A stretch of 64,000 bases of DNA. It comes from an uncultured Bdellovibrionales bacterium (GTDB taxonomy: Bacteria; Patescibacteriota; Minisyncoccia; Moranbacterales; UBA1568). Under the pieces are notes generated by a model. The model saw only the letters and a list, made by a program, of their open reading frames with translations. It made no database searches and was not told the DNA's origin. The stretch covers positions 42,942-106,941 of the forward strand of contig CAZGXN010000003.1 in assembly GCA_964530135.1 (NCBI GenBank), given 5' to 3'. Below are positions 1 through 64,000 of this stretch, one piece after another (the stretch's first letter is position 1; each line of letters opens with the position of its first letter). Made by a program: the position numbers and the translations under genes.

Positions 1-670
1 CTTCGAGTGAACTCTCACGGTTTCCATCGGTTTTTGGCCAAAAGGCGATCAGGCTTGATTGAGGGAGGGCGGCAATGAAATGATCCTCTTTTCCGAGATC
101 AGTAAGTTTTTCCCAATTAGATCCGTCGGGATAGGCGATATTGAGCGAGCGCTCGCCGGTGGCGGGGTCGGTGTATTGGTAGAGGATGCGGTCTCCGAGA
201 CTCGTCCAGGTGAGTCGAGACATCTCTTTCTTGAGCGGTATGAAGCTTTTATTGCGGAGATTGGCATAGTACCAGAGGTCGCCACCAGGTTCTTTCATGA
301 GGATCAGGACGCTCAGCCGGTTTGGGGACCAGACGAGGCGGGCGGGGTGACTCTCGAGGCGTCCGAGTTGCGTGATGACTTCTTTGCCATCGAGGGTAGA
401 TTCTTTGAGGATATTGTCGCGTTTGGAGTAATAAAAGAGGCTGTTTTCGCCAGCGACGGGCTGGATGACACTCTCAGTGACGACTTGCTGGAAAACGACT
501 GGACGAGTAGCGGCCTCTGTCTCAAGGGCCCGTTTCTGATCGAGTTCCTCCTTTTTTTTTGGATCAGCGACGGGGTTAGCACTATTATTTTTGAAGGCAA
601 AGTTATACACCGCCAAAAAGATGAGGACGAGAAGAAAGAACGATCCGGAAATAATGAACAGCTTTTTCAT
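1..670 (-). CDS. Partial CDS (3' end lies beyond the window start). It has an N-terminal membrane anchor followed by a TolB-like beta-propeller repeat region. It is absent from the ORF track because there is no in-window stop.
   Basis: Hand translation from the ATG at 670..668 (reverse complement of cat) gives MKKLFIISGSFFLLVLIFLAVYNF...LVWSPNRLSVLIL...YQYTDPATGERSLNIAYPDGSNWEKLTDLG with no stop down to position 1. The opposite-strand ORF 59..754 is D/E/F-rich and looks like a shadow ORF. Confidence 0.55.
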   Translation of the reverse strand, partial: MKKLFIISGSFFLLVLIFLAVYNFAFKNNSANPVADPKKKEELDQKRALETEAATRPVVFQQVVTESVIQPVAGENSLFYYSKRDNILKESTLDGKEVITQLGRLESHPARLVWSPNRLSVLILMKEPGGDLWYYANLRNKSFIPLKKEMSRLTWTSLGDRILYQYTDPATGERSLNIAYPDGSNWEKLTDLGKEDHFIAALPQSSLIAFWPKTDGNRESSLE

Positions 671-707
671 GAATGGATGTTTCCGACGGTTTCAACACCT
701 AATTTCA

Positions 708-2096
708 CTACCATTCGGCATGGATATGGTCTGCTCGAGAATCATCGCAGCTGACATATACCGTAACACGGTTGACAGTGATATCACAAAGGACATTTGT
801 CGCCCCCACCCCCGCCCCTCTGAGTGCTGATTGGACGAGTGGCCACTGAGCCTTCGGCGCATCTGGCACGATATCGACAGCCCGTCCTTGATAGTGGGCG
901 CTATTTGGGGCATGGCTACCGCCAGTAAAGCTCGTAACCATAAAAGGATAGGTCGCCGCTACAGAGAGCAGACCACTGAGCATATTCGCACTCAGTCCCG
1001 TTGTCTGGGTGCACAGGCCAGTGCCAGGGCAGCCGTTTTGGCAGCGGGTAACTGGCTGATTAGTGGCTGCCTGGGACATTGAGAGTGTTGGGCTGATAGC
1101 TCCAGCGGTACCACTACAACTTCCGCTGGACGAAAGTCTGATGCCACTGCCACTCAAGCGTATCTGCTGAGCCAACTGAGCTGGTGTTGCCCATGTTCCG
1201 GTCACACTTCCGGTCGATGTCCCAGTTCCAGTGGTCGTTCCAGCGGCGGGGGCAGGGACGGTGGCGATGCTGACGGTTGGCAGTGAGAGATTGACGAAAT
1301 CAGGGTTGATCATGTAGAGGAAGAGCCAGGCCACGAGCGCGAGAATGAGGCCGAGGATCGCGTCAAAGATGATTGTCTTGGCGCTTTCCATCCGTGAGGT
1401 GTTGCCAGCCGAAGTCAGGTACATGAAGCCGCCGATCGTCAGCATAAAGACAACGGCGATGCCAATGGCCCAAAAAGCAAAGCGATAAATATCCTGGAGA
1501 TAGGTGTTGAAATTTCCAACGGTATTATCCGAACCCGGGATTTGTTCCAGGAGCTGATAGTTTAGGTAGCCGGGACTGGTAACGGTGATTAATGAAAGGG
1601 AAGTGTCACCCGCAGAACCGGTAGGTACACAGCAGCCATCAGCATTTGTCAGGAGTGTCGTTCGGCAGAGACCAATAAAAGATTCGGTTGAATCACTACA
1701 GCCGTTAGACCAAGGGACGGCACGGGTTCTACAGACACCCCCACTTCCTCCGCTGGCGACGGAACCTTCACAGCTACTCTCGGGTATCGAACGGCTCACG
1801 ATGGGGCCAGTGGCCGTGCTCGTAATCGGTACACAACAACCCTGTGTACCGGTGTTGTAGGTATCGCCACAGACACCGACAAAGCGCTCGGTCGCATCAT
1901 TGCAACCATCGAGCTGCATAATGAGCGGTCCGCGATCACGGCAAGTCCCACCCCAACCACCGGACGTCGGTGAATTGGTACAAGCACTGCTTGATATGAC
2001 ACTGTATGTTCCACTCGGCAGTGTTCCAGCACTGACCCCCGCTGGCAGGCCCGAGAGGAAGGCGGCAACAGCAAACAACGAAAAAATTTTTTTCAT
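708..2096 (-). CDS. Secreted, membrane-associated protein. It has a signal peptide, two roughly 50-aa Cys-rich repeats, a two-helix hydrophobic hairpin with VirB2/TrbC-pilin-like topology, a Thr/Gly-rich linker, and a C-terminal peptidase M15-like zinc hydrolase domain.
   Basis: The track ORF is 462 aa. The N-terminus is MKKIFSLFAVAAFLSGLPAGVSA. The repeats are C..GG.CR....GC.D.TE.F.G.C......GCCVP, seen twice. The hairpin is FAFWAIGIAVVFMLTIGGFMYL...IIFDAILGLILALVAWLFLYMI. The C-terminus has TGGSHAPNSAHYQGRAVDI and DHIHAEW, which match the M15 S.H..G.A.D and D..H.H zinc-ligand motifs. Confidence 0.6.
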   Translation of the reverse strand: MKKIFSLFAVAAFLSGLPAGVSAGTLPSGTYSVISSSACTNSPTSGGWGGTCRDRGPLIMQLDGCNDATERFVGVCGDTYNTGTQGCCVPITSTATGPIVSRSIPESSCEGSVASGGSGGVCRTRAVPWSNGCSDSTESFIGLCRTTLLTNADGCCVPTGSAGDTSLSLITVTSPGYLNYQLLEQIPGSDNTVGNFNTYLQDIYRFAFWAIGIAVVFMLTIGGFMYLTSAGNTSRMESAKTIIFDAILGLILALVAWLFLYMINPDFVNLSLPTVSIATVPAPAAGTTTGTGTSTGSVTGTWATPAQLAQQIRLSGSGIRLSSSGSCSGTAGAISPTLSMSQAATNQPVTRCQNGCPGTGLCTQTTGLSANMLSGLLSVAATYPFMVTSFTGGSHAPNSAHYQGRAVDIVPDAPKAQWPLVQSALRGAGVGATNVLCDITVNRVTVYVSCDDSRADHIHAEW

Positions 2097-2202
2097 AGAT
2101 TTTTCTTTTCCTCCTCATTATACACTGCTTTGTGAGAAGTTAAAGAAAGGACATCATCCCTGCATCGTGCTATGCGCCCCTGGAGTTTCTTTATCGGCGG
2201 GG

Positions 2203-3267
2203 CTAGAAATCCCAACTGCCATTCATGCTAGTGGATTGGGTATAGTTGACCACGGTAGTTTCGAAGAAATTCCCCTTATCACTATTGGTATCCTGGAGTC
2301 GATCGAGGTGTTTGTAGGGATTGGTTACGGCTTCTGGATAAAGCGGGTTGATGTTGAGCATAGCGAGGCGATTATTGGCGAGCCACCGAGTATACCCCTC
2401 AGTCGTCTCTCCATTGATGCCAGGGATACGATTGCCGAGGATGTGCTTTCCCCATTCGATCTCTTGTTTTACCGCCTCAGCCATCATGTCTCGGATCAGT
2501 GTTTCGTCATAGAGGGCGGGGAATTCTCGGCGAATTTCGCGGAGGATATTGGCAAAGATAGTAACATGGGTGAGCTCATCGCGTCGGATATATGCGATCA
2601 TCCGGCCGGTTGCCAGCATTTTCATATGATCGACGAGCGTGTCAAAGAACGCAAAGCCATTGTAGAAATAGAGTGATTCGAGGAGAAAGTTAGCAACAAT
2701 CCCGCGGAAAAAAGTCGTATCGGAAGGCTGATCAACGAAATCTTGGTAGATCTGGCCGATGTATTTGTTGCGCTCGAGGAGCGTTTTGTCAGTGCGCCAG
2801 AAGTAGTAGATCTCATCGCGTTCATTGCTGTCCACCACGGATTCGAGGATGGTGGCATAGGATTGGGAATGAATTGCTTCCTGATAGGCCTGGATTGCCA
2901 AGACGAGATTGACTTCCGGTGAGGTAACATAGTCAGCAAAATGCGGGAGATTGACCGTCTGGATCGAGTCGAGAAAAATCAAGAAAGAGAGAATCCCTTT
3001 GTAGGCAGTCTGTTCCTCTGGGGTGAGATCAGCATGAAACATGCGTGCATCATCCTTCAGACCAGAGACTTTTTCTGGCACCCAAAAATTCCCGATCATC
3101 ACCTGATAGAGGGATTTGGCCCAAGGATATTTTGTAGCATTGAGATTGAAGAGCCCGGTAGTCGTCCCCTTGATGATAGTTCGGACCCCGACAGCATCAT
3201 CACCCTTTGGGTTAAACATGAGGTTGCGTCGCATTGCTTCGGTCATAGCGGTGGGATAGAGAATCAA
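2203..3267 (-). CDS. nrdB: Ribonucleotide reductase class I beta (small) subunit.
   Basis: 354 aa with ferritin-like di-iron and radical-site regions (FLIFLDSIQ, EAIHSQSYA, VANFLLESLYFYNGFAFF). It sits immediately downstream of nrdA on the same strand. Confidence 0.85.
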   Translation of the reverse strand: MILYPTAMTEAMRRNLMFNPKGDDAVGVRTIIKGTTTGLFNLNATKYPWAKSLYQVMIGNFWVPEKVSGLKDDARMFHADLTPEEQTAYKGILSFLIFLDSIQTVNLPHFADYVTSPEVNLVLAIQAYQEAIHSQSYATILESVVDSNERDEIYYFWRTDKTLLERNKYIGQIYQDFVDQPSDTTFFRGIVANFLLESLYFYNGFAFFDTLVDHMKMLATGRMIAYIRRDELTHVTIFANILREIRREFPALYDETLIRDMMAEAVKQEIEWGKHILGNRIPGINGETTEGYTRWLANNRLAMLNINPLYPEAVTNPYKHLDRLQDTNSDKGNFFETTVVNYTQSTSMNGSWDF

Positions 3268-3337
3268 GAATTGAGGTACTCTTTGTTAAATCCAGAGTTT
3301 TGACGATTGCATCCTTCTGGATGCCGCACATTTTCTG

Positions 3338-5950
3338 CTAGCCACTACAGCTGACGCAGCCATCATTGACTTCGGCTGAGAGACTCCGGACATAGTAGAC
3401 GGTCTTGATGCCTTCTTCCCAGGCCTTCATGTAGTAGCTGTAGAGTTGGGCGGGGCTGACGCGCGACGGATCAATCATCCACTCAAAGGAAACGGACTGG
3501 TCAATCCAGGGATAGATAACAGCCATCATATCGATGACATCGCTCATATTCATGTTGATGTACTCTTTGTAGTACCAGAAGTTCTCCTTTGAGAGCTTGG
3601 GGGCGACTCGAAGCGTTGGAGCAGAGAGATTGGTTTCGACAAAGAATTTTTTGTAGATCGGGAGGAGTGCGGCAGTGGTACCGACGACACCTGCGGTTGA
3701 AGTGTTGGGTGCCGGAGCCGTATGATAGGCGAAACGGACACCAAAGTCCTGCATATCGGCAAAGAGTTGTTTCCATTCGGCCGCGAAGGGAGTGTTCTTT
3801 TCAAACCATTCACTGGAACGCCCGAGGAGCCGTCCTTGGGAATATTCACTCCCGGGGTAGAGCTCGTAGGTACCACGCTCTTTGGCTAGGTCGATAGAGG
3901 CCCGATATGTGTGGTAGGTGTAGCGTTCAAAGAGTCGGTCTACTTCTTTGCGCGCTTCCTCGGTGTCATAGGCGAGCTGGTGGGTGGCCAAGTATTCGGC
4001 CAGTCCGAGATAGCCGAGACCGACACTGCGGTAACGCAGAGAAGTTCGCTTTGCTTCCTGAATGGGGTAATAGTTGAGAGTGATGACATTGTCGAGGACA
4101 CGCATCACAATCGGAAAGACTTCGGCGATGACCGCGGGTTCGAATACAGTCGCGATGTTGATAGAGGCCAGGTTGCAAACAACGAGGTCGCCAGGCTCAT
4201 AACGAATGACAATTTTTCCATCTTCAATTACTTCCTCGATGAATTTGGTATCCGAAGTGTTTTGGCAAATCTCAGTACAAAGCTGTGTCGAATAGATATT
4301 TCCCGCATGTTTATTGGGATTGAGACGATTTACCGTATCACGAAAGAAAACATACGGCATACCTGTTTCAACCGTTGATTTGAGAAATTTCTTGAAAATC
4401 TCCTTGGCTTTTACGGTTTTTCGCATTTCTATTCGAGTATCTTGTTCGAGAGTGAGATAAAATTCCTCGAATGCTTTGTCGAAAGAGTCCTGAAGTCGTT
4501 TCCCATAGAGCTTCTCGATTTCGTGTGGATCAAACAGAGTGATGTCAGCGTCGTCTTTTAAGCGCTGCATGAAAAGGTCGGGGATAGAGACAGCCGGAAA
4601 GATGTCAAACGCTTTGGATCGGATATCGCCAGTCTCTGTCTGGAGATCGAGAAAGTCATAGATATCGAGATGCCAGATGTCGAGTGTGACGGAAATGGCT
4701 CCAAGTCGTGAGCCGAGCTGGTTGACGGCAACAGCGGTATCATTGATGACTTTGACCCAAGGATTCACTCCGCCAGACATACCTTTGACGCCGCGGATCG
4801 AGCTCCCCCGCGAACGGATATTGCCGAGGTATACACCAACGCCGCCGCCAAACTTGGAAATCTGAGCCATGTTCTCGATGGCATGATAGATGGCGCGCAA
4901 GTCATCATTGACATTAATTTTGAAGCAGCTCGATAGCTGATTGTGATTGGTGCGCGCATTGAGAAGGGTCGGCGTCGGGAGTGAGATGCGCTGTTCGGAA
5001 CAGTGTTTATAGATCTGGAGAGCAAAAGCCAATCGATGTTCAGGCTTTTCTGGAATCGCGAGAAATAATGCGACTGACATGTACATTTCTTGCGGCAGTT
5101 CCTTGATAATCTTGTTGGGATTGAGGAGGTAGCGTTTGATGAAGGAGACGACCGTTGTGTATTCGTAGCTGGTGTCGGTATCTCGTGAGAGGTGTCGTCC
5201 GGCTTCGAGGATATCTTCAGCGGAATAGTATTGATAGAAATCTTTGTAGTACAGTCCACGCTCGATATAATCATCAAAGAGTTTTTTGTAGGCTTCAGCC
5301 GAATAGATATCTTTTTGTTCCAAACCGCGGTTTTTGATCGCCTTTTTGTAGAGGTCGCCCAAAAGGATGCGGGCGGCGATATTTTGCCAAAAAATATTTT
5401 CTACTGTAACGAGATCAATGCAGGTTTTGACGAGGAGCTTGCTTAAGTCCGAGGTTTTGATTTCATCAACAATATTTTTTTTGAAGGCTTCGATGAGGTC
5501 TTCAAAAGTGCAGAGCGTTTCGTAGCCGCTGGCAGCTCGGTCGAACACTGCTTTGATTTTCTGGATACTAAACAGCTCCTTCGATCCATCCGCCTTGGTA
5601 ACCTTCATCGAGTGATGCTCGAACTGTTCGACCAATTTCTCTTTGCGCTCATCGCGTTTTTCGTTCTGTTTCTCTCGGTAGAGGATATAGGCTTTGGCGA
5701 TTTCATACTTCCCCTCCTTCATCAGGTGTTTTTCGACGAGATCTTGGATGGTTTCGACAGATGGAATATGAGTTTCGCTGCTGCCACAAGACAGAATCAA
5801 ATCTTCGATGACCGCATCAGTCATCTTGGGGATAAATTCCTTTTCAGTTTCTCCCGTGGCATCGCACGCGAGCGTGATGGCAGTCTCGATACGGGAGCGA
5901 TCAAAGGCAACCACCTCACCGTCCCGTCGTTTGATCTGATTCAGAGTCAT
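3338..5950 (-). CDS. nrdA: Ribonucleotide reductase class Ia alpha (large) subunit with an N-terminal ATP-cone.
   Basis: 870 aa. The ATP-cone is IKRRDGEVVAFDRSRIETAI. The catalytic core contains CNLASINI. The plus-strand ORFs inside this span are low-complexity shadows. Confidence 0.9.
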   Translation of the reverse strand: MTLNQIKRRDGEVVAFDRSRIETAITLACDATGETEKEFIPKMTDAVIEDLILSCGSSETHIPSVETIQDLVEKHLMKEGKYEIAKAYILYREKQNEKRDERKEKLVEQFEHHSMKVTKADGSKELFSIQKIKAVFDRAASGYETLCTFEDLIEAFKKNIVDEIKTSDLSKLLVKTCIDLVTVENIFWQNIAARILLGDLYKKAIKNRGLEQKDIYSAEAYKKLFDDYIERGLYYKDFYQYYSAEDILEAGRHLSRDTDTSYEYTTVVSFIKRYLLNPNKIIKELPQEMYMSVALFLAIPEKPEHRLAFALQIYKHCSEQRISLPTPTLLNARTNHNQLSSCFKINVNDDLRAIYHAIENMAQISKFGGGVGVYLGNIRSRGSSIRGVKGMSGGVNPWVKVINDTAVAVNQLGSRLGAISVTLDIWHLDIYDFLDLQTETGDIRSKAFDIFPAVSIPDLFMQRLKDDADITLFDPHEIEKLYGKRLQDSFDKAFEEFYLTLEQDTRIEMRKTVKAKEIFKKFLKSTVETGMPYVFFRDTVNRLNPNKHAGNIYSTQLCTEICQNTSDTKFIEEVIEDGKIVIRYEPGDLVVCNLASINIATVFEPAVIAEVFPIVMRVLDNVITLNYYPIQEAKRTSLRYRSVGLGYLGLAEYLATHQLAYDTEEARKEVDRLFERYTYHTYRASIDLAKERGTYELYPGSEYSQGRLLGRSSEWFEKNTPFAAEWKQLFADMQDFGVRFAYHTAPAPNTSTAGVVGTTAALLPIYKKFFVETNLSAPTLRVAPKLSKENFWYYKEYINMNMSDVIDMMAVIYPWIDQSVSFEWMIDPSRVSPAQLYSYYMKAWEEGIKTVYYVRSLSAEVNDGCVSCSG

Positions 5951-6005
5951 AGTGTTTATGTTAGCTGCTCACTCTTTGAAAACTTTGAAAAATATTGAGG
6001 ATCAC

Positions 6006-6599
6006 TCAACCAGCTGTCTTGGCGGTGAAACGCTTTTCGACAGTCGCCCAATCGACGGCTCGCATGAAAGCAGTAATATAATCAGCCCGCTTCAGTCCGT
6101 AGTCGAGAACGAAGGCGTGCTCGAAAACATCCATGACGAGGAGTGGTTTGGCACCGACGAGATGTCCCCCATCATGTTCATTGACCCAGATATTGTAGAG
6201 TTTCCCTGTCGCCTCATCTCCAACGAGGATCACCCAACCGATACCGCGCATTGCACCTGTACTGACAAAGTTTTTCTCCCAGTTTTCGATGCTGCCGTAG
6301 GCGGCGATGAGCTGCTCTCTCAATGATCCATTTGCGAGTACGGAGGTATCCTTCGTCATGGCATCGAAGTAGAGCTCATGCAAGCGCATCCCGTTCCATT
6401 CCCAACCAAAGCGCCGTTTTAATTCAGCAAATTCTGGCGTAGAGAACTCGCCTTTTTCGACGAGAGCCTTCAGTCTGTCCGAGAGTGCGTTCGTATTTTT
6501 TACATACCCCTCATACAGCGTGAAATGATTGGTGAGGAGTGTGTCAGAAAATCCAGTGAGTCCGATGAGGTGCGAGTAGTTTTTTGCACTGTAGGCCAT
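6006..6599 (-). CDS. sod: Fe/Mn-family superoxide dismutase.
   Basis: 197 aa, MAYSAKNYSHLIGLTGFSDTL...FEHAFVLDYGLKRADYITAF..WATVEKRF, with the typical SodA/SodB N- and C-terminal signatures. Confidence 0.85.
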   Translation of the reverse strand: MAYSAKNYSHLIGLTGFSDTLLTNHFTLYEGYVKNTNALSDRLKALVEKGEFSTPEFAELKRRFGWEWNGMRLHELYFDAMTKDTSVLANGSLREQLIAAYGSIENWEKNFVSTGAMRGIGWVILVGDEATGKLYNIWVNEHDGGHLVGAKPLLVMDVFEHAFVLDYGLKRADYITAFMRAVDWATVEKRFTAKTAG

Positions 6600-6603
6600 A
6601 AGA

Positions 6604-7293
6604 TTAAATTTTTCCGACGAGATCGATACCGGGCTTCAGAGTTTTACCGCCCTTCTTCCAGTTTGCGGGGCAGACTTCACCGCCGTGTTCACGGACGAAA
6701 ATCGCTGCCTCGAGTTTTCGGAGGAGTTCATCTGCACTGCGACCCACATTGTTTGCATGGATCTCATAGGCCTGGAGTACACCATCTGGATCGATGATGA
6801 AGGAACCGCGGAGCGCGAGCCCGTAATCCTCGTTCTTTGGATCGGTGATGAGGACACCGAATGCGTCCGAGATGTCGCCCGATGGATCAGCGATCATCGG
6901 ATACTCGAGTGTCTTGATTGCTGGTGAATGATCATGCCAGGCCTTGTGTGTGAATTTCGTATCAGTCGAGACCGAGAGGACTTCGGCGCCAAGCTCTTGG
7001 AACTTCTTATAGTTTTTCTGCATCTCTTCGAGCTCGGTCGGACAGATGAAGGTGAAATCCGCTGGGTAGAAGAACACGACCGTCCACTTAGCACGGAAAT
7101 CCGAGAAGTGCGCCTTGTGGAAAGACTCCTTCTGATAGTAATCGAACTCGAGGTCCGGCACCTTGCTTCCGATTACCGGGAAGTATTCTGGCATGTCGGT
7201 CGCCTGATTGTCGTCGCAGCATCCGCCGCCGCAGCAGCCTTCTTGCTGGTACATAAAGTTGGAAGAAAATGAGTTAAAAGTGTTGTTGTGCAC
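6604..7293 (-). CDS. Typical 2-Cys peroxiredoxin (AhpC/Tsa family). It may carry a Cys-rich N-terminal extension (CCGGGCCDD). The canonical start could be the internal MPEYFP.
   Basis: FFYPADFTFICPTELEEM contains the peroxidatic Cys and GEVCPANWKKGG the resolving Cys. MPEYFPVIGSKVPDLEF matches canonical Prx N-termini. The 32 codons upstream of it are in frame and encode MYQQEGCCGGGCCDDNQATD. Confidence 0.85.
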   Translation of the reverse strand: MHNNTFNSFSSNFMYQQEGCCGGGCCDDNQATDMPEYFPVIGSKVPDLEFDYYQKESFHKAHFSDFRAKWTVVFFYPADFTFICPTELEEMQKNYKKFQELGAEVLSVSTDTKFTHKAWHDHSPAIKTLEYPMIADPSGDISDAFGVLITDPKNEDYGLALRGSFIIDPDGVLQAYEIHANNVGRSADELLRKLEAAIFVREHGGEVCPANWKKGGKTLKPGIDLVGKI

Positions 7294-7448
7294 CCTTGAA
7301 ATTTGAGAGATGCTTCACCATGATAGTGATGTCAAATCGGGGTGTCAACTATTGCGCAAATCCCGCCTAAAATCACCAATGCAACAGTAAAAAATAGATT
7401 AATATACTACCTATAGTATATATAAACCATTAACAAGTACAACTGGCA

Positions 7449-7477
7449 TTGACATGCTTGATGACGAATGGCATACT
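7449..7477 (+). promoter_or_regulatory. Candidate sigma70-type promoter for rluD in the AT-rich divergent intergenic region.
   Basis: TTGACA at 7449-7454, a 17-nt spacer, then CATACT at 7472-7477. This lies about 60 nt upstream of the 7537 ORF start. Confidence 0.3.
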
Positions 7478-7536
7478 GGAGCTTGGCCGAAAAGAATAAT
7501 TTCGGGGAAAAGTAATGCAGGCTATTCGGTCGCTGA

Positions 7537-8547
7537 GTGGTCGAGCCAAGAGTCAATCAGAACAGTCTTATGTCAGAAGAAAAAAACTCTATTTTTGTAA
7601 AGGAGCGGCACAATGGCTGGCGTCTGGATCGTTTTTTACTCGATGCTTGTCGGCCCCTTACGCGTCCAGATGTCCAAACCCTCATTGAGTCAGGTGCGGT
7701 TGCGATTGATGGCAAGGTGATGGTGCGTTCTGGGCTTCGAGTAAAACCAGGGATGACAGTCCATGTGAGAGGCGTCGCTCGGGGGCGTAAGCCAGTGGTG
7801 GAAAAGACAGAGATGCCTCATCCCGTAGTTGTCGCTGAAACTGAGACTTTTCTTGTGCTTTCCAAACCGGCGGGTATTGCTATGCATCCAGCTGGTCATT
7901 CGCAACAATTGACGATTTCTGATTGGATATCCACGACTTATCCACAGATCGTGGGAATTGGTGATGATATAAAACGCCCGGGCATGGTGCACCGTTTGGA
8001 TAAAGACACCTCGGGTCTCATCCTTGTTGCTAAAACGCAGAAGTCGTTTTTGGCTCTAAAGAAGCTTTTTCAAGAGAGAAAGATTGAAAAAACCTATGTG
8101 GCATTGGTCTATGGAAATATCCCTGACCCAAGTGGTCGTATGAATGCACCAATTGGTCGGGTGAAGGGTGAGAAAAAACGGGCGATTCCCGCTGGAAAGC
8201 GTATATTCGCTGGATTACTGCGTGAAGCTGTAACAGAATACATGTTACACACACGCTATACAGGCTATGATTACCTATCTGTTAAGCCAAAAACTGGCAG
8301 AACCCATCAAATCCGAGTCCATTTGTCGGCACTGGGATACCCGATAGTCGGCGATCGGCTGTATCGCTTCAAAGAACACCGCCGTGATCCCCTCAAGCCC
8401 CCCTTTCAACTTCTCCACGCCGCCAATCTTCGTTTTCAGCTAGGAAAAAAGAAGTATTCCTATGCTGCCCCGTTACCCCGTTATTTTTCCGATACTTTGA
8501 AGATGCTTGACGCCGAGGCGGGAAGAGGCTATGATTGGAGCGCTTGA
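7537..8547 (+). CDS. rluD: RluA-family 23S rRNA pseudouridine synthase with an N-terminal S4 domain (RluD-like).
   Basis: S4-like region WRLDRFLLDACRPLTRPDVQTLIESGAVAIDGKV. Catalytic motif HRLDKDTSGLILVAKT. 336 aa. Confidence 0.8.
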   Translation: MVEPRVNQNSLMSEEKNSIFVKERHNGWRLDRFLLDACRPLTRPDVQTLIESGAVAIDGKVMVRSGLRVKPGMTVHVRGVARGRKPVVEKTEMPHPVVVAETETFLVLSKPAGIAMHPAGHSQQLTISDWISTTYPQIVGIGDDIKRPGMVHRLDKDTSGLILVAKTQKSFLALKKLFQERKIEKTYVALVYGNIPDPSGRMNAPIGRVKGEKKRAIPAGKRIFAGLLREAVTEYMLHTRYTGYDYLSVKPKTGRTHQIRVHLSALGYPIVGDRLYRFKEHRRDPLKPPFQLLHAANLRFQLGKKKYSYAAPLPRYFSDTLKMLDAEAGRGYDWSA

Positions 8548-8661
8548 GTAGCCTGCCTGATACGCTTCATGCGAGTCATGTGGGTGGGGCCTTTCTCTGA
8601 AATGGGGTCCCCTTTTTATTACTATAGTAATCTTCCGTCCATTCGGCAGAGTCACACTCCT

Positions 8662-9126
8662 ATGAATCAAAAACTTGTTGCCTTCAATCAGAATCTCCGA
8701 ACAGCGCGTACAGATCTCCCTCAGCTCCAAGCTGGCGATGTCGTGAAAGTGCGCCGAAAAATCAAGGAGGGAGAGAAAATTCGAACCCAGATGTTTCAGG
8801 GTATGGTCATCGCTCTCAAGGGCGGCCAGAGCTCTTCTCAGATGGTAACAGTTCGCAAGGTCTCTTCAGGGATTGGTGTTGAGATTATTTTCCCTCTCCT
8901 CTCCTCTCAGGTGGAGTCAATCGAGCTCGTAAAACGAACCAAGGCTCGGCGTGGTAAACTATACTTTGTCCGTACGAAGTCAGCCAAAGTTATTGGTAAA
9001 AAGCTTAAGGAGGTCCCATTTGAGATCGGGAAAGCGGGTAAGGAAGTAAAAGATGTTGTGAAAGAAGTGAGAGCAGCCGCTCAAGCGAGTGCTGAAGAGG
9101 TGAAGGTTGAAGCGAAGTCAGAGTAG
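8662..9126 (+). CDS. rplS: Ribosomal protein L19 with a Lys/Glu-rich C-terminal extension. The track ORF starts at 8569, but the likely true ATG is at 8662.
   Basis: MNQKLVAFNQNLRTARTDLPQLQAGDVVKVRRKIKEGEKIRTQMFQGMVIALKGG...IELVKRTKARRGKLYF is the canonical L19 fold. A roughly 60-aa K/E/A-rich tail follows. Confidence 0.85.
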   Translation: MNQKLVAFNQNLRTARTDLPQLQAGDVVKVRRKIKEGEKIRTQMFQGMVIALKGGQSSSQMVTVRKVSSGIGVEIIFPLLSSQVESIELVKRTKARRGKLYFVRTKSAKVIGKKLKEVPFEIGKAGKEVKDVVKEVRAAAQASAEEVKVEAKSE

Positions 9127-9244
9127 GGCGTGATTCTTGTGCCAAAATCCCGAGAGACTTTCATTTCTAAGCGAGGATGGACACAAGTTCAGGGAGGTTG
9201 TGAATAATGGAGATCAGTCTTTTGTAGTTTGAACAAAATTAGGG

Positions 9245-9328
9245 GCCCAGGTGGCGGAATTGGTATACGCGCTAGCTTGAGGTGCTAGTTCCCGCAAGGG
9301 ATTGGAGGTTCGAGTCCTCTCTTGGGCA
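9245..9328 (+). tRNA. tRNA-Leu (anticodon GAG), type II with a long variable arm.
   Basis: Acceptor stem GCCCAGG/CTTGGGC. Anticodon arm CTAGC-TTGAGGT-GCTAG. Variable arm TCCCGCAAGGGAT. T-loop TTCGAGT. Confidence 0.8.
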
Positions 9329-9400
9329 CAAAGGAATGCAGCTGGTACATGATTGCCAGCTTTCTTTTTTGTCAGAGTCTCAGTACCATAGGGAAAGCCA

Positions 9401-9474
9401 GGGCAGTTAGCTCAGTTGGTTAGAGCACCTCGTTTACACCGAGGGGGTCAGAGGTTCGAGTCCTCTACTGCCCA
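9401..9474 (+). tRNA. tRNA-Val (anticodon TAC).
   Basis: Acceptor stem GGGCAGT/ACTGCCC. Anticodon arm CCTCG-TTTACAC-CGAGG. T-arm AGAGG-TTCGAGT-CCTCT. Confidence 0.85.
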
Positions 9475-9624
9475 CAGTGAATGTATTCACTATAGAGCAG
9501 GCCAACTGCTTGGCCTGCGTGAGGACGAGAAAGCCAGAGCGATGTCCGAGTTTTCTTTTCAGAGAAAGGCGAAGACCGCGAGGCGGGGTCGAGAGATTTT
9601 CCCGTCAGGGAAAATACTCGTGAC

Positions 9625-9644
9625 CGAGTCCTCTACTGCCCACA
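9625..9644 (+). repeat. 20-bp direct repeat of the tRNA-Val 3' end (CGAGTCCTCTACTGCCCACA), 168 bp downstream of the tRNA copy at 9457-9476. This looks like an att-site-like remnant.
   Basis: The 20-mer is identical at 9457-9476 and 9625-9644. The segment between them has hairpins GTGAAT-GT-ATTCAC, GCAGGCCAA-CTGC-TTGGCCTGC and TTTTCCC-GTCA-GGGAAAA. Confidence 0.6.
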
Positions 9645-9807
9645 CGAAAAAAAGCGTTTCAAAGAGTTGCTTTTTTCGGTAGTTTCGGGATAATGGGAGA
9701 TGTTTCGCTGGAGTCTTTCCGCGCTCAGGCTTCGGATGGACAGCATGTATAGAAACATCAGAAAAAAGAAGAATATTGTTGGGCCCTACGAAGTTTTAAC
9801 GAAGCAG

Positions 9808-9879
9808 GCCGGGGTAGCTCAGTGGTAGAGCGAAGGACTGAAAATCCTTGCGTCGGCAGTTCAATTCTGCCCCCCGGCA
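9808..9879 (+). tRNA. tRNA-Phe (anticodon GAA).
   Basis: Acceptor stem GCCGGGG/CCCCGGC. Anticodon arm AAGGA-CTGAAAA-TCCTT. T-arm GGCAG-TTCAATT-CTGCC. Confidence 0.85.
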
Positions 9880-9981
9880 CACACCAAAACACATCTCAAT
9901 AAAGATGAGATGGAAAAAGTAGAGGTGGTGTGCGTGTGCCCCAGCTGAGTTCCTGTGGTATAAAAATGATGGAGAGAGATC

Positions 9982-10054
9982 GGGTCCGTAGCTCAGCGGT
10001 TAGAGCAGGCGACTCATAATCGCTTGGTCGATGGTTCGATTCCATCCGGACCCA
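9982..10054 (+). tRNA. tRNA-Met (anticodon CAT). Elongator-type, or possibly a tRNA-Ile2 lysidine substrate. It is not initiator-like.
   Basis: Acceptor stem GGGTCCG/CGGACCC. Anticodon arm GGCGA-CTCATAA-TCGCT, with no GGG/CCC anticodon stem. T-arm GATGG-TTCGATT-CCATC. Confidence 0.8.
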
Positions 10055-10076
10055 CAGGCCAGGTAAAATCAGATCC

Positions 10077-10148
10077 GCGGGTATCGTATAGCGGCTATTA
10101 TGTGACCTTGCCAAGGTCAAGATACGGGTTCGACTCCCGTTACCCGCT
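10077..10148 (+). tRNA. tRNA-Gly (anticodon GCC).
   Basis: Acceptor stem GCGGGTA/TACCCGC. Anticodon arm TGACC-TTGCCAA-GGTCA. T-arm ACGGG-TTCGACT-CCCGT. Confidence 0.8.
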
Positions 10149-10517
10149 CAGCTAAAGAAAAAGGATTGGTCTTGCACTGATCTTTTTTTCTTTTGTTTGG
10201 ATTGGGAACGGGAGGCGAACGGGAAAGGGGTCGGGAAAACGGGAGTTTTCCTGTAAGCGGAGAGCAGCGAGTTTACGAAGCGTTGAGAACCGAGGGGTTC
10301 TTAAAGAGCGAAGCGAGTGAGATTCTCCCGTTAACTGCTCCAATAAAAATGAGGCTCATTAGAGTCTTATTTTTTATTACGTCTAAAGTCGTCGAATTAA
10401 TGGTGGACAAGGCCATTGTGAACTGATATGTTTTTTTTTGTACCTTAACAACCCCGAAAGGAACTCTATCGGAGAAAATCCATCTAATTTTGAGTAATAC
10501 TTCTTTGTAAACTCGGA

Positions 10518-11846
10518 TTGGAGATTGAAATGAGAAAGCGTTTGATTTCTTTTGCACTGTTCCTGTCTTTCATTCAATCAGCCTTCGCTTTTGACTGGAA
10601 TTCGTTCACGGCTCCCCCAAGAAATATTCCGTTCACCGTAGGAACTGTGACTTACACATCATTTGTGCAGGTCAGGCATCCTTGGTATGCACTCAACTAT
10701 ATTGTCTATTACCCGGATGGAATAAGCGATGCCCTGAAGCCAGTTGCGGTCGACTATAACCAAGGATATCCCTACCAACACATCTAGTTCCTGCTCAACC
10801 CAACTTCTCAAAGCCAGGCTTATGACAGTGCAGACTACAATCCGAATGTGATTGCTTACTACTGCTCCGGAGTTTCGGCCTGTGAGAATAACAACTGGGG
10901 TGATTCGATAACGCCGACGCAAATCTGGTATCGACAATATACCTGGTTTGACTGGAATTACGCCGGGCCGACTGGTTATAACCTCCAGAATGATCTGGTG
11001 CGAGCAGTTGGCATCGATGTCAAGGTGAACTTTGGCTATGCCTGGGGTGGGCAATTCGGCCTGTCCACGCTTTCAGCGAATGATGTGGTGGTGACAGGCG
11101 CTGCTGCTCCGTCATACCTGAGCTTTCCGCTTGCGGGAGAGACTGCTTACACGGCAGGGGTTTCCTCCGTGATGGATCACTCGATGACGGCTCTATATGC
11201 GGGCGATACCAACAATACGGTCACTGCCTTCAATGGCGAAGCCGGAACTGTTGGTCCGTATGGAAGCAGTACTTGCTACCGAAAGACAGACAGCTCTGTT
11301 TTTCTTGTGGGGACCATAAATTACACGGGTGCTTTTAGTGGCGGAGGTGATACCTATCTCTGCTACAACGGTCACCCGGGTTACGATTACCCCAAGGTGC
11401 AAGGCACGGCAATCCTCGCTCCTGCCGGGGGAACGCTGTGCGTAGCCACTGCAACTCCTACTTCCAAGCCAACACCTTCGGCCGTGTGGAGAAATACCAG
11501 TCAGTGCCCGTTGTCTGTGGCGCCCGGTACCTCCACGGTTAACTGGAGTAGCCACCATGTCTTCTACATCCTCCATGGCTCAATGCTGATGAATGGATCC
11601 ACGGATGAGTACATGACCGTATTCCTCCACAGCAACAACCTGGAATCAACGGTCCTGGCCGGAATCTATGACGATGGCTACAAAGTTGTCACAAGGTTGC
11701 AGGAGATCGCCGCCGTCGGCGATATCGGTGCATCCGGTGCGTACCATATACATCTTGAGGTGTATAAGAAGGTGAGTGGCACCTGGAACCGTGTCGACCC
11801 ATATGGCGATGGTACGAGCAACTTGCTTTGGCCGAAGCCCTACTGA
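10518..11846 (+). pseudogene. Secreted M23-family metallopeptidase (LytM/lysostaphin-like) interrupted by a single in-frame TAG at 10785-10787. It is either a pseudogene or a sequencing error.
   Basis: ORF 10518..10787 has a signal peptide (MRKRLISFALFLSFIQSAFAFDW). ORF 10848..11846 is in the same frame and carries the M23 motifs NGHPGYDYP and HIHLEV. The 20 codons between the two are open. TAG serves as the terminator for pnp, thrS, comM and the yabE-like gene in this window. Confidence 0.6.
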
Positions 11847-11866
11847 AATCTCGTCGGAAACAATTT

Positions 11867-11905
11867 AAAACCCCTTCAAACTTGGAGGGGTCTTTTCTTT
11901 TTTAA
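11867..11905. terminator. Bidirectional rho-independent terminator between the M23 gene (plus) and the 11909..12601 gene (minus).
   Basis: AAAA-CCCCTTCAA-ACT-TTGGAGGGG-TCTTTTCTTTTTT. A 9-bp stem is flanked by an A-run and a T-run. Confidence 0.55.
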
Positions 11906-11908
11906 AAC

Positions 11909-12601
11909 TTATGGAAGAAACTTGAATGTTGAGAGAAACTTTGCTGCCAAGTCTTCGGTTACATCATCATGAATACTCACATGGTATTGTATATTTTCAT
12001 GTTGAAAAATCCCATCTCTTCTCTTGTTCATCCAAACTACTTTTTCACCACTAACAATGGATTCATTTAATTCTTCCCTATCAGGATTGGCAAATCCTAG
12101 ATATGGCTTTTCGGGAGAAAGTGTAATCCAGGTATTTTCAAGCTCTCCTTGTTCTTTAGGGATAGCCTCAATCCAAATACCACTCGACTTCCCACCACTT
12201 ATAGCCTCTATACTTGGAGCAAACATAACTTGATTGATACGCCCTCCAGCTAACAACTCCTTTTTAACATTGTTACAGTCATTCACGACTTGAAATCCTC
12301 GTATATCATCCCCTACAATCATTATCCATTCATCTGGATACTTGACCTGATATCCCCCAGAAATATTTTTACACATTTTTTTCCAATTCGCTGCCGGCTC
12401 AGTGACGACTAGTGGTACTATTTCCGGCTTCTGGATAGGGGATTGTGTCGTGGTCGGTTGTTGTTCTTGCATCACCCTATCTCGTTCAGTCTTTTGTCTC
12501 GCTTTCTCATCAAAATACCGTGCCATTAGAAGCATCCCTCCAAAGAGCATGACGAGACCTAGTCCGATTATCAACACCCCTCTTTGTTTACTGTTTTGCA
12601 T
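11909..12601 (-). CDS. Hypothetical protein with an N-terminal membrane anchor.
   Basis: 230 aa. A transmembrane segment (VLIIGLGLVMLFGGMLLMA) is followed by a Q/P/T-rich linker and a globular domain. No family was recognised. Confidence 0.55.
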   Translation of the reverse strand: MQNSKQRGVLIIGLGLVMLFGGMLLMARYFDEKARQKTERDRVMQEQQPTTTQSPIQKPEIVPLVVTEPAANWKKMCKNISGGYQVKYPDEWIMIVGDDIRGFQVVNDCNNVKKELLAGGRINQVMFAPSIEAISGGKSSGIWIEAIPKEQGELENTWITLSPEKPYLGFANPDREELNESIVSGEKVVWMNKRRDGIFQHENIQYHVSIHDDVTEDLAAKFLSTFKFLP

Positions 12602-12752
12602 AGTTCTCTTTAAAAATCCTGATTCTCCATCGCTTTGATGATACCAGAGATTTCAGCTCCGAGGAACAAAATGATCGTTAAACTTCGGACTGGTTTTAAC
12701 CCTCTATACCAGCTAGCTCAGATTTAGAAAAGAGACTCACAGAGACTTTTTA

Positions 12753-12983
12753 GTGTATTATCGTAAATATATGCAAAGGATCGCCACCAGAATTTTTATT
12801 TACGCTTCCATTACCTTTGGCATTATTGGTATCGCGATGGTACTCTCTGGTCCTTTTGGGCCGAATCAGCCGGACACACCGCTTCAGATTATTTTCATCC
12901 GGCTGCTCATGATTACGGTCTTCATCATTCTCCCATCGTTTGCTCTGAGTGTCGCGGGAAAATATTTGAACGGTAAATTTTAG
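12753..12983 (+). CDS. Small two-TM membrane protein (hypothetical).
   Basis: 76 aa with two hydrophobic helices (IFIYASITFGIIGIAMVL and FIRLLMITVFIILPSFALSVAG). Confidence 0.35.
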   Translation: MYYRKYMQRIATRIFIYASITFGIIGIAMVLSGPFGPNQPDTPLQIIFIRLLMITVFIILPSFALSVAGKYLNGKF

Positions 12984-13143
12984 TTCCAAACCACCAACTT
13001 GTCTCAGGACTTTTTTCTTCTTTGAGTAGCAAAAATAAAAATCTTCCATAATCTCCCTGGGCTCGTACTCAGAAAGATTTAGCGTGCCGATATCTTCGAT
13101 CCTGAGAGTTCTCGGTATATACTAGGAAGAGCAGATATCTTTT

Positions 13144-13839
13144 ATGTTTGATCTCGATCCGCGGGCCGTCATGACGAGAAAGCTCTGGTTGCATTCGTGT
13201 TCTATCGCACTGGCAATCGCTGCTTTCTTTTTTCTTTATGTGTCGTATCTCGATGGGCCATTCACACTCGTCTCATTTGCGAAAGTGATGGCCGGAACGG
13301 CGAATTTTCTCTTTGCCATGTCGCTGTCGCTTTCGTCATTTGGATACTTCTTCAATTTTCTCGATAGCAAAATTGTGTATCGAAAATACTTTGGCCTCCT
13401 CGGCTACGGTGCTGCCCTGGCCTATACCCTCCTCCTCCCCGTGCTCCGACCTGAGCGTTACGGTTCGGGACTGGCCGAATATTTTTGGACGAGTGATGTC
13501 CTCCTCGGACTAGCGGCCATGGCGATCTTCACTGGCATGGCAATCATCTCAAATGATCGGGCGATGCTTGCCATCGGTCCGGTGCGTTGGCGCAATCTAC
13601 TCCGACTCGGCTATGTCGCCTTTTTTCTCCTCGTCATCCGCGCGGTCATGAACGAGAGCAATCCAATCGGTGCTGATCCGCGGCCGGAATATTGGAGTCT
13701 CTACCTCCAATCTTTCGACACGCTTCCACCGACCCGATTCCTCTTTTCGGTCGTGGCGAGTACGGTGATATTTCTTCGTCTGGCGGTCGAATTTGATAGG
13801 TGGCGGAAGCGAATGGTTCCAGCGGCTCCCAACGCATAA
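13144..13839 (+). CDS. Polytopic membrane protein (about 6 TM), hypothetical.
   Basis: 231 aa with hydrophobic helices evenly spaced across its length. No motif was recognised. Confidence 0.55.
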   Translation: MFDLDPRAVMTRKLWLHSCSIALAIAAFFFLYVSYLDGPFTLVSFAKVMAGTANFLFAMSLSLSSFGYFFNFLDSKIVYRKYFGLLGYGAALAYTLLLPVLRPERYGSGLAEYFWTSDVLLGLAAMAIFTGMAIISNDRAMLAIGPVRWRNLLRLGYVAFFLLVIRAVMNESNPIGADPRPEYWSLYLQSFDTLPPTRFLFSVVASTVIFLRLAVEFDRWRKRMVPAAPNA

Positions 13840-13894
13840 AGAAAAAGAAAGGTAACCGAGAAAGTGTCAGCCTAATGTCAGATTAGATTGTCGT

Positions 13895-14533
13895 ATGCCG
13901 GAAAATATTTTTGGGCTGAGCAAAAAAGAAGCGGCATTCTTTCGACGACTCTCGACGCCTGAAAAAATACAAGATTATCTCGACACGCTCCCCTTCAACT
14001 TTGAAAAAAAAGGACTGACCTTTTATTCGCCGCGCGTGATATTGTGCGAAGGCAAGGCGCACTGCATCGAAGCAGCCTGTCTCGCGGCCGCCGCACTTTG
14101 GCTTCACGGTGAGGAGCCGCTCATTCTCGATCTGCGTTCGCTCCGCTACGATTTCGATCACGTGGTTACGCTGTTCAAACGGAATGGCTACTGGGGTGCG
14201 CTGTCCAAGACAAATCATGGAGTACTCCGTTATCGCGATCCGATCTATCGAACGGTGCGTGAACTTGCCCTCACTTATTTCCACGAGTACTATCTGACCA
14301 CGACCGGCCAAAAGACATTGCGTGAATATTCGCGGCCGTTCAATTTGAAACGCTTTGGGACAGACTGGGTAACGAGTGAGAACAGCCTCATCGATATCGC
14401 CGAGGCACTCGATCTGTCACAGCACTACCGGATCATCCCACATGTGAACGAACGGCTTCTCCGGCCCGCGTCCGAGATTGAAAAGAAGGTGGGTGCAATT
14501 CCAGAATGGCGGAAAGCGGATCGGATGACATAA
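13895..14533 (+). CDS. Cytoplasmic protein with a papain-like / peptidase C39-like (BtrH-like) Cys-His core.
   Basis: 212 aa. CEGKAHCIEAACLAAAALWLHG resembles the C39 CG.ACLAM motif. A His about 35 residues downstream (DFDHVV) could be the catalytic histidine. Confidence 0.45.
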   Translation: MPENIFGLSKKEAAFFRRLSTPEKIQDYLDTLPFNFEKKGLTFYSPRVILCEGKAHCIEAACLAAAALWLHGEEPLILDLRSLRYDFDHVVTLFKRNGYWGALSKTNHGVLRYRDPIYRTVRELALTYFHEYYLTTTGQKTLREYSRPFNLKRFGTDWVTSENSLIDIAEALDLSQHYRIIPHVNERLLRPASEIEKKVGAIPEWRKADRMT

Positions 14534-14557
14534 GCCCAATGTTCGAGGGACAAAAAA

Positions 14558-14590
14558 AAGACGGCCTATCTTTTGGAGCCGTCTTTTTCT
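14558..14590 (+). terminator. Rho-independent terminator after the 13895..14533 gene.
   Basis: AAGACGGC-(12-nt loop)-GCCGTCTT followed by TTTTCTTTTT. Confidence 0.5.
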
Positions 14591-14814
14591 TTTTGGTATT
14601 GTACACTATTTTTCGTACTTATCTTTCATACTCGCGCGTATTGTGGGCGGCAGCAGATATAGCTGGATGCAAAGGCGGGTAGTGTTCACTAGAAATAGGG
14701 TCTCTGCCCAGCGTCCGATGATGATCCGTACCTCCGGTATTGTGAGATAATTCCAAACCGTATACCATGAGTACTATAGCCTCATCCACTCTCTAACAGT
14801 GATATACGGAAATT

Positions 14815-15201
14815 ATGAATGAAAATCCTTTTAAGCGACCAAAGATCTGCGTTATTGATGATGATGCCGATCTCTTGGAGATCTATCTTCTCAACCTGAA
14901 TCGAGAGAACTTTGATGCCGTGCTTGCAAAGGACGGGGAAGAGGGTCTGAAAATCATTCGCGAACATATCCCCGATGCGATCATTCTGGATCTTCAAATG
15001 CCAAAGAAAAATGGCTTTGAAGTGCTGGCTGAATTAGCCAAAGATTCTACCCTGAGTCATATTCCTGTAGTCATTCTCTCCAATGCTGATGATGAAGCCT
15101 CTTTCAAAAAAGTGGGAAAGTTTGAGACGCATTTCTATCTTGTGAAGGCTCTCACAACACCAGAGAAAGTGGTAAAGATCCTCCGTGAAGTGATACGCTA
15201 G
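14815..15201 (+). CDS. Stand-alone response-regulator receiver domain protein (CheY-like).
   Basis: 128 aa. KICVIDDDADLLEIY carries the acidic pocket. ILDLQMPKKNGFEVL carries the phospho-acceptor Asp. There is no output domain and no histidine kinase nearby. Confidence 0.8.
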   Translation: MNENPFKRPKICVIDDDADLLEIYLLNLNRENFDAVLAKDGEEGLKIIREHIPDAIILDLQMPKKNGFEVLAELAKDSTLSHIPVVILSNADDEASFKKVGKFETHFYLVKALTTPEKVVKILREVIR

Positions 15202-15235
15202 TACCGGTTGCCAAAATACATTGAGACAAAAGAAA

Positions 15236-15269
15236 AACGAGGGACTTGCTCATGAGCAGGTCCCTCGTT
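15236..15269. terminator. Bidirectional terminator hairpin between the receiver gene (plus) and the HTH gene (minus).
   Basis: AACGAGGGAC-TTGCTCATGAGCAG-GTCCCTCGTT, a 10-bp stem. Confidence 0.5.
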
Positions 15270-15305
15270 GTATTAGCGCGTTACGCCAATGGCGGTGTAG
15301 AGGTT

Positions 15306-15674
15306 TTAGATGGTTGTTGCGTCAGGAAAACACATCGTCTGAAAGTCCTGGGCGGTTATCCGAAGCATCTTGAGTGATGGATCGACATATCCGAGGGTAT
15401 AGCGTTCATCCCAGACCTTTTTTGCTTCGAAGAAACCGGTCCGCGTCAGGTGGTAACAGCATTTACCCTGTCGACGCACAACAGCCACAAATTTGCGTTC
15501 CCGAAGACGCTCGAGGTACAGCACAAGGGTGCCGAAATTATACGAGCGATCGGGAAATGTGTTGCGCATCTTGATCGTGATCGAGCGGAACGATGTAACA
15601 CGCTCCGTATCAGTGTCGTAGTCTCCAGTGCTCCCCATGACGATAAGGAGTCGTTTTTGGGCGTTTAAGGACAT
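15306..15674 (-). CDS. Small winged-helix DNA-binding protein (PadR/MarR-like transcriptional regulator). The family call is tentative.
   Basis: 122 aa. FGTLVLYLERLRERKFVAVVRRQGKCCYHLTRTG resembles a recognition helix plus wing. Confidence 0.45.
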   Translation of the reverse strand: MSLNAQKRLLIVMGSTGDYDTDTERVTSFRSITIKMRNTFPDRSYNFGTLVLYLERLRERKFVAVVRRQGKCCYHLTRTGFFEAKKVWDERYTLGYVDPSLKMLRITAQDFQTMCFPDATTI

Positions 15675-15970
15675 CTATGCGCTCTCCAATTAATTGTTAG
15701 TGGACAAAAAAGCAGCCCGAAATGCCTGTTAGCTGCCAAATGATTCTGTCATATCCCGAGAAATGTGTCAAGAGCCGAGAGATTTTTCACCCGACGCGCT
15801 ATTGTTCGGGTTTTTAGATATTTGACCAAGGTGTCCTAAAGTCCGCTTTAAACCATTGACAGAATACTAGAAATATGATAGAGTGTTCAGTCGTGCTTTT
15901 AAGAGCCGATTTGGGTGCCCTGGTGAAGTGACAGCGATGTACCAGCCCAATGTATCCATAACTTTCCCCT

Positions 15971-16510
15971 ATGCGTTTTATAGTTTTACTGCTTTCGAGT
16001 GTCATTATCTGGTCAATGTTCTCTCAACCGGTCCAGGCTGCTTTGCCTGAAATTGCAGTGGTGCGTTATGACATTGCTGCCGATCCGCTCCTGTTGATTT
16101 GGACTTTTGGTATCGGTAAACACAACCCCGCTATTACAGCGACGGGCGAATTGAGCGGTGATGAGAAGAAACTTGCTCGTTGGAGAGAAAAGCAGTCCCG
16201 TTTGTGGGCTGAGCTTGAGGTGGGTAAGCGTTTTACGATCAATGCGTCGGCGTATACTGCAGCGGCTGATGAATGTGGAAAAAATGACGGTATTACAGCC
16301 TCAGGCTTGAAAGTTGAAGAACAGCGGACACTGGCGTGCCCGCCCAATTACCCATTTGGCGCCAAGATCGCTATCGAAGGGATGGGTGAATTTCGTTGTG
16401 AAGATCGCGGTGGAGCAATCAAGGGGAACAAGTTTGATATCTATATGGAAACCAAGAGTGAAGCCTTTGCTTTTGGCCGGCAGTTCCTGGAGGCGGAAAT
16501 TATTGATTAA
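15971..16510 (+). CDS. Secreted 3D-domain protein (MltA/YuiC-like cell-wall-binding or lytic domain).
   Basis: The signal peptide is MRFIVLLLSSVIIWSMFSQPVQAALP. The C-terminus (INASAYTAAADECGKNDGITASG...NKFDIYMETKSEA) matches the 3D domain. Confidence 0.7.
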   Translation: MRFIVLLLSSVIIWSMFSQPVQAALPEIAVVRYDIAADPLLLIWTFGIGKHNPAITATGELSGDEKKLARWREKQSRLWAELEVGKRFTINASAYTAAADECGKNDGITASGLKVEEQRTLACPPNYPFGAKIAIEGMGEFRCEDRGGAIKGNKFDIYMETKSEAFAFGRQFLEAEIID

Positions 16511-16623
16511 GCCAGTGTCATTTCATGGGGAGCGGCTTCTCCCCGCCCCCATAAAGCCAGTGAATGTTGATTCAGAGGCTTTACAAGGGATTGGTCCTTT
16601 TCAACTCTCTCAGGGAGATACGC

Positions 16624-16815
16624 ATGCTTTTCAAGAAAACGCAGCATAGTTTGGCGGCGATCGCACTGTGCCTCTTCCTCTTTGCCTTTGTACAGCTTGA
16701 GGGTGAAACTGACATTTTCTTTGGCAACATACTGCTGGGCCTATCGGCCTTGACCGCCATCGCGTCATTCATCGTCGCGGGTGTACATTGGTACAAATAT
16801 CGGAAAAAACGTTAA
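16624..16815 (+). CDS. Small membrane protein (hypothetical). The likely start is the internal ATG at 16624 of track ORF 16564.
   Basis: MLFKKTQHSLAAIALCLFLFAFVQL...ILLGLSALTAIASFIVAGVHWYKYRKKR, two TM helices. Confidence 0.4.
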   Translation: MLFKKTQHSLAAIALCLFLFAFVQLEGETDIFFGNILLGLSALTAIASFIVAGVHWYKYRKKR

Positions 16816-16923
16816 ATTGATATGAGCCAAATATTTTGACTCATCGGACACGCTCTCATGGAGCGTGTATTTTTTTCATTGACGCAGAGGAATGGCTTTG
16901 CTAGGCTTCAGTTGTTTTCTACC

Positions 16924-16994
16924 GGTCCGATGGCCGAGCGGTTAGGCAAGGGTCTGCAAAACCCTGAACAGCGGTTCAACTCCGCTTCGGACCT
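16924..16994 (+). tRNA. tRNA-Cys (anticodon GCA).
   Basis: Acceptor stem GGTCCGA/TCGGACC. Anticodon arm AGGGT-CTGCAAA-ACCCT. T-arm AGCGG-TTCAACT-CCGCT. Confidence 0.75.
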
Positions 16995-17008
16995 CAGACA
17001 TATCCCAC

Positions 17009-17091
17009 GCTGGGGTGGCGGAATGGTATACGCACGACACTTAAAATGTTGCGCCCGTAAGGGCTTGTGGGTTCGAGTCCCACCCCCGGCA
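17009..17091 (+). tRNA. tRNA-Leu (anticodon TAA), type II.
   Basis: Acceptor stem GCTGGGG/CCCCGGC with a U3:G70 wobble. Anticodon arm CGACA-CTTAAAA-TGTTG. Long variable arm CGCCCGTAAGGGCTTGT. T-loop TTCGAGT. Confidence 0.8.
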
Positions 17092-17157
17092 CAGACCGAG
17101 ACCCTGTTGTATCAACCAGGATATTCGCTCAGAGTCTTGAAATAAAACAAGGATTTT

Positions 17158-18948
17158 ATGAATACGCATATTACTTCAATTGAAAACATACGACATTCTT
17201 TGGCGCATCTGCTCGCGGCCGCAGTTCTTGAATATGATCCAAAAGCCAAACTCGGCATTGGTCCAACAATTGAGAATGGTTTTTATTATGATATCCAATT
17301 TTCTCAGTCTTTTTCTGAGGAAACACTCCCGAAACTCGAAGAGCGGATGCGAACACTCGTGCAACAAGACCTCCCCTATACTCGAAGAGCAGTATCCTCC
17401 ACAGTTGCACGTGAGCACTTCTTCGACCAGCCATTCAAATTGGAACTCATTAACGAACTTGAGGCCAAAGCTGAGCCCATCACGCTGTATGCGACTGGTG
17501 ACATCTTTGTCGATTTGTGTCGGGGTGGGCATGTCGAGCGTACGGGCGAGATAGTGTCAGATGCATTTACACTCACACATATCGCCGGAGCATACTGGAG
17601 AGGGAGTGAAAAAAATCCGATGCTGACCCGCATATATGGCCTGGCATTTGCCTCCAAAGAAGAGCTGGACACCTATCGCGCGCAGCAAGAGGCAGCAAGA
17701 CAGCGAGATCATCGTCTCCTCAATGAACAGCAGGATTTTTTCCTGATATCGGAAGAAGTGGGCAAGGGACTCCCCCTCTATCTCCCCAATGGAGCATATA
17801 TCCGCAAGAAGCTAGAGGATTTTATGTACGAAAAGGAGTCGGCTCATGGATATCGCTATGTGTACACGCCAGTGCTGACACATCGGCGGCTATACGAGCA
17901 GTCCGGACATCTGGCACACTATCGGGCCGATATGTATAGCCCGATTGATATCGAGGGCGAAGAGTACTATCTGCGTCCGATGAATTGTCCACACCATCAT
18001 CAAATCTTTCGGCATCGTCCCGTGAGCTATCGGGATCTGCCTCTCCGTTTGGCTGAAGCCGGACTCGTTCATCGTTTTGAGCGGTCGGGAGTATTGACCG
18101 GTCTTATTCGGGCGCGCTGCTTTACTCAAAATGATGCACACATTTATTGTGCAAAAGCGGATCTCAAACACGAGATTTTGGGAGTACTTGCCCTTTTTCG
18201 GGAAGTATACGATGAAGTCTTTCATATTCGAGACTACTGGTTTCGTCTCTCACTTCCTGATTTTGAAAATACCGAGAAATTTGGTGATATCGAAGATCAA
18301 TCAATGTGGGAAGAAGCGACGACTGTGGCTCGGGGTGCACTTCAAGATTTCGGCGCGCGATATGTTGAGGGTGGTGGCGAGGCAGCATTTTACGGTCCAA
18401 AGATTGATGTGCAAATACGCAATGTGAATGGTAAAGAAGATACGATTGCTACGATTCAGATTGATTTTTATTCGGCGCGGCGTTTTAACCTGAGTTTCAT
18501 CAATGCGCACGGTGAAAAGGAATCACCAGTTATTATTCATCGGGCTATCATGGGTTCGTTTGAACGCTTTTTTGCATTCCTCATCGAACAATATGCTGGT
18601 GCGTTTCCGGTCTGGCTCTCGCCAGTGCAGGCGATCATTCTCCCGGTGAGTGAGAAACAAGCCGAATATGCAAAGGTCATAGAGGAAAAATTGCGTGCTG
18701 GTGGCATTCAGGTGCGGATGGAGAACTCTGGTGATACGCTTGGGAAACGAGTGCGAAAGGCGAAAGCCTCAAAGACACCTTATTTTCTCGTACTTGGAGA
18801 ACGCGAAGCAGAGTCCCAGACCATCGCGGTCGAAAGTCGTGATGAAGGAAAGCTTGGTCCGATGACCGCTGCTGATTTTCTTACTCGTCTTCGGTCCGAA
18901 ATTGATACCCGAAAGAATACGGGACTATCTGAGGAAAAGACAAGTTAG
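17158..18948 (+). CDS. thrS: Threonyl-tRNA synthetase.
   Basis: 596 aa. Class II aaRS motifs YRADMYSPIDIEG and LRPMNCPHHHQIF, with an anticodon-binding C-terminus. Confidence 0.9.
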   Translation: MNTHITSIENIRHSLAHLLAAAVLEYDPKAKLGIGPTIENGFYYDIQFSQSFSEETLPKLEERMRTLVQQDLPYTRRAVSSTVAREHFFDQPFKLELINELEAKAEPITLYATGDIFVDLCRGGHVERTGEIVSDAFTLTHIAGAYWRGSEKNPMLTRIYGLAFASKEELDTYRAQQEAARQRDHRLLNEQQDFFLISEEVGKGLPLYLPNGAYIRKKLEDFMYEKESAHGYRYVYTPVLTHRRLYEQSGHLAHYRADMYSPIDIEGEEYYLRPMNCPHHHQIFRHRPVSYRDLPLRLAEAGLVHRFERSGVLTGLIRARCFTQNDAHIYCAKADLKHEILGVLALFREVYDEVFHIRDYWFRLSLPDFENTEKFGDIEDQSMWEEATTVARGALQDFGARYVEGGGEAAFYGPKIDVQIRNVNGKEDTIATIQIDFYSARRFNLSFINAHGEKESPVIIHRAIMGSFERFFAFLIEQYAGAFPVWLSPVQAIILPVSEKQAEYAKVIEEKLRAGGIQVRMENSGDTLGKRVRKAKASKTPYFLVLGEREAESQTIAVESRDEGKLGPMTAADFLTRLRSEIDTRKNTGLSEEKTS

Positions 18949-19179
18949 CCATTTCGGAGAAGCTTTTTGTTTGAATATAGAGAGTGGGTCGAGCATTAAG
19001 TGTTCGGTGGTTGGATCTGCGATCCGACAGGTAAATTTTTATGTGCTCGAGAGGACAATCCTCTCTCGTTTTCCATTCATAGCAACTCGTGTGATGTGAA
19101 CATATATTTTTTCCTATGGTAAAAAATATGTTTGCACGGTACGGTTTGCTACAATAAAGAAAATAAACAAGGCATTTTT

Positions 19180-20286
19180 ATGGGTATTGGCGCATTTCTT
19201 ATTGTCATCCAATCGATTATTACTTTTGTCCATTGGGTCGTTTGGCGTGTGCTCGATACTCACTGGCCGCTGACGGGACCGGCACACACCATTGCTTTTG
19301 CCTTTTTGATCGCGTTCTCATTTTCATTTCTCACTTTCAATATCTTGACGCGTCTCGTGCCTGGAAATATAACGCGCACACTCTATTTTTATGCGGCCAT
19401 GTGGTTGGGTACAGTGCACTTTCTTTTTCTGGCTGCAGTACTTCTTTCGGGCACCTCATTGATTGCAAATATCTTTGACATACCACTTTCACCCTGGATA
19501 GCCCCCCTCTTTTTTATGGGGGCATTGGGGATGAATGGCTTTGCTTTGTGGAGCGGATTTCAGATCCATCCGAGGCATTATGCAGTTGCTCTCCCCAACC
19601 TCCCTGAGTATTGGGTCGGAAAAAAGATCGCCTTTTTTGCTGATACACATTTTGGCAATGTACACCGCGAGCAGACAGCAGTTGATATCGTTAGACTCTT
19701 GGAAAAAGAAAATCCCGCATTGATTCTGATGGGCGGTGATTTTTTCGATGGGCCACCGATTGAGGCTGAGCGCGTTACCATCCCCTTTCGGTCGCTCACG
19801 GCACGCATCCCCACATATTTTGTTTCAGGGAATCATGAAGAATACGGTGATACTATTGGATTTTTGCGCGCGCTCCAATCAGCTGGCTTCAGAGTGATTA
19901 ATGATCGGCGAGTTGAGGAGCAGGGACTACAGATTGTTGGGCTCGATTTCATGACGACTCGAACACCGGAGGCTACGGCAATGGTGATGCTCCATCTCAT
20001 GGTGAATGATGCCCTTCCAACGATCGTGTTGAAGCATATCCCTCGCAATATCACACAGCTTGTCGATGGAGGTGCGGATCTGACACTCCATGGTCATACA
20101 CATGAAGGTCAGATGTGGCCTTTTAGCTGGATAACATGGCTCATCTATCAAGGGTATGACTTTGGCTTGAAGCCATATGGTGATGCGCTGGTATATACCA
20201 CGAGTGGATCGGGAAGTTGGGGCCCGCCACAACGCCTTGGTACCGCGGCTGAGATTGCCCTTTTTACACTTACTCGGAAAAAGTAA
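19180..20286 (+). CDS. Membrane-anchored calcineurin-like metallophosphoesterase. The track ORF starts at 19132; the internal ATG at 19180 is likelier.
   Basis: N-terminal TM helices are followed by GGDFFDG, GNHE and HGHTH metallophosphatase motifs. Confidence 0.7.
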   Translation: MGIGAFLIVIQSIITFVHWVVWRVLDTHWPLTGPAHTIAFAFLIAFSFSFLTFNILTRLVPGNITRTLYFYAAMWLGTVHFLFLAAVLLSGTSLIANIFDIPLSPWIAPLFFMGALGMNGFALWSGFQIHPRHYAVALPNLPEYWVGKKIAFFADTHFGNVHREQTAVDIVRLLEKENPALILMGGDFFDGPPIEAERVTIPFRSLTARIPTYFVSGNHEEYGDTIGFLRALQSAGFRVINDRRVEEQGLQIVGLDFMTTRTPEATAMVMLHLMVNDALPTIVLKHIPRNITQLVDGGADLTLHGHTHEGQMWPFSWITWLIYQGYDFGLKPYGDALVYTTSGSGSWGPPQRLGTAAEIALFTLTRKK

Positions 20287-20437
20287 TCTCAGAAGCGTCA
20301 ACGAAAGACTTTAAGTTACTTGATCGTTCCATGTGCATGTTGTCTCTCTGTGCATTGTGAGACCCCATGCTTACCTATACCTCACATATTTTCTGTGAAT
20401 GGGGAATTGAGCTTAGAATGAGTAGGGTGGGAACGGG

Positions 20438-21034
20438 CTATACCCTACCAGTTTTTATCTTTTTAATAAGCTGTGGAATTTTTTTGAAATCCTCGATGAG
20501 TGTCTGGCGCATACTGCCATTGTAGAGTGCGGCAGCCGGATGATAGAGTGCAAAAAAAACTTGTGGACCCATGTCAGGGAAAGTCCGACGAAAGGCCTGG
20601 CCATGTACTTCGGAAATTTTTTTCTCGGGAATGAAGTGTTCCATGGCGTAGCGGCCGAGAGTAACGATAACGATCGGCTGGATGATCTGGATCTGTTCAT
20701 GGAGCCAGGGCATGCAGGCTTCAATTTCGGCAGGTAGGGGGTCGCGATTGTTGGGTGGTCGATACTTTACGACATTGGTAATGTAAACATTTTCGCGCGT
20801 GAGGTGAATGCTTGCGAGCATTTCAGTGAGGAATTTTCCAGCGGCTCCGACAAATGGAAGTCCCTGGAGATCCTCGTTTTTTCCAGGGGCTTCACCGATA
20901 AACATAATTTCTGCTTCGGCACTGCCGTCACCAGGGACAGCCTGCGTCGCTGTTTCACGCAGTGTGCAGGTACACTCAAGCCGCATACGGGCATTGAGAA
21001 TCTTCAATCGTTTTGCTTTGAGAGTATCCTCCAT
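20438..21034 (-). CDS. Family 4 uracil-DNA glycosylase.
   Basis: 198 aa. FIGEAPGKNEDLQGLPFVGAAGKFL is the family-4 UDG motif A. A 4Fe-4S Cys pattern is present and HPAAALY is motif B. Confidence 0.8.
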   Translation of the reverse strand: MEDTLKAKRLKILNARMRLECTCTLRETATQAVPGDGSAEAEIMFIGEAPGKNEDLQGLPFVGAAGKFLTEMLASIHLTRENVYITNVVKYRPPNNRDPLPAEIEACMPWLHEQIQIIQPIVIVTLGRYAMEHFIPEKKISEVHGQAFRRTFPDMGPQVFFALYHPAAALYNGSMRQTLIEDFKKIPQLIKKIKTGRV

Positions 21035-21052
21035 AATGTTTGAAGGAGTGGT

Positions 21053-22012
21053 CTATGCTATATGCCAGCCGTCAGCTGACTCGATGATTTTTCCGTTGAC
21101 CTCAAATCCACTTGCGAGTTTGTGCCCTCCCCCGCCGAGCATATGGGCGATAGCCGAAACATCGACACCGTGATGTTCTGAGGCGCGAAGGCTCCCCCGA
21201 ACGGTTTTTTCATCACGTTCAGAAAGGACGAGAGCAAATTTTGCTTCCGGAACTGTCGAAAGGATAGAGGCAACTTGATAGATGTCATCGGGTGTCGCTT
21301 CGCACTCGTCGATATCAGATCGAGTAACGGCCGTAACGAGAAGCCCAGATTGTGGAACAAACTTTGCCTTTTCAAACGCCTTCCCCCAAAGCTTCATGGC
21401 AGAAATATTTTTATTTGTAAAAATTGTGTTTGATATTTTTGTCAGTGGCGCACCGAGTTTCATCAGGCGTGAAGCGATATCCATCACCTGGGGTGAAACC
21501 GATGAATGCTGGAAATTTCCCGTGTCAAAAAGTATTCCAGTGAGCAGAGCAGTGGCCATGTCCCTCGTTATATGCGCCTGGGTGTGTATGAAAAAAAGAT
21601 ATACTAATTCGCTTGATGAAGAATATTTTGGATCAATAATCACGATATCGGCAGACAGATTGATATCAGGATGATGATCTATGAGGGCGATAACCTGATG
21701 TTCTGCAAAGCGATCACGGAAAAGATGGAATCCGCGATCAACCGAATCGACAGCGATGATGGCATCATAGTGTGTGAGATCGAGCTGATCAGGATGTAAA
21801 AATTCAGCATGAAAGAGGACATTCAAACTTTCAGGAAACGGATCATAGCAAGCGATCACCACCTCTTTCCCCTGTTCTTCAAGAAAGTACTTCAGCGCAA
21901 GGTTTGCCCCGACCGTATCGGGATCAGGGCGTTTATGTGCGACAAGCAAGATGGATGTTGCTTGACTGATAACAAAATGAAGGGTTTTAAACTCTTTTCC
22001 GAAATAACGCAT
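21053..22012 (-). CDS. DHH/DHHA1 phosphoesterase (NrnA-like oligoribonuclease/pAp phosphatase). The track ORF extends to 22069 and overlaps rbfA; the internal start MRYFGKE is likelier.
   Basis: DHH-family motifs (VAHKRPDPDTVGANLAL, IDHH) and the DHHA1 GGGGH motif. Confidence 0.7.
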   Translation of the reverse strand: MRYFGKEFKTLHFVISQATSILLVAHKRPDPDTVGANLALKYFLEEQGKEVVIACYDPFPESLNVLFHAEFLHPDQLDLTHYDAIIAVDSVDRGFHLFRDRFAEHQVIALIDHHPDINLSADIVIIDPKYSSSSELVYLFFIHTQAHITRDMATALLTGILFDTGNFQHSSVSPQVMDIASRLMKLGAPLTKISNTIFTNKNISAMKLWGKAFEKAKFVPQSGLLVTAVTRSDIDECEATPDDIYQVASILSTVPEAKFALVLSERDEKTVRGSLRASEHHGVDVSAIAHMLGGGGHKLASGFEVNGKIIESADGWHIA

Positions 22013-22022
22013 ACAGTTTCGT

Positions 22023-22367
22023 TTATTTCCGTTCGTCTTTAATCGTGCGAAGTAAATGCTCAACCTCATCTGCTTTTTCCTCAGTTGTATCGAGCTCGAA
22101 GAGAATAGTTGGAAGTGGACGAGTAGCTAGTTTCCGATGAAAAATCCGTTGAATAGTCCGGCGTTCATGCTCGAGAGTTTTCATTCCATAATTTCGGTCT
22201 TCAATTGGAAGAATACTCAGAAAGACACGTGTTGTACGTAGGTTGCGTGCAGTTTCAACCCGAGAGAGTGTGATAATCACCCCTTGTTTAAGAGAAATCT
22301 CTCGCGTTAAAATCTCTCCAAGAATATCTCGGATAAGATCATTGAGTTGTGTAATTCGGTCATGCAT
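22023..22367 (-). CDS. rbfA: Ribosome-binding factor A.
   Basis: 114 aa. The KH-like pattern ITLSRVETARNLRTTRVFLSILP with DTTEEKADEVEHLL is characteristic of RbfA. Confidence 0.6.
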   Translation of the reverse strand: MHDRITQLNDLIRDILGEILTREISLKQGVIITLSRVETARNLRTTRVFLSILPIEDRNYGMKTLEHERRTIQRIFHRKLATRPLPTILFELDTTEEKADEVEHLLRTIKDERK

Positions 22368-22439
22368 AGTGCCCCCACCAGGAATCGAACCCAGATCTCT
22401 CCCTTAGGACGGGATAGCTCTATCCATTGAGCTACAGGG
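22368..22439 (-). tRNA. Probable tRNA-Arg (anticodon CCT), with several G-U pairs or mismatches in its stems.
   Basis: The reverse complement reads GCCCCTG-TA-GCTC-AATGGATA-GAGC-T-ATCCC-GTCCTAA-GGGAG-...CTGGG-TTCGATT-CCTGG-TGGGGGC-A. The anticodon loop has T33 and A37 flanking CCT. Confidence 0.5.
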
Positions 22440-22685
22440 GCGATTGGTTACTGTAGAGGAAAACCATCACTCTGGCAAGACATTGTACCGACGCCTGTAT
22501 CCGTATTGTAACAGAGGATATCTGTGGATAACTGGAGGATAAGTCGTAAAAACTCATCCAATAGGTACCTAAATGGCCCATATAAACAAAATGGAGTGTC
22601 GAGGCTATTCGAGTACCATAAAATCACAACAAGGCTCTACGGTGATATAGTCGTAGAAAAATAAGCAAAGGATCCCTATGAAGTG

Positions 22686-22758
22686 TGGACCATACCGGAT
22701 TCGAACCGGTCACCCCTTCCATGCCATGGAAGTGCTCTACCAAATGAGCTAATGGCCC
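22686..22758 (-). tRNA. tRNA-Ala (anticodon GGC) with the G3:U70 identity pair.
   Basis: The reverse complement reads GGGCCAT TAGCTCATTTGGTAGAGCA CTTCC-ATGGCAT-GGAAG ...ACCGG-TTCGAAT-CCGGT ATGGTCC A. Confidence 0.8.
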
Positions 22759-22813
22759 AGAGGAAAAAAAAGTATAACACCTTATAATCATAGGGATATT
22801 CCCTATTTCGTCA

Positions 22814-24205
22814 ATGCTGGCAGGATGGCGTGCATGCGCTATACTGTATGACTGTATGAAAATAATTCGTAAATATCTTGAGGGTGTAGAGGCGGTGTTG
22901 GTCTATGCCTATATTTGGCAGATACCGTTTTCGTGGCGCTTTATTCTTGATCCAAACCGCAGCCAGAGAAGTGCTGGATTTAACGAATACATGGATATTT
23001 CCCTATACATAGGAGAGATTTTGCTTATTATTGCACTTCTTATACACATATTACGATACAATATAGAAAAGAAGTCAATATATAAAAATAGGTTTAAAGT
23101 ACTTATTTCTAAATTGTTCCACGTGGAACATCGAAAAAAAATATTTTTTATTGGAATAATAACCCTTGTATTACTGAATGTATTTTTCTCAATAGATTGT
23201 CCACTGACACTTATGTCGATATTCCATTGGATAAACTTTGCTTTTTTTGTACTTCTTATTAAAGGACTATATGTTTCACGTGGAACAATAATTATAAGCT
23301 CAATATTTTTTATATTATCAATTAGTGTCTTTTTACAAACCTTTGTTTCTTTAAATCAGGTTATTTATGGATCATCAATAGGTTTTAAGATGCTAAATGA
23401 ATCAATTCTTTCATTGCATGAAATAAATATTGCTAAATCAAATATTTTTTCGCACCTTATTCTCAGAGGATATGGCACATTTCCTCATCCAAACATATTG
23501 GCCGCCTATGCAGCATTTACTATCATATATGGAATTTTATTCAAAAAAATTATGTTCCACGTGGAACATTTATATCCAGTAACATTATTTTTCTCTACCT
23601 TTCTTATAATTCTCACTCAGTCAAAACTAACATTTATATTTATTACAATCATGTATCTCTATTTAGTGTTAAAAAACTATAAAAGAAGAAAATTGTTCCA
23701 CGTGGAACATCTGTATTTACTAGTAATAACGGTACTATTTCTTATTTTCTTTAGTTTTCTCTTTAAACAGGATATTTACAATTCGTTTAAAACAAGAGTG
23801 GATCAGTATAGAATCCAGTTAAGTCATCTAAATGTAACACTTTTTGGATCTGGTTTAGGAACATATCGTTTATCATACGATACCCAATCTGCTGATTGGT
23901 GGAACATGGAACCAATTCACTTCACTCCAATAATTGCATTATCAGAGATTGGGATAGCTTTGCTACTTTTCGGATCTTATGTGCTCTATAAATATATTAA
24001 AATTGTTCCACGTGGAACATGGATTGGCATTTCTTTACCGATGTTTTTTCTGGTGTTTATATTGGTCTTTGACCATTATGCCTGGGATATATACCAGGGA
24101 AATTTTCTTTTACTCTCTATATCACTTCTCATAGCCTATAGAGTAATAATTGACATAGATTATAAAAAGTGTTATAGTATTGATAACTTTAACAATCGAG
24201 ACTAG
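22814..24205 (+). CDS. Polytopic membrane protein (10 or more TM; O-antigen ligase/Wzy-like by topology only) in an AT-rich island. Its ORF is maintained across five embedded palindromic repeats.
   Basis: A 463-aa ORF is open in roughly 30% GC DNA, which argues for a real gene. It is hydrophobic throughout. The repeat-encoded peptides are LFHVEH, MFHVEH, LFHVEH, YVSRGT and IVPRGT. Confidence 0.6.
   Translation: MLAGWRACAILYDCMKIIRKYLEGVEAVLVYAYIWQIPFSWRFILDPNRSQRSAGFNEYMDISLYIGEILLIIALLIHILRYNIEKKSIYKNRFKVLISKLFHVEHRKKIFFIGIITLVLLNVFFSIDCPLTLMSIFHWINFAFFVLLIKGLYVSRGTIIISSIFFILSISVFLQTFVSLNQVIYGSSIGFKMLNESILSLHEINIAKSNIFSHLILRGYGTFPHPNILAAYAAFTIIYGILFKKIMFHVEHLYPVTLFFSTFLIILTQSKLTFIFITIMYLYLVLKNYKRRKLFHVEHLYLLVITVLFLIFFSFLFKQDIYNSFKTRVDQYRIQLSHLNVTLFGSGLGTYRLSYDTQSADWWNMEPIHFTPIIALSEIGIALLLFGSYVLYKYIKIVPRGTWIGISLPMFFLVFILVFDHYAWDIYQGNFLLLSISLLIAYRVIIDIDYKKCYSIDNFNNRD
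23115..23130. repeat. Palindromic repeat copy 1: TGTTCCACGTGGAACA, a perfect 16-bp palindrome with a CACGTG core, frame A.
   Basis: Read at line 23101 as aaaTTGTTCCACGTGGAACATcg. Confidence 0.9.
23272..23287. repeat. Palindromic repeat copy 2 (one substitution): TGTTTCACGTGGAACA, frame B.
   Basis: Read as atgtttcacgtggaacaat. It matches the consensus at 15 of 16 positions. Confidence 0.8.
23553..23568. repeat. Palindromic repeat copy 3: TGTTCCACGTGGAACA. Extended by its flanks, ATGTTCCACGTGGAACAT is an 18-bp perfect palindrome. Frame A.
   Basis: Read as ttATGTTCCACGTGGAACATtt. Confidence 0.9.
23694..23709. repeat. Palindromic repeat copy 4: TGTTCCACGTGGAACA, frame A.
   Basis: Read as aaaattgttccacgtggaacatctg. 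Confidence 0.9.
24004..24019. repeat. Palindromic repeat copy 5: TGTTCCACGTGGAACA, frame B. A half-site GTGGAACA lies at 23899-23906.
   Basis: Read as aaaattgttccacgtggaacatgg. The half copy is ggtGGAACAtgg. Confidence 0.9.
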
Positions 24206-24829
24206 TAATATTACTGGTTGTTATTTAAAACATGAGCTTTCTCTGTTTTGAACCTTTTTTAGAAATAATTTGAGAAAATTTTGTTTTTAAGGTATTTTAG
24301 GAAATTTCTAGCTTAATAAGCTACGTTTGAAGCAAAGTAATTTGTGAAATAGCTTGTTTGAGGGATAATTTATTCTTAAATAAAGGTGGAAAATTGTGAA
24401 GTGTGTACATTTGACTTCGGACTATATTGTTATATCAGACCTTTTTTGGGTAACTGGAGGGCTCAAGAAAGCCGTGTATAATCGTTTTTTAATCCCTTGG
24501 GTCGGTTTGGTGTGTAGAAGTTGAGTGGTAGTTGGTAAGTCTGGTGAGTTATCAGAGGAGTTGCTAAGTGTTGTAGCAATATATCCACACAAAACCCAGA
24601 TAAAAAATTTATTTCAACCAAATAGACAAGTCAAATCTATTTTTTATTGCCATTTTTAGGAGGGACATAAAAAGGGGTAATGTTTTGAAGTGTACGCCTG
24701 AATTATGTATTAGATGGCCGATTCTGATTATATGAACAGATATCGGATAAAAGGCTTTGGTGGACTCATATTGTTTTAAGGATGAGGCGACTGTTGCAAA
24801 AAAAATATTGTGATATACTTTCTTTATAT

Positions 24830-25825
24830 ATGGGAGTAATACACACAAAAAATAATTTGCGTTGGAGCATTTTTGTTTTTTCATTTCTCTGTCTTTTCAG
24901 TTCGGCGTTGTATGTTGCCGCTGATGAAACATCGACGACAGATACGATCGTTTTTGATGATGCTGATTCGGATAACCTCTCAAGTGAGGAAGAAAAAATT
25001 TATGGCACGGATCCGAGTGTGGCAGATACGGACGGTGATGGATATAGTGATGGGGTTGAAATTGAGGGAGGATTTGATCCATTGAAACCAGCGCCTGGGG
25101 ATCGAATGATACCGGACGAGGTGAAAACTGAAACGAGTGGAGAGGCTGTTGACGCAGCGTCGGTGAATCTGACAGAGGTGGCAGCGACCGGACTCGCAGG
25201 GTTTGTTTCGGAAAAAATGGATACAGATAAGGGATCGGAAGTAACATCCGATGACCTCAATTCCGTTATGGAAAATATCATGGCGGTGAGTGGAGAGGAA
25301 GTAGTGTTGCCGGAAATTGATACTGCTGCAATTAAGGTAAAGAAAATCTCAGCGAAGCTTTCGGAAGAAGAACGAAAAGAGCAGAATCGCCAAGATGTGA
25401 TTGAATATCTCACGCTGACGAGTTATATACTCATATCAAATGCGCCGGTGCAAATCCGAGATACACAAGCACTCAAAAGTTTTACAATGGATGCAGGGAG
25501 TAAGATGGTAGCGGGATTGCTTTCAGGAAATTATGATTACCTTGATACGATTGAAGAACGAGGCAAGAAGGCGCTCGATGAAGTGAGTAATGTAGAGGTG
25601 CCTGAGAGCATGATTGATACTCATGTGAAGACTATTAAAATGCTGACTTTTGCTTCGAATCTAAAACAATCAATTAAGGTAACCACTCGTCCAGATGATC
25701 CTCTTGGGCAGATGTATATGTTTTCAAAAGCGCAGGGCTTTCTCATGTCGCTCGGTGGCTTTATGCAAGAAACTCAAGGGAAGTTATCTGATATTGGTAT
25801 TGAGAACATCCCACTGGATATTTAA
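24830..25825 (+). CDS. Secreted protein with a thrombospondin type-3-like calcium-binding Asp repeat. The track ORF starts at 24782; the ATG at 24830 gives a signal peptide.
   Basis: MGVIHTKNNLRWSIFVFSFLCLFSSALYVAADE is followed by DTDGDGYSDGVEIEGGFDPL. The rest is acidic and low in complexity. Confidence 0.6.
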   Translation: MGVIHTKNNLRWSIFVFSFLCLFSSALYVAADETSTTDTIVFDDADSDNLSSEEEKIYGTDPSVADTDGDGYSDGVEIEGGFDPLKPAPGDRMIPDEVKTETSGEAVDAASVNLTEVAATGLAGFVSEKMDTDKGSEVTSDDLNSVMENIMAVSGEEVVLPEIDTAAIKVKKISAKLSEEERKEQNRQDVIEYLTLTSYILISNAPVQIRDTQALKSFTMDAGSKMVAGLLSGNYDYLDTIEERGKKALDEVSNVEVPESMIDTHVKTIKMLTFASNLKQSIKVTTRPDDPLGQMYMFSKAQGFLMSLGGFMQETQGKLSDIGIENIPLDI

Positions 25826-25829
25826 AGTT

Positions 25830-26906
25830 ATGCGTGAGCTAGGTCAAAAAAATCATTTGCGGAAATTCGTACTGATGGTTTTGATTGGTGCTATATTGAC
25901 GACGAGCTCGGCTCCATTACCAGTGCAGGCGGGTGTCTGGGGTGAGAGCATCGCGTCTACATTTCTCAAGGAAGCACTGGAATACATCGCAAGAAATATT
26001 CAGGCAGTGCTGCTCGGTATTGCAAAAAAGGTGGCGGTTACATTGGCAAGAGATGCAGCCAATCGACTGACAGCTGGTGGATCGTCCAAAAAGGCAGCCT
26101 TTATAACAGACTATAAACAGTATATTTATGATGCAGCTCTCGATGAAGGGCTCATCTATATGAATGATCTGCTCACCTCGGCGACGGGTGGCAAGAATTC
26201 AGCCCTCAATTATGTTGTCGCGGGTGGCCCGAGCCTCCAATCGTTGGGGATGAACTATATGAATTATCTGAATGCTGAGGTAAATGCAGCCTTTGTCAAT
26301 GATCGCTGTCGTTATACTCTCGATCAGTATACCCGCAATGTTACGGTTTCACTTGGAGAAGGGGACTGGCGCATACTGAACGCGGTCGTATCCAATGATT
26401 GTAATAACCCGCTTGGGATGAGTATCAATATCAAAAATAAAACACAGCAGAAAATCAATGCGCAGCAAGAAATCGCCAAGACAAAAGCCATCGCAAATAA
26501 GGGGTTTAAAGGAGTTGAAATCAATGGAAAAACAGTTTCTCCCGGGTCCATCATCGCTGATGTTACGGGGGCAGCGCAAAAACTTCCTTTTGAACTGATT
26601 GTTGGGTCAAAGGACTTCGCTGAGCTTCTGGCTGCTGCTGCTGGTACTTTTGCTAATACGGCGCTCAATAATCTCTATCAGCGTGGATTTGAACAGGTTT
26701 CACAAAATATCAGCCGCGAATTGGGGAAAGTGGACTCGCAAATCCGGGGTGCTCGGCAGAACTTGCAACAACAGCTTGGTCCCGGGTCGCAATTTCTCCG
26801 TAATGCCAATCAGCAACTGGGTGGTTGGAACGGTGCTTCGACCGCGGGGAAATATACAGGTGTACAGCAATCAAATATAAACTTCAACTCAGCCCCTGCT
26901 CCCTAG
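25830..26906 (+). CDS. Secreted hypothetical protein, starting 4 nt after the previous stop (operon). The track ORF starts at 25695; the ATG at 25830 gives a signal peptide.
   Basis: MRELGQKNHLRKFVLMVLIGAILTTSSAPLPVQAGVWG. It is rich in A/N/Q/G with no recognisable domain. Confidence 0.55.
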   Translation: MRELGQKNHLRKFVLMVLIGAILTTSSAPLPVQAGVWGESIASTFLKEALEYIARNIQAVLLGIAKKVAVTLARDAANRLTAGGSSKKAAFITDYKQYIYDAALDEGLIYMNDLLTSATGGKNSALNYVVAGGPSLQSLGMNYMNYLNAEVNAAFVNDRCRYTLDQYTRNVTVSLGEGDWRILNAVVSNDCNNPLGMSINIKNKTQQKINAQQEIAKTKAIANKGFKGVEINGKTVSPGSIIADVTGAAQKLPFELIVGSKDFAELLAAAAGTFANTALNNLYQRGFEQVSQNISRELGKVDSQIRGARQNLQQQLGPGSQFLRNANQQLGGWNGASTAGKYTGVQQSNINFNSAPAP

Positions 26907-27037
26907 TTGGTAGAAAGGTGTGAAGATTTTCTTTTCTCGCCACACAACTTGTTGTGTGTTTGAGTGATTGTTTGTACTGTAGTTGTTTTGCTCCAGAGGC
27001 CAAGGATCATCTCTGTCGGACCGTCTGAAAATGAGAG

Positions 27038-27111
27038 TGGGCTTGCCCAGATTCGAACTGGGGACCTCTACAATGTCAATGTAGCGCTCTAACCAACTGA
27101 GCTACAAGCCC
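27038..27111 (-). tRNA. tRNA-Val (anticodon GAC).
   Basis: The reverse complement reads GGGCTTG TA GCTC AGTTGGTTA GAGC G CTACA-TTGACAT-TGTAG AGGTC CCCAG-TTCGAAT-CTGGG CAAGCCC A. Confidence 0.85.
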
Positions 27112-27155
27112 GCAAACTTTCGATACTGTAGCACGATTTTTCTCCGGCGCCAATC

Positions 27156-28040
27156 CTAGCTTGGTGTGATGCTAGAGGAGCTCTCACTTGTCTCCAGGGC
27201 CACCTTTTTTGTCAGTGGTTTTTTTGGGGGAGTTGCGACGGCCCGAAAGAAGAAGAGTCGGAGTGTTTGATCAAAAATGAAATAACCACCAAGTGGGATG
27301 AAGGTAAAGAAATAAGCCATTCGGTTGAGGTCGGAAAGAGAGAGCCCTAGGATTTTTTTAGCGGCTTCAAAGAGAAGTCCGAAAAAGAGTGCCAGGAGCG
27401 CGGCATAAAAGAAAAACAGGACAATAGTGAATGTTTGGCGTTGGAACAGACGAAATCCTAGATCAACCGCCGTTGTGAAGCGTACCTTTCCTAAAAGTGC
27501 ATAGAAGAGCGAAAGTTCTTTTATGAAATGGAGATATATTGCAAGAGTGAGCAATAACAACAGTCCAAGTTCAATGAGTACTGGGAGTACAGATGGGTTG
27601 AAGTGCCAAGCCAGAAGACTGGGGAGACAGACGAGGGCGGCAGTCCCGATGAGAAAGAGCCAGTAGGTGAGTTCAAAAGTGATCGCAATATAGATCGCTC
27701 GGATAGCTTTGAGCCAGGTAATGGTTTGGCTGAGGTCATGTTTGATTGTGGGTTTGCGATTGAGGAGTATGAGGAGCGGACCACGAATGATTGATTGGCC
27801 AAATGTGGCCACAAAAACTAGTCCAACAGCTATGAGCCAGGACTGGTTTGTGAAAAGCGAGATCCAGAGTGCGGCATCGGCGGTTTCGGTTGGGAGGGTA
27901 GACTGGAGTTTTTGGCTCGCCAGTGACCCGATGCCGATACAGAGGCTGGCGGGAAATGCGAACCACCACAAAGACCGGCGTTCATATGCGAGACGGAGAG
28001 CGTCTCGGGTGATCATGGCGAGAGAGGCTATCTCAGGCAT
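27156..28040 (-). CDS. Polytopic membrane protein (hypothetical).
   Basis: 294 aa with at least 7 hydrophobic helices and a Ser/Thr/Pro-rich C-terminal tail. Confidence 0.55.
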   Translation of the reverse strand: MPEIASLAMITRDALRLAYERRSLWWFAFPASLCIGIGSLASQKLQSTLPTETADAALWISLFTNQSWLIAVGLVFVATFGQSIIRGPLLILLNRKPTIKHDLSQTITWLKAIRAIYIAITFELTYWLFLIGTAALVCLPSLLAWHFNPSVLPVLIELGLLLLLTLAIYLHFIKELSLFYALLGKVRFTTAVDLGFRLFQRQTFTIVLFFFYAALLALFFGLLFEAAKKILGLSLSDLNRMAYFFTFIPLGGYFIFDQTLRLFFFRAVATPPKKPLTKKVALETSESSSSITPS

Positions 28041-28060
28041 AAATGGTGTAACAAGAGGGT

Positions 28061-29908
28061 CTACAGGGCGGTTGGGGTTTGGATGGATGTGGTAGTTCCT
28101 TTGACAAGCGCATCAAATTCATCTTTTTCGAGCGTTTCTTTCTCGAGCAAGGTCATCGCAATACGGTCGAGAACGGCACGTTTTTCGGTGAGGATTTTTG
28201 TCGCCTGGTCAAATGCTTCTGCAATCAAGCGGGAGACTTCACTATCAATAGAACGCGCTGTTTCTTCGGAGTAATTGCGTTCTTCGTGCATTTCACGACC
28301 GAGGAAGATAAGCTCTTCTTTTTTTCCGAATGTGCGGGCACCGAGGCGACTCATACCGTAGCGAGTAACCATGTTGCGGGCCATCTGGGTGGCGCGTTCG
28401 AGATCATTGGATGGGCCGGTCGTAACATTGCCGAAAATGAGCTTTTCACTCGCGTAGCCTCCAAGGAGGACAGCAAGCTCATCGATGAAGTAGTGGTCGG
28501 TATGGAGGGTTTTGTCTTCGGAGGGGACAGCCATAGTGTAGCCACCCGCATGACCGCGCGAGATGATGGAAACTTTGTGGACGGGATCAGCATTTTCGAG
28601 ACTGGCACCGACGAGCGCATGTCCACCTTCGTGATACGCAACAATTTTCTTTTCATCAACATTGATGATGCGACTTCGTCGTTCTGGTCCGAGAATGACT
28701 TTTTCAATTGATTCTGCGAGTTCCTTCATCCCGATACTCTTCATATCACGCCGTGTCGCGAGGATCGCTCCCTCATTGACCAGGTTGGCGAGATCAGCAC
28801 CGGAGAATCCAGGGGTTCGCTCAGCGATGCGGCGCATCTGAACATCGGTTCCGAGAGGTTTATTCTTTGTGTGAATTTTCAGGATCGCTTCGCGTTCATT
28901 GATATCGGGGAGATCCATCGTTACTCGTCGGTCAAAACGCCCCGGACGAAGTAGTGCTGGATCAAGGACATCGGGCCGATTGGTCGAGGCGATGACGATG
29001 ACGCTTTGATCAGTTTCAAAACCATCCATTTCGACCAGAATTTGATTGAGTGTTTGTTCGCGTTCGTCATGCCCACCGCCCAGTCCAGCTCCGCGGTGCC
29101 GACCGACGGCATCAATCTCATCGATAAAGACGATCGCTGGAGCATTCTTTTTGGCCTGCTTGAAAAGATCACGGACGCGGGAAGCACCGACCCCGACAAA
29201 CATCTCAACAAATTCCGAACCACTGATATTGAAAAAAGGGACACCTGCTTCGCCCGCGACAGCTTTGGCCATAAGAGTCTTGCCTGTTCCTGGGGGGCCG
29301 AGGAGAAGGACGCCTTTTGGTATTTTGGCACCCATCGCGAGAAATTTCTTTGGCATCCGAAGGAATTCAACCACCTCCATGAGCTCTTGCTTTGCTTCGA
29401 TCGCTCCTGCGACATCCTTGAACATGATACGCTTCTTTTTATCTTTGGGATCTACGACTCGTGCGCGGCTCATGCCGAAATTGAGTGCTTGAGCATTGCC
29501 TCGCTGCGCTTGGCGCATCATGAACCAGATAAAGGCTGAAATGAGAATGAAGGGGAGAATAAAAGGTAAGAGCGTAAGCACCCAGTATCCGAAACCGGTA
29601 TCCTCTCGAACAGTAACCGAAACTGATTTGAACTGTGCCTGGTCGATTTGATAATTTGCGAGTGTCTCAGTGAGTGAACTTTCGGATTCTTTACTTGCTT
29701 TTTCCTTGGAACCGTCCTGTTTCACGATTTCAAGCGTATTGCCAGTGACGATAATCTCTTTGATTTCACCATTATTAATCTGAGTTACGAGCTCCGAGAG
29801 GGAGATATCGGAGGACCGCTTTTCGGGTGATGAGTAGAGAATCATGATGCCCGAGAGCATGAGAAACAAAAACACAACGAGCCCAATATTTTTCAGCAAC
29901 TTGTCCAT
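28061..29908 (-). CDS. ftsH: ATP-dependent zinc metalloprotease FtsH.
   Basis: 615 aa. Two N-terminal TM helices. AAA+ Walker [12 protein letters not shown] region. Zinc motif HEGGHA. Confidence 0.9.
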
Positions 29909-29981
29909 AGTGATTGAGGGTGAAAAAGGAGCATGAGTTAATTGAAAGTAGTCTCTACCTTATCATGAAAACAGGCAAGGC

Positions 29982-30710
29982 TCAAGTATCCACTTCGGGC
30001 TGGGAAGAGTGTTTTTTGGTGTTCCCCAGGCGACGAGCGGTTTCGGCCAATGTCTCAATAATGGACGGATTGAATGTCTGAAGAAGAGGGAGGAGGTCGT
30101 GTCGGATACGATTTCTCGTGAAGCGTCTCGAATTGTTGCTTCGATCGATACGGAAAACAATATTTTCTTGTTTCAGAAACTCAAGAATCTCATCTTTGCA
30201 GATATTGATGAGGGGACGAACGAGATGGGCGGGAGACCGCTGAAAAGGAGTAAGCCCCGCTTGTCCAGAACCGCGGATAAGATTCAGGAGAAATGTTTCA
30301 GCCACATCGTTGAGAGTGTGGGCGGTAACGACATAATCGAAACCATGTTGTTTCCGTAGGCGCTCGAAGAATCGGTAGCGGATGATGCGTAAGCGTTCCT
30401 CGATATTGTTTTTTGGCCGCTCTTTTGGATACAGCACAGAAATCGGAACAGACCATTCTGTGCAGAGCTTTCGGACCAATGCCTCGTCTCGGTCTGAATC
30501 GCGGCCGCGGAGTTGATAGTTTACATGCGCAACAGAGAGAGTGAACCCATGCTTCTCACGGAGTCGTGCGAGGAGTGCGAGGAGTGCGATACTATCCGGA
30601 CCACCCGAGACGGCGATGATGATCTTTGAACCGCGCGGGAGAAGGCGGTGCTTGGCGATGATGTTTTGAAAACGACGAACAAAAACAAGTCCGCTATGTG
30701 TTTCGCTCAA
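29982..30710 (-). CDS. tilS: tRNA(Ile)-lysidine synthetase. The track ORF runs to 31004 and overlaps gmk; the true start is probably near 30700.
   Basis: PP-loop SGGPDS within IIAVSGGPDSIALLALL. It is followed by ftsH, the conserved tilS-ftsH neighbourhood. Confidence 0.7.
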   Translation of the reverse strand: MSETHSGLVFVRRFQNIIAKHRLLPRGSKIIIAVSGGPDSIALLALLARLREKHGFTLSVAHVNYQLRGRDSDRDEALVRKLCTEWSVPISVLYPKERPKNNIEERLRIIRYRFFERLRKQHGFDYVVTAHTLNDVAETFLLNLIRGSGQAGLTPFQRSPAHLVRPLINICKDEILEFLKQENIVFRIDRSNNSRRFTRNRIRHDLLPLLQTFNPSIIETLAETARRLGNTKKHSSQPEVDT

Positions 30711-30714
30711 ACGG

Positions 30715-31278
30715 CTACTTTTCGAGGTGGGACTCGATGATTTTTTTGACGCGCTCAATCGTCTGATCGAGCTTGTTTTCTTCATTTTCGACTTGATAGT
30801 CATAGATATCGAGATGTTTGAGCCATTCACGGGTGTAGTCCATTCGATCTTGAAAATACGATTCTTCTTTTCCAGCATCGCGTGTCCGTAGTCGGGCCTC
30901 AAGGATTTCGAGTGGGGCTGAAATATAAATGGCGGGTATGTTTGGGTAGAGTTTCTTGATAGCAAGAACACCTTTCCAATCGACACGCCATATCGCGATA
31001 CCACCCTTTTCAGTGATGCGTTTGAGTTCAGTATGGGTTACACCATAGTATCCGCCGTTCTCGTTGATAGAGTGTTCGGCGAATTCATTATTTGCGACGC
31101 GTCGTTTGAATTCCTCAGGCGAAATAAAGTAGTAAGGATTTCCCTCAACTTCCCCTGAGCGTTTTGCTCGTGTAGTGGTTGTAATGATGCGCTCTACTCG
31201 AAGCCGCGACTGAAGCCCATCAATGACGGAATCTTTTCCTGATCCAGCAGCACCGGAAATGATGAAAACATTTTTCAT
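30715..31278 (-). CDS. gmk: Guanylate kinase-like P-loop NMP kinase.
   Basis: 187 aa. P-loop IISGAAGSGKDS. The TTTTRAKRSGEVEGNPYYFIS region matches the GMP-binding region. Confidence 0.7.
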   Translation of the reverse strand: MKNVFIISGAAGSGKDSVIDGLQSRLRVERIITTTTRAKRSGEVEGNPYYFISPEEFKRRVANNEFAEHSINENGGYYGVTHTELKRITEKGGIAIWRVDWKGVLAIKKLYPNIPAIYISAPLEILEARLRTRDAGKEESYFQDRMDYTREWLKHLDIYDYQVENEENKLDQTIERVKKIIESHLEK

Positions 31279-31335
31279 GGTCGTCGGGGTTGATATTTAC
31301 GAAAGCGCCCCTCACACGAGGGGCGCGGTGGCACA

Positions 31336-32469
31336 TTACTTCTTCACAGGGAGGAGTCCGAGACGGTGTGTTCGTGGTTCGATGGAGAGGATCTTCCAGG
31401 TGTACGGTTTTCCAATCTCAAAGACTTCTTCCATTTTTCGGCCCGGGTAAATATCGGAGAATTCCGAAACATGTGCGAGGCCATGGATGTCTTTATCGAG
31501 ATAGACGAAGGCACCGAAATGATTCATTTTATCGACGGTTCCCGTAACTTCATCGCCGACTTTGTAGCGTTCCGCAACATTTTCCCATGGATCAGCCTTT
31601 AAGGCCTTCATAGAAAGCGAAATACGGTTATCATCAATGCCGATGATTTTCGCAGCGACGACATCACCGGTCTTTATAATCTCTCGCGGATCGTCGATGA
31701 GCTGCCACGCTAATTCGGAAATATGAACGAGTCCCTCGAGCCGCTTGTCAGCATGTTCGCCTGGCAGAGAAAACTTTACAAAAGCACCGAAATCAACAAC
31801 GCCAGAAATAGTCCCCTCGATGGTATCACCGACATGGAGAAGGTTGAGAAATGCCTTCTCTTTTTCACTCTGGGCGGCCTTCTCGGAAACAATAAGTTTC
31901 TCACTCTCTCGATCAGCATCCAAAATCCGGACGGAAAGCGTTTCACCGACGAGTTTCTTCAAGAGGTCAAGAATTTTGTTTTTGTCACCGTCCTCAACCC
32001 GGGGATAGTGTTCACTCGCGAGCTGGGAGACGGGGAGAAAGCCAGGGATGCCGTTTACCTCAATCATGAGTCCACCTTTATTCGCATCGCTTACTTTCGT
32101 TTCAACTACCTCTTTCTTGAGGAGCTTCGTTTCGATGTCCTCCCAACTTTTGTCATAGGAGGCCTCACGGATGGAGAGCTCGATCATACCATCCTCGTTT
32201 TCGAAATCCATGAGTGTCGCCTGGACAGTGTCGCCGAGGCGCAGCTTCACGCCGCCACCGAGGCCATCCCGCATCTCTTTACCGAGAACGATGCCAGTGC
32301 CAAGAGGACCGAGATCGACCAGAGCCGAGCTGGATCCAACGTGGATGACGGTCCCGGGGACGACCTCGCCGATATCCGGTATTGGGGCAGAGTGAGCTTC
32401 GTAGAGCTGTTCAAGCTCCGACATATTACTTTTCAACTTCAGATCGGTCATGTTACTGGCCATGGTCAT
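31336..32469 (-). CDS. rpsA: Ribosomal protein S1 (four S1 domains). The track ORF runs to 32538; the internal start MTMASN is likelier.
   Basis: S1-domain repeats are GDTVQATLMDFENEDGMIELSIRE, GETLSVRILDADRESEKLIVSEK, GDTIEGTISGVVDFGAFVKF and GDVVAAKIIGIDDNRISLSMK. Confidence 0.85.
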   Translation of the reverse strand: MTMASNMTDLKLKSNMSELEQLYEAHSAPIPDIGEVVPGTVIHVGSSSALVDLGPLGTGIVLGKEMRDGLGGGVKLRLGDTVQATLMDFENEDGMIELSIREASYDKSWEDIETKLLKKEVVETKVSDANKGGLMIEVNGIPGFLPVSQLASEHYPRVEDGDKNKILDLLKKLVGETLSVRILDADRESEKLIVSEKAAQSEKEKAFLNLLHVGDTIEGTISGVVDFGAFVKFSLPGEHADKRLEGLVHISELAWQLIDDPREIIKTGDVVAAKIIGIDDNRISLSMKALKADPWENVAERYKVGDEVTGTVDKMNHFGAFVYLDKDIHGLAHVSEFSDIYPGRKMEEVFEIGKPYTWKILSIEPRTHRLGLLPVKK

Positions 32470-32856
32470 AAGGTGTATTGTGATTCGGAGAGGGGAAAGC
32501 TCCGGATAAAAAATTAAAACCCCGCGGGAGGGGTGCAAAAACGGCCAAAAGAGAAGGAAAACAGAGAAAACTACTTCTCAATCAGGATTCAAGCATCCCG
32601 TATTCAATTGTGTTACCAGAAATTAAGGTGCTACCAGTCTAACAGGGAAGGAGAAAAGAATCAAGCTTGCTACCGGCCTCTCGGACGAGATGAGTCTGCT
32701 GACAGGATCAAGTCAGATTTGGGAGAAATGTAATGTATGAAACACCAAGTATACAGGCATCAGTCAAGGGGAGAAAAGGCTAAAATGAGGCTTGTCGGAG
32801 GGGTGATTTCTTGCTAAGATAGCTGTATTCAAGGGTTATAAAGACTGATTTTTGCT

Positions 32857-33516
32857 ATGAATATCCAGTATTACGGCGACTATTGCTTCAAAATCACAAC
32901 GAAACCCAATGGCCGGGCGACCGAAGATGTGGTGATTGTAACCGATATACCCGAAAAAGGACTCGGTTTGCGGGCGCCTCAGGGCGAAGCGGATCTCATA
33001 TTACTTTCGCATCAGTTGCCTACGGCTGACGAGCTCACAGCGGTTAAGGGGTCACCGGTAAAAATCTTTGCGCCCGGGGAGTATTCAGCCAAGGGGGTTG
33101 CGGTGCTTGGCTTTCCAAGCTTGCGGGCCGTAAAAAAAGGTGTTGGACAGGGATTAAATACGATATTTCTTTTCGAAACTGAAGAAATGAAGCTGTGTTT
33201 TCTCGGGAGTTTGGGTGATGAACCGGCAGCGGATGTGATTGAGCAGCTCTCGGGTATTGATGTACTCTTTGTGCCGGTCGGTGGAGTGGATACTTTACCT
33301 GTGGATGCTCTCGATGAGTTGATTCGGAAAATTGAACCAAAGACGGTTATCCCAATGCACTATAAAATTTCTGGGATGATGACAGATTGGCCAGATGAAA
33401 AACCCTTTTGTAAATTGATGGGGAATTGTCCGAATGAGGCAATCGTTAAGTGGAATGTGAAGAAAAAGGATTTGGAAGGGAAAAATGCTGAGGTGGTTCT
33501 CTTTGCCAAGAATTAA
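32857..33516 (+). CDS. MBL-fold metallo-hydrolase.
   Basis: 219 aa. MNIQYYGDYCFKITT...ADLILLSHQ carries the beta-lactamase-fold metal-binding pattern. Confidence 0.7.
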   Translation: MNIQYYGDYCFKITTKPNGRATEDVVIVTDIPEKGLGLRAPQGEADLILLSHQLPTADELTAVKGSPVKIFAPGEYSAKGVAVLGFPSLRAVKKGVGQGLNTIFLFETEEMKLCFLGSLGDEPAADVIEQLSGIDVLFVPVGGVDTLPVDALDELIRKIEPKTVIPMHYKISGMMTDWPDEKPFCKLMGNCPNEAIVKWNVKKKDLEGKNAEVVLFAKN

Positions 33517-33529
33517 GCGGTTGTAGAAT

Positions 33530-33913
33530 ATGCGTTGGAATTTTCAAAACTGGATTGAGGAAGTCAAGGCGAAGCCAGAGCATATCCGGCATCGTTATGT
33601 GATCGGGTGTGTTGCTGCATCGATGTTTTTCGTTATCATCGTGTGGTCATTGACGGTGAGTGAAAACTTCAAAAAGGCAATAACTCAAACGGCTGAAAAC
33701 AACCCAAACGGTATTTTGCCAAAGCCCTCGGACTTCTCGCTGGATGAGATGCTTTCGGGAGAACAGCCTCTCGATGCGTCGAAACCGAAATCGGGTGAAG
33801 AGTTTCTCCGCGAACAGGTAGAGAATCGTGCGCGTATCAGTCCGGATGAGTCAGGTGTAGCGCCGAAATCAGATGAGCCTGCTACCGAAGATGAGACACT
33901 TATCCCTCGCTAA
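33530..33913 (+). CDS. Small single-TM membrane protein (hypothetical).
   Basis: 127 aa. The TM helix is [20 protein letters not shown], with an acidic C-terminal tail. Confidence 0.4.
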
Positions 33914-33920
33914 AAAGCAT

Positions 33921-36371
33921 ATGTCAGAAAAAAACAGTTTTCATTCTGGACGCATTGAGGCTCGGAGCATCACAGATGAAGTGAAGCAATCCTACCTTGA
34001 CTATGCGATGTCAGTGATCGTTGGACGGGCATTGCCGGATGTACGGGATGGTTTGAAACCAGTTCATCGCCGTATCCTTTATTCGATGTGGTCAACGGGT
34101 CTGCGTTCGACAGCAAAGTTTCGAAAATCGGCGACGGTGGTCGGTGAAGTACTCGGAAAGTATCATCCGCATGGTGACACAGCCGTGTATGACACCATGG
34201 TGCGTATGGCACAGGACTTTTCATTGCGCTACCCACTCATTTGGGGCCAAGGAAACTTTGGATCGATGGATGGTGATCGAGCAGCAGCGTACCGATACAC
34301 GGAAGCAAAGTTGAAGGCGATTGCGGAGGAGATGCTGGTTGATATCGAGAAGGATACGGTGGATTTTATCCCGAACTTTGATGGTGTTCACGAAGAGCCA
34401 GTGGTGCTGCCGGCGAAACTCCCTCAGTTGCTTCTGAATGGAACCGTTGGAATCGCGGTGGGTATGGCATCAAATATCGCGCCGCACAATTTGAACGAGC
34501 TCGTTGATGCCATTTGCTATCAGATCGATAATCCAGAGTGTGATATTGATGATTTGATGCAATTCATCAAGGGACCGGACTTTCCGACGGGCGGTATTAT
34601 TTACAATGCAAAAGAGATTCGGGAGACATACGTTACGGGTCGGGGGCCAATCACAGCTCGTGCGGTAACAGAAATCGTTGAGAATAAAGCCGGTACATTT
34701 CAGATCATCGTGTCTGAAATGACTTATGCAACCAACAAAGCAACACTCATCGAGAAAATCGCCGATCTTGTAAAAGAAGACAAGATTCAAGGCATCCGAG
34801 ATTTGCGCGATGAGTCTGATAAAGACGGTGTCCGGATTGTTATTGATTTGAAAAAAGATGCCTTTCCACAGAAAGTCCTGAACAAGCTGTACGCACTCAC
34901 TGATCTCCAGAAAAATTTCAATGTGAACATGTTGGCTCTGGTTGATGGTGTCGATCCACAGATTCTCAATCTGAAGTCCATCCTCGAACACTATATCGTC
35001 CATCGTGAGCGCGTCGTTACGCGCCGGAGTGAATACGAACTGCAAAAGGCGAAGGATCGCGCCCATATTCTTGAAGGTCTGAAAATTGCGCTCGATCATA
35101 TCGATGAGGTTATCAAGGTCATCAAGCAGTCGCCGACGAAGGAAGTAGCACATACAAATCTGATGAAGAAGTTTGCGTTGTCCGAAAAACAGTCGGCAGC
35201 GATTCTCGAAATGCGTTTACAGACTTTGGCTGGACTGGAGCGGAAAAAAATAGAGGACGAACTGGCGGAAAAGCTGAAGTTGATCGCTTTCCTTGAAGAC
35301 CTGCTCAAGCACAAGAAAAAAATTCTCGCGCTTGTGAAGACAGAGTTACTCGAAGTCCGAGAAAAGTTTGGTGATGAACGACGGACAAAAGTGATGAAGA
35401 ACGGCATCGGTGAATTTCGGCAGGAAGATCTGATTCCGAACGAAGAGGCCATTGTAACCCTGACGGATGATGGATATATCAAACGGATGAACCCGACTGT
35501 GTATCGTGTTCAGAAGCGCGGCGGCAAGGGGGTAATCGGTGCAACAACCAAAGAAGAGGATAAAATTGCCAAGGTGCTCGCGATCGAGATGCATGACAAT
35601 CTCATGTTTTTCACCAACACGGGCAAAGTCTTTCAGACAAAAGCCTATGAAATCCCAGAGTCCTCTCGGACCGCAAAGGGCCAAGCTATTGTAAACTTTC
35701 TTCAGCTTTCAAATGAGGAACGGATTACCGCGATGATTGCTCTCGGAAAGAATGATATCTCGAAGTTTCTCTTTATGACGACGACTGATGGAACGGTCAA
35801 AAAATCAAAGATCGAGGAATTTGCAAATGTTCGTCGTTCGGGTCTCATCGCGATTAGTCTCGAAAAAGGCGATACGCTGAATTGGGTTGCGCCGACCACC
35901 GGCACTGATGAAGTGATCATTACGACTGAGAACGGGCAGGCCATCCGTTTCAAAGAAGGCGATGTGCGCGCGATGGGACGCAATGCGGCTGGTGTCCGTG
36001 GTATCAAACTCCGCACACAGGATCATGTTGTCGGGATGGATGTCGTTGAAAGGGGGAGTCATGATCGTGAATTACTCATTCTCTCGGAAAATGGGTATGG
36101 CAAGCGGAGTGATTTGAAACACTACAAGATCCAAAAGCGTGGCGGTTCGGGTATCAAAACTATGAATGTAACCGCGAAGACGGGGAAGCTCGTCGGCGCC
36201 CATATCACGAGCACGGCTGATCAGGAATTCGATATGCTTGTTACTTCGGAAAAAGGGATTATTATCCGCGTACCATTCAAGTCAGTACCATTGCTCTCGC
36301 GGGTAACACAGGGGGTGCGCGTTATGCGTCCACAAGCGGGAGATCGGGTCGGCGCATTTACTCTCCTCTAA
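33921..36371 (+). CDS. gyrA: DNA gyrase subunit A. The track ORF starts at 33873; MSEKNS at 33921 is the likely start.
   Basis: [30 protein letters not shown]. The active-site Tyr is in [11 protein letters not shown]. The C-terminal beta-pinwheel repeats are present. Confidence 0.9.
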
Positions 36372-36398
36372 ACCAGGAGGTCTTCAAAAAAGAAAGAA

Positions 36399-36425
36399 GC
36401 CCCGATCGCTGGTTCGCGTCGGGGC
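36399..36425. terminator. Bidirectional terminator hairpin between gyrA (plus) and the 36466..36852 gene (minus).
   Basis: GCCCCGATCGC-TGGTTC-GCGTCGGGGC followed by TTTGCTTTCT. Confidence 0.55.
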
Positions 36426-36465
36426 TTTGCTTTCTCGACCGGTGGGGCATGTCGGACGGCTGGGT

Positions 36466-36852
36466 TCAGCCGATGTGGAAGAGGATGTGGCCGGTGTCCT
36501 TGGGAAATTCGACCCGGAACGGTTCACGTCGACCGCTTTGCGTGACATGACCGTCGAGACCATTTTCGCGAGTGAACTTCACCAGCGCCTCCGCCACCAG
36601 CGTGACTGGCGTGGCGCCAGGACCGGAGTTGAGTGCGAGACTCAGCGTGATACCACGGTCGTCGTGATAGGCAGTTTCAATGGCTTGTCGCATCGCCTGA
36701 GCGAGCGGGGAGTCGGAAATCTGGATGACGGTTTTCGGCATATTGCCTCCTGAAAAGTACAGAAAGGGGGGGAATCCTTTGTCCCAAAGTATATGGGACG
36801 CCTCATTAAAACAGGCCGAAAGGAGATTGTCAAAATGTCTGAGACTTGCCAT
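36466..36852 (-). CDS. Hypothetical small protein. Its likely start is the internal MPKTVIQ, which would make it about 93 aa.
   Basis: MPKTVIQISDSPLAQAMRQAIETAYHDDRGITLSLALNSGPGATPVTLVAEALVKF... No family was recognised. Confidence 0.35.
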   Translation of the reverse strand: MASLRHFDNLLSACFNEASHILWDKGFPPFLYFSGGNMPKTVIQISDSPLAQAMRQAIETAYHDDRGITLSLALNSGPGATPVTLVAEALVKFTRENGLDGHVTQSGRREPFRVEFPKDTGHILFHIG

Positions 36853-36951
36853 GAGGGAGAAAGCGTGTTATGCTTGGAAAGTAATTTTTATACATCGAGC
36901 GTGCATTGGTCGGTCAAGGGACAGACGAATTCACCGCTGACAGAAGGTTTT

Positions 36952-37215
36952 ATGGCGCTCTCGCACAAGCAGAAGGAAAAGGTAACCGGAGAAGTCAAGC
37001 GACATGCTTCGGACACCGGTTCTCCTGAGTATCAAATCGCACTCTTTACAGAGCAGATCAAGCGACTCACGACTCACCTGAAGAAGAATAAGAAGGACTT
37101 TCATTCCCGCCGCGGTCTCCTGAAAATGGTCGCCAAGCGCAAGAAGCTCCTCGCCTATCTCGAGAAAGTGAATGAGAAGGCTCAGAAGGCTCTCGTGAAA
37201 AAACTTGGACTGTAA
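36952..37215 (+). CDS. rpsO: Ribosomal protein S15. The track ORF starts at 36793; the true start is MALSHK.
   Basis: MALSHKQKEKVTGEVKRHASDTGSPEYQIALFTEQIKRLTTHLKKNKKDFHSRRGLLKMVAKRKKLLAYL is the canonical S15. It lies upstream of pnp. Confidence 0.85.
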   Translation: MALSHKQKEKVTGEVKRHASDTGSPEYQIALFTEQIKRLTTHLKKNKKDFHSRRGLLKMVAKRKKLLAYLEKVNEKAQKALVKKLGL

Positions 37216-37284
37216 GTATTTCCGCCACATAAGTGGCGGTTTCCGTTCAGGTTCAGAATCTTTTAAACTAGTGAAATATTTTTT

Positions 37285-37782
37285 ATGACTCAATTCAGCG
37301 ATCAGCGTGTCGGCATACTCGTCGACATTCAAAACTTGTACTATAGTGCACGAGTTTTGTATAGCAAGAAAGTGAACTTTAAAGCTGTACTTGAAGCTGG
37401 AACCAATGAACGCAAGCTCATTCGGGCTCTCGCTTATGGGATCAAGACGACCGAAGGTATGGAGGAGAAATTTTTCGAAGCCCTCACAAAGAGCGGCTAT
37501 GATGTGATGACCAAGGATCTCCAGATTTTCCCAGATGGATCGCGCAAAGGTGATTGGGATGTCGGTATTGCGATTGATGCGATCAAGATGGCGGCAAAAC
37601 TTGATGTGATCGTGCTTGTCTCAGGTGATGGAGACTATGTTCATCTCGTGGAGTATCTCCAAAATACCTTTGGCTGTCGTGTGGAAGTCATCGCGTTTGC
37701 GGAATCAGCCTCGGCAAAACTCATCGAAAAAGCCGATGCTTTTATGAATCTCTCCGAAAATAAGAAGCGTTTCCTTATCTAG
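37285..37782 (+). CDS. NYN-domain (LabA-like, PIN-related) predicted RNase.
   Basis: 165 aa. VGILVDIQNLYY carries the conserved Asp and LVSGDGDY the DGD motif. The gene sits between rpsO and pnp. Confidence 0.7.
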   Translation: MTQFSDQRVGILVDIQNLYYSARVLYSKKVNFKAVLEAGTNERKLIRALAYGIKTTEGMEEKFFEALTKSGYDVMTKDLQIFPDGSRKGDWDVGIAIDAIKMAAKLDVIVLVSGDGDYVHLVEYLQNTFGCRVEVIAFAESASAKLIEKADAFMNLSENKKRFLI

Positions 37783-37797
37783 CGAAAGATATTGACG

Positions 37798-37830
37798 AAA
37801 AAGCGCCTTACTTAAGGTGCTTTTTACTTT
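37798..37830 (+). terminator. Rho-independent terminator after the NYN gene.
   Basis: AAAAAGCGCCTT-ACTT-AAGGTGCTTTTTACTTTTT. Confidence 0.5.
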
Positions 37831-37951
37831 TTCCAAGCTGTTTTTGACAAGACTGAATTTGGGGAGTAGGCTGTTCGCATCGTTTTCAAGTATCTTGTTC
37901 TTTTAAAAACCTATCCGACCCTACCCCCCTCAACTACCCGAAGGAGTTGCT

Positions 37952-38416
37952 ATGCAAAGAGATGGGCTCACTACTTTGATTCAAGATCCCGCGCATCCAA
38001 AGGCATCAGATCAGGGAGAATCATCTGCACACTCTCTGGAAAGCCTGAAGAATCTGATGGCTCGCCGTCCGCATGCTTTAGTGCCAAATGGTTCCCTCGA
38101 GACACAAGTCATGGCTTTTGAACTGATGATGAGAAATCTCGAGCACGGGTTGGGATGGCATGACAATAAGTTCCGACCACTGCTTCTTGATGTCCTCTCA
38201 CAAAAGAGCTCTACCCAGCTTGCAGTGCTCGAGTTTCGTCTCCGGCAACTCGCCTGGGAGCTCGGTTCAATTGCGCAGACAGTCGCTCTTTCCAGTCGGC
38301 TGTCCAAGCTCCACCCGACCATTCGCGCTATTATCGGTCGTGAAATCGGGCTATGGCAAGCAAGTGGCTTACCAATAGAAGAGTGGCTTAAATGTCATTC
38401 TCGCTTTCGTGGATGA
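37952..38416 (+). CDS. Hypothetical protein.
   Basis: 154 aa. An AGGAG-type RBS (aaggagttgctATG) precedes the start. No family was recognised. Confidence 0.5.
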   Translation: MQRDGLTTLIQDPAHPKASDQGESSAHSLESLKNLMARRPHALVPNGSLETQVMAFELMMRNLEHGLGWHDNKFRPLLLDVLSQKSSTQLAVLEFRLRQLAWELGSIAQTVALSSRLSKLHPTIRAIIGREIGLWQASGLPIEEWLKCHSRFRG

Positions 38417-38683
38417 CGGACCGTTCAGCTCACTTTTCCATGGCAGCGGTTCTCGTCAGACTACTGCTGTCTCAAAGAGAGAGTATGTTTGCGTCCCAGG
38501 AGTGCAGAGGAAAGTACGGATAAGCCTGCGAAGGAAGAGAAATTCCTCGATTGAATGCGGCTGCTGAAAACACCAGGCAGTCGCATTTTCCTTTGACAAA
38601 ATTGGTAAAAAAGGGTTAGAGTGCAGGCACTAACTAATAATTTCCGTCAATTGGGTTTATAGGTACACGGTTTTGTCTGAGAC

Positions 38684-40876
38684 TTGCTTGGACGAAGCCG
38701 CGTGTTTATGAGCCCGGGGCGGTTCAATTCTATGCAAGGAGCCAGACAATGGTCTCTCCAGCTCGGTGGGCGTGAATTAAGTATCTCTACCGGTCTCCTC
38801 GCCGGCCAGGCGAATGGTGCCGTGACGGTCCAGTATGGCGACACGGTCGTTTTGGCGACAGCGGTTATGAGTCAGTCGATGTCAAAGATCACGGGCTATT
38901 TTCCGCTCATGGTCGATTTTGAGGAACGGTACTACGCTGCGGGCAAGATTAAAGGTTCGCGCTTTATCAAGCGTGAAGGTCGTCCGTCAGATGATGCCAT
39001 CCTTTCGGGCCGCGCGGTGGACCGCACCATCCGACCACTCTTTCATAGCCGGATGCGCAATGAGGTTCAGGTTGTGACCACTGTCCTTTCAATTGACGGT
39101 GAAAATGATCCGGATATTGTCGCGATGATTGCAGCTTCGGCGGCGCTGACCCTTTCCGATATCCCCTGGGGTGGCCCGATTGGGGCGGTGCGGGTTGGCA
39201 TGGATGCTGAAAAAAAGTTTATTCTCAATCCTTCGCGAGAGGAACAGATGGTGAGCACGCTCGACCTCCTGGTGTCGGGCACTCATGACAAGATCAACAT
39301 GATCGAGTGCGGCGCACAGGAAATTCCTGAAGAGCAGATGACAGAAGCATTTCGTTTTGGTCATGAAGCCATTCAGAAAATTACTGATTTTATCGAATCA
39401 GTGAAGAAGGAGGCTGGTCGAGAGAAGCGACCAGCAGCACTGCTCGTCGGGACACCGGAATTTGAGTCGGGTATGAAAGCGTATATCGCTTCACTTGGTC
39501 TCGCAGACGCCCTCTATCTTCGTCCGAAATCTGCTATGGTAGCCAAAGTGGCTGAAATTGAACGTCAGACTGCTGAGTATGCAGCGGAAAACTTTCCGAA
39601 TGAGAAAAATCAGGCGGAAATTCTCTCGCTGATCAACGAAGAGATTTCAGACGAGGCTTTACACACGAATATCCTTGAACATGAGGCTCGTCCCGATGGT
39701 CGGAAATTGACTGAGATTCGCCCCCTTGCCTCTCAGGTTGGTCTCTTGCCGCGCACTCATGGCACGGGGCTGTTCACGCGTGGTGAGACACAGGTTTTGA
39801 CCGTAACGACACTTGGTGCGCCAGGGGATGAGATGGTGGTTGATACGATGGAAACGGATGAGAAAAAACGTTACATGCACTTCTATAACTTCCCTGCTTA
39901 TTCGGTGGGTGAAATTAAACCGATGCGTGGTCCCGGCCGGCGCGAAGTCGGTCACGGTGCCCTCGCAGAGAAGGCGCTCTTGCCGGTCCTCCCTTCCAAA
40001 GAGGAGTTCCCATATACTATCCATCTCGTTTCGGAAGTGCTTTCCTCAAATGGTTCATCGTCTATGGGTTCGGCCTGTGGCTCGACACTGTCTCTTATGG
40101 ATGCGGGAGTTCCTATCAAGAAGCCGGTTTCCGGTATTGCGATGGGTGTCATTACTGGAAAAGATGGCCGTTTCAAAGTACTCACTGATATTCAGGGTCT
40201 TGAGGATCATTATGGCGACATGGACTTCAAAGTTGCAGGGACAAAAGACGGTATTACCGCGATGCAAATGGATGTAAAGATTGATGGCCTCACACCGGAC
40301 ATGCTTGGAATTGCTATCCAACAGGCGCAAGTGGCTCGGCTCGAGATCATGGATGTCATGCTCGCTGCCATCCCAGAACCGCGTAAGGAGATGTCTCCGT
40401 ATGCACCGCGTATCATCACCCTCCATATCAATCCTGAAAAGATTCGTGATGTTATCGGTCCGGGCGGGAAAATGATCAATCAAATCATCGACGAAACAGG
40501 CGTGTCGATCGATATTGAAGACGACGGATCAGTCTTCATTACCGCAGTCGATGAAGCTGGTGCGGCTCGCGCGGTTGAATGGATTCAGAGCATCACTCGA
40601 GAAGTGGCGGTCGGAGAGATGTTTCAGGGTCGGGTAACACGCATTATGAACTTTGGCGCTTTTGCTGAGGTGCTCCCCAATCAAGAAGGACTGATCCATA
40701 TTTCGGAATTAGCCGATCATCGAGTAGAAAAGGTGGAGGACGTTGTCAATGTTGGTGATGTTGTGGCGGTGATTGTGAAGGAAATTGATGCCCAGGGTCG
40801 AATCAACCTTTCGCACAAGATGGCGAAGGCGAAGATGGCCCATCAAACATCAGACGACAAGGCTTCGGAAGCGTAG
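38684..40876 (+). CDS. pnp: Polynucleotide phosphorylase. The true start is probably the internal MQGARQ, around 38732.
   Basis: 730 aa with two RNase PH domains, a KH domain and an S1 domain (VAVGEMFQGRVTRIMNFGAFAEVLPNQEGLIHISEL). Confidence 0.9.
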   Translation: MLGRSRVFMSPGRFNSMQGARQWSLQLGGRELSISTGLLAGQANGAVTVQYGDTVVLATAVMSQSMSKITGYFPLMVDFEERYYAAGKIKGSRFIKREGRPSDDAILSGRAVDRTIRPLFHSRMRNEVQVVTTVLSIDGENDPDIVAMIAASAALTLSDIPWGGPIGAVRVGMDAEKKFILNPSREEQMVSTLDLLVSGTHDKINMIECGAQEIPEEQMTEAFRFGHEAIQKITDFIESVKKEAGREKRPAALLVGTPEFESGMKAYIASLGLADALYLRPKSAMVAKVAEIERQTAEYAAENFPNEKNQAEILSLINEEISDEALHTNILEHEARPDGRKLTEIRPLASQVGLLPRTHGTGLFTRGETQVLTVTTLGAPGDEMVVDTMETDEKKRYMHFYNFPAYSVGEIKPMRGPGRREVGHGALAEKALLPVLPSKEEFPYTIHLVSEVLSSNGSSSMGSACGSTLSLMDAGVPIKKPVSGIAMGVITGKDGRFKVLTDIQGLEDHYGDMDFKVAGTKDGITAMQMDVKIDGLTPDMLGIAIQQAQVARLEIMDVMLAAIPEPRKEMSPYAPRIITLHINPEKIRDVIGPGGKMINQIIDETGVSIDIEDDGSVFITAVDEAGAARAVEWIQSITREVAVGEMFQGRVTRIMNFGAFAEVLPNQEGLIHISELADHRVEKVEDVVNVGDVVAVIVKEIDAQGRINLSHKMAKAKMAHQTSDDKASEA

Positions 40877-40902
40877 CATTTGAAAATCAGAAAGAGTATA
40901 CT

Positions 40903-40926
40903 AAGAAGAGGGTAACCTCTTCTTTT
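40903..40926 (+). terminator. Rho-independent terminator after pnp.
   Basis: AAGAAGAGG-GTAA-CCTCTTCTT followed by TTGTATTTT. Confidence 0.5.
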
Positions 40927-40933
40927 GTATTTT

Positions 40934-42160
40934 ATGGATTGGTTCAAAACAAAAAAACCAGCCCAGACGGCTGATTCTTCCGACCACCTACTCGGTTTTG
41001 TTCGGACAATGCAAGATGATCTTGATGGACGCGCGGTATTGACGGAGCGCTCGGCTCCACCGGAACCATTGGTGGCTTTTCGGCCAGATACGACAGCGGG
41101 AGCCCCTTTTTTTGTTGCGCCAGGTGCCAAGGCAGATGTGGAAACAGTAGCCTCAGACGACCTCATTCCAAGCCCTTTCCTTCAGACTGATTCTCCAGTT
41201 TCGGCCGGCACTGCTTCGGAGGAGAATACCCCAACATTTGATCCACCCCTTCCTACCCAAACAGTTTCTGAGGATGCCGTCTCAGCAGCTCAGGAGAAGA
41301 CATCTATTCCTCTAACACTGAACACGATACCAGAGCCCACCTCACCGTCGCTGCGGGCAAGATTAGCTTCTTTACCAAAATCTCTCGGTCAAATTAGGCC
41401 CTTGTTTCAGGATAGAAAAATCCGCGCCGTAACACTGATTGCGGCGATTCTCTTATTTCTGGTTCTGGTGGCAGGATTGTACCTCGGGTGGCGTTCCTTC
41501 TCAGGGGACCAGACTGCAAAGAACCTGCCACCGAGCGTAGTTATTGAGTCTCCAGAAAAACCTGAGACTATGCCCGAAGTTCTGCCGGTGGTGCAAACAA
41601 AATATGTTGCAGAGCAGCCGAACATCCTCTCTTTTGATACAGAAACGGTTACGGCTGAGCAGATAAAGGACACGCTGCTTCAGGCTGGTCAAGCGCTCAA
41701 GAAAGATAATCTCTCGGGAGCCATTGAATTTTTGGTGCGTGATCAAAAGCTCAACCCATTGGCCCTTTCCCGCTTTGTGTATTTGGCGAAATTGCCATTC
41801 TCCACCGAACTCCTCAGCACGCTCGATGAGCCCTTCTCTCTCTATATCACCATCGATGATGGACGACCGCGGATTGCGCTCTTGACTTACATCAAAGATG
41901 AACCAGCCTTTACCGCTGAACTGCGGCGGAGTGAAAAAAATCTCGCCCAAATTCTTGACCCGCTCTTTCTCGATGTAACAACGGCTCCCAAGGGCAACCT
42001 GACTTTTCGGGACGGTCTCTATCTCGATCGACCTGTGCGCTTTGCCAATGTCGATACGACCCTGGGCCTCTCGGTTGACTATGCGGTTCGTGGCCGTCAG
42101 TGGGTTCTCGCGACGAGCAAGAATGCTCTTCGATCCGTCCTCGACAAAACGGGCCTCTGA
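40934..42160 (+). CDS. Hypothetical membrane-anchored protein with a long Pro/Ser/Thr-rich N-terminal region. The track ORF starts at 40925 with TTG.
   Basis: MDWFKTKKPAQTADSSD... A TM helix (VTLIAAILLFLVLVAGLYLGW) sits near aa 170. A globular C-terminal domain follows. Confidence 0.55.
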   Translation: MDWFKTKKPAQTADSSDHLLGFVRTMQDDLDGRAVLTERSAPPEPLVAFRPDTTAGAPFFVAPGAKADVETVASDDLIPSPFLQTDSPVSAGTASEENTPTFDPPLPTQTVSEDAVSAAQEKTSIPLTLNTIPEPTSPSLRARLASLPKSLGQIRPLFQDRKIRAVTLIAAILLFLVLVAGLYLGWRSFSGDQTAKNLPPSVVIESPEKPETMPEVLPVVQTKYVAEQPNILSFDTETVTAEQIKDTLLQAGQALKKDNLSGAIEFLVRDQKLNPLALSRFVYLAKLPFSTELLSTLDEPFSLYITIDDGRPRIALLTYIKDEPAFTAELRRSEKNLAQILDPLFLDVTTAPKGNLTFRDGLYLDRPVRFANVDTTLGLSVDYAVRGRQWVLATSKNALRSVLDKTGL

Positions 42161-42276
42161 GCCGTATTAAAAAAAGTCTCGCACTTAATTCCTCAGGAGA
42201 TACAGTAGAGGCTGCACTTCTTGTATTGCAAGGATGAGAAAAAATCGCGCCGTAGAGATATTTTTCGCCCATAAGA

Positions 42277-42305
42277 TTGACTTGAGTGATTTTTTCTGCT
42301 ATACT
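42277..42305 (+). promoter_or_regulatory. Strong sigma70-like promoter (TTGACT, 17-nt spacer, TATACT) at the head of a roughly 500-nt non-coding stretch.
   Basis: TTGACT at 42277-42282, a 17-nt spacer, then TATACT at 42300-42305. Confidence 0.45.
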
Positions 42306-42311
42306 AGATCT

Positions 42312-42812
42312 ATCGAAGTGAGAAAGTTACTTGAAAATATAATCTGAACAGCGAAAGACCTCTCTTCCGCAGCTTGTTGTGGGGTGGAGAAGTCTTTCAC
42401 TGTTTAACCGTTCGGTGCATCGTCACCAGCTGCTCCTATTCTGGTCTGGAGCGTGCCGCCAAAACAAAAACAAAAAAGTTGAGAAAAATAATATTACGCT
42501 CAACCTCGAAACAAAAAAAAACAACAAAAACCAGTACCTTCAAAAAATTGTTTGGCATAGCCAAAGAACGGTGAAAGATCAGGATACAACCAGAAATGTC
42601 CTATTTGCGTGGGCATCAAACCACATACCTCTCACGGTGGAAGCGAATTGCCTCTCACCCGGGCTATACTTCTCCAGAGATATGTTGGGCACACGCACGC
42701 TGGGCGCTTGTACAGCCAATTTTTTTAAAATATTGGGCGTCGTCAAGCGCCCGGCACCAACACTTTTCAGCTGGGCTGAAGGAATGTAAATGGCTTATAA
42801 GAGCCTTTTTTT
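42312..42812 (+). ncRNA. Candidate non-coding transcript of unassigned class, bounded by the promoter above and a weak hairpin plus T7 at 42792-42812. It contains a perfect GTTGAG...CTCAAC hairpin and A-rich tracts.
   Basis: No convincing ORF is present; the 136-aa and 66-aa track ORFs are K/N-rich translations of A-runs. There is a hairpin at 42478-42507. No RNase P or tmRNA signature could be matched by eye. Confidence 0.2.
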
Positions 42813-42889
42813 GTTGCTAAAAAGATGAGAGCACCTCTATAAATATCGAAGTGATTTTTTTGAGTCTTTGATATACTCGAGTTAGTGGG

Positions 42890-43291
42890 ATGGTTTATAT
42901 TTCGGGATGTATGTTGCAACAGAATATCGGTCAATCAGGGGAAGAAGTGGCTGCTACCTATCTTAAAAAATCTGGATATCAGATTTTGGATCGGAATTAT
43001 GCCAATGTTCGGGGGATTCGGCTGGGTGAGATTGATATTGTTGCTGAAAAAGACAAACACATCGTTTTTGTTGAGGTGAAGGCAGCTTGGATCGAAGCGG
43101 GTAGAGAATCGCGTCTTCCGGAGTGGCAAGTAACCCGGGGAAAACTCCGAAAAATGGAGAAGATTGCAAACATCTACCTCAAAGAGAAACGGTTGGAAGA
43201 TCGAGAGTATTCTTTCGATGTCGTGGCAGTAACCTTTTTTTCAATGGGAGAACCAGAGATAAGACACTTGGATCATGTCTTTTTCTCATAG
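42890..43291 (+). CDS. yraN: YraN-family (UPF0102) predicted endonuclease.
   Basis: GEEVAATYLKKSGYQILDRNYANVRGIRLGEIDIVAEKDKHIVFVEVKA is the YraN signature. Confidence 0.7.
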   Translation: MVYISGCMLQQNIGQSGEEVAATYLKKSGYQILDRNYANVRGIRLGEIDIVAEKDKHIVFVEVKAAWIEAGRESRLPEWQVTRGKLRKMEKIANIYLKEKRLEDREYSFDVVAVTFFSMGEPEIRHLDHVFFS

Positions 43292-43341
43292 ACAGATAGG
43301 GGTGAATCATTTATACTTAAGCTAACTTTAATGGAACATAT

Positions 43342-43692
43342 ATGGCTTTAGATTCGGTTACCTTGGCTCATTTGAAGGAAAAACTGCTCGCTGAAAAATC
43401 TCGGCTTGAAGGTGAGCTTGGTCGTTTTGCGAAACCGTCTGGCACGGAGGGAAATTATACAACTCAGTTTGAAAATATCGGGACGGATCCCGATGAAAAT
43501 GCCAGCGAGGTTGAAGAGTATGTTGATACGCTTGCGATCGAGGGGTCGCTTGAGGCCGAGCTTCGAGATGTGAATATCGCGTTGGCAAAAATGGAGAATG
43601 GAAAATACGGATTTTGTGAAAAGACCGGTGAGGTCATCCCGCTTGAGCGTCTCGAGGCCTATCCTGCTGCCCGGACACTAGTTGGCGCCTGA
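43342..43692 (+). CDS. DksA/TraR-family C4 zinc-finger protein.
   Basis: 116 aa. A coiled-coil N-terminus is followed by MENGKYGFCEKTGEVIPLERLEAYPAARTLV; the C..C zinc-finger portion is visible. Confidence 0.65.
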   Translation: MALDSVTLAHLKEKLLAEKSRLEGELGRFAKPSGTEGNYTTQFENIGTDPDENASEVEEYVDTLAIEGSLEAELRDVNIALAKMENGKYGFCEKTGEVIPLERLEAYPAARTLVGA

Positions 43693-43701
43693 ATTCCCAC
43701 T

Positions 43702-44130
43702 ATGTTTGCTTTGCGACTGAGAACGGTGCCTGCCGTTCTCAGTTTTTTTCTACTGTTGGGGATATTGGATATGGCACTTCGCTTCGGACTTTTTCCAGCG
43801 GTCCGGACGATCTGTAATGCTGGTATCGCTTGGGGAATAGCTTTACCAGCGCCAGCACTCTGGTTCGGAGTCAGTCTGTGTTTAGTTATCGTCATTTTGA
43901 ATGCGTGCTGGGCGTCCTCTGTCGGCCAGCGTTTGGCTTGGATGGCCATCGTACTAGGTGGGGGGGTGAACACTGCTGACCGACTGTATCACGGTTGTGT
44001 GGCAGATTATTTTCACCCCCTACTCTTTCCAAGTTTTAATGTGGCTGATATGATGATTTTTCTCGGGGTTCTGTTTCTTCTAGTCTCAGTTTCAGGAATA
44101 TTTCCTAAGATAAAATCCTATGGCGGCTAA
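43702..44130 (+). CDS. lspA: Lipoprotein signal peptidase II.
   Basis: 142 aa with four TM helices. The conserved motifs are NAGIAWGI and FNVADMMIFLGV. Confidence 0.75.
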   Translation: MFALRLRTVPAVLSFFLLLGILDMALRFGLFPAVRTICNAGIAWGIALPAPALWFGVSLCLVIVILNACWASSVGQRLAWMAIVLGGGVNTADRLYHGCVADYFHPLLFPSFNVADMMIFLGVLFLLVSVSGIFPKIKSYGG

Positions 44131-45640
44131 AGTATATTCTGGAGCCACAGTCGGGCTTGACGGTGTTTTGGTCGAGATTGAAGCCGATGTTTTGACCAAG
44201 GGACTGCATCAGTTCAATGTGGTTGGGCTGCCAGATACAGCGGTGAAAGAGGCGCGGGATCGGGTGAGCGCCGCTATCAAGAACACGGGTTTTCGTCCGC
44301 CACATCACAGTGGTCGGGTTACGATCAACCTTGCTCCAGCGGACCTCCCCAAGGGTTCAGCCGCCTATGATCTCCCCATGGCTCTTGCATTTCTTTTGGC
44401 AACGAAGCAAATCACTTTCACCCCTGAGAAACGGTTTTTTATTGGTGAGTTGGCCCTGGACGGACGACTTCGACCCGTCTCCGGTGTGCTTCCGTTAGTG
44501 CTCTTTGCTCAGCGTTCTGGTTTTGAAGAGGTTTTTGTCCCAGCGGAGAATGCGCGTGAAGCAGCCCTGGTTCCAGGGATGTGTGTGAGAGCGATTTCGG
44601 GATTGGATATGCTCGTGGCTCATCTCGATGGAAGAAAACCAATTTTGGCTTTCTCTGAAACTCGTCCGAGGGAAGCCAGCGCAGGGACAAATGCGACGGA
44701 TTTTTCTTTGATTCGGGGTCAAGAGCATGCCAAACGGGCGCTGGAAATTGCAGCCGCTGGGGGGCACAATATTCTCATGGTCGGTCCACCTGGGTCGGGC
44801 AAAACATTGCTGGCCAAGGCGTTGCCGACAATTCTGCCGACACTTACATTTGAGGAGTGCTTGGAGGTAACGCAGATTTTCTCGGTGGCCGGCCGATTGA
44901 CGCGGGGTGAAGCACTTGTGGAACAGCGGCCTTTTCGCGCTCCACATCATACAGCGAGTGGCATCTCGCTTATCGGTGGCGGGACACTGCCTCGCCCGGG
45001 AGAGATCAGTCTCGCGCATCGGGGTGTGCTCTTCTTCGACGAGTTTGCTGAGTTCCCCCGCTCGTTGCTCGAGAGTCTTCGTCAGCCGCTTGAGGACGGT
45101 ATCGTGACGGTCGCCCGGGCCAAAGGAACGCTCACTTTCCCAGCTCGTTTTATGCTCGTTGCAGCCATGAACCCATGTCCGTGTGGCCACCATGGCGATC
45201 CAGATCGAGTGTGCAGCTGTAGCGCCTATCAGATAGAGAAGTACCGCCAAAAAGTCTCAGGCCCTATCCTGGACCGGATTGATCTCCATGTAGATGTGCC
45301 ACGATTATCATTTGATGAGTTGCGCAATCGGTCGGTGGGAGAAACGAGCGCGGATGTTCGACAACGAGTTGAAGCTGCCCGGAAACGAGGCCGCGAACGG
45401 CTGCAAGGCACGCAGAAGCAATCCAATGCCGAAATGGATAACAAACTCTTAGAGGTACACTGCGGACTCGATGAAATAGGTCAGGGGCTCCTCCGTCAGG
45501 CGGTGGAACATTATCACCTCTCCCCACGCGCCTATACGCGTATCCTGAAGACAGCCCGGACTATCGCTGATTTGGCCGATGCAGAGCATATTGCCGATGC
45601 ACATCTGGCTGAGGCACTTCAGTATCGATTTCGTGACTAG
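44120..45640 (+). CDS. comM: ComM/YifB-family Mg-chelatase-like AAA+ ATPase (competence-associated).
   Basis: 506 aa. An N-terminal Lon-like domain is followed by Walker A ILMVGPPGSGKTLLAK, Walker B VLFFDEF and a C-terminal ChlI domain. Confidence 0.85.
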   Translation: MAAKVYSGATVGLDGVLVEIEADVLTKGLHQFNVVGLPDTAVKEARDRVSAAIKNTGFRPPHHSGRVTINLAPADLPKGSAAYDLPMALAFLLATKQITFTPEKRFFIGELALDGRLRPVSGVLPLVLFAQRSGFEEVFVPAENAREAALVPGMCVRAISGLDMLVAHLDGRKPILAFSETRPREASAGTNATDFSLIRGQEHAKRALEIAAAGGHNILMVGPPGSGKTLLAKALPTILPTLTFEECLEVTQIFSVAGRLTRGEALVEQRPFRAPHHTASGISLIGGGTLPRPGEISLAHRGVLFFDEFAEFPRSLLESLRQPLEDGIVTVARAKGTLTFPARFMLVAAMNPCPCGHHGDPDRVCSCSAYQIEKYRQKVSGPILDRIDLHVDVPRLSFDELRNRSVGETSADVRQRVEAARKRGRERLQGTQKQSNAEMDNKLLEVHCGLDEIGQGLLRQAVEHYHLSPRAYTRILKTARTIADLADAEHIADAHLAEALQYRFRD

Positions 45641-45652
45641 ACTATCCAAAAC

Positions 45653-46600
45653 ATGAAAAGTACTTTGTGGATCGTTTTTATTGCGGTTGCCGCTTTCTTC
45701 TCCTGGGTGATGATGACCCCTCCATTTGCCGATTCGAGGGAAGTGTTTTTGGTGGGTCGGCCACTGCCGGCTGCCGTCGTGCTTTCAGGGATGCGCTACC
45801 CATTCGTCTTTGATGCTGGATTGACGGTCGCCGAGGCATTGAATCGCGCTGGATTTCAGTGGCAGGATGGCGATGAGGTTTTTCCGGCGGCCGAGAGTCA
45901 GTTATTGGCTGGGACAACGATATTTTGGGCACCAGTTCGGACGATACATGTTTCGGCTGATGCGAGCAAACAAACGGTCTCAGTACTTGCACCGACGAGT
46001 GAAGGGATTATTGCTGAAATAGGGCTGGTGCTTGATGAGGATGATATCGTCGTACCGGCGCGCGAGGTGACGGTTTCAGAAGGTGAGACGATTGTTATCA
46101 CGCGAGTCGAAATTCGGGAAGAAACGAAAGAGGTTAAGATTCCATTTACAACCAAGACTGAGGAAGATGCAGAGCTGTCGTGGCGGAAGAAAATTGTGAA
46201 ACAAAAAGGTGAAAATGGCACCAAGACAACTACCTATCGTGTAAGCTATCATAATGGCAAAGAGGTGAATCGGAAGCTACTTTCAACTGAGGTAACGAAA
46301 GAGCCGGCGATGGAGATCGTGACGCAGGGAACCTATGTAAAAACCGGCAAAAGCCATCGGGGCGCGGCGTCATGGTATGCTTGGACCGGAACCATGGCCG
46401 CGGCCAATCCGTGGCTCCCCAAAGGCAGTTTTGTAAAAGTGACGAATCTTGATAATGGCAAATCGGTCATCGTCGTCATCAATGATCGCGGGCCGTTCGT
46501 CCCAGGGCGTATCATCGATCTCGACCGTGTCGCCTTTGAAAAGATCGCCTCGATCGGCGCTGGTGTCATCAATGTAAAAATGGAAGAGATCGTGAATTAG
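45653..46600 (+). CDS. YabE-like cell-wall protein (DUF348/G5-like region plus a C-terminal 3D/RlpA-like double-psi beta-barrel).
   Basis: N-terminal TM anchor. The C-terminus reads GAASWYAWTGTMAAANPWLPKGSFVKVTNLDNGKSVIVVINDRGPFVPGRIIDL. The position next to ksgA mirrors the Firmicutes yabE-ksgA synteny. Confidence 0.65.
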   Translation: MKSTLWIVFIAVAAFFSWVMMTPPFADSREVFLVGRPLPAAVVLSGMRYPFVFDAGLTVAEALNRAGFQWQDGDEVFPAAESQLLAGTTIFWAPVRTIHVSADASKQTVSVLAPTSEGIIAEIGLVLDEDDIVVPAREVTVSEGETIVITRVEIREETKEVKIPFTTKTEEDAELSWRKKIVKQKGENGTKTTTYRVSYHNGKEVNRKLLSTEVTKEPAMEIVTQGTYVKTGKSHRGAASWYAWTGTMAAANPWLPKGSFVKVTNLDNGKSVIVVINDRGPFVPGRIIDLDRVAFEKIASIGAGVINVKMEEIVN

Positions 46601-46609
46601 TCAGAAATT

Positions 46610-46729
46610 ATGAAATTCATAATACTCAATGGACCTTCATGTAGCGGAAAAAGTACCGTGATTAAGCGTGTGCTACCACAAAAAAATCACCTCTTTTCAG
46701 AGAGAAGTGTAGTTGTATACCATTTATGA
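46610..46729 (+). pseudogene. A 39-codon remnant of a P-loop kinase/NTPase gene, below the ORF-track cutoff.
   Basis: ATG at 46610 gives MKFIILNGPSCSGKSTVIKRVLPQKNHLFSERSVVVYHL, then a stop. The Walker A motif GPSCSGKST is intact, but the protein is truncated after about 40 aa. Confidence 0.4.
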
Positions 46730-46818
46730 AACAGAAAAAAATACAGCAGCTATTATGTATAGAACTGATAAACAATCCATTGACGAAGTAGTCGATGATG
46801 TACTGAAGTTTTTCTAAG

Positions 46819-47628
46819 ATGCTGAAAGCGAAAAAATCACTCGGGCAGAATTTCTTGAAAGACGAAACGGTCATCGAGCGAATTTTGACTGTGGCCGATG
46901 TCCAGCCGGAAGACAAGATTTTTGAAATCGGCCCGGGAACAGGGATACTGACTGGCGCCCTGGACGGACGAGCGAAGCAGGTGGTCGCGATGGAGCTCGA
47001 TCATCAACTGGTCGAACGGTTGACGAAGCAGTTTGAAGTCAGTGAGGGGGTGTCAATTCTCGAAGGGAATATCCTCGAAGTGAATCTCAACGAAATGCTT
47101 TCACAGGCTGAGTTCGAATCCAGAAAGTATAAGGTCGTCGCGAATATCCCGTACTACATCACGGCACCAATCATTCGGACGCTTCTTTCACTTGAAACAC
47201 AGCCCGAGAGCCTGACCCTGATGGTCCAAAAGGAGGTAGCTGAGCGGATGACTGCACTGCCGGGCAGCATGAGCCTACTCTCTATTATGGTGCAATACTA
47301 CAGCGATGCGCGGATTGCTTTTGAAGTCCCCAAAGAGGCCTTTGACCCGATGCCAAAAGTGGATTCGGCCGTGGTGTACCTCGTTCCGAAACGGGCTTAT
47401 GACCCCGAAGAGGATCGGAAGCTCTTCCGCATTGCTCGGGCTGGTTTCGCCGCGCGGCGCAAGACACTCGCGAATAATCTCGCCTCCAGTCTGCACCTCG
47501 AGAAAGAAACCGTAGCTCGATTACTCAAAGATTGCGGCCTGAGAGCTGATATACGAGCGCAGGCTTTGTCACTTGCTCAGTGGGAAAGCCTTCAGTCGGC
47601 TCTGAGTCATCTGACAAAAGAGATGTAG
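46819..47628 (+). CDS. rsmA: 16S rRNA (adenine1518/1519-N6)-dimethyltransferase.
   Basis: MLKAKKSLGQNFLKDETVIERI...IFEIGPGTGILTG...VVANIPYYIT is the canonical KsgA. Confidence 0.9.
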   Translation: MLKAKKSLGQNFLKDETVIERILTVADVQPEDKIFEIGPGTGILTGALDGRAKQVVAMELDHQLVERLTKQFEVSEGVSILEGNILEVNLNEMLSQAEFESRKYKVVANIPYYITAPIIRTLLSLETQPESLTLMVQKEVAERMTALPGSMSLLSIMVQYYSDARIAFEVPKEAFDPMPKVDSAVVYLVPKRAYDPEEDRKLFRIARAGFAARRKTLANNLASSLHLEKETVARLLKDCGLRADIRAQALSLAQWESLQSALSHLTKEM

Positions 47629-47663
47629 TCTAGGAGATTGCCCCGCCCTTTCTTCAAGGACGG

Positions 47664-49316
47664 CTATTGTATCATCGCGAGAGTGAGAAAGAGGCTGTAG
47701 CCCGCAGCGAGTACAACGAACCAGCCCGGGAGTTTCCGATAGGAGAAGTAGCGGTGATCAGCTGAAGAGAACTGGAGTACCCAGAAGGCCATCGCTCCGA
47801 AGAAAAGTCCGAGTGGGAAAAGCGAGCGCAGAGAGAGAACAAAGGGGCTTGCTACAAAGACCATAAAGACGAAGGCACCGATAATACGCTTGGCCCACTC
47901 CTCGCCAAACAAAACAGGAAGCGTGATGACACCGTCAGTTCGGTCTCCTGCGATGTCCTTAAAATCCTTTATTGGAATGATAGTGAGGTAGGCAAAAAAG
48001 AGTAGTGTCGCTATGGAAACTGGTAGCGCAGAGATATTTTTCGTGGTTGAAAAAACAATGAAGCCAACCCAGAGGATAAGTAGACTGGCGCTGGCCGCGA
48101 GTGCAGTCGCGATAACAGGGAAGCGTTTGAGGCGGAGGGGATCAGCTGAATAGAGGAAAGCGATCGCTTGGTAGAGTACCAGGAGGAGTGCAGCTTGAGT
48201 TGAGACGAGTGCTGCCAGGAAGATTGATGCACCGAAAAAGAGGAGGCCGATGGTCTTGTACATGGGGACATCAATAACTCCGGTAATGAGTGGCCGCTGA
48301 GGATTTGTGATGCGATCAATTGCGATATCGCGGAGGTCATTCAGCACTACCGAAGCGAGCCAGGCACATTCGACTGCTGCGAGGAGGACAAGGGCGCCAG
48401 TGATATGGAAAAAATCGAATCGAGCACTGGGTGTATCAAAGAGGAATGTGAGGGCGGCACCGATTGAAAAAAGCCCCGCATGATACAGTAGTTGCGGAAA
48501 GCGGGCATTGTGGAAAAGGGCCCAGAATACTGGTCGGAAATAACTAAAAACGAGAGCTGCGATGAGGGGGATGATGAGGACGCCATACACAAGACTCATC
48601 TTGATAGCAAGAACACTCGCGATATCGGGTGGGTTGAGGATAAAGAGGGGGGCGGGTGAAAGCATGACGCGGGCAATGTCATGCTCGGTAACAGCCAGAA
48701 ATCCGGTACTTGGTCCCAAGAGGAGTATCGTAACGATAGAGGGCAAGACACCAATGATGAAAAGTGCGGTGTAGAGCAAGAGACTGGCCGAAAGTGTTCG
48801 GATGAGGGATCGAGATTTGATCCAGGTGTAGCCAAAAGCCAAGAGAACAACAATACCAACTTCAAATCGGACACCATAGGTGATACCAATATCCGGTTTG
48901 TCGCCAAAGAAAGTCAGATAGCGTTCGAGGAGTCCGAGTAGGCTGTCAAAACTATAGAAACTCCAGAAGCCGGCCCCGCGGGAGATAATCTCATCAACGA
49001 TGGGTGGGGTCCATATGACGAGGAATCCAGCCAAGAGAATATTGGCTGCCTGACGCAGCGGGACACGGCCTGCCCAAGCAATGATGGGGAGGGCGGCGAG
49101 GAAAATGGTCGTGAAGGTTAGGAAGTGATGTGAGAATTGATAAAAGTACTGATCGGCAAAGCGAAACGGGAGGGATTCAAGGGAATTTTCGATCCCAATC
49201 CGGACGGCAATGATGGCGAACAGCGTCGTTATCCAGGATCCGAGCGAAAGTGGTAGACCTTCAATCCGTTCGAAGAGGGCGTGTATTCGGGCTTGCATAG
49301 TTTCATAGTATAGCAT
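47664..49316 (-). CDS. UbiA-superfamily prenyltransferase (DPPR-synthase-like Asp motifs) fused to a roughly 300-aa N-terminal polytopic membrane domain of unknown function.
   Basis: 550 aa. The first motif is NDLRDIAID near aa 325. The second is KDFKDIAGDRTDG near aa 455. More than 15 predicted TM helices in total. Confidence 0.65.
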   Translation of the reverse strand: MLYYETMQARIHALFERIEGLPLSLGSWITTLFAIIAVRIGIENSLESLPFRFADQYFYQFSHHFLTFTTIFLAALPIIAWAGRVPLRQAANILLAGFLVIWTPPIVDEIISRGAGFWSFYSFDSLLGLLERYLTFFGDKPDIGITYGVRFEVGIVVLLAFGYTWIKSRSLIRTLSASLLLYTALFIIGVLPSIVTILLLGPSTGFLAVTEHDIARVMLSPAPLFILNPPDIASVLAIKMSLVYGVLIIPLIAALVFSYFRPVFWALFHNARFPQLLYHAGLFSIGAALTFLFDTPSARFDFFHITGALVLLAAVECAWLASVVLNDLRDIAIDRITNPQRPLITGVIDVPMYKTIGLLFFGASIFLAALVSTQAALLLVLYQAIAFLYSADPLRLKRFPVIATALAASASLLILWVGFIVFSTTKNISALPVSIATLLFFAYLTIIPIKDFKDIAGDRTDGVITLPVLFGEEWAKRIIGAFVFMVFVASPFVLSLRSLFPLGLFFGAMAFWVLQFSSADHRYFSYRKLPGWFVVLAAGYSLFLTLAMIQ

Positions 49317-49372
49317 AGCGCTGGCAATGCGTGGGTGTACCCGTCGGGGCTAGCGAGCAAGGTGCGTGAGGG

Positions 49373-51634
49373 GTGAAGAATCAACGGGAGATGGTACAAT
49401 ACAGGCCTATGTCATTTTGGGAAGCGGGACTCAACCCAGAGCAGAAGCGTGCTGTCGAGACGGTCGACGGACCGGTTTTAATTTTGGCTGGTGCCGGAAG
49501 TGGAAAAACGAAAACTTTGACGCATCGTATCGCATACCTCCTTGCAGAAAAGCGTGTTCGACCAGAGTCAATTCTCGCGGTTACTTTTACCAACAAAGCG
49601 GCTCAGGAGATGCGTGAGCGCGTTGGTCAGATGTTGGCGCGGGCAGCAGCGGCGGGTGGAGCACATTATCGGACACCCCAATTCATTGGAACTTTCCACA
49701 ATATTTCGGCACGAATTTTGCGCCGTGATATCGACCGTTTGGGGTATGGAAAAAACTTCAATATCGTCGATACAGACGAACAGCTCGCATTGGTAAAAAA
49801 ATCCATGAAAGAGCTTGAAATGAATCCCGATCAAGTGAAACCTCGTTCAATCCTTGAGGCAATCTCGGGTGCCAAAAACCGTGAACTGTCAGCGGAACAG
49901 TTTCTCGGTATGACGGAGGGTTATTTCGAAGAACTCGTTGGCAAAGTCTATCAACGGTATCAGGCAGGCCTCAGGGCAGCGAATGCGCTTGACTTCGATG
50001 ACTTGATTTTACTGACGGTGCGATTATTGGCCGAGTATCCAGACGTGTTGGAGTCCTATCAGGAAACATTCCGTTATATCATGGTGGATGAATATCAGGA
50101 TACAAACCCGCTGCAGTATCGGTTGGTGAAGCTGCTCGCCGCCAAGTATCGGAACCTCTTTGTGATCGGGGATGACTACCAGTCAATTTACTCTTGGCGC
50201 CAGGCGGACATTCGCAATATTCTCTCCTTTGAAACTGACTACCCTGAAGCAGTAGTGATCACGCTCGACCAAAATTACCGTTCAACACAGATCATTCTCG
50301 ATGCGGCTACCGCCGTTATCGGAAACAATGTAAACCAACGGCACAAGAAATTGTGGACAGATAAGTCTGCGGGTGACACGATCGCGTTGTATCCGGCAGA
50401 GAGCGAAGCGGATGAAGCTGAATTTGTCGCTCGTGAGATACGCCAGATCATCCAGAAGCAACAGATACCCTATCATTCGTTTGCGGTACTCTATCGAACC
50501 AATGCTCAATCGCGAAGTCTTGAGGAGGCTTTTCTCCATGAATCATTACCGTATAAAATTGTCGGTGGATTGAAATTCTATCAGCGCAAAGAGGTCAAGG
50601 ATGTGATTGCGTATGTGCGTTTTCTCGCCAATCCGCGAGATATCCTCGCTCTTGAGCGGATTGTAAATGAGCCAAAGCGCGGCATTGGACCGACGACTTT
50701 CAAAGCTTGGACCGATGCGGCGCGGGATCAGGGGCAGGATTTCCGGTCGATTCTTCCAACTTTGAAATCAGCCGGTATTTTGCCAGATCGGAAAGTTGCC
50801 AGCATTGAAACATTTATGGAGCTGTTTGTGCATTGGCAGGACAGTCTCTCTCATGAGGCGGGGATGACGCTTCGGTCGCTCCTGGATATGGTAACGCGCG
50901 AGAGTGGATATCTCGAGAGTCTTCGCGATGGAACGCCTGAGGGTGAAGCACGCGAGGAAAATGTTCAAGAGCTTTTTTCGGTTGCTCAAAAATATGATGG
51001 CGTGGCAGTACAGGAAGCATTGAATCGGTTTCTCGAGGAAGTTGCTTTGGCATCGGACACTGATACGATCGATCAGCGGGCGGATGCCATCCATCTCATG
51101 ACAGTGCATTCAGCCAAAGGTCTCGAGTTTCCCATAGTTTTCATTGTTGGTCTTGAAGAGGGGATTTTCCCTCATTCACGGAGCGCACTTTCGGGAGCCG
51201 AACTCGAAGAGGAGCGGCGGCTCATGTATGTCGCACTGACCCGAGCAAAGGAAAAAGCGTACCTCATCCATGCCGATATGCGTACGCTGTTTGGTTCGAC
51301 TCAAATGAATCCACCCTCGCGCTTTCTCGAGGAAATCCCCGCCGCGCTCATCACGAAGCGTGAATCCAATGGCACACACCTCTCATTTTCCAAGCCAAAG
51401 CGGAAAAGTTATGCAGCCCCCATTCGCCGTTTTACAGCTCCCATCAAGAGTCCGGTCGCCGAAGGTGAAACCATTCAGCCAGCCAAAGATCTGCGCCCGG
51501 GGGACATGGTGGAGCATCAGCAGTTTGGCAACGGGCTTGTCATTGCGCTTGATGGCACATTGGTTTCTGTTGCCTTCAAGCGCGCCGGTGTGAAGAAAAT
51601 GATGCTGGGCGTTGCGCCACTCAAAAAGCTTTGA
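49373..51634 (+). CDS. pcrA: UvrD/PcrA-family superfamily-1 DNA helicase.
   Basis: 753 aa. Walker A LILAGAGSGKTKTLTHRIAYLL. DEYQDTN. Motifs III to VI (VIGDDYQSIY, TVHSAKGLEF). A C-terminal Tudor-like tail. Confidence 0.85.
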   Translation: MKNQREMVQYRPMSFWEAGLNPEQKRAVETVDGPVLILAGAGSGKTKTLTHRIAYLLAEKRVRPESILAVTFTNKAAQEMRERVGQMLARAAAAGGAHYRTPQFIGTFHNISARILRRDIDRLGYGKNFNIVDTDEQLALVKKSMKELEMNPDQVKPRSILEAISGAKNRELSAEQFLGMTEGYFEELVGKVYQRYQAGLRAANALDFDDLILLTVRLLAEYPDVLESYQETFRYIMVDEYQDTNPLQYRLVKLLAAKYRNLFVIGDDYQSIYSWRQADIRNILSFETDYPEAVVITLDQNYRSTQIILDAATAVIGNNVNQRHKKLWTDKSAGDTIALYPAESEADEAEFVAREIRQIIQKQQIPYHSFAVLYRTNAQSRSLEEAFLHESLPYKIVGGLKFYQRKEVKDVIAYVRFLANPRDILALERIVNEPKRGIGPTTFKAWTDAARDQGQDFRSILPTLKSAGILPDRKVASIETFMELFVHWQDSLSHEAGMTLRSLLDMVTRESGYLESLRDGTPEGEAREENVQELFSVAQKYDGVAVQEALNRFLEEVALASDTDTIDQRADAIHLMTVHSAKGLEFPIVFIVGLEEGIFPHSRSALSGAELEEERRLMYVALTRAKEKAYLIHADMRTLFGSTQMNPPSRFLEEIPAALITKRESNGTHLSFSKPKRKSYAAPIRRFTAPIKSPVAEGETIQPAKDLRPGDMVEHQQFGNGLVIALDGTLVSVAFKRAGVKKMMLGVAPLKKL

Positions 51635-51693
51635 TTTTTTTGTGCTCTGCCACCCAGATTTTAGTTTCGGCGGCTTGGTATTTTTTCTTCCAA

Positions 51694-52653
51694 CTATTTC
51701 TTCTTCCGCTTGCCGTGAAAGGACTGATGAACTTCTTTCAGGCGTTCATTGGTAACATGGGTATAGATCTGTGTCGTGGTGATAGAGGCATGACCGAGCA
51801 TCGCCTGGACGGATCGGATATCTGCACCATTCATGAGGAGGTCAGTGGCAAAACTGTGCCGGAGCGTATGGGGATGGACATCTTTTACAATGCCGGCTTT
51901 TTTCGCATAGTGTTTCACGAGTCGAGCGATCGTTCGGGGAGTCAGTCGGAGGGTTTCGCGCGCAGCATTCCTTTTGTTGACCAAGCCTCGCTTGGGGTGG
52001 GCAACGAATAGAGCGGGGTCGATATCGGATCGGTGCTCGAGGTAGTGTGCGATGGCCGTTTTAGCGCTTTTGGAGAGAAACACGATGCGCAGTTTTGAAC
52101 CCTTGCCCCGGACGCTAAATTCATCCTTGGCGAGATTCACCTGATCGCGATTGAGGCCTGTGAGCTCTGAGACGCGGAGACCAGCTGAAAAGAGAAGCTC
52201 GAGCAGTGCTCGGTCGCGCCGACTTCGGAGAGTGTCTCCGGTCGGAGCAGCGAGGAGTCGTTCAATTTCATCAGACTCAAGGAATTCAACCTGGCGCTCA
52301 GGTATTCGGCCAATTTCAATCTTTTCAGCGGGCAGGGTTTCGATATCGTGTTTTGCGAGATACTTGAGAAAAGTCCGAAGAACGATAATATGATGGGCCT
52401 GCGTGCTCTTTTTGAGTGTGCTACCAGGCTTGGTCTCACGCCGATTGAGGGCGAGTCGGTACTGGCGGATCTGCTCAGCGGTGATATCGCTGGGGTGGTG
52501 GATATCGCCCCATGTAAAGAAGGCCTGTAGTGTTCGTTGATAGCTATCAATAGTACGATGGGAGCGATTCATCTCGATTTCGAGGTGGTCGAAAAACGCC
52601 TGGGCGAGTCGTTCAATTTCAGTTTTTTGTTTGGAAGGTGAGTGGTCAGACAT
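51694..52653 (-). CDS. xerD: Tyrosine recombinase of the XerC/XerD family.
   Basis: 319 aa. An N-terminal SAM-like domain. Catalytic residues in GLRVSEL, HTLRHSFAT and LGHASITTTQIYTHV. Confidence 0.85.
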   Translation of the reverse strand: MSDHSPSKQKTEIERLAQAFFDHLEIEMNRSHRTIDSYQRTLQAFFTWGDIHHPSDITAEQIRQYRLALNRRETKPGSTLKKSTQAHHIIVLRTFLKYLAKHDIETLPAEKIEIGRIPERQVEFLESDEIERLLAAPTGDTLRSRRDRALLELLFSAGLRVSELTGLNRDQVNLAKDEFSVRGKGSKLRIVFLSKSAKTAIAHYLEHRSDIDPALFVAHPKRGLVNKRNAARETLRLTPRTIARLVKHYAKKAGIVKDVHPHTLRHSFATDLLMNGADIRSVQAMLGHASITTTQIYTHVTNERLKEVHQSFHGKRKKK

Positions 52654-52773
52654 ACAGTATACGACCCGTATTGTAGCATGAGCCGAGTGTTCATGGATAA
52701 CACAAGTATTCTATAAAAGGCTTTATATAAAGCAAAAAAGTAAAATTAATAACCAAAAGACATTGACCAATGC

Positions 52774-54117
52774 TTGATTCTGCCGTATGCTACAGCTTGT
52801 AACTCTTGGGGGAAATCCCGGATGTGCCGCTCTCATTCAGATACTCGAGCGGGGCTAGGGGATTATCCTAACAGAAAGGGTGGACCTATTTTTTCACACT
52901 TGATATCTCGGGCCCGGCGTTCCTGGCGGAGCGTACGACAGCTGGTTGATTTTGCCCGTTGGAATACGGTTTTTCACCAGGGACAGACCCGATTTCTTGT
53001 CTGGTTCAAGGAAGGTTCCGGCTATATTCCGGTCATTCTTTTTCGTAAATATTCAACCTTTTCGCTCGTAGTTTCTTCGGCCCTCCTGGTCTCAGCGACC
53101 AATTACGGTCAAGAAGTCGGTGGTCTCGAGCGTCTCTCGGCCTCGCTCAATGTCAATCTGCCCAGTGAGAATCGCGTTGTGTTGCGCCGTGCGGCCCAAG
53201 AATCCCAGCAACATAATCTCTCACTTGTTTCATTGGCGGCGCCCTTGCTCGCGGCTGATATGTCCGTTCAGACGGAAACCAATGTTCTGGATGAGGCTTA
53301 TTTGTCGCCTGAAAATCAGATGTTTATCGCTCAGGCGGTAGGTGCCAATAGCGCTCGTGATCCTGAAGAAGATGGGGGCGTGAAAATCTACACCGTAGCA
53401 GCCGGTGATACGGTATCTGGCATCGCTGCGGTCCATGGGGTAACGGTCAATACGATTCTCTGGGCAAATGATCTCGACAATGTTGATTCGATCAGGCCGG
53501 GTGATCAGATCTTTATTTTGCCGGTTGCTGGATTCAACTATACAGTCAAAAGCGAAGATACAATTGACTCTATCGCTGCCAAGTATAAAGCGGACCGAAG
53601 CCGCATCATTGCCTATAATGGACTACCGGCTAATGGTGATCTGACGGCTGGAACAGAGCTTATTATCCCTGACGGAGTAAAAGAGAGCGCTCCAGCGGCA
53701 CCCGTAACCACAGGGTTGGCGCGACGCGAGTATGCATCACAGACAGGGAGTGGGGTCGCGACAGATATCACTCCGAGTTTTGCGCGGCCGCGTGAAGGGA
53801 AGATTGGGCAAGGGCATCGTTTTCCATATGGTTATTGCACCTGGTATGTCGCTCAGAAGCGATATGTCCCGTGGGGTGGCAATGCGGGTACCTGGCTCTA
53901 TAATGCGCGTGCCCAGGGCTACAAAACTGGAAAAACACCGACGGTGGGTTCAATTGTTGTAACGACTGAGAATCGGTTTTATGGGCATGTCGCACTGGTT
54001 GAGAAGGTGAGTGGCGATATGATCACAGTGTCTGAAATGAACTATACTGGCTGGGCAAAAAAAAGCGTGCGTCAATTATCTCGCTCGAGTCGGGTGATCA
54101 AGGGGTATATTTACTAG
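52774..54117 (+). CDS. Membrane-anchored peptidoglycan hydrolase with two LysM domains and a C-terminal CHAP amidase/peptidase domain. It is the likely VirB1-like lytic enzyme of the adjacent T4SS. The true start is probably internal.
   Basis: LysM 1 is YTVAAGDTVSGIAAVHGVTVNTILWANDL...GDQIFILP. LysM 2 is YTVKSEDTIDSIAAKYKADRSRIIAYNGL...GTELIIP. The CHAP domain is GYCTWYVAQKR...GHVALVEKV. Confidence 0.7.
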   Translation: MILPYATACNSWGKSRMCRSHSDTRAGLGDYPNRKGGPIFSHLISRARRSWRSVRQLVDFARWNTVFHQGQTRFLVWFKEGSGYIPVILFRKYSTFSLVVSSALLVSATNYGQEVGGLERLSASLNVNLPSENRVVLRRAAQESQQHNLSLVSLAAPLLAADMSVQTETNVLDEAYLSPENQMFIAQAVGANSARDPEEDGGVKIYTVAAGDTVSGIAAVHGVTVNTILWANDLDNVDSIRPGDQIFILPVAGFNYTVKSEDTIDSIAAKYKADRSRIIAYNGLPANGDLTAGTELIIPDGVKESAPAAPVTTGLARREYASQTGSGVATDITPSFARPREGKIGQGHRFPYGYCTWYVAQKRYVPWGGNAGTWLYNARAQGYKTGKTPTVGSIVVTTENRFYGHVALVEKVSGDMITVSEMNYTGWAKKSVRQLSRSSRVIKGYIY

Positions 54118-54322
54118 CTGATTTGTGGGAAAGGGTGGAGCGAAGACGGTTACAAGAATGAGTGGGGAGGATGGTGAGGCAAGAAAAGCAGCGGGTTTCA
54201 ATGCCTCTCCTTGAGTTTCAGCGCTTGATCCCCGCCACTCTCTTCTTTGTGTGTCCCAATCCTGTGGGCTTGTGGTATACTATTTTTGTATCCGATGTCG
54301 TCGTCTGTATCGCTGCGTACTT

Positions 54323-56338
54323 ATGCGTTGGGTGAAACAAAATACAAAAAAAATTCTCATTGGTTTTTTTGCGTGTGCACTCATTGTTCAGAGTGGTGCT
54401 GTTGCGGTCCAGCCAGTCTTTGCTACTGCCCCGACAGTTGGCAGTCAGATCGAAACCAGTGCTCAAGCGGCTGGCAATCCAAACTCCCCTCCGACCGGCA
54501 ATGAGATAGAGGGAGGTTGTTCCTGGTATAATTGGCTTGCCTGTGGTAAAGACCTTATCGTCTGGTTTTTGAAAGAGATCCGCGATCTTATCTATCGCGG
54601 TTTTGCTGTTCCGGCCGCGGCGGGATTTGCCTGGGCGCTGAATCCGGCCAATATCTCTGGACCGACTGGAGTGTTGAATCTCTCGGCAGTCTATACTCTC
54701 TGGCAGTTTATCCGAGATTTCTTCAATCTCTTTTTCATTCTCATCCTCCTTTTTTCGGCTTTTGCGACAGTTTTCCAGGTGGATAGTTTCAATATCCGCA
54801 ATATCTTCAAAAATGTCCTCTTGGTCGCACTGCTCATCAATTTCAGCTTTCCAATTACTCGATTTCTCATTGATGCGGCCAATGTGCCGATGTACTACTT
54901 CATCAATGATGTGATCGGTGATGGCACGGGGAATGGTGGTATGATCGCCATGAATAACATGCTCCGACACTCGGGTGCCGGCGCGGGCGCCATGGTTACT
55001 ACCGGAGACAACAGCAGTGTCGTCCAGATTCTCTTGTCGATTATTTTCGTTTTTTTATTTGGTATCTCGCTCCTGGTGTTGGCGGTGATGATGATTATCC
55101 GTCTCCTCGCGCTCACATTATTGCTGATCTTTTCACCGATTGGCTTTGCCTCGGCGCTGCTCCCGGGACTCAATGAATATGGCCAACGATGGTGGAGCAA
55201 CTTTTGGAACTATGCACTGTTTGGACCGGCGGCCGCGCTCATGCTCGTAGTGTCATTGAAGTTTCTCGAGGCGAGCGGATCACTCTTTACCTCGATGCAG
55301 CAGGTATCGACCAATGTCAGTGTCGACCCGAGCGGAGCTACTTCGGTGGCTCAGGTCATTTTCTTCACGATCCCGATTATCCTCATCTGGTTTACTATCG
55401 GCCTGGCGAGCAGGTTCAGTGTGGCTGGTGCCGCGACCGTCGTCGGCCTCGGCTATGGCGCCGCACATTGGACGCGGAAGAAGCTACAGAAAGGTGTGGG
55501 ATTTGTCGGCAAGAAGGTCGTCGTTAATCCTGTTACCAGGGGAGTGGGGAGCGGTATCGCCCAACGTTTCAATGACAACAAGATAGTGAAGTATGTAAAA
55601 TCTCCAGGCAAGGTTGAGGCGCGGATCAGAGGGGCTGTTGGTACTGGTACCGTCAGTGGAGAATTGGGTAAACTCCATGAGCAGCAGGTAAGGAGAGAGC
55701 TGGATGAATTGAAGAAGAACAAGGCGAGTTATTCTGAGGCTCGGGCGGGAATGACAAGTGGGAATCAGGCATCACGTCAGGCAAACGCAATGTATCTTGC
55801 TCAGAATGATGATATCCGAAACGCAAGTGATTTTAGAGATGGACTCGCTGCTATGGCGGGCAATGCAGAATTTACCAGTGAATTTGTTAAAAAATCTCAA
55901 GGAGCGATTGATAATGTTACGGACTTGGCGACAGCTCTCAATGCCCTGGGCACTGACAGCAAGACTGCCGCAGCAGTTATCGATAAGATAAATCCAGGCG
56001 CCCTCCCTGCGAATTCAGCTGACTATGCGTCAATCCTTGCAGCCCCAGCCTTTACTTCCCCAGCTTCACAGAAGCAACTTCAGAGTAAGATGAAGAAAGA
56101 GGGTCGGATAAGTTCAGTGATAGATCATGAGGTTAGGACGACAGGCGCGAGTATGGCTTCGGTGGTTGATCGCCATTTGGATAGCATGACAGTCGAAGAG
56201 ATAGCAAAACAAGATAGCTTACTTCGGAGCAATCCTGATGCGCACGGCTATGTACTCGGTCTAAGGACGAGTGACCCAGCAAAGTATCAAGAGATTAAAA
56301 ATAAGATGAAATCGGGTACAAGTGCATTGTTTCCGTGA
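54323..56338 (+). CDS. VirB6/TrbL-like polytopic inner-membrane T4SS channel protein with a hydrophilic C-terminal extension. The track ORF starts at 54251 with GTG; the ATG at 54323 gives a signal or TM start.
   Basis: MRWVKQNTKKILIGFFACALIV followed by at least 7 TM helices in a VirB6-like arrangement, then about 250 aa hydrophilic. It lies in an operon with the VirB4 gene. Confidence 0.55.
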   Translation: MRWVKQNTKKILIGFFACALIVQSGAVAVQPVFATAPTVGSQIETSAQAAGNPNSPPTGNEIEGGCSWYNWLACGKDLIVWFLKEIRDLIYRGFAVPAAAGFAWALNPANISGPTGVLNLSAVYTLWQFIRDFFNLFFILILLFSAFATVFQVDSFNIRNIFKNVLLVALLINFSFPITRFLIDAANVPMYYFINDVIGDGTGNGGMIAMNNMLRHSGAGAGAMVTTGDNSSVVQILLSIIFVFLFGISLLVLAVMMIIRLLALTLLLIFSPIGFASALLPGLNEYGQRWWSNFWNYALFGPAAALMLVVSLKFLEASGSLFTSMQQVSTNVSVDPSGATSVAQVIFFTIPIILIWFTIGLASRFSVAGAATVVGLGYGAAHWTRKKLQKGVGFVGKKVVVNPVTRGVGSGIAQRFNDNKIVKYVKSPGKVEARIRGAVGTGTVSGELGKLHEQQVRRELDELKKNKASYSEARAGMTSGNQASRQANAMYLAQNDDIRNASDFRDGLAAMAGNAEFTSEFVKKSQGAIDNVTDLATALNALGTDSKTAAAVIDKINPGALPANSADYASILAAPAFTSPASQKQLQSKMKKEGRISSVIDHEVRTTGASMASVVDRHLDSMTVEEIAKQDSLLRSNPDAHGYVLGLRTSDPAKYQEIKNKMKSGTSALFP

Positions 56339-56358
56339 TCCTTTAACATTGAATTGGT

Positions 56359-57510
56359 GTGAGTGGAGATACTGTAAAAAACATCCTTTTCTTTCCAATG
56401 CTTGTCTCTGAAAGTGGGACAGGTGAGGCTATGACGCCAGAAGTTTCGGAAGAATTATGGATGAAACTTCGAAATCTATCTCCTAATAAGCGAGACATTC
56501 TTGTCTGTCGAGAATTGCCCCAGAAGCTCCTGATTCTCAAGGAGAAGTTAAATTTGGATGAAAAAGCTATAGGCCGTATCAGTTTGGTGATTCGGAAGAT
56601 TTTTTTTAACGAACTTGATCTTGCTGGTGCTGAGGCTAAGATTGCTTCGATGCTTGGGGCGGGTGGAGCAGAGAATCCGAACCATGCTAAGGCTATTGTT
56701 GAGTTTATTAAAAAAGAAATACTAACCATTAAGCCAGTAAAAGAAGTCGTGCCAGATGAATCTTTGTCAAGTGAGCCAGTTATCAAAACCGCGCGGCTGC
56801 CGCTCCTCAAGGCGATGAGTGAGTACCCGCATTTGTCAGAACAACTCTTGACCAGAGAAAAGATCAAATTGAAATCATCGACGGAACCGGTGCGACCATC
56901 GCTTGGGAATTGGCTGAAGAGCTATCGTGAAGAGCTCGGTATCGGGTTCCATGAGCCAGTCAAGCGGGGAAATTTTCTCTTTCAATCCCAGAATGGCAAG
57001 CGTCTGTCCAATGAGGAGCGAGCGAGATTCAATCTCATCTTGAAGTCGGTCGAAGAGGAATTTCCGCTTGACATCGATACGGAACGCCAGGCAATAGTCT
57101 TTCCATCGTCTGGCGATGTGGCGATGGAGCTGACTCAGATCCGAACCAATCCATCCCAGCCTACTCCAAACAGGATGATTCGAGCACGGGGTCTGTCGAC
57201 CAGTCTACCGGCCTCTGAAACTACACCAGAAACATCTTCACCAACCGCCTTTCAGTCCTTCAAACCACTGTTTGCGAAATCAGTATCGCCGGAGAAGAAT
57301 GTTTCAGGTGAGACATTACATTTCTCTACAGGGCATGTGTTGCCAGCGGAACGCGAGGCGGGCGCTCCAACATCCGATGGGAGCGAGGCACTCCGTCAGA
57401 TGCAGCATCCGACGCAGGGTATTCGGCGTGAACCCAATCCAGCGCTTTCTCGGAGTCCGTACTCGATCCGTCCGCTCCGTCCTCGGAGTGGGGACAATGA
57501 AAACGCCTAG
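56359..57510 (+). CDS. Hypothetical soluble protein inside the T4SS-like operon, with a Pro/Ser/Thr-rich C-terminus.
   Basis: 383 aa. It starts 20 nt after the VirB6-like stop. No motif was recognised. Confidence 0.5.
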   Translation: MSGDTVKNILFFPMLVSESGTGEAMTPEVSEELWMKLRNLSPNKRDILVCRELPQKLLILKEKLNLDEKAIGRISLVIRKIFFNELDLAGAEAKIASMLGAGGAENPNHAKAIVEFIKKEILTIKPVKEVVPDESLSSEPVIKTARLPLLKAMSEYPHLSEQLLTREKIKLKSSTEPVRPSLGNWLKSYREELGIGFHEPVKRGNFLFQSQNGKRLSNEERARFNLILKSVEEEFPLDIDTERQAIVFPSSGDVAMELTQIRTNPSQPTPNRMIRARGLSTSLPASETTPETSSPTAFQSFKPLFAKSVSPEKNVSGETLHFSTGHVLPAEREAGAPTSDGSEALRQMQHPTQGIRREPNPALSRSPYSIRPLRPRSGDNENA

Positions 57511-57603
57511 CATTTTCTTCAACATGATATACTGCACAGTGTAGGTTGGATTTTTGTTTGTCGGAAAGATGAAACGAGGAAATAGTTTGAAACAAAAACC
57601 GTT

Positions 57604-57999
57604 ATGATGTTCAGCGTCCCCCAGTTTATTGATGTTGAAGACAAAATTGCTGGCCCACTCACTTGGCGTCAGTTGTTGTGGATGATCGGGATGGGGATTC
57701 TTCTCCTCGTCATATACAATACTATCGGTACAGCTGGTTTTTTGATTGTGGCGGTCCCGATTGTCTTACTGTTTTGTGCCCTAGCCTTTTATCGGCCACA
57801 GGGTCAACCGCTCATTGTGTTTCTCTTCCATGGATTTACCTATTTCTTCCGGCCGAAAATTGCTGTCTGGGAGCGCCCAATAGCCCGCCGCCAGGCAGCT
57901 CCTGAGGTTGAAGCTGCTCCCGTGAAAGCAGCGGCGAAAGCCAAACAGCTTTCACCAGAAGCTCTCCGCGATTTGGCTCGGCTCATGGACACCCACTAG
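57604..57999 (+). CDS. PrgI/VirB3-like small two-TM T4SS protein.
   Basis: 131 aa. MMFSVPQFIDVEDKIAGPLTWRQLLWM is followed by two TM helices and a basic tail. It sits immediately upstream of VirB4, as VirB3/PrgI does. Confidence 0.5.
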   Translation: MMFSVPQFIDVEDKIAGPLTWRQLLWMIGMGILLLVIYNTIGTAGFLIVAVPIVLLFCALAFYRPQGQPLIVFLFHGFTYFFRPKIAVWERPIARRQAAPEVEAAPVKAAAKAKQLSPEALRDLARLMDTH

Positions 58000-58008
58000 T
58001 TTTCATGT

Positions 58009-58683
58009 ATGGAATTTCTCTCTAAGAAAAAATCTGGCAGTTTGAGTACACAGCGATATGTCGATGTCGAAGAGCTGCGTGATGGCGTTCTCGTTCTCAA
58101 AACCGGAGCGCTGCGGGCGGTACTCCTTGTCTCATCGATTAATTTTGATCTGAAATCGAGCGAAGAACAGGATGCGATTATTTCTCAGTATCAGAATTTC
58201 CTCAATTCACTGGATTTTCCCATTCAAATTGTCGTGCAGTCTCGCCGGTTCAATATCGATCCGTATATCGAACTCCTCCGTGGGAAAGAGGCACAGCAGG
58301 CCAATGAGCTCCTTCGATTCCAGATGAAAGAGTACCAAAGCTTTATCAGGAACCTGACGGATGTTTCGAATATTATGTCGAAGTATTTTTATGTTGTTGT
58401 ACCATTTTCACCAGTTGAAAATGTCGAGACGGGATTTTTCGGAAAAATGGGAGACATTTTCAATCAGCGGAAAACCGTCGGCCTCAAAAATGAATTGTTT
58501 GATACCTACCGAACACAGATCATGCAGCGCGTCGAACATATTGTCGCGGGTCTTTCTCCGATGGGAATCCGCGCAACAGCCCTGGGCACCGAAGAATTGA
58601 TCGAGCTCCTCTACAATAGTTATAATCCATCACTCTTTGCATCAACGATCGTGAAAAATGTCGAGGCGATTGAGCTCCAGTAA
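58009..58683 (+). CDS. VirB4-family N-terminal domain encoded as a separate ORF (the N-terminal piece of a split VirB4).
   Basis: 224 aa. VDVEELRDGVLVLKTGALRAVLLVSSINFDLKSSEEQDAIISQYQNFLNSL resembles the N-terminus of Gram-positive VirB4 proteins (TraE/PrgJ). It ends with TAA at 58681-58683. Confidence 0.55.
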   Translation: MEFLSKKKSGSLSTQRYVDVEELRDGVLVLKTGALRAVLLVSSINFDLKSSEEQDAIISQYQNFLNSLDFPIQIVVQSRRFNIDPYIELLRGKEAQQANELLRFQMKEYQSFIRNLTDVSNIMSKYFYVVVPFSPVENVETGFFGKMGDIFNQRKTVGLKNELFDTYRTQIMQRVEHIVAGLSPMGIRATALGTEELIELLYNSYNPSLFASTIVKNVEAIELQ

Positions 58684-58687
58684 ACTT

Positions 58688-60919
58688 ATGGGACGAGAAC
58701 TGATTATTTTTGACCGGCCAATCAAGAAAGTATCCGTGGTTGATCCGATGAATATCGCGACCCCTGGTCTTGGTGAGCTTTCTGTACCGCCTCGCTCACG
58801 TGGCCAAGCGGGAGCCGCCCTGCCATCCGCGCGTGCCACAAATGCCGATGGAGTCCGGCCACCCCAGCCAGATGATACTGTGCTGCCGACCGACATCCAC
58901 TCAGAGAAAGTGGCATCAGCTCCAGCGAGTCCAGTTTCGCGTCGAGCGCCAGAGCCACGCGAGACAGTCTCAGCTCCTGATCGAGGAGGAAGGCTTGCCC
59001 CACCAGAAAAGAATCGCGCCGTCTGGGCAGAGGAGGTTGTGGCCCAGGCTTTTCCAGTTGATAATCCATCGACTATCAAGTCGGAGAAAAAGAGTTTTCT
59101 TGGGAGTCTTTTTGGAAAAAAATCCCAGACCCCAGTTTTGGATACAAATCGGGAAACAGAACAGCTCTATCAGAAGGGTCTGGCAACGATCCGTGATCTC
59201 ATTGCTCCGCCAGCGATTCGAGTGAGTCCAGCGACCATGCAGATCGGCGATGTCGTCGCTCGGACACTGTTCATCATCGCGTACCCGCGGTTTCTTTCGA
59301 CCAATTGGTTTTCTCCGATTATCAATATCGACTTTCCGATGGATACGGCGCTGTTCATTCATCCGATAGATACAGCTGAAATCCTGAAACAACTCCGTAA
59401 ATCCGCGACCCAGGTGCAATCACAGATGAATATCGAAATTGAGGAGGGGAAGATCCGCGACCCAGTACTTGAGGCGGCGCTTCAAAATATTGAAGAATTG
59501 CGTGATCGTCTCCAGCAAGGGACAGAAAAGTTCTTTCGCTTTGGTCTCTATATGACGCTCTATGGGGCAGATGAGAAAGATCTCTCCCAAAAAGTGCAGT
59601 CGATTGAAGCGATTCTTGAGGCGCAGCTCGTGTATACCAAACCCGCTGTCTTGCGAATGGATGTTGGGTTTGCGTCGACTCGACCGCTGGCCAATGATGC
59701 ACTGGATGTGGCCAATAACCTCAACACTGAGCCGCTTTCGACTACTTTCCCCTTTGTCTCTTCAGATCTCTCCTCCAATGAGGGTATCCTGTATGGCATC
59801 AACCGGCATAACAATTCGCTTATTCTGTTTGATCGGTTCAAGATGGAAAATGCCAATATGGTGGTCTTTGCAAAGTCTGGTGCGGGTAAGAGCTATACGG
59901 TAAAACTTGAAGTTTTGCGGGCGCTCATGCTCGATACAAGCGTTATTATTATTGATCCAGAAAATGAATATAAGCATCTCTGTGAGACGGTCGGTGGAGC
60001 CTTTCTGAAAATTTCTCTCAACTCGGATATTCATCTCAATCCGTTTGATATGCCGAAAGTCGGTGCGGAAGAAGAGTCAGATGGCGTTTTCCGAAACACT
60101 ATTGCCAATCTCATCGGACTTCTCCACCTCATGCTCGGGACTTTATCAGCCGAAGAAGATTCGATCTTGGACCAGGCTATCCGTGAGGCGTATGCGATTC
60201 GTGATATTCACGAAGATTCAAATTTCGGCGCATTGCTTCCGAATTCCTTTCCAACAATGTCTGATCTGCATGCAGTCCTGAAGAATATGGAGGGTGCGGA
60301 TTCGATTGCTGCTCGACTGCGACGCTATACAGAGGGTATTTTCTCGGGTTTTCTGAATGAGCAGACGAATATCGATACGGATAACCAGCTTGTTGTCTTC
60401 AATATTCGAGATCTGGAAGAGGAACTCCGTCCGATTGCGATGTATATCATCCTTCAGTACATCTGGAATGATATTCGCTCAAAGCTTCGCCAACGCATCA
60501 TCGTCGTCGATGAGGCCTGGATCATGATGCAAAATGAGGATGCAGCCTCGTTCCTATTTGGCATCGCCAAGCGCTGCCGCAAGTACTACACTGGTCTTAC
60601 GACGATCACTCAGGACATCAGCGACTTTATGTCTTCGCGCTACGGCAAGCCGATTATCACCAACTCTTCGATGCAGCTGCTCCTCCGTCAATCACCCGCA
60701 TCGATTGACTATATCACCGAGACTTTTTACTTGACGGATCATGAGAAGTTTCTTCTGCTCGAGTCGAATGTGGGGGAAGGAATTTTCTTTGCCGGGACAA
60801 AACACGCCGCTATAAAAGTCATTGCTTCATATAGTGAAGATCAGATTATCACTTCGGACCCGCGTCAGCTTCTCGAAATTGAAGAAGCGAAGCGCGACTT
60901 CGATTCCAACAACCCTTAA
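58688..60919 (+). CDS. VirB4/TrbE/CagE-family T4SS ATPase (central and C-terminal ATPase domains) with a roughly 130-aa Pro/Ala/Ser/Arg-rich low-complexity N-terminal segment. The track ORF starts at 58658; the ATG at 58688 lies 4 nt after the upstream stop.
   Basis: Walker A is FAKSGAGKSYTVK. Walker B is RIIVVDEAWIMM. The middle region QIGDVVARTLFIIAYPRFLSTNWFSPIIN is VirB4-like. The reading frame differs from that of 58009..58683. Confidence 0.8.
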   Translation: MGRELIIFDRPIKKVSVVDPMNIATPGLGELSVPPRSRGQAGAALPSARATNADGVRPPQPDDTVLPTDIHSEKVASAPASPVSRRAPEPRETVSAPDRGGRLAPPEKNRAVWAEEVVAQAFPVDNPSTIKSEKKSFLGSLFGKKSQTPVLDTNRETEQLYQKGLATIRDLIAPPAIRVSPATMQIGDVVARTLFIIAYPRFLSTNWFSPIINIDFPMDTALFIHPIDTAEILKQLRKSATQVQSQMNIEIEEGKIRDPVLEAALQNIEELRDRLQQGTEKFFRFGLYMTLYGADEKDLSQKVQSIEAILEAQLVYTKPAVLRMDVGFASTRPLANDALDVANNLNTEPLSTTFPFVSSDLSSNEGILYGINRHNNSLILFDRFKMENANMVVFAKSGAGKSYTVKLEVLRALMLDTSVIIIDPENEYKHLCETVGGAFLKISLNSDIHLNPFDMPKVGAEEESDGVFRNTIANLIGLLHLMLGTLSAEEDSILDQAIREAYAIRDIHEDSNFGALLPNSFPTMSDLHAVLKNMEGADSIAARLRRYTEGIFSGFLNEQTNIDTDNQLVVFNIRDLEEELRPIAMYIILQYIWNDIRSKLRQRIIVVDEAWIMMQNEDAASFLFGIAKRCRKYYTGLTTITQDISDFMSSRYGKPIITNSSMQLLLRQSPASIDYITETFYLTDHEKFLLLESNVGEGIFFAGTKHAAIKVIASYSEDQIITSDPRQLLEIEEAKRDFDSNNP

Positions 60920-60924
60920 ACGCT

Positions 60925-61695
60925 ATGGCCGAGGATATTGATTCGGCGTTTGAACAGCTCCACCAGAGCAAATGGATGCAACTTCGGAACGCTACTCGTC
61001 TGGCTTTTGAACACCGGAAGAGAGTGGCGGCTGGTGATTTGTCGGTCTTCATTCTGCCATTAGCTCTGGCCATGGCTAAAGACGGACTTTTGGACTTCAT
61101 TCCGTTTATCGGGTTATTTTTCGGGCTTTTTATCACTACATACCTCTTTATTTTCATGTGGGGTCGGGGTCGGTGGATACTGCGCATCCTCTTCTTCTTT
61201 GTGGCTACTGTCGGTAATCTTCCTTTCATCAAACTCTTGCCTTTTGATACGATCAGCGTTCTCTTCGCTTATTTCTTGGCACGCAAAGATGTGGCAAAGG
61301 CCAAAGAGAAATTGGAGAAAGTTAATCAGGTGATACCGCGGCTGGCGGATGATCTCCGCGGTGTGGCGCGCCAGCGTGCGCGGGCCCAAGAGGCGGCCCA
61401 AGAGGCAGAGGCATCCGCTGCCCAAAGCGCTGCCCAGATGGATACAGCATCTCGCTCGCCTGAACGGTTAGTGGGAGCTGCTCCAGTACTCGCTGTCCCT
61501 CGGGGACAGGTAATACCTTCTCGTTCGGACCAGGCGACTGCGCTTCGTCATAGTCAAAGCGCGGTTAACGAAGCTACCTTGAGAATACAAGCTGCGGGAC
61601 GTCAATTGGCTCAGAGTTCTCTGGCGTATACAGCGGGTATGCGCCAGTCTGGAGCACCAAGAGGGGTTTCGGAAAAGCGGCAACGAGCGGTTTAA
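60925..61695 (+). CDS. Membrane protein in the T4SS-like operon (3 to 4 TM) with an Ala/Gln-rich coiled-coil C-terminus.
   Basis: 256 aa. It starts 6 nt after the VirB4 stop. TM helices are LSVFILPLALAMA, IPFIGLFFGLFITTYLFIFMW and ILFFFVATVGNLPFI. Confidence 0.5.
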   Translation: MAEDIDSAFEQLHQSKWMQLRNATRLAFEHRKRVAAGDLSVFILPLALAMAKDGLLDFIPFIGLFFGLFITTYLFIFMWGRGRWILRILFFFVATVGNLPFIKLLPFDTISVLFAYFLARKDVAKAKEKLEKVNQVIPRLADDLRGVARQRARAQEAAQEAEASAAQSAAQMDTASRSPERLVGAAPVLAVPRGQVIPSRSDQATALRHSQSAVNEATLRIQAAGRQLAQSSLAYTAGMRQSGAPRGVSEKRQRAV

Positions 61696-61790
61696 TCAGT
61701 AGAACCGTCACAGAAGGTGATCGGTTGGCTCAGAGTGATAGTCCTTTGTCCTATCAGTGTATAATAAGGAAGTAAAGCAGCTTTGTTTCT

Positions 61791-62453
61791 ATGGAACACT
61801 GGATGCGTCTGGTCATGCGGCACAAAGAGTTCATCGGCACTACGACGGTTGTAGTGGCGGCTATCTTTTTACTTGGGTACTTTCCAGAAAGTGAGAATGT
61901 GAGCCCGACACTGGAAAACTTTATAGTTGCGACTGGTGTGTTCTTGGTCATTCCGTTTGCCTATTGTAGAATAATGTTAGGGCGTTCTTTTTCAGCAATT
62001 GGGTTTCAGCGGGGGAATATCTGGGCTGGTGTAGGTGGAGGTCTCTTGGCGCTCATCGTCGCGCTAGCTGCTCTCTTCGTGCTCTGGAATTTTACCCCCT
62101 TACTCGCCGACTATCGTCTGCCCGTTATCGTCGAGGAGCAGTTTCTTTTCTTCGTTCTGTATGAAGTGTTTCTGAGCGGGTCTATCGTTTTCATGTTCGA
62201 GGTGTTCTTTCGAGGGTTTGTTATGCTGCTGTGGCTCCGGAAATGGGGCATCTGGTCTGTCGTCGCTCAGGCCGTTCTTTTCGGAACATTGATGTATGCT
62301 GGAAATGACCTGAGTGCGACGATGATTCCCTATCTTATCTTTGCCCCGTTCGCTGGTCTGATCGCTTATCAGTCCCGATCGATCTGGTACAGTTATGGGG
62401 CAGCGTGGTTCTATCTTTTTTTGACGGATGCCATCGTCCTTATCTTCCGCTGA
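61791..62453 (+). CDS. Polytopic membrane protein, possibly CPBP/Abi-family-like (weak).
   Basis: 220 aa with 6 TM helices. There is an E...R motif (FEVFFRG), but the canonical His motifs are not evident. Confidence 0.4.
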   Translation: MEHWMRLVMRHKEFIGTTTVVVAAIFLLGYFPESENVSPTLENFIVATGVFLVIPFAYCRIMLGRSFSAIGFQRGNIWAGVGGGLLALIVALAALFVLWNFTPLLADYRLPVIVEEQFLFFVLYEVFLSGSIVFMFEVFFRGFVMLLWLRKWGIWSVVAQAVLFGTLMYAGNDLSATMIPYLIFAPFAGLIAYQSRSIWYSYGAAWFYLFLTDAIVLIFR

Positions 62454-62455
62454 TT

Positions 62456-64000
62456 ATGTCGCGTACTATGCACAGAAAAAAACAGTTTCAACTCATTTCA
62501 GTTTTGATGAGTTTGCAGATATTTTTTACATCTGCACTACCGGCCGAAGCGCTTTTTTCTCGTCCGAGGGTGCCATCAGCCTCCCAATCCGCCTCTGAGC
62601 TCGAGGCACGCTATCATATCAATACTGGTGCGGTTCAGGAACAGGGCGAATCACTGAATGTCGCGGATAACAAAAAGGTTACGCCTGAAGTATCGCTTTT
62701 TTTCTCGCCTTCGGATCCCAAAGAAGGGGAGAGGGTAACAGCACGCTCTTTTCCAACTTATTTTGCCAACGATACAAGCAAGCTCTATTTTACTTGGTTC
62801 TTGCAAAGAGCTGACTGTCGACCGGGTAGCGCGGTTACGCCGCAGTGCGATCTCGATGGTAATGGTCTCATCAATCACAATGATTGGAAAATCATGGCCC
62901 ATCGGATCCTGGCATCCAATGATCTCGATTTGGCCAATGTCGGCTATGGAGCAGATACCGATGCCGATGGTTATACGGCCCGTTTCGGCGGAGACAATCG
63001 AGTCAATGTCCCCAACCACTGCTATTTCCATGACAATACGACTGGCGAGAACTATGAACTCTCAAGCGGCAGTGGTACAACCTCTTGGGCCTGTAATCCT
63101 GGACTCCAGCCGGTCTGTATGGTCGGGAGTATCGATGTGTCTTCCGGGACGCTGGATCTCAGTGCGGGTGGAGGGACATCAGATGCTTCGGGGAGCGGAT
63201 CGACTGGCGGTACGGCAACCGCGAGTGGTTCGGTAGTTGAGTTTATCGATGGAGATGCGTATGTCTCAGGCCTGCCCTATTGTCAGGCGAGCGGAGTGCC
63301 GGCTTGCGCTACGGGTGTGCCTTGCTGTGTCTCCAATCCAGCGACGGCCCGTGAGTGTACCCAAACCCTCGACACATGCAGTTTGCCAGTGGGCAGTCGG
63401 CCTAATCCGATTTGTCGCCACCTCTTTCCAGTAGCACCGGGCCATGTCGCGGGTGATGGGCTCTATAGTGCGAGTGAAGAGCAGTTTTGGCAAACTGATC
63501 CCAATGACCCTGATACGGCCGATAATGGGAACAAGGATGAGGCTAATATCACTGGTCTCGGGCGCGATACTTTCACCTGGAACTACATCTCAGGTGATCG
63601 TATCGGAGTCGTTGTCGAAGGTACCTCGATGATTCCAACCAAACACCAGGATTCTTCCAATGGCATCATGTGGGCGTTTTCTAAGAATCGCTGTCAGCCC
63701 TCTGGTCCAACAGGATCATACACGACAAACATCAAAGGATACGCTGTGGTTATTCCGACTATCGACATGGACCTCAACGACTGTCTCGAAGATAATCTCG
63801 TCGATCCGACTGAAGGTGGTCAAGCGACGAATCTGGAGCTCTCCGTTACAGCCTCGCCGGATGACCCGCTGAATGATGTGACCGTTCGGGCAGATGGAGA
63901 TGTTCTTGATGTGGTGGCCACGGTGAATAATGCCATCCAGGGTATCCAAGGGATCTACTATGATTGGCGGGTTGAATTGTCGTCTGATGGAACGGCAAAT
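62456..64000 (+). CDS. Partial CDS (more than 515 aa; the 3' end is beyond the window). It is a large secreted or surface protein with an EF-hand/dockerin-like calcium-binding loop and Cys-rich segments. It is absent from the ORF track because there is no in-window stop.
   Basis: ATG at 62456, 3 nt after the previous stop. The signal peptide is MSRTMHRKKQFQLISVLMSLQIFFTSALPAEA. DLDGNGLINHND fits the DxDxNGxIxxxD pattern. Hand translation finds no stop through position 64000. Confidence 0.6.
   Translation, partial: MSRTMHRKKQFQLISVLMSLQIFFTSALPAEALFSRPRVPSASQSASELEARYHINTGAVQEQGESLNVADNKKVTPEVSLFFSPSDPKEGERVTARSFPTYFANDTSKLYFTWFLQRADCRPGSAVTPQCDLDGNGLINHNDWKIMAHRILASNDLDLANVGYGADTDADGYTARFGGDNRVNVPNHCYFHDNTTGENYELSSGSGTTSWACNPGLQPVCMVGSIDVSSGTLDLSAGGGTSDASGSGSTGGTATASGSVVEFIDGDAYVSGLPYCQASGVPACATGVPCCVSNPATARECTQTLDTCSLPVGSRPNPICRHLFPVAPGHVAGDGLYSASEEQFWQTDPNDPDTADNGNKDEANITGLGRDTFTWNYISGDRIGVVVEGTSMIPTKHQDSSNGIMWAFSKNRCQPSGPTGSYTTNIKGYAVVIPTIDMDLNDCLEDNLVDPTEGGQATNLELSVTASPDDPLNDVTVRADGDVLDVVATVNNAIQGIQGIYYDWRVELSSDGTAN

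Follow-up and report, generated by a model that had tools for sequence, protein, structure and literature searches.

The window, that is, the whole stretch of 64,000 nucleotides analyzed here, ends within a cluster of nine ORFs (g1 to g9) in the same direction on the + strand, which runs from 52.8 kb to beyond the window end, at the window-equivalent position 65,305. An earlier sequence-only reading had described eight co-directional genes continuing to the window end; the direction holds, but the number becomes nine since the two VirB4 halves are separate ORFs. The coordinates below are those of the longest ORFs, and alternative starts come from gene calls on an identical 145-kb contig. All ORFs of the module are intact. 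Junctions of 4-20 nt had been proposed throughout, and five of the eight are indeed short, with at most 20 nt between the longest ORFs or at most 59 nt considering the gene-call start of g3, but the gaps g1/g2, g3/g4 and g7/g8 are longer (93-205 nt). The operon structure is unproven, since the promoter and terminator scans of the module were no better than the shuffled background.

The first gene (g1, 52774..54117; gene-call start 52822, 431 aa) encodes a LysM-LysM-CHAP peptidoglycan hydrolase. Pfam matches for LysM (two copies, 1.4e-21) and CHAP (1.5e-18), together with an NCBIfam match to the PcsB-type CHAP region, agree with the wall hydrolase of VirB1-like role proposed before. It adjoins xer in 51 related loci among the best 80 of 483, with a median identity of 58%. 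The next product (g2, 54251..56338; gene-call start 54323, 671 aa) is a VirB6-like polytopic membrane protein, for which hydropathy predicts a signal anchor, 6-7 TM helices and a C-terminal hydrophilic domain of ~300 aa. It had been called VirB6/TrbL-like, but the TrbL part was not sustained: the Pfam TrbL hit is below the cutoff (E 0.03) and only one of 35 homologues matches that family. Partial support comes from the NCBIfam CD3337/EF1877 family of conjugation (mobilome) membrane proteins, matched by g2 with E 0.001 and by 10 of the 35 homologues (best E 1.3e-8); three of the 35 match pLS20_p028 and one the Bacteroides TraJ. A profile search of PDB sequences with g2 retrieved no match. The topology fits VirB6, and the assignment at the sequence level is weak.

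A conserved, predicted cytoplasmic protein without a family follows (g3, 56359..57510; gene-call start 56398, 370 aa), in line with its previous description as a soluble protein of no recognisable family. It has one helical and one alpha/beta domain, and its disordered tail carries two short motifs that are conserved. The small g4 product (57604..57999), with two TM helices, was correctly recognised as PrgI/VirB3-like: it matches Pfam PrgI with 42.9 bits (7.3e-11; cutoff 27) and also TcpE (5.6e-6). The gene ends 9 nt upstream of g5, and a PrgI gene is found directly upstream of the VirB4 genes in 75 loci of the best 80 of 483.

VirB4 is encoded by two ORFs, as had been noticed from the letters. 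The first (g5, 58009..58683) is a TrsD-like protein corresponding to the N-terminal domain of VirB4 in its own gene: it covers positions 5-151 of the CD1110 VirB4 profile, matches the NCBIfam models VirB4_plasma (7.4e-10) and TrsD/TraD (3.2e-7), and its precomputed Pfam assignment is TraC-like (PF26593). The second (g6, 58658..60919; gene-call start 58688, 743 aa) is the ATPase core of the MPF_FATA/CD1110 type, matching NCBIfam conju_CD1110 at profile positions 176-730 (3.6e-106, 356 bits, cutoff 325) and Pfam P-loop_TraG (8.5e-31). A low-complexity linker of ~155 aa, rich in P, A and R, precedes the core, and the translation shows the motifs Walker A (GAGKS) and Walker B (VVDEAW). Identities of g6 vary from 64 to 85% across the best 80 of 483 loci. 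We consider the split real and not the result of a frameshift or sequencing error, because a stop codon lies between the g5 and g6 ORFs in 79 of 79 loci, in all three relative frames.

Two polytopic membrane proteins come after VirB4, as previously proposed. The first (g7, 60925..61695) is small, with a low-complexity tail, and had been said to lack a recognisable family, as g3; searches against Pfam, NCBIfam and PDB sequences gave no match. Of the best 80 of 483 loci, 77 have an ORF of 105-1047 aa at the same place after VirB4, and these ORFs have in common a KDxLDF...P motif. The second (g8, 61791..62453) is CPBP/Abi-like. It matches NCBIfam MrtA with 1e-5, but its 25.9 bits stay far below the cutoff of 200, and no Pfam family was matched. 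An active CPBP protease was considered and rejected, since the catalytic motifs of CPBP (CAAX/Abi) proteins (EExxxR, FxxxH and HxxxN) are not found conserved across 39 aligned sequences: E..FFRG is the sole invariant motif, the position of the first Glu is Tyr, and there is no invariant His. From this alignment, g8 is probably not a canonical protease. It was found in 64 loci of the best 80 of 483 and is immediately 5' of g9 wherever both occur.

The last ORF (g9, from 62456 to the window end at 64000 and up to the equivalent of 65305) encodes a surface protein of 945-949 aa, of which the window holds the N-terminal 515 aa. Ca-binding-like loops occur in a Cys-rich region, Ig-like beta-sandwich domains stand in tandem, and besides a signal peptide the protein has a TM helix at its C-terminus, which indicates that it is anchored to the surface rather than released. 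It had been presented as a giant secreted EF-hand/dockerin-like protein of more than 515 aa. The length bound is correct, while neither the giant size nor the release is; Pfam reveals no EF-hand or dockerin domain, but a DxDxDGxIxxED loop is present in the consensus of the family.

Upstream of the module the genes are housekeeping ones (PNPase, LspA, ComM, KsgA, UbiA, PcrA and Xer), with the tyrosine recombinase (Xer) divergent and adjoining g1. Downstream, the same contig contains an XRE HTH gene and an aaRS, and the relatives have the CCA enzyme and IF-2. Related loci were found 483 times and our counts rest on the best 80, whose records are labelled mostly as Patescibacteria lineages; the remainder, 33 TPA assemblies named "Bdellovibrionales", one Fimivivens and some with generic or other labels, have the same locus. 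The order pcrA-xer-CHAP-...-VirB4-...-surface protein is maintained in ~65 of these best 80 of 483, and this order-wide synteny with pcrA and xer indicates vertical inheritance.

No relaxase, VirD4/TcpA coupling protein or VirB11 turned up in the ORF scan, which took in every window ORF of 330 aa or longer, some shorter ORFs and the 10 kb preceding the window, or in the gene tables from 18 kb before the window start to 3.5 kb past its end, ~85 kb in total. The absence noted from the window is thus sustained and holds for its flanks as well, and a coupling protein could be encoded elsewhere in the genome, beyond the ~85 kb seen. The only T4SS-DNA_transf/VirD4-like signals are sub-threshold and fall on the P-loop of VirB4 itself. 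Within the module we recognised neither a VirB8-like protein nor a VirB2-like pilin; the sole pilin-domain gene is a PF18895 (T4SS_pilin) fusion at 708-2096, 50 kb away.

This composition resembles that of monoderm conjugative T4SSs of the MPF_FATA class (pGO1/pSK41 Trs, pCF10 Prg/Pcf and the C. difficile CTn CD1110 family) in the CD1110-type VirB4, PrgI, the CHAP wall hydrolase, a putative polytopic channel protein related to CD3337/EF1877 and the lack of an outer-membrane core; pGO1 also has VirB4 split into TrsD- and TrsE-like proteins. Unlike them, the module has no relaxase, VirD4/TcpA, recognisable VirB8-like protein or PrgB-type adhesin, shows no mobile-element borders and is vertically inherited in a reduced genome. 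The Helicobacter pylori ComB and archaeal Ced systems are likewise driven by a VirB4 with no coupling protein, relaxase or VirB11. However, ComB is a diderm system with VirB7/9/10, which have no homologues here, and from Ced no CedA-like genes were recognised, the CedB model reaching 49.5 bits against a cutoff of 700.

The closest correspondence is with the T4SS of the Patescibacteria clade, which has been described as derived from monoderm conjugation, with TrsD beside VirB4, no relaxase and a non-conjugative role (Wang et al. 2023, PMC10633639; Quinonero-Coronel et al. 2025, PMC12102498) and is reviewed in PMC12857230. The same composition was reported in 2,417 Patescibacteria genomes, TrsD adjoining virB4 in 1,664 cases, a relaxase being present in only 103 of the genomes, T4CP rarely near virB4, and KsgA often near it (PMC12102498). 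As in those loci (PMC12102498, PMC10633639), the module belongs to a CPR bacterium, is chromosomal and has an MPF_FATA-type VirB4 with a separate TrsD-like gene beside it, PrgI/VirB3 and KsgA nearby, while its neighbourhood contains neither relaxase nor T4CP. Their VirB6 may be represented by the VirB6-like g2, and with the Paceibacteria T4SS the module shares a VirB1 analogue bearing LysM near virB4. The comparison with reported loci suggested earlier therefore gives a match, including Ca. Southlakia epibionticum SEML1_0006-0019. In contrast, many of the published loci have VirB2-like pilins near virB4 and this module has none; it lies ~61 kb from dnaA and not within 20 genes of it; and its Moranbacteria-specific accessories (g3, g7, the CPBP-like g8 and the Ig-like surface protein g9) go unmentioned in PMC12102498 and PMC10633639, which state that no adhesin was detected.

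We are confident that the region is the core chromosomal T4SS of a Candidatus Moranbacteria (Patescibacteria/CPR), belonging to a Patescibacteria-specific lineage derived from MPF_FATA that lost its DNA-processing parts. The proposal of a minimal monoderm-type T4SS lacking relaxase, coupling protein and VirB11 was thus borne out by gene content and housekeeping flanks. The novelty it implied was not, as the separate TrsD-like gene, PrgI, VirB6, LysM-bearing VirB1 analogues and missing relaxase are already in PMC12102498 and PMC12857230. Because the system was described in papers of 2023-2025, this is a further example of the T4SS known from ultrasmall Patescibacteria and not a discovery. A literature search combining Moranbacteria and T4SS returned nothing specific, and only the lineage-specific g3, g7, g8 and Ig-like surface protein g9 are modestly new details.

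The divergent tyrosine recombinase adjoining the first gene and a VirB4 of the type common in ICEs could be what is left of a decayed element, with mating-pore genes kept beside an integrase after loss of the relaxase and T4CP. We regard this as highly improbable. Across the order, the module keeps its synteny with the recombinase and PcrA, whose identities are housekeeping-like, and Xer is kept at 56-84% identity in 52 loci of the best 80 of 483; it is a conserved chromosomal neighbour and not the integrase of an element. The VirB4 core has a median identity of 77% against 59% for PcrA and is the more conserved of the two in 24 of 28 loci, which points to vertical inheritance under strong selection, and no ORF is disrupted. 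GC content is average for the genome (0.495 in the module, 0.484 in the window), the longest flanking direct repeat has 10 nt where shuffled sequence gives 9.8 on average, so that no att-like repeats above chance flank the module, and no tRNA adjoins it. Synteny, GC content and the lack of flanking repeats led us to discard the ICE remnant.

A role in DNA uptake or cell contact had been preferred over conjugation. The non-conjugative part stands, since a machine with no relaxase or coupling protein nearby is not expected to conjugate, but nothing in the sequence is behind the preference for DNA uptake. ComM and Xer, which had been taken as its support, are housekeeping neighbours not linked to the module: ComM is 7 kb away with five genes between, one of them on the opposite strand, and Xer is a conserved neighbour on the chromosome. 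By analogy with Helicobacter ComB or archaeal Ced, the module might be a machine importing DNA or RNA from the host to feed a nucleotide-auxotrophic epibiont, which we see as possible rather than probable. T4CP, relaxase and VirB11 are absent as in ComB-type importers, import of host DNA or macromolecules was hypothesised in PMC12102498, and a 2026 preprint (10.64898/2026.06.21.733656) describes a cultivated relative that feeds on host RNA, with T4SS-pilus-like tubes at the interface. However, neither direction nor substrate is indicated by the sequence, CedD reaches only 19 bits and the CedB score is far below its cutoff, and in Southlakia the comEC-dependent competence is separate and non-essential, its authors leaning to protein export or another role (PMC10633639). 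Another possible rather than probable reading is that proteins such as effectors or toxins are exported to the surface or the interior of the host cell, or that the machine mainly assembles a pilus or adhesin needed for attachment. The conserved Ig-like surface protein of Ca-binding type in the cluster and the T4SS_pilin-domain protein in the genome are consistent with it, some T4SSs devoid of T4CP (Ptl, Brucella VirB) export proteins (PMC12857230), and export was suggested by Wang et al. (PMC10633639). On the other hand, we identified no candidate effector or secretion signal, the pilin gene is outside the module, and g9, with a Sec signal peptide of its own and a TM anchor, can be exported without help from the T4SS.

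Taken as the core T4SS of this lineage, the module most likely serves contact-dependent traffic of macromolecules between host cell and epibiont. Proteins might be exported, or nucleic acids or other macromolecules of the host imported, and we see the two as about equally plausible. In the working model, every functional step of which we infer, the CHAP/LysM hydrolase g1 would open the wall locally, and the membrane channel would be made of the VirB6-like g2 and probably also of g7, the small membrane protein. PrgI/VirB3 (g4) and the TrsD-like N-domain (g5) would be the docking partners that bring the VirB4 ATPase (g6) to the membrane, and there the ATPase would power assembly and translocation. 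The cell-surface or contact element would be g9, Ig-like, Ca-binding and anchored by its C-terminus, together with its CPBP-like partner g8, and g3 would be a cytoplasmic accessory. By their conserved adjacency, g3, g7, g8 and g9 are putative parts of the machine. That all four are real structural parts, with g9, beside its degenerate CPBP-like partner g8, as the adhesin for host contact or the extracellular conduit in a T4SS that has no pilin and takes in macromolecules of the host, seems to us unlikely.

The homologous cluster of one saccharibacterium, Ca. Southlakia epibionticum, which also has no coupling and relaxase proteins, is essential for epibiotic growth (PMC10633639), the only species for which this requirement is known, and the T4SS of Patescibacteria is the first reported to be essential for its own bacterium. 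The present locus brings no new principle, but it is a clean and syntenic example from Moranbacteria, in which a conserved surface protein and its membrane partner stand where other lineages have pilin arrays. This makes g8 and g9 usable candidates for studies of host contact in the Paceibacteria branch.

Between 52.8 kb and the window end, an ORF scan and profile searches against Pfam and NCBIfam gave nine consecutive ORFs (g1 to g9) on the + strand, and on these results the earlier sequence-only reading of a minimal type IV secretion system (T4SS)-like module is essentially correct, apart from four corrections. As proposed there, g1 (52774 or 52822-54117) is a LysM-LysM-CHAP hydrolase, with Pfam matches to LysM, twice (E 1.4e-21), and CHAP (1.5e-18), and g4 (57604-57999) is a PrgI/VirB3-like protein, with 42.9 bits against a Pfam cutoff of 27. 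A split VirB4 ATPase is encoded by g5 (58009-58683), of the TrsD/TraD family, which matches the N-terminal positions 5-151 of VirB4 models, and g6 (58658-60919), which matches positions 176-730 of the CD1110 VirB4 model (356 bits, NCBI cutoff 325) and has both Walker A and Walker B intact. Profile searches were empty for g3 (56359-57510) and g7 (60925-61695), the two components described as lacking a recognisable family, and for g9 (62456 to the window end), while g8 (61791-62453) has only a faint CPBP (MrtA) match. The junctions, described as 4-20 nt, measure 93-205 nt in three of eight cases. The VirB6/TrbL-like channel protein g2 (54251 or 54323-56338) is a weak assignment, with a sub-threshold TrbL/VirB6 match (E 0.03) and a weak CD3337/EF1877 match (E 0.001). 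Beyond the window end we used a 145-kb ENA contig that encodes g3 and is identical to the window across 17,603 overlapping bases; there, g9 stops at window-equivalent 65,305. With 945-949 aa it is not the giant it was taken for, and it is membrane-anchored through a C-terminal TM helix rather than freely secreted.

The VirB4 split is genuine. A stop codon separates the halves in all 79 related loci holding both, the second ORF being in frame 0, +1 or +2 relative to the first, and the two ORFs tile the VirB4 profile with zero overlap. The g6 N-terminus (58688-59150) is a Pro/Ala/Arg-rich low-complexity stretch of about 155 aa ahead of the VirB4 core, differing in length and sequence among relatives. 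Since in most loci its frame nevertheless remains uninterrupted as far back as the TrsD-like gene's stop codon, it is probably a translated flexible linker.

Relatives of g6 were found in 483 loci (one genome per species scanned), and the best 80 are mostly from Candidatus Moranbacteria/Moraniibacteriota or other Patescibacteria MAGs, the rest having other or generic labels. About 65 of these 80 share the gene order of the window: pcrA, xer (opposite strand), CHAP (g1), VirB6-like (g2), g3, PrgI, the N- and C-terminal VirB4 ORFs, a small membrane ORF, g8 and g9. In a distant subgroup (retrieved loci L070-L081), PrgI, both VirB4 ORFs and the small membrane ORF stay together, and this block sits 5-7 kb upstream of pcrA-xer-CHAP. 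Compared with the window proteins, median identity is 77% for the VirB4 core, 67% for Xer, 64% for the TrsD-like part, 59% for PcrA, 58% for CHAP, 53% for PrgI, 46% for g9, 42% for g3, 41% for g8 and 35% for g2. A mobile element was considered and rejected on the synteny, on the conservation of VirB4, higher than that of PcrA in 24 of 28 loci, on a GC content of 0.495, treated as equal to the 0.484 of the window, and on the direct repeats common to both module flanks, the longest being 10 nt, as in shuffled sequence. Judged from these comparisons, the module is a core locus passed on vertically. The Moranbacteria-type locus occurs, in full synteny and with VirB4 identity of up to 84%, in many TPA MAG records whose title is "uncultured Bdellovibrionales bacterium" (L003, L004, L007 and others), and these organism labels are probably wrong.

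Among 35 g2 homologues, 10 match the Firmicutes CD3337/EF1877 conjugation membrane protein family (best 1.3e-8), three match pLS20_p028 and one matches Bacteroides TraJ; together with the 6-7 predicted TM helices of g2, this speaks for a VirB6-type role, though only at the level of the family. The C-terminal tail of g3 (57130-57507) is disordered and variable except for two short, highly conserved motifs, KNVAGETLHFSTGHVLPAEK and RSPYSIRPLR, which resemble docking peptides that a partner protein would bind. Directly 3' of VirB4, 77 of the 80 loci encode a small polytopic protein of a rapidly evolving set that includes g7; these proteins have a common KDxLDF...P motif and no match in Pfam, NCBIfam or PDB sequences. 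In L004 (12329-15190) and L013 (11845-14988, both in locus coordinates) the gene in this position is enlarged to 953 and 1047 aa: the usual N-terminal membrane part is followed by a long stretch of low complexity and by an additional globular region at the C-terminus, for which Pfam has no match. The E..FFRG motif is kept in g8, but not the conserved histidines of CPBP proteases.

Upstream of the module lie PNPase, YraN, LspA, ComM, an RpfB-like protein, KsgA, UbiA, PcrA and XerC/D. The remaining window ORFs scanned (all those of at least 330 aa and a few shorter; ribonucleotide reductase, ThrRS, FtsH, TilS, S1, GyrA and a DHH phosphoesterase, for example) are housekeeping, cell-surface or family-less, with the single exception of a pilin-domain protein at 708-2096, and include no relaxase, VirD4 or VirB11, as had been stated. 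The 10 kb preceding the window contain polysaccharide genes and the jag-yidC-rnpA-rpmH-dnaA cluster (L084, same contig), the presumed replication origin, about 8 kb (8-10 kb) before window position 1. On the other side, the ENA contig continues after g9 with a small HTH gene of XRE type and the gene of a class II aminoacyl-tRNA synthetase, within a stretch of GC 0.385 (L082 18909-21113, window-equivalent 65306-67510). The closest relatives have a CCA-adding enzyme, IF-2 and DUF4446 downstream; since the first two occupy this place in them, the module has a rearrangement point at its right border. A relaxase or VirD4 just outside the window would have made the module an ordinary conjugative element; neither was found in the flanks, and the genes examined, from about 85 kb in all, include no relaxase, VirD4/TcpA coupling protein or VirB11.

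The 708-2096 protein (- strand, 462 aa) has a signal peptide, two Cys-rich repeats and a T4SS_pilin domain (PF18895, E 8.7e-8, above cutoff) with two TM helices; its C-terminal region carries a LAS/M15-peptidase-like H..D ... HxH motif. It is an unusual pilin fusion, whose gene lies 50 kb away from the T4SS module and some 10 genes from dnaA. Another stretch (22000-26000), of low GC (0.36-0.39 vs about 0.49), adjoins tRNA-Arg and tRNA-Ala. It encodes a membrane protein resembling Wzy_C (22814-24205) and a Ca-binding protein with TSP3 repeats (24782-25825), and is possibly a variable island of surface-polysaccharide genes.

In 3,035 Patescibacteria genomes, Quinonero-Coronel et al. 2025 (PMC12102498) found VirB4 in 2,417, almost always within a single clade inside MPF_FATA. 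The VirB4 N-domain homologue TrsD was the commonest partner (adjoining virB4 in 1,664 cases), PrgI/VirB3 and VirB6 homologues were present too, and LysM-bearing VirB1 analogues were virB4-associated chiefly in Paceibacteria. In 1,135 assemblies virB4 had VirB2-like pilins nearby, and KsgA and dnaA were often close to it; only 103 genomes had a relaxase, and T4CPs were mostly distant from virB4. These authors proposed import of host DNA or other macromolecules. The homologous cluster of Ca. Southlakia epibionticum, without recognisable coupling and relaxase proteins, was essential for epibiotic growth by Tn-seq, and protein export or something else was suggested (Wang et al. 2023, PMC10633639). 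A 2025 FEMS review (PMC12857230) classes systems of this kind as a new group of T4SSs. The window locus fits these descriptions feature by feature. It differs from loci with VirB2-like pilins near virB4 in having no pilin genes in the module, and from many Paceibacteria, where dnaA is reportedly within 20 genes, in lying about 61 kb from dnaA, since the origin cluster is about 8 kb before the window start.

By homology, g1 would cut the wall, g2, perhaps with g7, would form the channel, and g4 and g5 would tether the g6 ATPase, which would power assembly and translocation; for an external contact element the best candidate is g9, together with g8. That relaxase and T4CP are absent speaks against conjugation and supports the non-conjugative T4SS proposed earlier. 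ComM and Xer were also cited in favour of DNA uptake, an argument that fails because ComM is five genes off, with a gene on the opposite strand in between, and Xer belongs to the conserved chromosomal neighbourhood. DNA uptake is an already published and unproven hypothesis for this system. The locus is thus a further member of the Patescibacteria T4SS and no new kind, its sole modestly new detail being a conserved Moranbacteria accessory set (g3, g7, g8 and g9) in a pilin-less module.

Follow-up and report, generated by a model that had tools for sequence, protein, structure and literature searches.

A probable two-gene VirB4 with a fast-evolving Pro/Ala-rich extension in a Moranbacteria-type type IV secretion locus

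Results

Two adjacent genes carry the successive parts of VirB4

In the window (the whole stretch of 64,000 nucleotides that was analysed), the ORF listing and the raw sequence placed two adjacent VirB4-encoding ORFs at 58009..60919 (Table 1). As the sequence-only reading had described, the first (ORF1, the N-piece) ends with a TAA at 58681-58683 and the ATG of the second (ORF2, the C-piece) follows after 4 nt in another frame. ORF2 lies in the +1 frame relative to ORF1 and remains open from the ATG at 58688 to 60919. The ORF listing also offered an in-frame ATG farther upstream, at 58658, which was discarded because it arises from the Asn-Val codons of ORF1 and is no longer in frame where a relative has a spacer of 2, 3 or 5 nt. 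Judging from this comparison, the true start of ORF2 is the ATG at 58688.

A PrgI-family gene is located directly upstream, with its stop 9 nt before the ATG of ORF1, so the gene order is prgI - N-piece - C-piece. A gene of the same family also precedes the N-piece in loci L001, L004, L086-L089, L091, L093 and L095. The gene row further contains a LysM/CHAP hydrolase, large membrane proteins and a 695-aa protein with a weak CD3337/EF1877 match (E 1e-3). PrgI upstream, with the hydrolase and the large membrane proteins in the same row, is the gene context expected for the VirB4 of a type IV secretion system (T4SS).

Table 1. Features of the VirB4 gene pair and its upstream neighbour (window coordinates; aa numbering of the C-piece refers to ORF2).
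Feature	Position	Strand	Basis or remarks
PrgI/TcpE-family small membrane protein (VirB3 analogue)	57604..57999	+	PF12666 PrgI E 7e-11; PF12648 TcpE E 6e-6
N-piece of VirB4 (ORF1)	58009..58683	+	224 aa, frame 1; putative stand-alone TrsD-like / 'TraC-like' (PF26593) protein
Spacer ACTT, 4 nt, between N-piece TAA and C-piece ATG	58684..58687	+	raw sequence
C-piece of VirB4 (ORF2)	58688..60919	+	743 aa
C-piece modules: head, disordered extension (predicted), second half of N-terminal domain, RecA-like ATPase domain			NF045971, PF19044 and 4AG5 matches
Conserved head of C-piece, aa 1-36, MGRELIIFDRPIKKVSVVDPMNIATPGLGELSVPPR	58688..58795	+	low pN; includes hydrophobic motif ELIIFDRP (58697-58720)
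Ala/Pro/Ser/Arg-rich low-complexity segment, aa 37-132, predicted disordered	58796..59083	+	composition, AF2, pN
Conserved helical island NRAVWAEEVVAQAFP within the low-complexity segment	59012-59056	+	
Conserved basic/hydrophobic motif KKSFLGSLFGKK, aa 134-145	59087..59122	+	comparison with relatives
VirB4 core, aa 156-743: second half of N-terminal domain and ATPase domain	59153..60919	+	profile and PDB matches
Walker A KSGAGKSYT	59873-59899	+	ORF2 aa 396-404
Walker B RIIVVDEAW	60494-60520	+	ORF2 aa 603-611

Searches with NCBIfam profiles matched ORF1 to the first ~150 positions of VirB4 models: the N-terminal part of NF045975 (E 7e-10), positions 5-151 of the 752 of NF045971 (E 3e-6) and the N-terminal part of TIGR00929. 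The TrsD/TraD model NF041427 also recognised ORF1 (30.4 bits, E 3e-7), and with these matches the VirB4-like N-terminal domain proposed from the letters alone was supported. Since this score compares with a curated cut-off of 200 bits and covers only a third of the model (positions 27-99 of 201), ORF1 was rejected as a member of the TrsD/TraD (pGO1/pSK41) subfamily and is better seen as its distant relative. A 'TraC-like' domain (PF26593) had been precomputed on a protein identical to ORF1; our own Pfam scan of ORF1, against a copy apparently lacking PF26593, returned no match, and a PDB sequence search with ORF1 gave chance matches only (E 0.4 and above). With 224 aa, ORF1 has the size of a stand-alone VirB4 N-terminal piece (~200-250 aa), it lies directly upstream of virB4 as a TrsD-like gene does (4-nt gap), and AF2 modelled its residues 10-215 with pLDDT 80-98. 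Within the two-gene reading as a whole, ORF1 very probably encodes a TrsD-like / 'TraC-like' protein that corresponds to the first half of the N-terminal domain of VirB4.

ORF2 takes up the homology where ORF1 leaves it. Its residues 156-705 matched positions 176-730 of the 752 of NF045971 (E 3.5e-106), and the 356.2 bits obtained exceed the curated cut-off of 325 bits for this family, the CD1110-family VirB4. In addition, PF19044 (E 8e-31) and the VirB4 C-terminal domain structure PDB 4AG5 (E 4.8e-50) were recovered, and both Walker motifs are intact, which together with the C-terminal domain homology predicts a P-loop ATPase. The claim that ORF2 resumes the middle and ATPase domains of VirB4 was thus borne out. 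The N-terminal and ATPase domains do not lie on one polypeptide, NF045971 positions 5-151 being on ORF1 and 176-730 on ORF2.

The split is conserved among Patescibacteria

The 4-nt distance is short and the frames of ORF1 and ORF2 overlap by 26 nt (58655-58680), a stretch within which one single-base indel would join them. Because a 1-nt indel could formally fuse the frames in this sequence, the concern about a frameshift was legitimate and comparative data were needed. No homopolymer was found at 58655-58687 in the window sequence, and the identical gene pair is present in at least three separately named assemblies. The best 120 homologues of ORF1, with identities down to 65%, all stood alone and measured 217-246 aa, and 149 of the best 150 representatives at 50% identity measured 104-443 aa. 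Among the species-level Patescibacteria loci with both parts, the gene was split in 79 of 79, always with the N-piece adjacent to the C-piece, and over 80 loci the relative frames of the two genes were distributed 32/24/24. In locus L088 both genes occupy the same frame with an in-frame TAG between them, so no indel could fuse them. Against this evidence, a sequencing or assembly indel that broke one continuous VirB4 gene has a negligible chance of being the explanation.

A programmed +1 ribosomal frameshift, or stop read-through, could likewise yield one fused VirB4. The short distance and the overlapping frames would favour it, and the naturally fused proteins of Berkelbacteria count for a programmed fusion. 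At the locus studied here, the conserved frame relation and shift site that define genes with a programmed frameshift, such as prfB and dnaX, were not found: no slippery motif is conserved, and while the stop and the ATG are kept, the spacer measures 2, 4, 3, 5 and 4 nt in L086, L087, L088, L089 and L004, respectively, so that the frame relation changes among close relatives. Over the Patescibacteria loci, the stop-to-start distance ranges from -14 to 448 nt. Together with the frame offsets given above, these data make a programmed fusion highly improbable. The sequence-only reading had left the choice between a genuinely two-piece VirB4 and a frameshift, erroneous or programmed, in an expanded linker; the variable spacers and the 79 split loci refuted the latter, and the stand-alone homologues, the split loci and the three assemblies speak for the former.

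A split gene with low-complexity sequence at the break might also suggest a decaying pseudogene of a once-intact VirB4. However, both parts are strongly conserved, with a pN of 0.07 for ORF1 and 0.035 for the core in close relatives, and the core retains 79-95% identity to its relatives. Because synonymous sites showed saturation (pS 0.6-0.9) right down to the closest relatives, segments were compared by pN only and not by a proper dN/dS; on this measure, both genes are under strong purifying selection. The intact Walker A and B motifs and the universal split in the Patescibacteria loci also contradict decay, and so does the listing of a TrsD homologue as essential in a cultivated relative, Ca. 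Southlakia epibionticum (Quinonero-Coronel et al. 2025, Microb Genom, PMC12102498). A pseudogene is hardly credible for this locus.

A Pro/Ala-rich extension opens the C-piece

As noted from the letters alone, ORF2 opens with a low-complexity stretch, and the peptide PPRSRGQAGAALPSARATNADGVRPPQPDD...APEPRETVSAPDRGGRLAPPEKNR is present. The Pro/Ala-rich insertion described there stood, whereas its size of 130 aa proved approximate: 155 residues precede the first VirB4-homologous residue of ORF2, and the low-complexity segment proper spans residues 37-132. This segment contains 31% Ala+Pro and 17% hydrophobic residues, compared with 37% hydrophobic residues in the core. AF2 assigned pLDDT <50 to ORF2 residues 1-152, except for a short helix at VWAEEVVAQ, which predicts a disordered extension. 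Nothing in the low-complexity region pointed to a mobile element or to repeat expansion, the only tandem repeat being a trivial 2 x 12-nt one inside the FG motif ('FLGSLFGKK').

In the NCBI annotation of relative L005, the C-piece begins only downstream of the low-complexity region (606 aa vs 762 aa), which raised the alternative that the region is untranslated, the C-piece starting near the core and 58688-59100 being a GC-rich intergenic spacer. The GC-rich stretch is open in several other frames too, in many relatives the C-piece reaches its core after only 13-40 residues, and long non-coding gaps occur in some. Four close relatives argued otherwise: the first 25 codons after the ATG at 58688 showed a pN of 0-0.06 at a pS of 0.5-0.7, followed by the highly variable low-complexity segment (pN 0.34-0.57, with numerous in-frame indels). 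Throughout the clade, the C-piece opens with variants of the head motif (DRIVFRDNKGP, GITLKD, SIIFKD), which in all members begins 2-11 nt after the N-piece stop, and the frame stays open in every member despite very different extension lengths, among them 78-309 aa in 15 species. The base composition by codon position (GC1 0.74, GC2 0.62, GC3 0.47) confines the GC excess to positions 1 and 2 of the ORF2 frame; the same pattern led us to reject foreign GC-rich DNA as the origin of the segment. An untranslated spacer is unlikely on this evidence, and within the two-gene reading the Pro/Ala-rich stretch is very probably translated as the N-terminal part of the C-piece.

Comparison among orthologues gave different answers for the split and for the extension. 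The split is conserved, while the extension measures anywhere between 1 and 440 aa in relatives and extensions of at least 78 aa occur only in the Moranbacteria clade of the window. Elsewhere, a comparable low-complexity segment is found on the N-piece or bridging a fused protein. As most split relatives have no such stretch, it did not cause the split. By these comparisons, the Pro/Ala-rich stretch evolves fast and is a flexible extension confined to one sub-lineage.

Structure models suggest that the two pieces form one VirB4

We compared an AF2 model of an artificial concatenation of ORF1 and ORF2 with the full-length TrwK/VirB4 structure 8rtd_O. The match extended over 978 columns (E 2.8e-29) with a TM-score of 0.70, normalised to the 799-residue target, and the model thus adopts a full-length VirB4 fold. 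The concatenated model is not independent proof of a heterodimer, because natural fused homologues are in its alignment. Together with the consecutive NF045971 matches, this TrwK-like model suggests that the two pieces make up one VirB4. Altogether, we assign a probability of about 0.9 to the reading that the pair is a true two-gene VirB4, belonging to a Moranbacteria-type T4SS of Patescibacteria.

Given the gene order and the 4-nt gap, prgI, the N-piece and the C-piece are probably co-transcribed and translationally coupled. As the model suggests, a VirB4-shaped unit would most likely form by non-covalent assembly of the two polypeptides. The head and the KKSFLGSLFGKK motif are putative short peptides for docking onto another component of the secretion machine, and the low-complexity part between them would be no more than a tether of free length. 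A confident docking of the head motif onto the N-piece was seen neither in the concatenated AF2 model, where the head and the whole extension had pLDDT <50, nor in that of a natural fused Berkelbacteria protein, where the linker including the motif had pLDDT <50, so the docking role draws no structural support from them.

Discussion

A linker module in which the gene break may have moved

In Berkelbacteria (P0391-P0417, loci L092 and L093), the TraC-like and VirB4 parts are fused into proteins of 820-877 aa that share the module order of the pair described here: N-domain, hydrophobic (P)VI motif, low-complexity linker, 'SEIFGKLG' motif and core. They are encoded by one continuous ORF, whereas the pair in the window has its N-domain separated from the hydrophobic motif by a stop, 4 nt and an ATG. 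Short Berkelbacteria 'C-pieces' of 578-582 aa were set aside, since the one checked (P0433, L092) is a truncated call of a fused 868-aa ORF. MAFFT aligned the head with the (P)VV/VI motif that fused and tailed forms carry in cis behind the N-domain, and the KKSFLGSLFGKK motif corresponds to the N-terminus 'MFGxxKNKK' of short C-pieces and to 'SEIFGKLG' in fused forms. In the Moranbacteria clade of the window the break precedes the hydrophobic motif, which places the module in the C-piece. Elsewhere the break follows the low-complexity tail and leaves the module on the N-piece, as in L094, L095 and many N-piece representatives with 250-443 aa, and in the two Berkelbacteria loci there is no break. 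These arrangements raise the possibility, to which we give even odds, that the low-complexity segment and its two flanking motifs are an old linker module of Patescibacteria VirB4 within which the gene break has moved. If true, the conserved head would be a functional docking peptide working in cis or in trans, and a flexible hinge would be the place at which VirB4 was repeatedly split or fused again.

Annotators should not mark the gene pair as a pseudogene with a frameshift. The C-piece start differs between gene callers, as in L005, and they sometimes shorten genuine fused genes, as in L092 (578 aa vs 868 aa). For structural work, the natural break would mark a permissive cut within the VirB4 N-terminal domain, and the conserved head and the 'FLGSLFGKK' motif, flanking a disordered tether of free length, are candidate interaction peptides.

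Comparison with known systems

The closest known systems include that of Ca. Southlakia epibionticum ML1, which is genetically tractable and was reportedly the subject of work by Wang et al. in 2023. A VirB4 made by two genes, TrsD and VirB4, is already known and has been published as the usual arrangement in Patescibacteria, where TrsD, remotely homologous to the VirB4 N-terminus, adjoins virB4 in 1,664 cases (PMC12102498). The two genes are reported to be required for epibiotic growth of a cultivated relative. Like the published cases, the pair studied here has a stand-alone homologue of the VirB4 N-terminus upstream of virB4 and beside PrgI/VirB3, and is chromosomal and of monoderm type (MPF-FATA-like). 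The locus is one case of that arrangement, its protein sequences are already in public databases and, the arrangement being published, it changes little for biology at large. In the main text of PMC12102498, the terms 'disordered', 'low-complexity' and 'linker' are absent and 'fused'/'fusion' is used only for VirB3-VirB4, so the variable extension, its flanking motifs, the natural TrsD-VirB4 fusions and the break positions are apparently not covered there. TrsD goes unmentioned in the main text of Guglielmini et al. 2014 (PMC4027160), so its homology is credited here to the 2025 paper. The lineage-dependent placement of the low-complexity segment appears to be undescribed, as a minor detail.

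Two-gene VirB4s with a small separate N-terminal piece also occur in the staphylococcal pGO1/pSK41 systems (TrsD/TraD and TrsE/TraE). Similarly, Pontibacillus and Geobacillus plasmids carry PrgI, a 274/318-aa protein and then a 621/636-aa CD1110-family or DUF87 ATPase, with overlaps of 11-14 nt between the genes. The pGO1/pSK41 and Bacillales systems are plasmid conjugation machines, and judged by gene lengths no long Pro/Ala-rich extension is evident in them. The single-chain VirB4s (TrwK of R388, PDB 7O41/8RTD; CD1110-family, ~750 aa) share the fold of the modelled pair, its Walker motifs and its VirB3 partnership, at a sequence identity to TrwK of about 13%. They differ from it in being one polypeptide with an unbroken N-terminal domain that is free of a disordered segment at the corresponding place.

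VirB4 is encoded by two adjacent genes

A VirB4 ATPase divided between two ORFs, the second starting 4 nt past the TAA of the first in another frame, had been proposed in a sequence-only reading, and the window sequence bore this out. NCBIfam and Pfam matches likewise agreed with its assignment of the N-terminal VirB4 domain to ORF1 and of the remainder, including the ATPase, to ORF2. In the NCBIfam models, ORF1 corresponded to the N-terminal VirB4 part (NF045975, E 7e-10; NF045971, positions 5-151 of 752) and matched the TrsD/TraD model NF041427 (E 3e-7), and ORF2 residues 156-705 covered NF045971 positions 176-730 (E 3.5e-106), scoring 356 bits, above the 325-bit cut-off. ORF2 also presented a TraG-type P-loop domain (Pfam), resembled the solved VirB4 C-terminal domain 4AG5 in its ATPase domain (E 4.8e-50) and kept Walker A (KSGAGKSYT) and Walker B (RIIVVDEAW) intact. 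An automatic ORF call opened ORF2 at an upstream ATG (window 58658), overlapping ORF1 by 26 nt; this ATG arises from conserved Asn-Val codons of ORF1 and is out of frame where the spacer length of relatives differs.

Features of the split VirB4 locus and its surroundings (window coordinates)
Feature	Position	Description	Source
ORF1 (N-piece)	58009..58683	224 aa, TAA stop	window sequence
Spacer ORF1-ORF2		4 nt, ACTT	window sequence
ORF2 (C-piece)	ATG 58688 to 60919	+1 frame, 743 aa	window sequence
PrgI/TcpE gene (VirB3 analogue)	57604..57999	directly upstream of ORF1	Pfam
Tails of neighbouring T4SS genes	57300-57507, 57900-57996, 61250-61692	GC-rich, low-complexity	
tRNA genes	9245-10149, 16924-17092, 22369-22758, 27037-27111		

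Three neighbours in the T4SS row, a 383-aa protein, PrgI and a membrane protein of 256 aa, ended in tails rich in Ala, Pro, Arg and Gln (GC 0.56-0.67); tails of this kind seem typical of the locus as a whole and not of VirB4 alone. The window holds ten tRNA genes, five of them clustered (Leu, Val, Phe, Met, Gly), an ordinary chromosomal context.

We modelled concatenated ORF1 and ORF2 with AlphaFold2; homologues that are fused in nature were part of the alignment. The model was confident for ORF1 residues 10-215 and from ORF2 residue 153 onwards. Its best structural match was full-length TrwK/VirB4 of R388 (8rtd_O, E 3e-29; TM-score 0.70 over 978 alignment columns when normalised to the 799 residues of the target). 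This puts the break within the N-terminal domain, where it separates two sub-domains. These results show that two conserved, tightly spaced genes jointly cover one VirB4. The pieces would assemble non-covalently and so reconstitute the N-terminal domain, as the model suggests, and their genes may be translationally coupled; the 20 nt preceding ATG 58688 contained no Shine-Dalgarno-like sequence.

The split is conserved across species

The frames of ORF1 and ORF2 overlap by 26 nt, so that from the window sequence alone a one-base error could have made the same picture, and a frameshift in an expanded linker, either sequencing error or programmed, had been the alternative proposed. Comparative data contradicted it. 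The identical gene pair occurred in three separately named assemblies. The best 120 ORF1 homologues among 5.8 billion proteins were all 217-246 aa long (identity down to 65%); among 50%-identity representatives, ORF1 had 2,427 matches, and 149 of the best 150 measured 104-443 aa, the other 898 aa. The ORF1 profile retrieved 80 species-level genomes, 79 of which hold both VirB4 parts, and VirB4 was split in all 79. Relative to the N-piece, the C-piece lay in frame 1 in 32 loci, 0 in 24 and 2 in 24 (counting one locus, L004, added by identity look-up), and the distance from N-piece stop to next ATG was between -14 and 448 nt. The five closest relatives had spacers of 2, 4, 3, 5 and 4 nt, flanked by a conserved stop and conserved ATGGGACG.

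Sequencing error is ruled out by the three assemblies, the consistent split and the varying frames, and a programmed frameshift by the differing spacer and frame relation among relatives. A pseudogene is ruled out as well, pN being 0.07 for ORF1 and 0.035 for the ORF2 core, with synonymous sites saturated. The genuinely two-piece VirB4, the other option of the sequence-only reading, is thus upheld by the split loci, the use of all three frames and the stand-alone ORF1 homologues.

In four loci (L019, L037, L050, L057), non-coding DNA that is rich in AT and partly repetitive kept the two genes 219-448 nt apart (L050, for instance, has AAAATTGAAAAATCAAAATGGAAAATG there), so tight coupling of the pair is not universal. 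One Moranbacteria MAG (CAIOMK010000059.1; L024, position 4876) presented an in-frame TAG at N-piece codon 126, Ser in all relatives (NIMSKFFY), which probably reflects a nonsense mutation or faulty assembly of this one genome.

A clade-specific extension of ORF2

The low-complexity peptide quoted earlier was present in ORF2. As for the supposed 130-aa insertion, an Ala/Pro-rich stretch does exist (residues 37-132), but the size needed correction: 155 residues precede the first VirB4-homologous one. The segment before the core spanned 17 to 440 aa among the best 120 ORF2 homologues and 1 to 309 aa (median ~22) across the 80 species loci. Since extensions of at least 78 aa occurred at only 15 of these loci, all in the Moranbacteria clade nearest the window, sequence comparison indicates that the split is ancient and general and the long extension a clade-specific addition. 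Aligning orthologues, as had been proposed, thus found the split conserved but the long extension confined to that clade.

Codon-level comparison showed the extension to be, by all signs, translated. The first 25 codons from ATG 58688 had pN 0-0.06 and pS 0.5-0.7 against four close relatives, the head motif RELIIFDRP (variants DRIVFRDNKGP, GITLKD, SIIFKD) always lay 2-11 nt past the N-piece stop, and the reading frame stayed open throughout, many indels notwithstanding. GC content was 0.61 in the stretch versus 0.48 (0.74, 0.62 and 0.47 at codon positions 1, 2 and 3), the excess falling on positions 1 and 2, not 3, the pattern expected of Ala, Pro, Arg and Gly codons. The middle part, for which disorder is predicted (pLDDT <50), evolves quickly (pN 0.34-0.57). 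Two islands were conserved: NRAVWAEEVVAQAFP, a short predicted helix, and KKSFLGSLFGKK, the counterpart both of the extreme N-terminus of short C-pieces (MFGxxKNKK...) and of SEIFGKLG in fused proteins. The head (first 36 aa) and the FG motif (residues 134-145) may act as docking peptides. For packing of the head onto the N-piece, AlphaFold2 gave no confident motif structure, either in the concatenated ORFs or in a protein that is fused in nature; candidate partners, should there be one, are PrgI/VirB3, other membrane components and an adjacent subunit of the hexamer.

Break position and annotation in other lineages

Many stand-alone N-pieces carried a hydrophobic (P)VV/VI/II motif ~17 residues past the conserved YNP motif, and then a tail rich in Pro, Gln, Ala and Thr that reached up to 230 aa. 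Two tailed N-pieces (391 and 432 aa; L094 and L095) directly adjoined the next gene, a C-piece beginning near the core in L094 and a truncated, unannotated 112-aa ORF in L095. Window ORF1 stops exactly at the expected start of the hydrophobic motif and ORF2 opens with such a motif, which MAFFT aligned to that of tailed and fused forms, inserting 8 columns around the break. Homology of these short motifs is plausible, and the sequences fit a break at differing points of one flexible linker, by lineage.

Public gene calls truncate genes at two loci: the C-piece start at L005 (7151-8971) is placed after the low-complexity region (606 aa vs 762 aa), and NCBI calls a 578-aa 'TraC' at L092 (3001-4737), where the intact fused ORF has 868 aa (2131..4737). 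Many 'MAG TPA_asm' records titled uncultured Bdellovibrionales, Micavibrio, Gammaproteobacteria or Saccharibacteria hold a Moranbacteria-like T4SS locus with an N-piece 50-69% identical (L007-L010, L013-L015, L017, L025, L026, L036, L038-L040 and others), and their organism labels look unreliable.

Comparison with known systems

Among the T4SS components of Patescibacteria, TrsD, a distant homologue of the VirB4 N-terminus, is the most abundant, with 2,272 homologues found, 1,664 of them VirB4-associated, and that of Ca. Southlakia epibionticum listed as essential (Quinonero-Coronel et al. 2025, PMC12102498). In the main text of that paper, a term search found no 'disordered', 'low-complexity' or 'linker', and 'fused'/'fusion' only for VirB3-VirB4. 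A Pfam family exists for the N-piece (PF26593, 'TraC-like'). The two-gene VirB4 is the published norm for Patescibacteria and also occurs in Firmicutes, and the finding is therefore ordinary; the lineage-specific, predicted disordered extension and the variable break position make up a minor detail that appears undescribed and matters chiefly for annotation and structural work on Patescibacteria T4SS.

Unlike the window, Berkelbacteria present continuous proteins of 820-877 aa (~25 clusters, contigs up to 629 kb), in the order N-domain, hydrophobic motif, low-complexity linker, FG-like motif and core. On plasmids of cultured Firmicutes (Pontibacillus and Geobacillus; NZ_CP062975.1 and NZ_AP022558.1), the genes overlap by 11-14 nt and the N-piece is labelled merely 'hypothetical protein'. 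These plasmids carry the same three-gene row as the window, PrgI, N-piece and VirB4, the middle protein of 274 or 318 aa being followed by an ATPase of 621 or 636 aa annotated as CD1110-family VirB4 or DUF87.

Follow-up and report, generated by a model that had tools for sequence, protein, structure and literature searches.

Sec-exported adhesins with an N-terminal binding domain and an Ig-like stalk are encoded in Gram-positive conjugation operons, TIEpLS20 being an example that we count as precedent (PMC8092201). TIEpLS20 of pLS20 and PrgB of pCF10 have a known role in cell-cell contact; their genes lie inside monoderm-type T4SS clusters, and the proteins combine Sec export and an AEA-type cleavage site with an N-terminal binding head on an Ig-like stalk (PMC8092201, PMC12857230). 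In the single CPR lineage where this was tested, epibiotic growth requires the T4SS (PMC10633639), and a phylum-wide survey of T4SS in Patescibacteria found no adhesin (PMC12102498). Here, we describe a gene at the 3' edge of a 64,000-nt stretch of Moranbacteria DNA (the window) whose product shares the listed features of TIEpLS20 and PrgB and by analogy may act in adhesion. As a conserved surface protein whose tip is hypervariable and whose gene closes a T4SS block in a large uncultured lineage, it is a concrete candidate for the missing contact function. We read it, with moderate confidence, as an adhesin-like host-contact accessory of the CPR T4SS that is anchored in the membrane and paired with a pseudo-protease. 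It differs from TIEpLS20 and PrgB in lacking thioester, CnaB, and polymer-adhesin domains and an LPXTG motif; its head is novel, combining DxDxDG loops with an insert that is modular and rich in Cys, and its C-terminal transmembrane (TM) anchor has its own conserved motif and an obligate CPBP-like partner gene. No sequence or specific fold relationship to either adhesin was detectable.

Other described systems resemble the locus in part. TraA/MrtX (MYXO-CTERM) involves a surface receptor whose head is variable and which also has a Cys-rich region and a C-terminus in three parts (motif, TM helix, and basic tail), and in both this system and MrtJ/JDVT-CTERM the target is genetically tied to a CPBP-family membrane protein, one enzyme with one target; CPBP sorting enzymes and single-target cassettes are known (PMC11980579). 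Our locus differs from both in that the neighbor lacks the catalytic Glu, the His, and HxxxN, the anchor has no invariant Cys, no NCBIfam sorting domain matches, the organism is a monoderm CPR bacterium, and the context is a T4SS. SiiE and the cadherins share with the protein a tandem beta-sandwich rod and acidic cation-type loops, and both are among its Foldseek matches; however, it has three stalk domains rather than tens, its loops lie in the head and not at interdomain junctions, and TM-scores are ~0.1. SiiE is a T1SS substrate, whereas this protein combines the Sec pathway with a TM anchor. Lastly, EF-hands and the dockerin F-hand share with it a D-x-D-x-N-G-x-I-x-x-x-D loop followed by a helix, with the canonical coordination pattern, conserved here; unlike them, it has the loop in single copy, and neither an entering helix nor a second F-hand segment to pair with accompanies it.

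Extent of the gene and its family

62456..64000, + strand: the part of the gene inside the window, open from ATG 62456 to the window end (515 codons)

An earlier note on this DNA, written from the letters and their open reading frames, had described a giant secreted protein running off the window. The frame from ATG 62456 is real and open through the window end, and the chance of 515 open codons in random sequence is ~2e-11, calculated as (61/64)^515. The adjoining sequence was obtained from contig L082, which matches the window with 0 mismatches over 11,533 nt and carries the stop codon at L082:12836-12838, 434 codons past the window edge. The gene would end at virtual window position 65305, 1,305 nt past 64000, and its 949 codons give a protein of 949 aa, recovered identically from three assemblies (identical contigs L001, L082, and L083); an alternative start at ATG 62468 corresponds to a 945-aa call, P0080. 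A giant adhesin was rejected on this length, and "giant" was the wrong word for a family of ~800-1300 aa. The refuting case named in the note, an end shortly after 64000 with no further domains, holds only in part: the end is near, but three further beta-sandwich domains and the anchor are encoded past 64000.

Neither Pfam nor NCBIfam showed a significant match when searched with the window fragment, the full-length protein, and 30 relatives; a PDB sequence-profile search with the target gave a chance-level match alone (E 0.01), and a scan of viral contigs found no relatives. The protein belongs to an uncharacterized family that lacks a Pfam or NCBIfam model and, with 516 representatives at 50% identity, is worth defining.

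A conserved head with a variable tip

62456..62551, + strand: predicted Sec-type signal peptide, residues 1-32, with a basic n-region (RTMHRKK), a hydrophobic core, and an A-E-A motif for cleavage
62579..62674, + strand: two conserved N-terminal helices, residues 42-73 (E-x-RYH...Q-x-QGE-x-FNV), from DSSP of both AF2 models and the family consensus
62687..63832, + strand: head domain, residues 78-459, in which a large insert interrupts an Ig-like beta-sandwich core
62849..62884, + strand: EF-hand/dockerin-type 12-residue loop DLDGNGLINHND, residues 132-143 (DxDxNGxIxxxD)
62954..62992, + strand: second DxDxDG-type loop DTDADGYTARFGG, residues 167-179
63020..63415, + strand: the variable, modular tip, a Cys-rich insert in the head bounded by the invariant residues C189 and C320
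63161..63232, + strand: Gly/Ser/Thr-rich hypervariable loop in the insert, residues 236-259 (pLDDT <50)
63281..63340, + strand: paired-Cys motif CQASGVPACATGVPCCVSNP, residues 276-295
63488..63547, + strand: acidic loop W-x-T-D-P-x-D-P-D-T-A-D-N-G-N-K-D-E-A-N, residues 345-364, candidate third cation site

The signal peptide reported in the earlier note is present, with a consensus P-A-x-A-L-F kept across the family; in AF2 the N-terminus is a helix followed by a low-confidence linker. No Cys lies near it, and a lipoprotein was rejected.

Conservation in the protein is highest in the head domain. The calcium-type loop at residues 132-143 was found as claimed: it has ligand-type residues at positions 1, 3, 5, and 12, and its positions 6 and 8 are Gly and hydrophobic, respectively; a C121/C131 pair precedes it, and a predicted helix (residues 141-154) follows. 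These positions are conserved in 134 relatives (D 90%, D/N 93%, D/N 89%, G 72%, I/V 84%, and D 99%), 77 of which match the strict pattern. Membership in the EF-hand or dockerin family, however, did not hold up: the exiting helix alone is predicted for this loop, and no helix-loop-helix EF-hand unit was found; Pfam EF-hand_1 gave a best E of 0.049, which is subthreshold, in 5 of 30 members and nothing in the target; and Pfam Dockerin gave no match at E<=1 in the target and relatives (30 members). The loop at residues 167-179 has no helix after it, and no second F-hand segment was found; with one such segment only, a dockerin/cohesin system was rejected. This second loop, which the earlier reading had passed over, is conserved more strongly than the first (D169, D171, and Y173 99%, G172 93%, and G178 and G179 100%). 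The acidic loop is also highly conserved (T354 and D361 100%; K360, E362, and A363 99%). We take it to resemble a thrombospondin-type-3 repeat, and Pfam TSP_3 did not match it. Judging by their motifs, the DxDxDG-type and acidic loops may bind Ca2+.

The insert varies from 13 to 381 aa across the family, and no other folded region diverges as fast among close relatives (57% identity versus 75-83%, with 80-82% for the head core). Its modules differ as well: P0145 carries a LamG lectin (1.7e-27) and P0118 Kelch-like repeats. The Gly/Ser/Thr-rich stretch and the paired-Cys motif listed in the earlier note both lie within it. The former is 59% gaps in the family, with 14% mean identity; in the latter, C276, C284, and C291 each occur in 90% of relatives and C290 in only 14%. 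Of the 18 Cys residues, 17 are each kept by at least 81% of relatives. About eight disulfides in the head are predicted from motifs.

Position at the end of a T4SS block

52774..54117, + strand: LysM + CHAP peptidoglycan hydrolase, VirB1-type role (Pfam LysM 1.4e-21, CHAP 1.5e-18); 39 loci (the 10-kb flank caps this number)
54251..56338, + strand: 695-aa polytopic VirB6-like candidate with multiple TM segments (weak CD3337/EF1877 mobilome membrane protein match, E=0.0011); 55 loci
56359..57510, + strand: 383-aa conserved soluble protein, no TM segment, no family match; 58 loci
57604..57999, + strand: PrgI/VirB3-like protein (Pfam PrgI 7.3e-11); 59 loci
58009..58683, + strand: 224-aa TrsD-like/VirB4-N-terminal-like protein (NCBIfam TrsD 3.2e-7, VirB4 N-terminal regions); 62 loci
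58658..60919, + strand: VirB4-like ATPase (NCBIfam conju_CD1110 356 bits, cutoff 325; Pfam P-loop_TraG 8.5e-31); 65 loci
60925..61695, + strand: 256-aa membrane protein with hydrophobic segments and no family match, a variable locus element with a homologue in only 7 of 80 loci
61791..62453, + strand: 220-aa polytopic protein of CPBP (Rce1-like) fold, the obligate partner gene

The T4SS context proposed in the earlier note is supported by the VirB4 of the CD1110 family, PrgI, the TrsD-like ORF, and LysM + CHAP, which mark an MPF-FATA-type (monoderm) system; the VirB6-like match is weak. The TrsD-like gene overlaps the start of virB4 by 26 nt, and the identical product from L082 matches PF26593 (TraC-like); TrsD is the commonest CPR T4SS component reported (PMC12102498). 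No coupling protein (VirD4/TcpA) or relaxase was found among the ORFs of the 38.7-64 kb part of the window or downstream on L082, in agreement with the CPR survey (PMC12102498).

The place of the gene as the last of the block is likewise real and is kept across 65 related loci. The pair formed by the CPBP-like gene and the target ends a Gram-positive-type block of LysM-CHAP, VirB6-like, PrgI, TrsD-like, and VirB4 genes in 65 of the 67 loci with >=3.5 kb upstream, and gene order and strand with the last four are kept in 55-65 loci. In the divergent loci L061 and L076 the pair lies beside PNPase...LspA with no T4SS genes nearby; adjacency to a T4SS is therefore not obligatory. The same PNPase-LspA neighborhood lies ~18 kb upstream in the window. 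A promoter/terminator scan showed no strong promoter-like site directly upstream of the target gene and no terminator-like site after its stop codon.

A conserved terminal place in a T4SS cluster, together with an exported and anchored surface protein, makes the target a candidate for host contact. The same near-universal synteny with the T4SS core would also be expected of a structural extracellular subunit. As a stalk through the wall or a collar on the channel, it would take the place of the VirB8/TcpC-type or VirB9/10-type parts undetected in CPR, oligomerize round the VirB6-like pore, and bind no other cell. Patescibacteria have few VirB8 homologues (PMC12102498), conservation is high in both the head core and the anchor, and a conserved membrane anchor suggests specific intramembrane contacts. 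Nevertheless, fold comparison gave no likeness to VirB8, TcpC, or any other T4SS part, a hypervariable tip that takes up lectin and Kelch modules is atypical of a channel subunit, and L061 and L076 have the pair without adjacent T4SS genes; we consider a structural subunit rather unlikely.

The C-terminal anchor and the CPBP-like neighbor gene

Residues 893-934, L082:12665-12790, past the window: C-terminal anchor (conserved amphipathic juxtamembrane helix, TM helix, basic tail)

The C-terminal membrane anchor, which the earlier note had missed, is tripartite, with a K-Y-x-A-x-x-x-S-Y-x-P-x-S-x-x-F-x-x-R motif, a ~20-aa hydrophobic helix, and a tail with a mean of 3.3 K+R, and so has the signature motif, TM helix, and basic cluster of a sorting signal. 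The signature contains no invariant Cys (the target has no Cys after residue 696), and the NCBIfam sorting-domain models gave a noise match alone (VPAMP-CTERM, E 0.26, in one relative). In a local search of 1.43 Mb of locus DNA, an anchor HMM matched only the target family; a global search with a 72-aa anchor alignment had low power and returned nothing, missing the family members themselves. LPXTG wall anchoring was rejected, as the motif is absent. A cleavable Sec signal and a conserved TM anchor with a positive-inside tail point to a surface protein that is retained by the cell.

The CPBP-like gene, also absent from the earlier note, stops 2 nt before the target ATG and lies directly upstream of the target in all 75 informative Moranbacteria loci (80 in total, of which 5 without upstream DNA were not counted). 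At the family level, PF02517 matches across the core (profile positions 3-90 of 93; best E 1.9e-7) in 27 of 53 members, and 3 of 10 sampled members score above the 22.4-bit cutoff; the copy in the window matches NCBIfam MrtA alone, at E=1e-5, below cutoff. EExxxR, the motif-2 His, and HxxxN are described as catalytic in MrtX and MmRce1 (PMC11980579). In the present family, motif 1 reads [Y/F]-E137-x-F-F-R141-G, without the first Glu of EExxxR; no column holds a conserved His, the motif-2 His and HxxxN are absent, and the conserved polar residues are instead E125, Q160, S197, and D213. A PDB profile search with the family gave no match and hence no direct MmRce1 alignment, so catalytic loss was judged by the absence of a conserved His. 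On these residues an active CPBP sortase was rejected; the neighbor appears to have lost the catalytic Glu and His residues and would then act nonproteolytically.

This loss weighs against a dedicated sorting pair (cf. MrtJ/JDVT-CTERM and MrtX/MYXO-CTERM), in which the anchor would be cleaved and the protein reanchored or released at the surface. The strict two-gene neighborhood (75/75 loci), the tripartite C-terminus with its K-Y-x-A...S-Y-x-P...F-x-x-R signature, TM helix, and basic tail, the genuine CPBP fold match of the neighbor, and the published precedents for CPBP sorting enzymes and for single-target cassettes (PMC11980579) all speak for such a pair. The neighbor, however, has neither the first Glu of EExxxR nor the motif-2 His, HxxxN, or any conserved His, and the anchor lacks an invariant Cys, matches no NCBIfam sorting-signal model, and is confined to the target family in the locus DNA. 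We consider a sorting pair unlikely.

Stalk and predicted fold

63833..64000, + strand: start of stalk domain D2, residues 460-515 of ~460-608
Past the window edge: stalk domains D3 (residues ~609-746) and D4 (residues ~747-886)

AF2 models (pLDDT 86.6 and 85.6) predict, in order, the signal peptide, the beta-sandwich head with its insert, three Ig-like stalk domains, and the anchor. Foldseek matches were generic (Ig arrays, adhesins, and S-layers, including the Ca-binding adhesin SiiE and cadherins). The top match, an archaeal Ig-array S-layer of N. maritimus, had an E of 8e-9 but a TM-score of 0.13, a generic similarity. PDB gave no family match, no specific relative of known binding function was found by structure or sequence, and known S-layer or anchoring domains did not match the target.

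The top match is in favor of a further reading, in which the target belongs to a general envelope or S-layer-like coat of Moranbacteria and its gene is no more than a neighbor of the T4SS block. Ca-type loops and C-terminal TM anchors are common in surface-layer proteins, and the T4SS-free pair in the PNPase-LspA neighborhood of L061 and L076 fits a coat protein as well. The very low TM-score and generic matches, the shared strand, tight operon-like spacing, and terminal place after virB4 in 65 loci, and the lack of a separate strong promoter-like site directly upstream in the scan all speak against it, and we regard a coat protein as quite doubtful. Export of the protein by the T4SS as a substrate or effector, which takes up the alternative in the earlier note, has the position in the locus in its favor, with Ptl as a precedent for Sec-exported T4SS cargo, and is very improbable in view of the cleavable Sec signal, the conserved TM anchor with its positive-inside tail, and the Ig-stalk architecture.

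Proposed role

We return to the reading of the protein as a cell-contact accessory of the Moranbacteria MPF-FATA-type T4SS. It would be exported by Sec as a type-I membrane protein, with the signal peptide cut off, and tethered by the conserved juxtamembrane helix, the TM helix, and the basic tail in the cytoplasm. Three Ig-like domains would form an extracellular rod with a membrane-distal head on it. Ca2+, at two DxDxDG-type loops and one TSP3-like loop, and about eight disulfides probably stiffen the beta-sandwich of the head, which would display the rapidly evolving, module-swapping insert. This variable tip may bind a surface ligand on a partner or host cell and keep that cell within reach of the secretion channel, and the CPBP-fold neighbor would serve as a nonproteolytic membrane partner, a dock or chaperone, for the conserved anchor. 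The adhesin suggestion of the earlier note fits this architecture, with a conserved head scaffold, a hypervariable modular tip (LamG in P0145, Kelch-like in P0118), and an Ig-like stalk behind. In favor of a contact accessory we counted the topology, the AF2 models and their generic fold matches, the Ca-type loops and Cys residues, the variable tip, the conserved gene order, the 2-nt gap, the TIEpLS20 precedent, and the survey that found no adhesin; against it we counted the L061 and L076 pairs without T4SS genes and the lack of a specific relative of known binding function. The conserved head core also counts against an adhesin, as it could equally be a machine-docking surface.

More tentatively, and with a low probability in our estimate, the two genes might form a host-recognition module of the CPR T4SS not recognized before: a modular receptor, its partner specificity set by an exchangeable tip (Cys-knot, lectin, or Kelch), that is coupled by a private anchor motif to a catalytically remodeled CPBP protein that docks it or hands it over to the secretion machine. 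Were this so, it would be a functional parallel in an episymbiont to TraA/MrtX cell-cell recognition, and the heads could be used to probe for hosts of uncultured Moranbacteria. In practical terms, recombinant heads could become host-fishing probes and the tip insert a host-range marker. The CPBP-like partner, for its part, is a test case for noncatalytic CPBP proteins.

The target gene ends beyond the window edge

The reading frame opening at ATG 62456 (the target) continues for 515 codons without a stop to the window end, and no ORF overlapping it on either strand exceeds 157 aa. An earlier note had read this as the start of a giant secreted protein. Look-up with the product of the gene directly upstream (the partner) led to matching contig L001 first, and then to contigs L082 (145 kb) and L083; L082 is identical to the window at all 11,533 bases in common, and all three encode one and the same 949-aa protein. 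The target therefore ends 434 codons past the edge, at virtual window position 65305, and is not giant. P0080, a protein database entry, is the same protein with its start called at Met5. Apart from the overstated size, the earlier description was largely right, and all of its sequence features were found: a signal-peptide-like N-terminus (residues 1 to 32, ...SALPAEA/LF), the DLDGNGLINHND loop (residues 132 to 143, nt 62849 to 62884), the CQASGVPACATGVPCCVSNP motif (residues 276 to 295), and a stretch rich in Gly/Ser/Thr (residues 236 to 259).

Searches retrieved 34 and then 259 homologues (90% clustering); at 50% clustering, the family has 516 representatives of about 800 to 1300 aa, 375 of them with E<=1e-30, and species-representative genomes hold 146 loci. 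Nearly all sources are Candidatus Moraniibacteriota/Moranbacteria or unclassified Patescibacteria. The family is uncharacterized: every named member is annotated "hypothetical protein," and Pfam, NCBIfam, and PDB sequence searches with the target fragment, the full protein, and 30 relatives gave no significant match. No relatives were found in the viral contigs scanned. Many metagenome-assembled genome records titled "uncultured Bdellovibrionales bacterium" (L002, L004, L008 to L015, and others) carry a Moranbacteria-type type IV secretion system (T4SS) locus, with protein identity to the target of at most 78%, and their titles are probably mislabeled; single short contigs labeled Zixiibacteriota, Saccharibacteria, Fimivivens, and Undibacterium appear to have been binned wrongly.

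Predicted architecture and the variable tip

The target begins with a Sec-type signal; its large ectodomain is rich in beta structure and has conserved Ca-type loops and Cys residues and a variable tip, and its C-terminal anchor ends in a positive-inside tail. AlphaFold2, run with a 134-sequence alignment, produced models of good confidence, with a pLDDT of 86.6 and pTM of 0.53 for the full target, and 85.6 and 0.72, respectively, for the window-encoded half. DSSP strings, conservation, and profile-profile comparison of segments place the parts in the following order.

Parts of the target, N- to C-terminus
N-terminus: signal peptide
Residues 42-73: two conserved helices
Residues 78-459: head with an Ig-like beta-sandwich core, the best-conserved region
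Residues about 460-608 (D2), 609-746 (D3), 747-886 (D4): three beta-sandwich stalk domains
After D4: conserved juxtamembrane helix, K-Y-x-A-x-x-x-S-Y-x-P-x-S-x-x-F, then Arg/Lys
C-terminal end: transmembrane (TM) helix of 20 residues, then a tail in which K/R outnumber D/E

D3 and D4 are diverged duplicates (hhalign, 92%), and the first strands of the head resemble D2 (hhalign, 89%); the head has no specific solved relative. Its EF-hand-type loop, with a helix after it, is 72 to 99% conserved by position, a second loop (D-x-D-x-D-G-Y...G-G) is nearly invariant in the family, and most positions of a third, acidic one (W-x-T-D-P-x-D-P-D-T-A-D-N-G-N-K-D-E-A-N) are conserved above 87%. Seventeen of the 18 Cys residues are kept in at least 81% of relatives, a pattern that fits extracytoplasmic disulfides.

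Between the invariant C189 and C320, the head carries an insert, which in the target is the Cys-rich module remarked on previously. In the family it is as short as 13 aa (absent) and as long as 381 aa, with 80 to 160 aa in most members. In family protein P0145 it holds a Laminin_G_3/ConA-like lectin (1.7e-27, residues 298 to 461), and in P0118 it holds six Kelch-like repeats (residues ~230 to 560, a six-blade module; the NCBIfam Kelch-type match is weak); the same conserved Cys framework flanks both. Among the nine closest relatives, insert identity to the target is 57%, against 80 to 82% for the head core, 75 to 79% for the stalk, and 83% for the anchor. A fast-evolving, module-swapping, membrane-distal tip on a conserved scaffold is what one would expect to see in a protein that binds a ligand or a cell. 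The target also holds a conserved last position in an MPF-FATA-type T4SS block, as a structural, non-adhesive T4SS subunit might; given the tip, we consider such a role unlikely, if still worth bearing in mind.

A CPBP-fold partner adjoins the target

The window copy of the target's obligate CPBP-like neighbor had no Pfam match and only a sub-threshold NCBIfam match (CPBP "archaeomyxosortase," E 1e-5). The CPBP fold assignment is sound, since 27 of 53 partner-family members match Pfam Rce1-like over nearly the full profile, some above the gathering cutoff. The catalytic set of MrtX and MmRce1 (EExxxR, a motif-2 His, and HxxxN; PMC11980579) is not retained: motif 1 reads [Y/F]-E-x-F-F-R-G, no conserved His was found in any column of the partner family, and the conserved polar residues are E125, E137, R141, Q160, S197, and D213. 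The target anchor (juxtamembrane helix, TM helix, and basic tail) is tripartite like CPBP-processed sorting signals but lacks their invariant Cys, did not match curated sorting-domain models, and is limited to the target family in 1.43 Mb of Moranbacteria DNA. Because the partner is without catalytic residues and the anchor without Cys or a sorting-model match, the partner is, in our reading, probably a pseudo-protease with a role in binding or docking the anchor. Active sorting is a lesser rival, and it is correspondingly doubtful that the target is a cleaved or sorted surface protein, for all the tripartite form of its anchor.

The pair adjoins a T4SS block

Genes upstream of the target were assigned by Pfam and NCBIfam searches and hydrophobic segments.

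Genes of the T4SS block, window coordinates
52774-54117: LysM+CHAP hydrolase
54251-56338: VirB6-like candidate, polytopic, 695 aa
56359-57510: soluble 383-aa protein without family match or assignment
57604-57999: PrgI/VirB3
58009-58683: TrsD-like/VirB4-N-like, 224 aa, overlapping the virB4 start by 26 nt
58658-60919: VirB4, CD1110 family (356 bits; cutoff, 325)
60925-61695: variable 256-aa membrane protein
61791-62453: polytopic 220-aa partner, its stop codon 2 nt from the target ATG

Downstream of the target on L082, a 590-nt gap precedes an HTH gene with its own promoter-like sites and then aminoacyl-tRNA synthetase genes, indicating that the target closes the block.

By tblastn over 80 related loci, the partner lies directly upstream of the target on the same strand in 75, and the other five have <240 nt of upstream DNA. 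Same-order genes were found for VirB4 in 65 loci, TrsD-like in 62, PrgI in 59, the 383-aa protein in 58, and VirB6-like in 55. Where the upstream sequence extends for at least 3.5 kb (67 loci), only 2 loci are missing the T4SS genes; these exceptions, L061 (JBBINP01) and L076 (JAKLHP01), are more divergent members (34 to 37% identity). There, genes for PNPase, a ~400-aa unknown protein, UPF0102, a DksA-type zinc finger protein, and LspA adjoin the pair upstream (L061, 362-5901; L076, 2743-8024). In the window this series lies at 38.7 to 44.1 kb (38684-44130), with about 18 kb between LspA and the pair, so the T4SS block, together with six further genes, forms an intervening segment. Since partner adjacency holds in 75 loci but T4SS genes are absent from L061 and L076, the pair is the tightest unit, and T4SS adjacency is the rule, though not absolute. 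The two exceptions are what an envelope or S-layer-like protein independent of the T4SS would allow; with the other 65 loci against it, we regard that reading as improbable.

A proposed surface adhesin of the T4SS operon

The earlier note's adhesin interpretation is plausible and now better grounded, and the family is best described as a candidate T4SS-operon surface adhesin. Three Ig-like domains and the head would carry the target an estimated ~20 nm off the membrane, stiffened perhaps by Ca2+ and disulfides; the tip insert could then bind a ligand on a partner cell, with the target serving the T4SS as a contact module. The note's other proposal, a T4SS substrate, is scarcely credible given the Sec signal and TM anchor. 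The architecture parallels, without homology, that of adhesins of Gram-positive conjugation operons: TIEpLS20, of pLS20, likewise combines a Sec signal with an N-terminal binding domain and, behind that, an Ig-like stalk (PMC8092201). Unusual in the target family are the head without a specific solved relative, the modular-insert hot spot, and the CPBP-fold partner without catalytic residues. Epibiotic growth of Saccharibacteria requires the T4SS (PMC10633639, PMC12857230), and a survey of Patescibacteria T4SS found TrsD, PrgI, VirB6, and VirB2-like pilins but "no adhesins" (PMC12102498), a gap that such a contact module would fill; our literature search returned no paper tying Moranbacteria and T4SS to a surface protein of this kind.

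Other features of the locus

VirB4 has its N-terminal region encoded apart, in the 224-aa TrsD-like ORF, a split kept in 62 related loci; this agrees with TrsD being the commonest T4SS component of Patescibacteria (PMC12102498). The 383-aa protein is as conserved in the block as PrgI and is a candidate unrecognized core component of this CPR T4SS. The 256-aa protein, whose C-terminus is low-complexity and Ala/Gln/Arg-rich, lies between virB4 and the partner and was found in only 7 of the 80 loci, which marks a variable slot within an otherwise rigid locus. In L061, the stop of the target homologue is overlapped by a 303-aa ORF (9351-10262), and tblastn similarity to the target continues up to the contig end; a tandem partial paralogue or a frameshift may account for this. 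At the block's 5' edge, a tyrosine recombinase gene (51694-52653, minus strand; Phage_integrase, 5.7e-42), overlapped on the opposite strand by a spurious 126-aa ORF, adjoins the LysM-CHAP gene upstream and could be XerC/D-like housekeeping or an integrative-element remnant. An RpfB-like protein (DUF348, G5, and DPBB lytic transglycosylase domain; 45653-46600), encoded among housekeeping genes, is a second cell-wall-remodeling enzyme near the block. The window has ten tRNA genes (9245-10149, 16924-17092, 22369-22758, and 27037-27111), five of which (Leu, Val, Phe, Met, and Gly) are clustered inside 900 nt.
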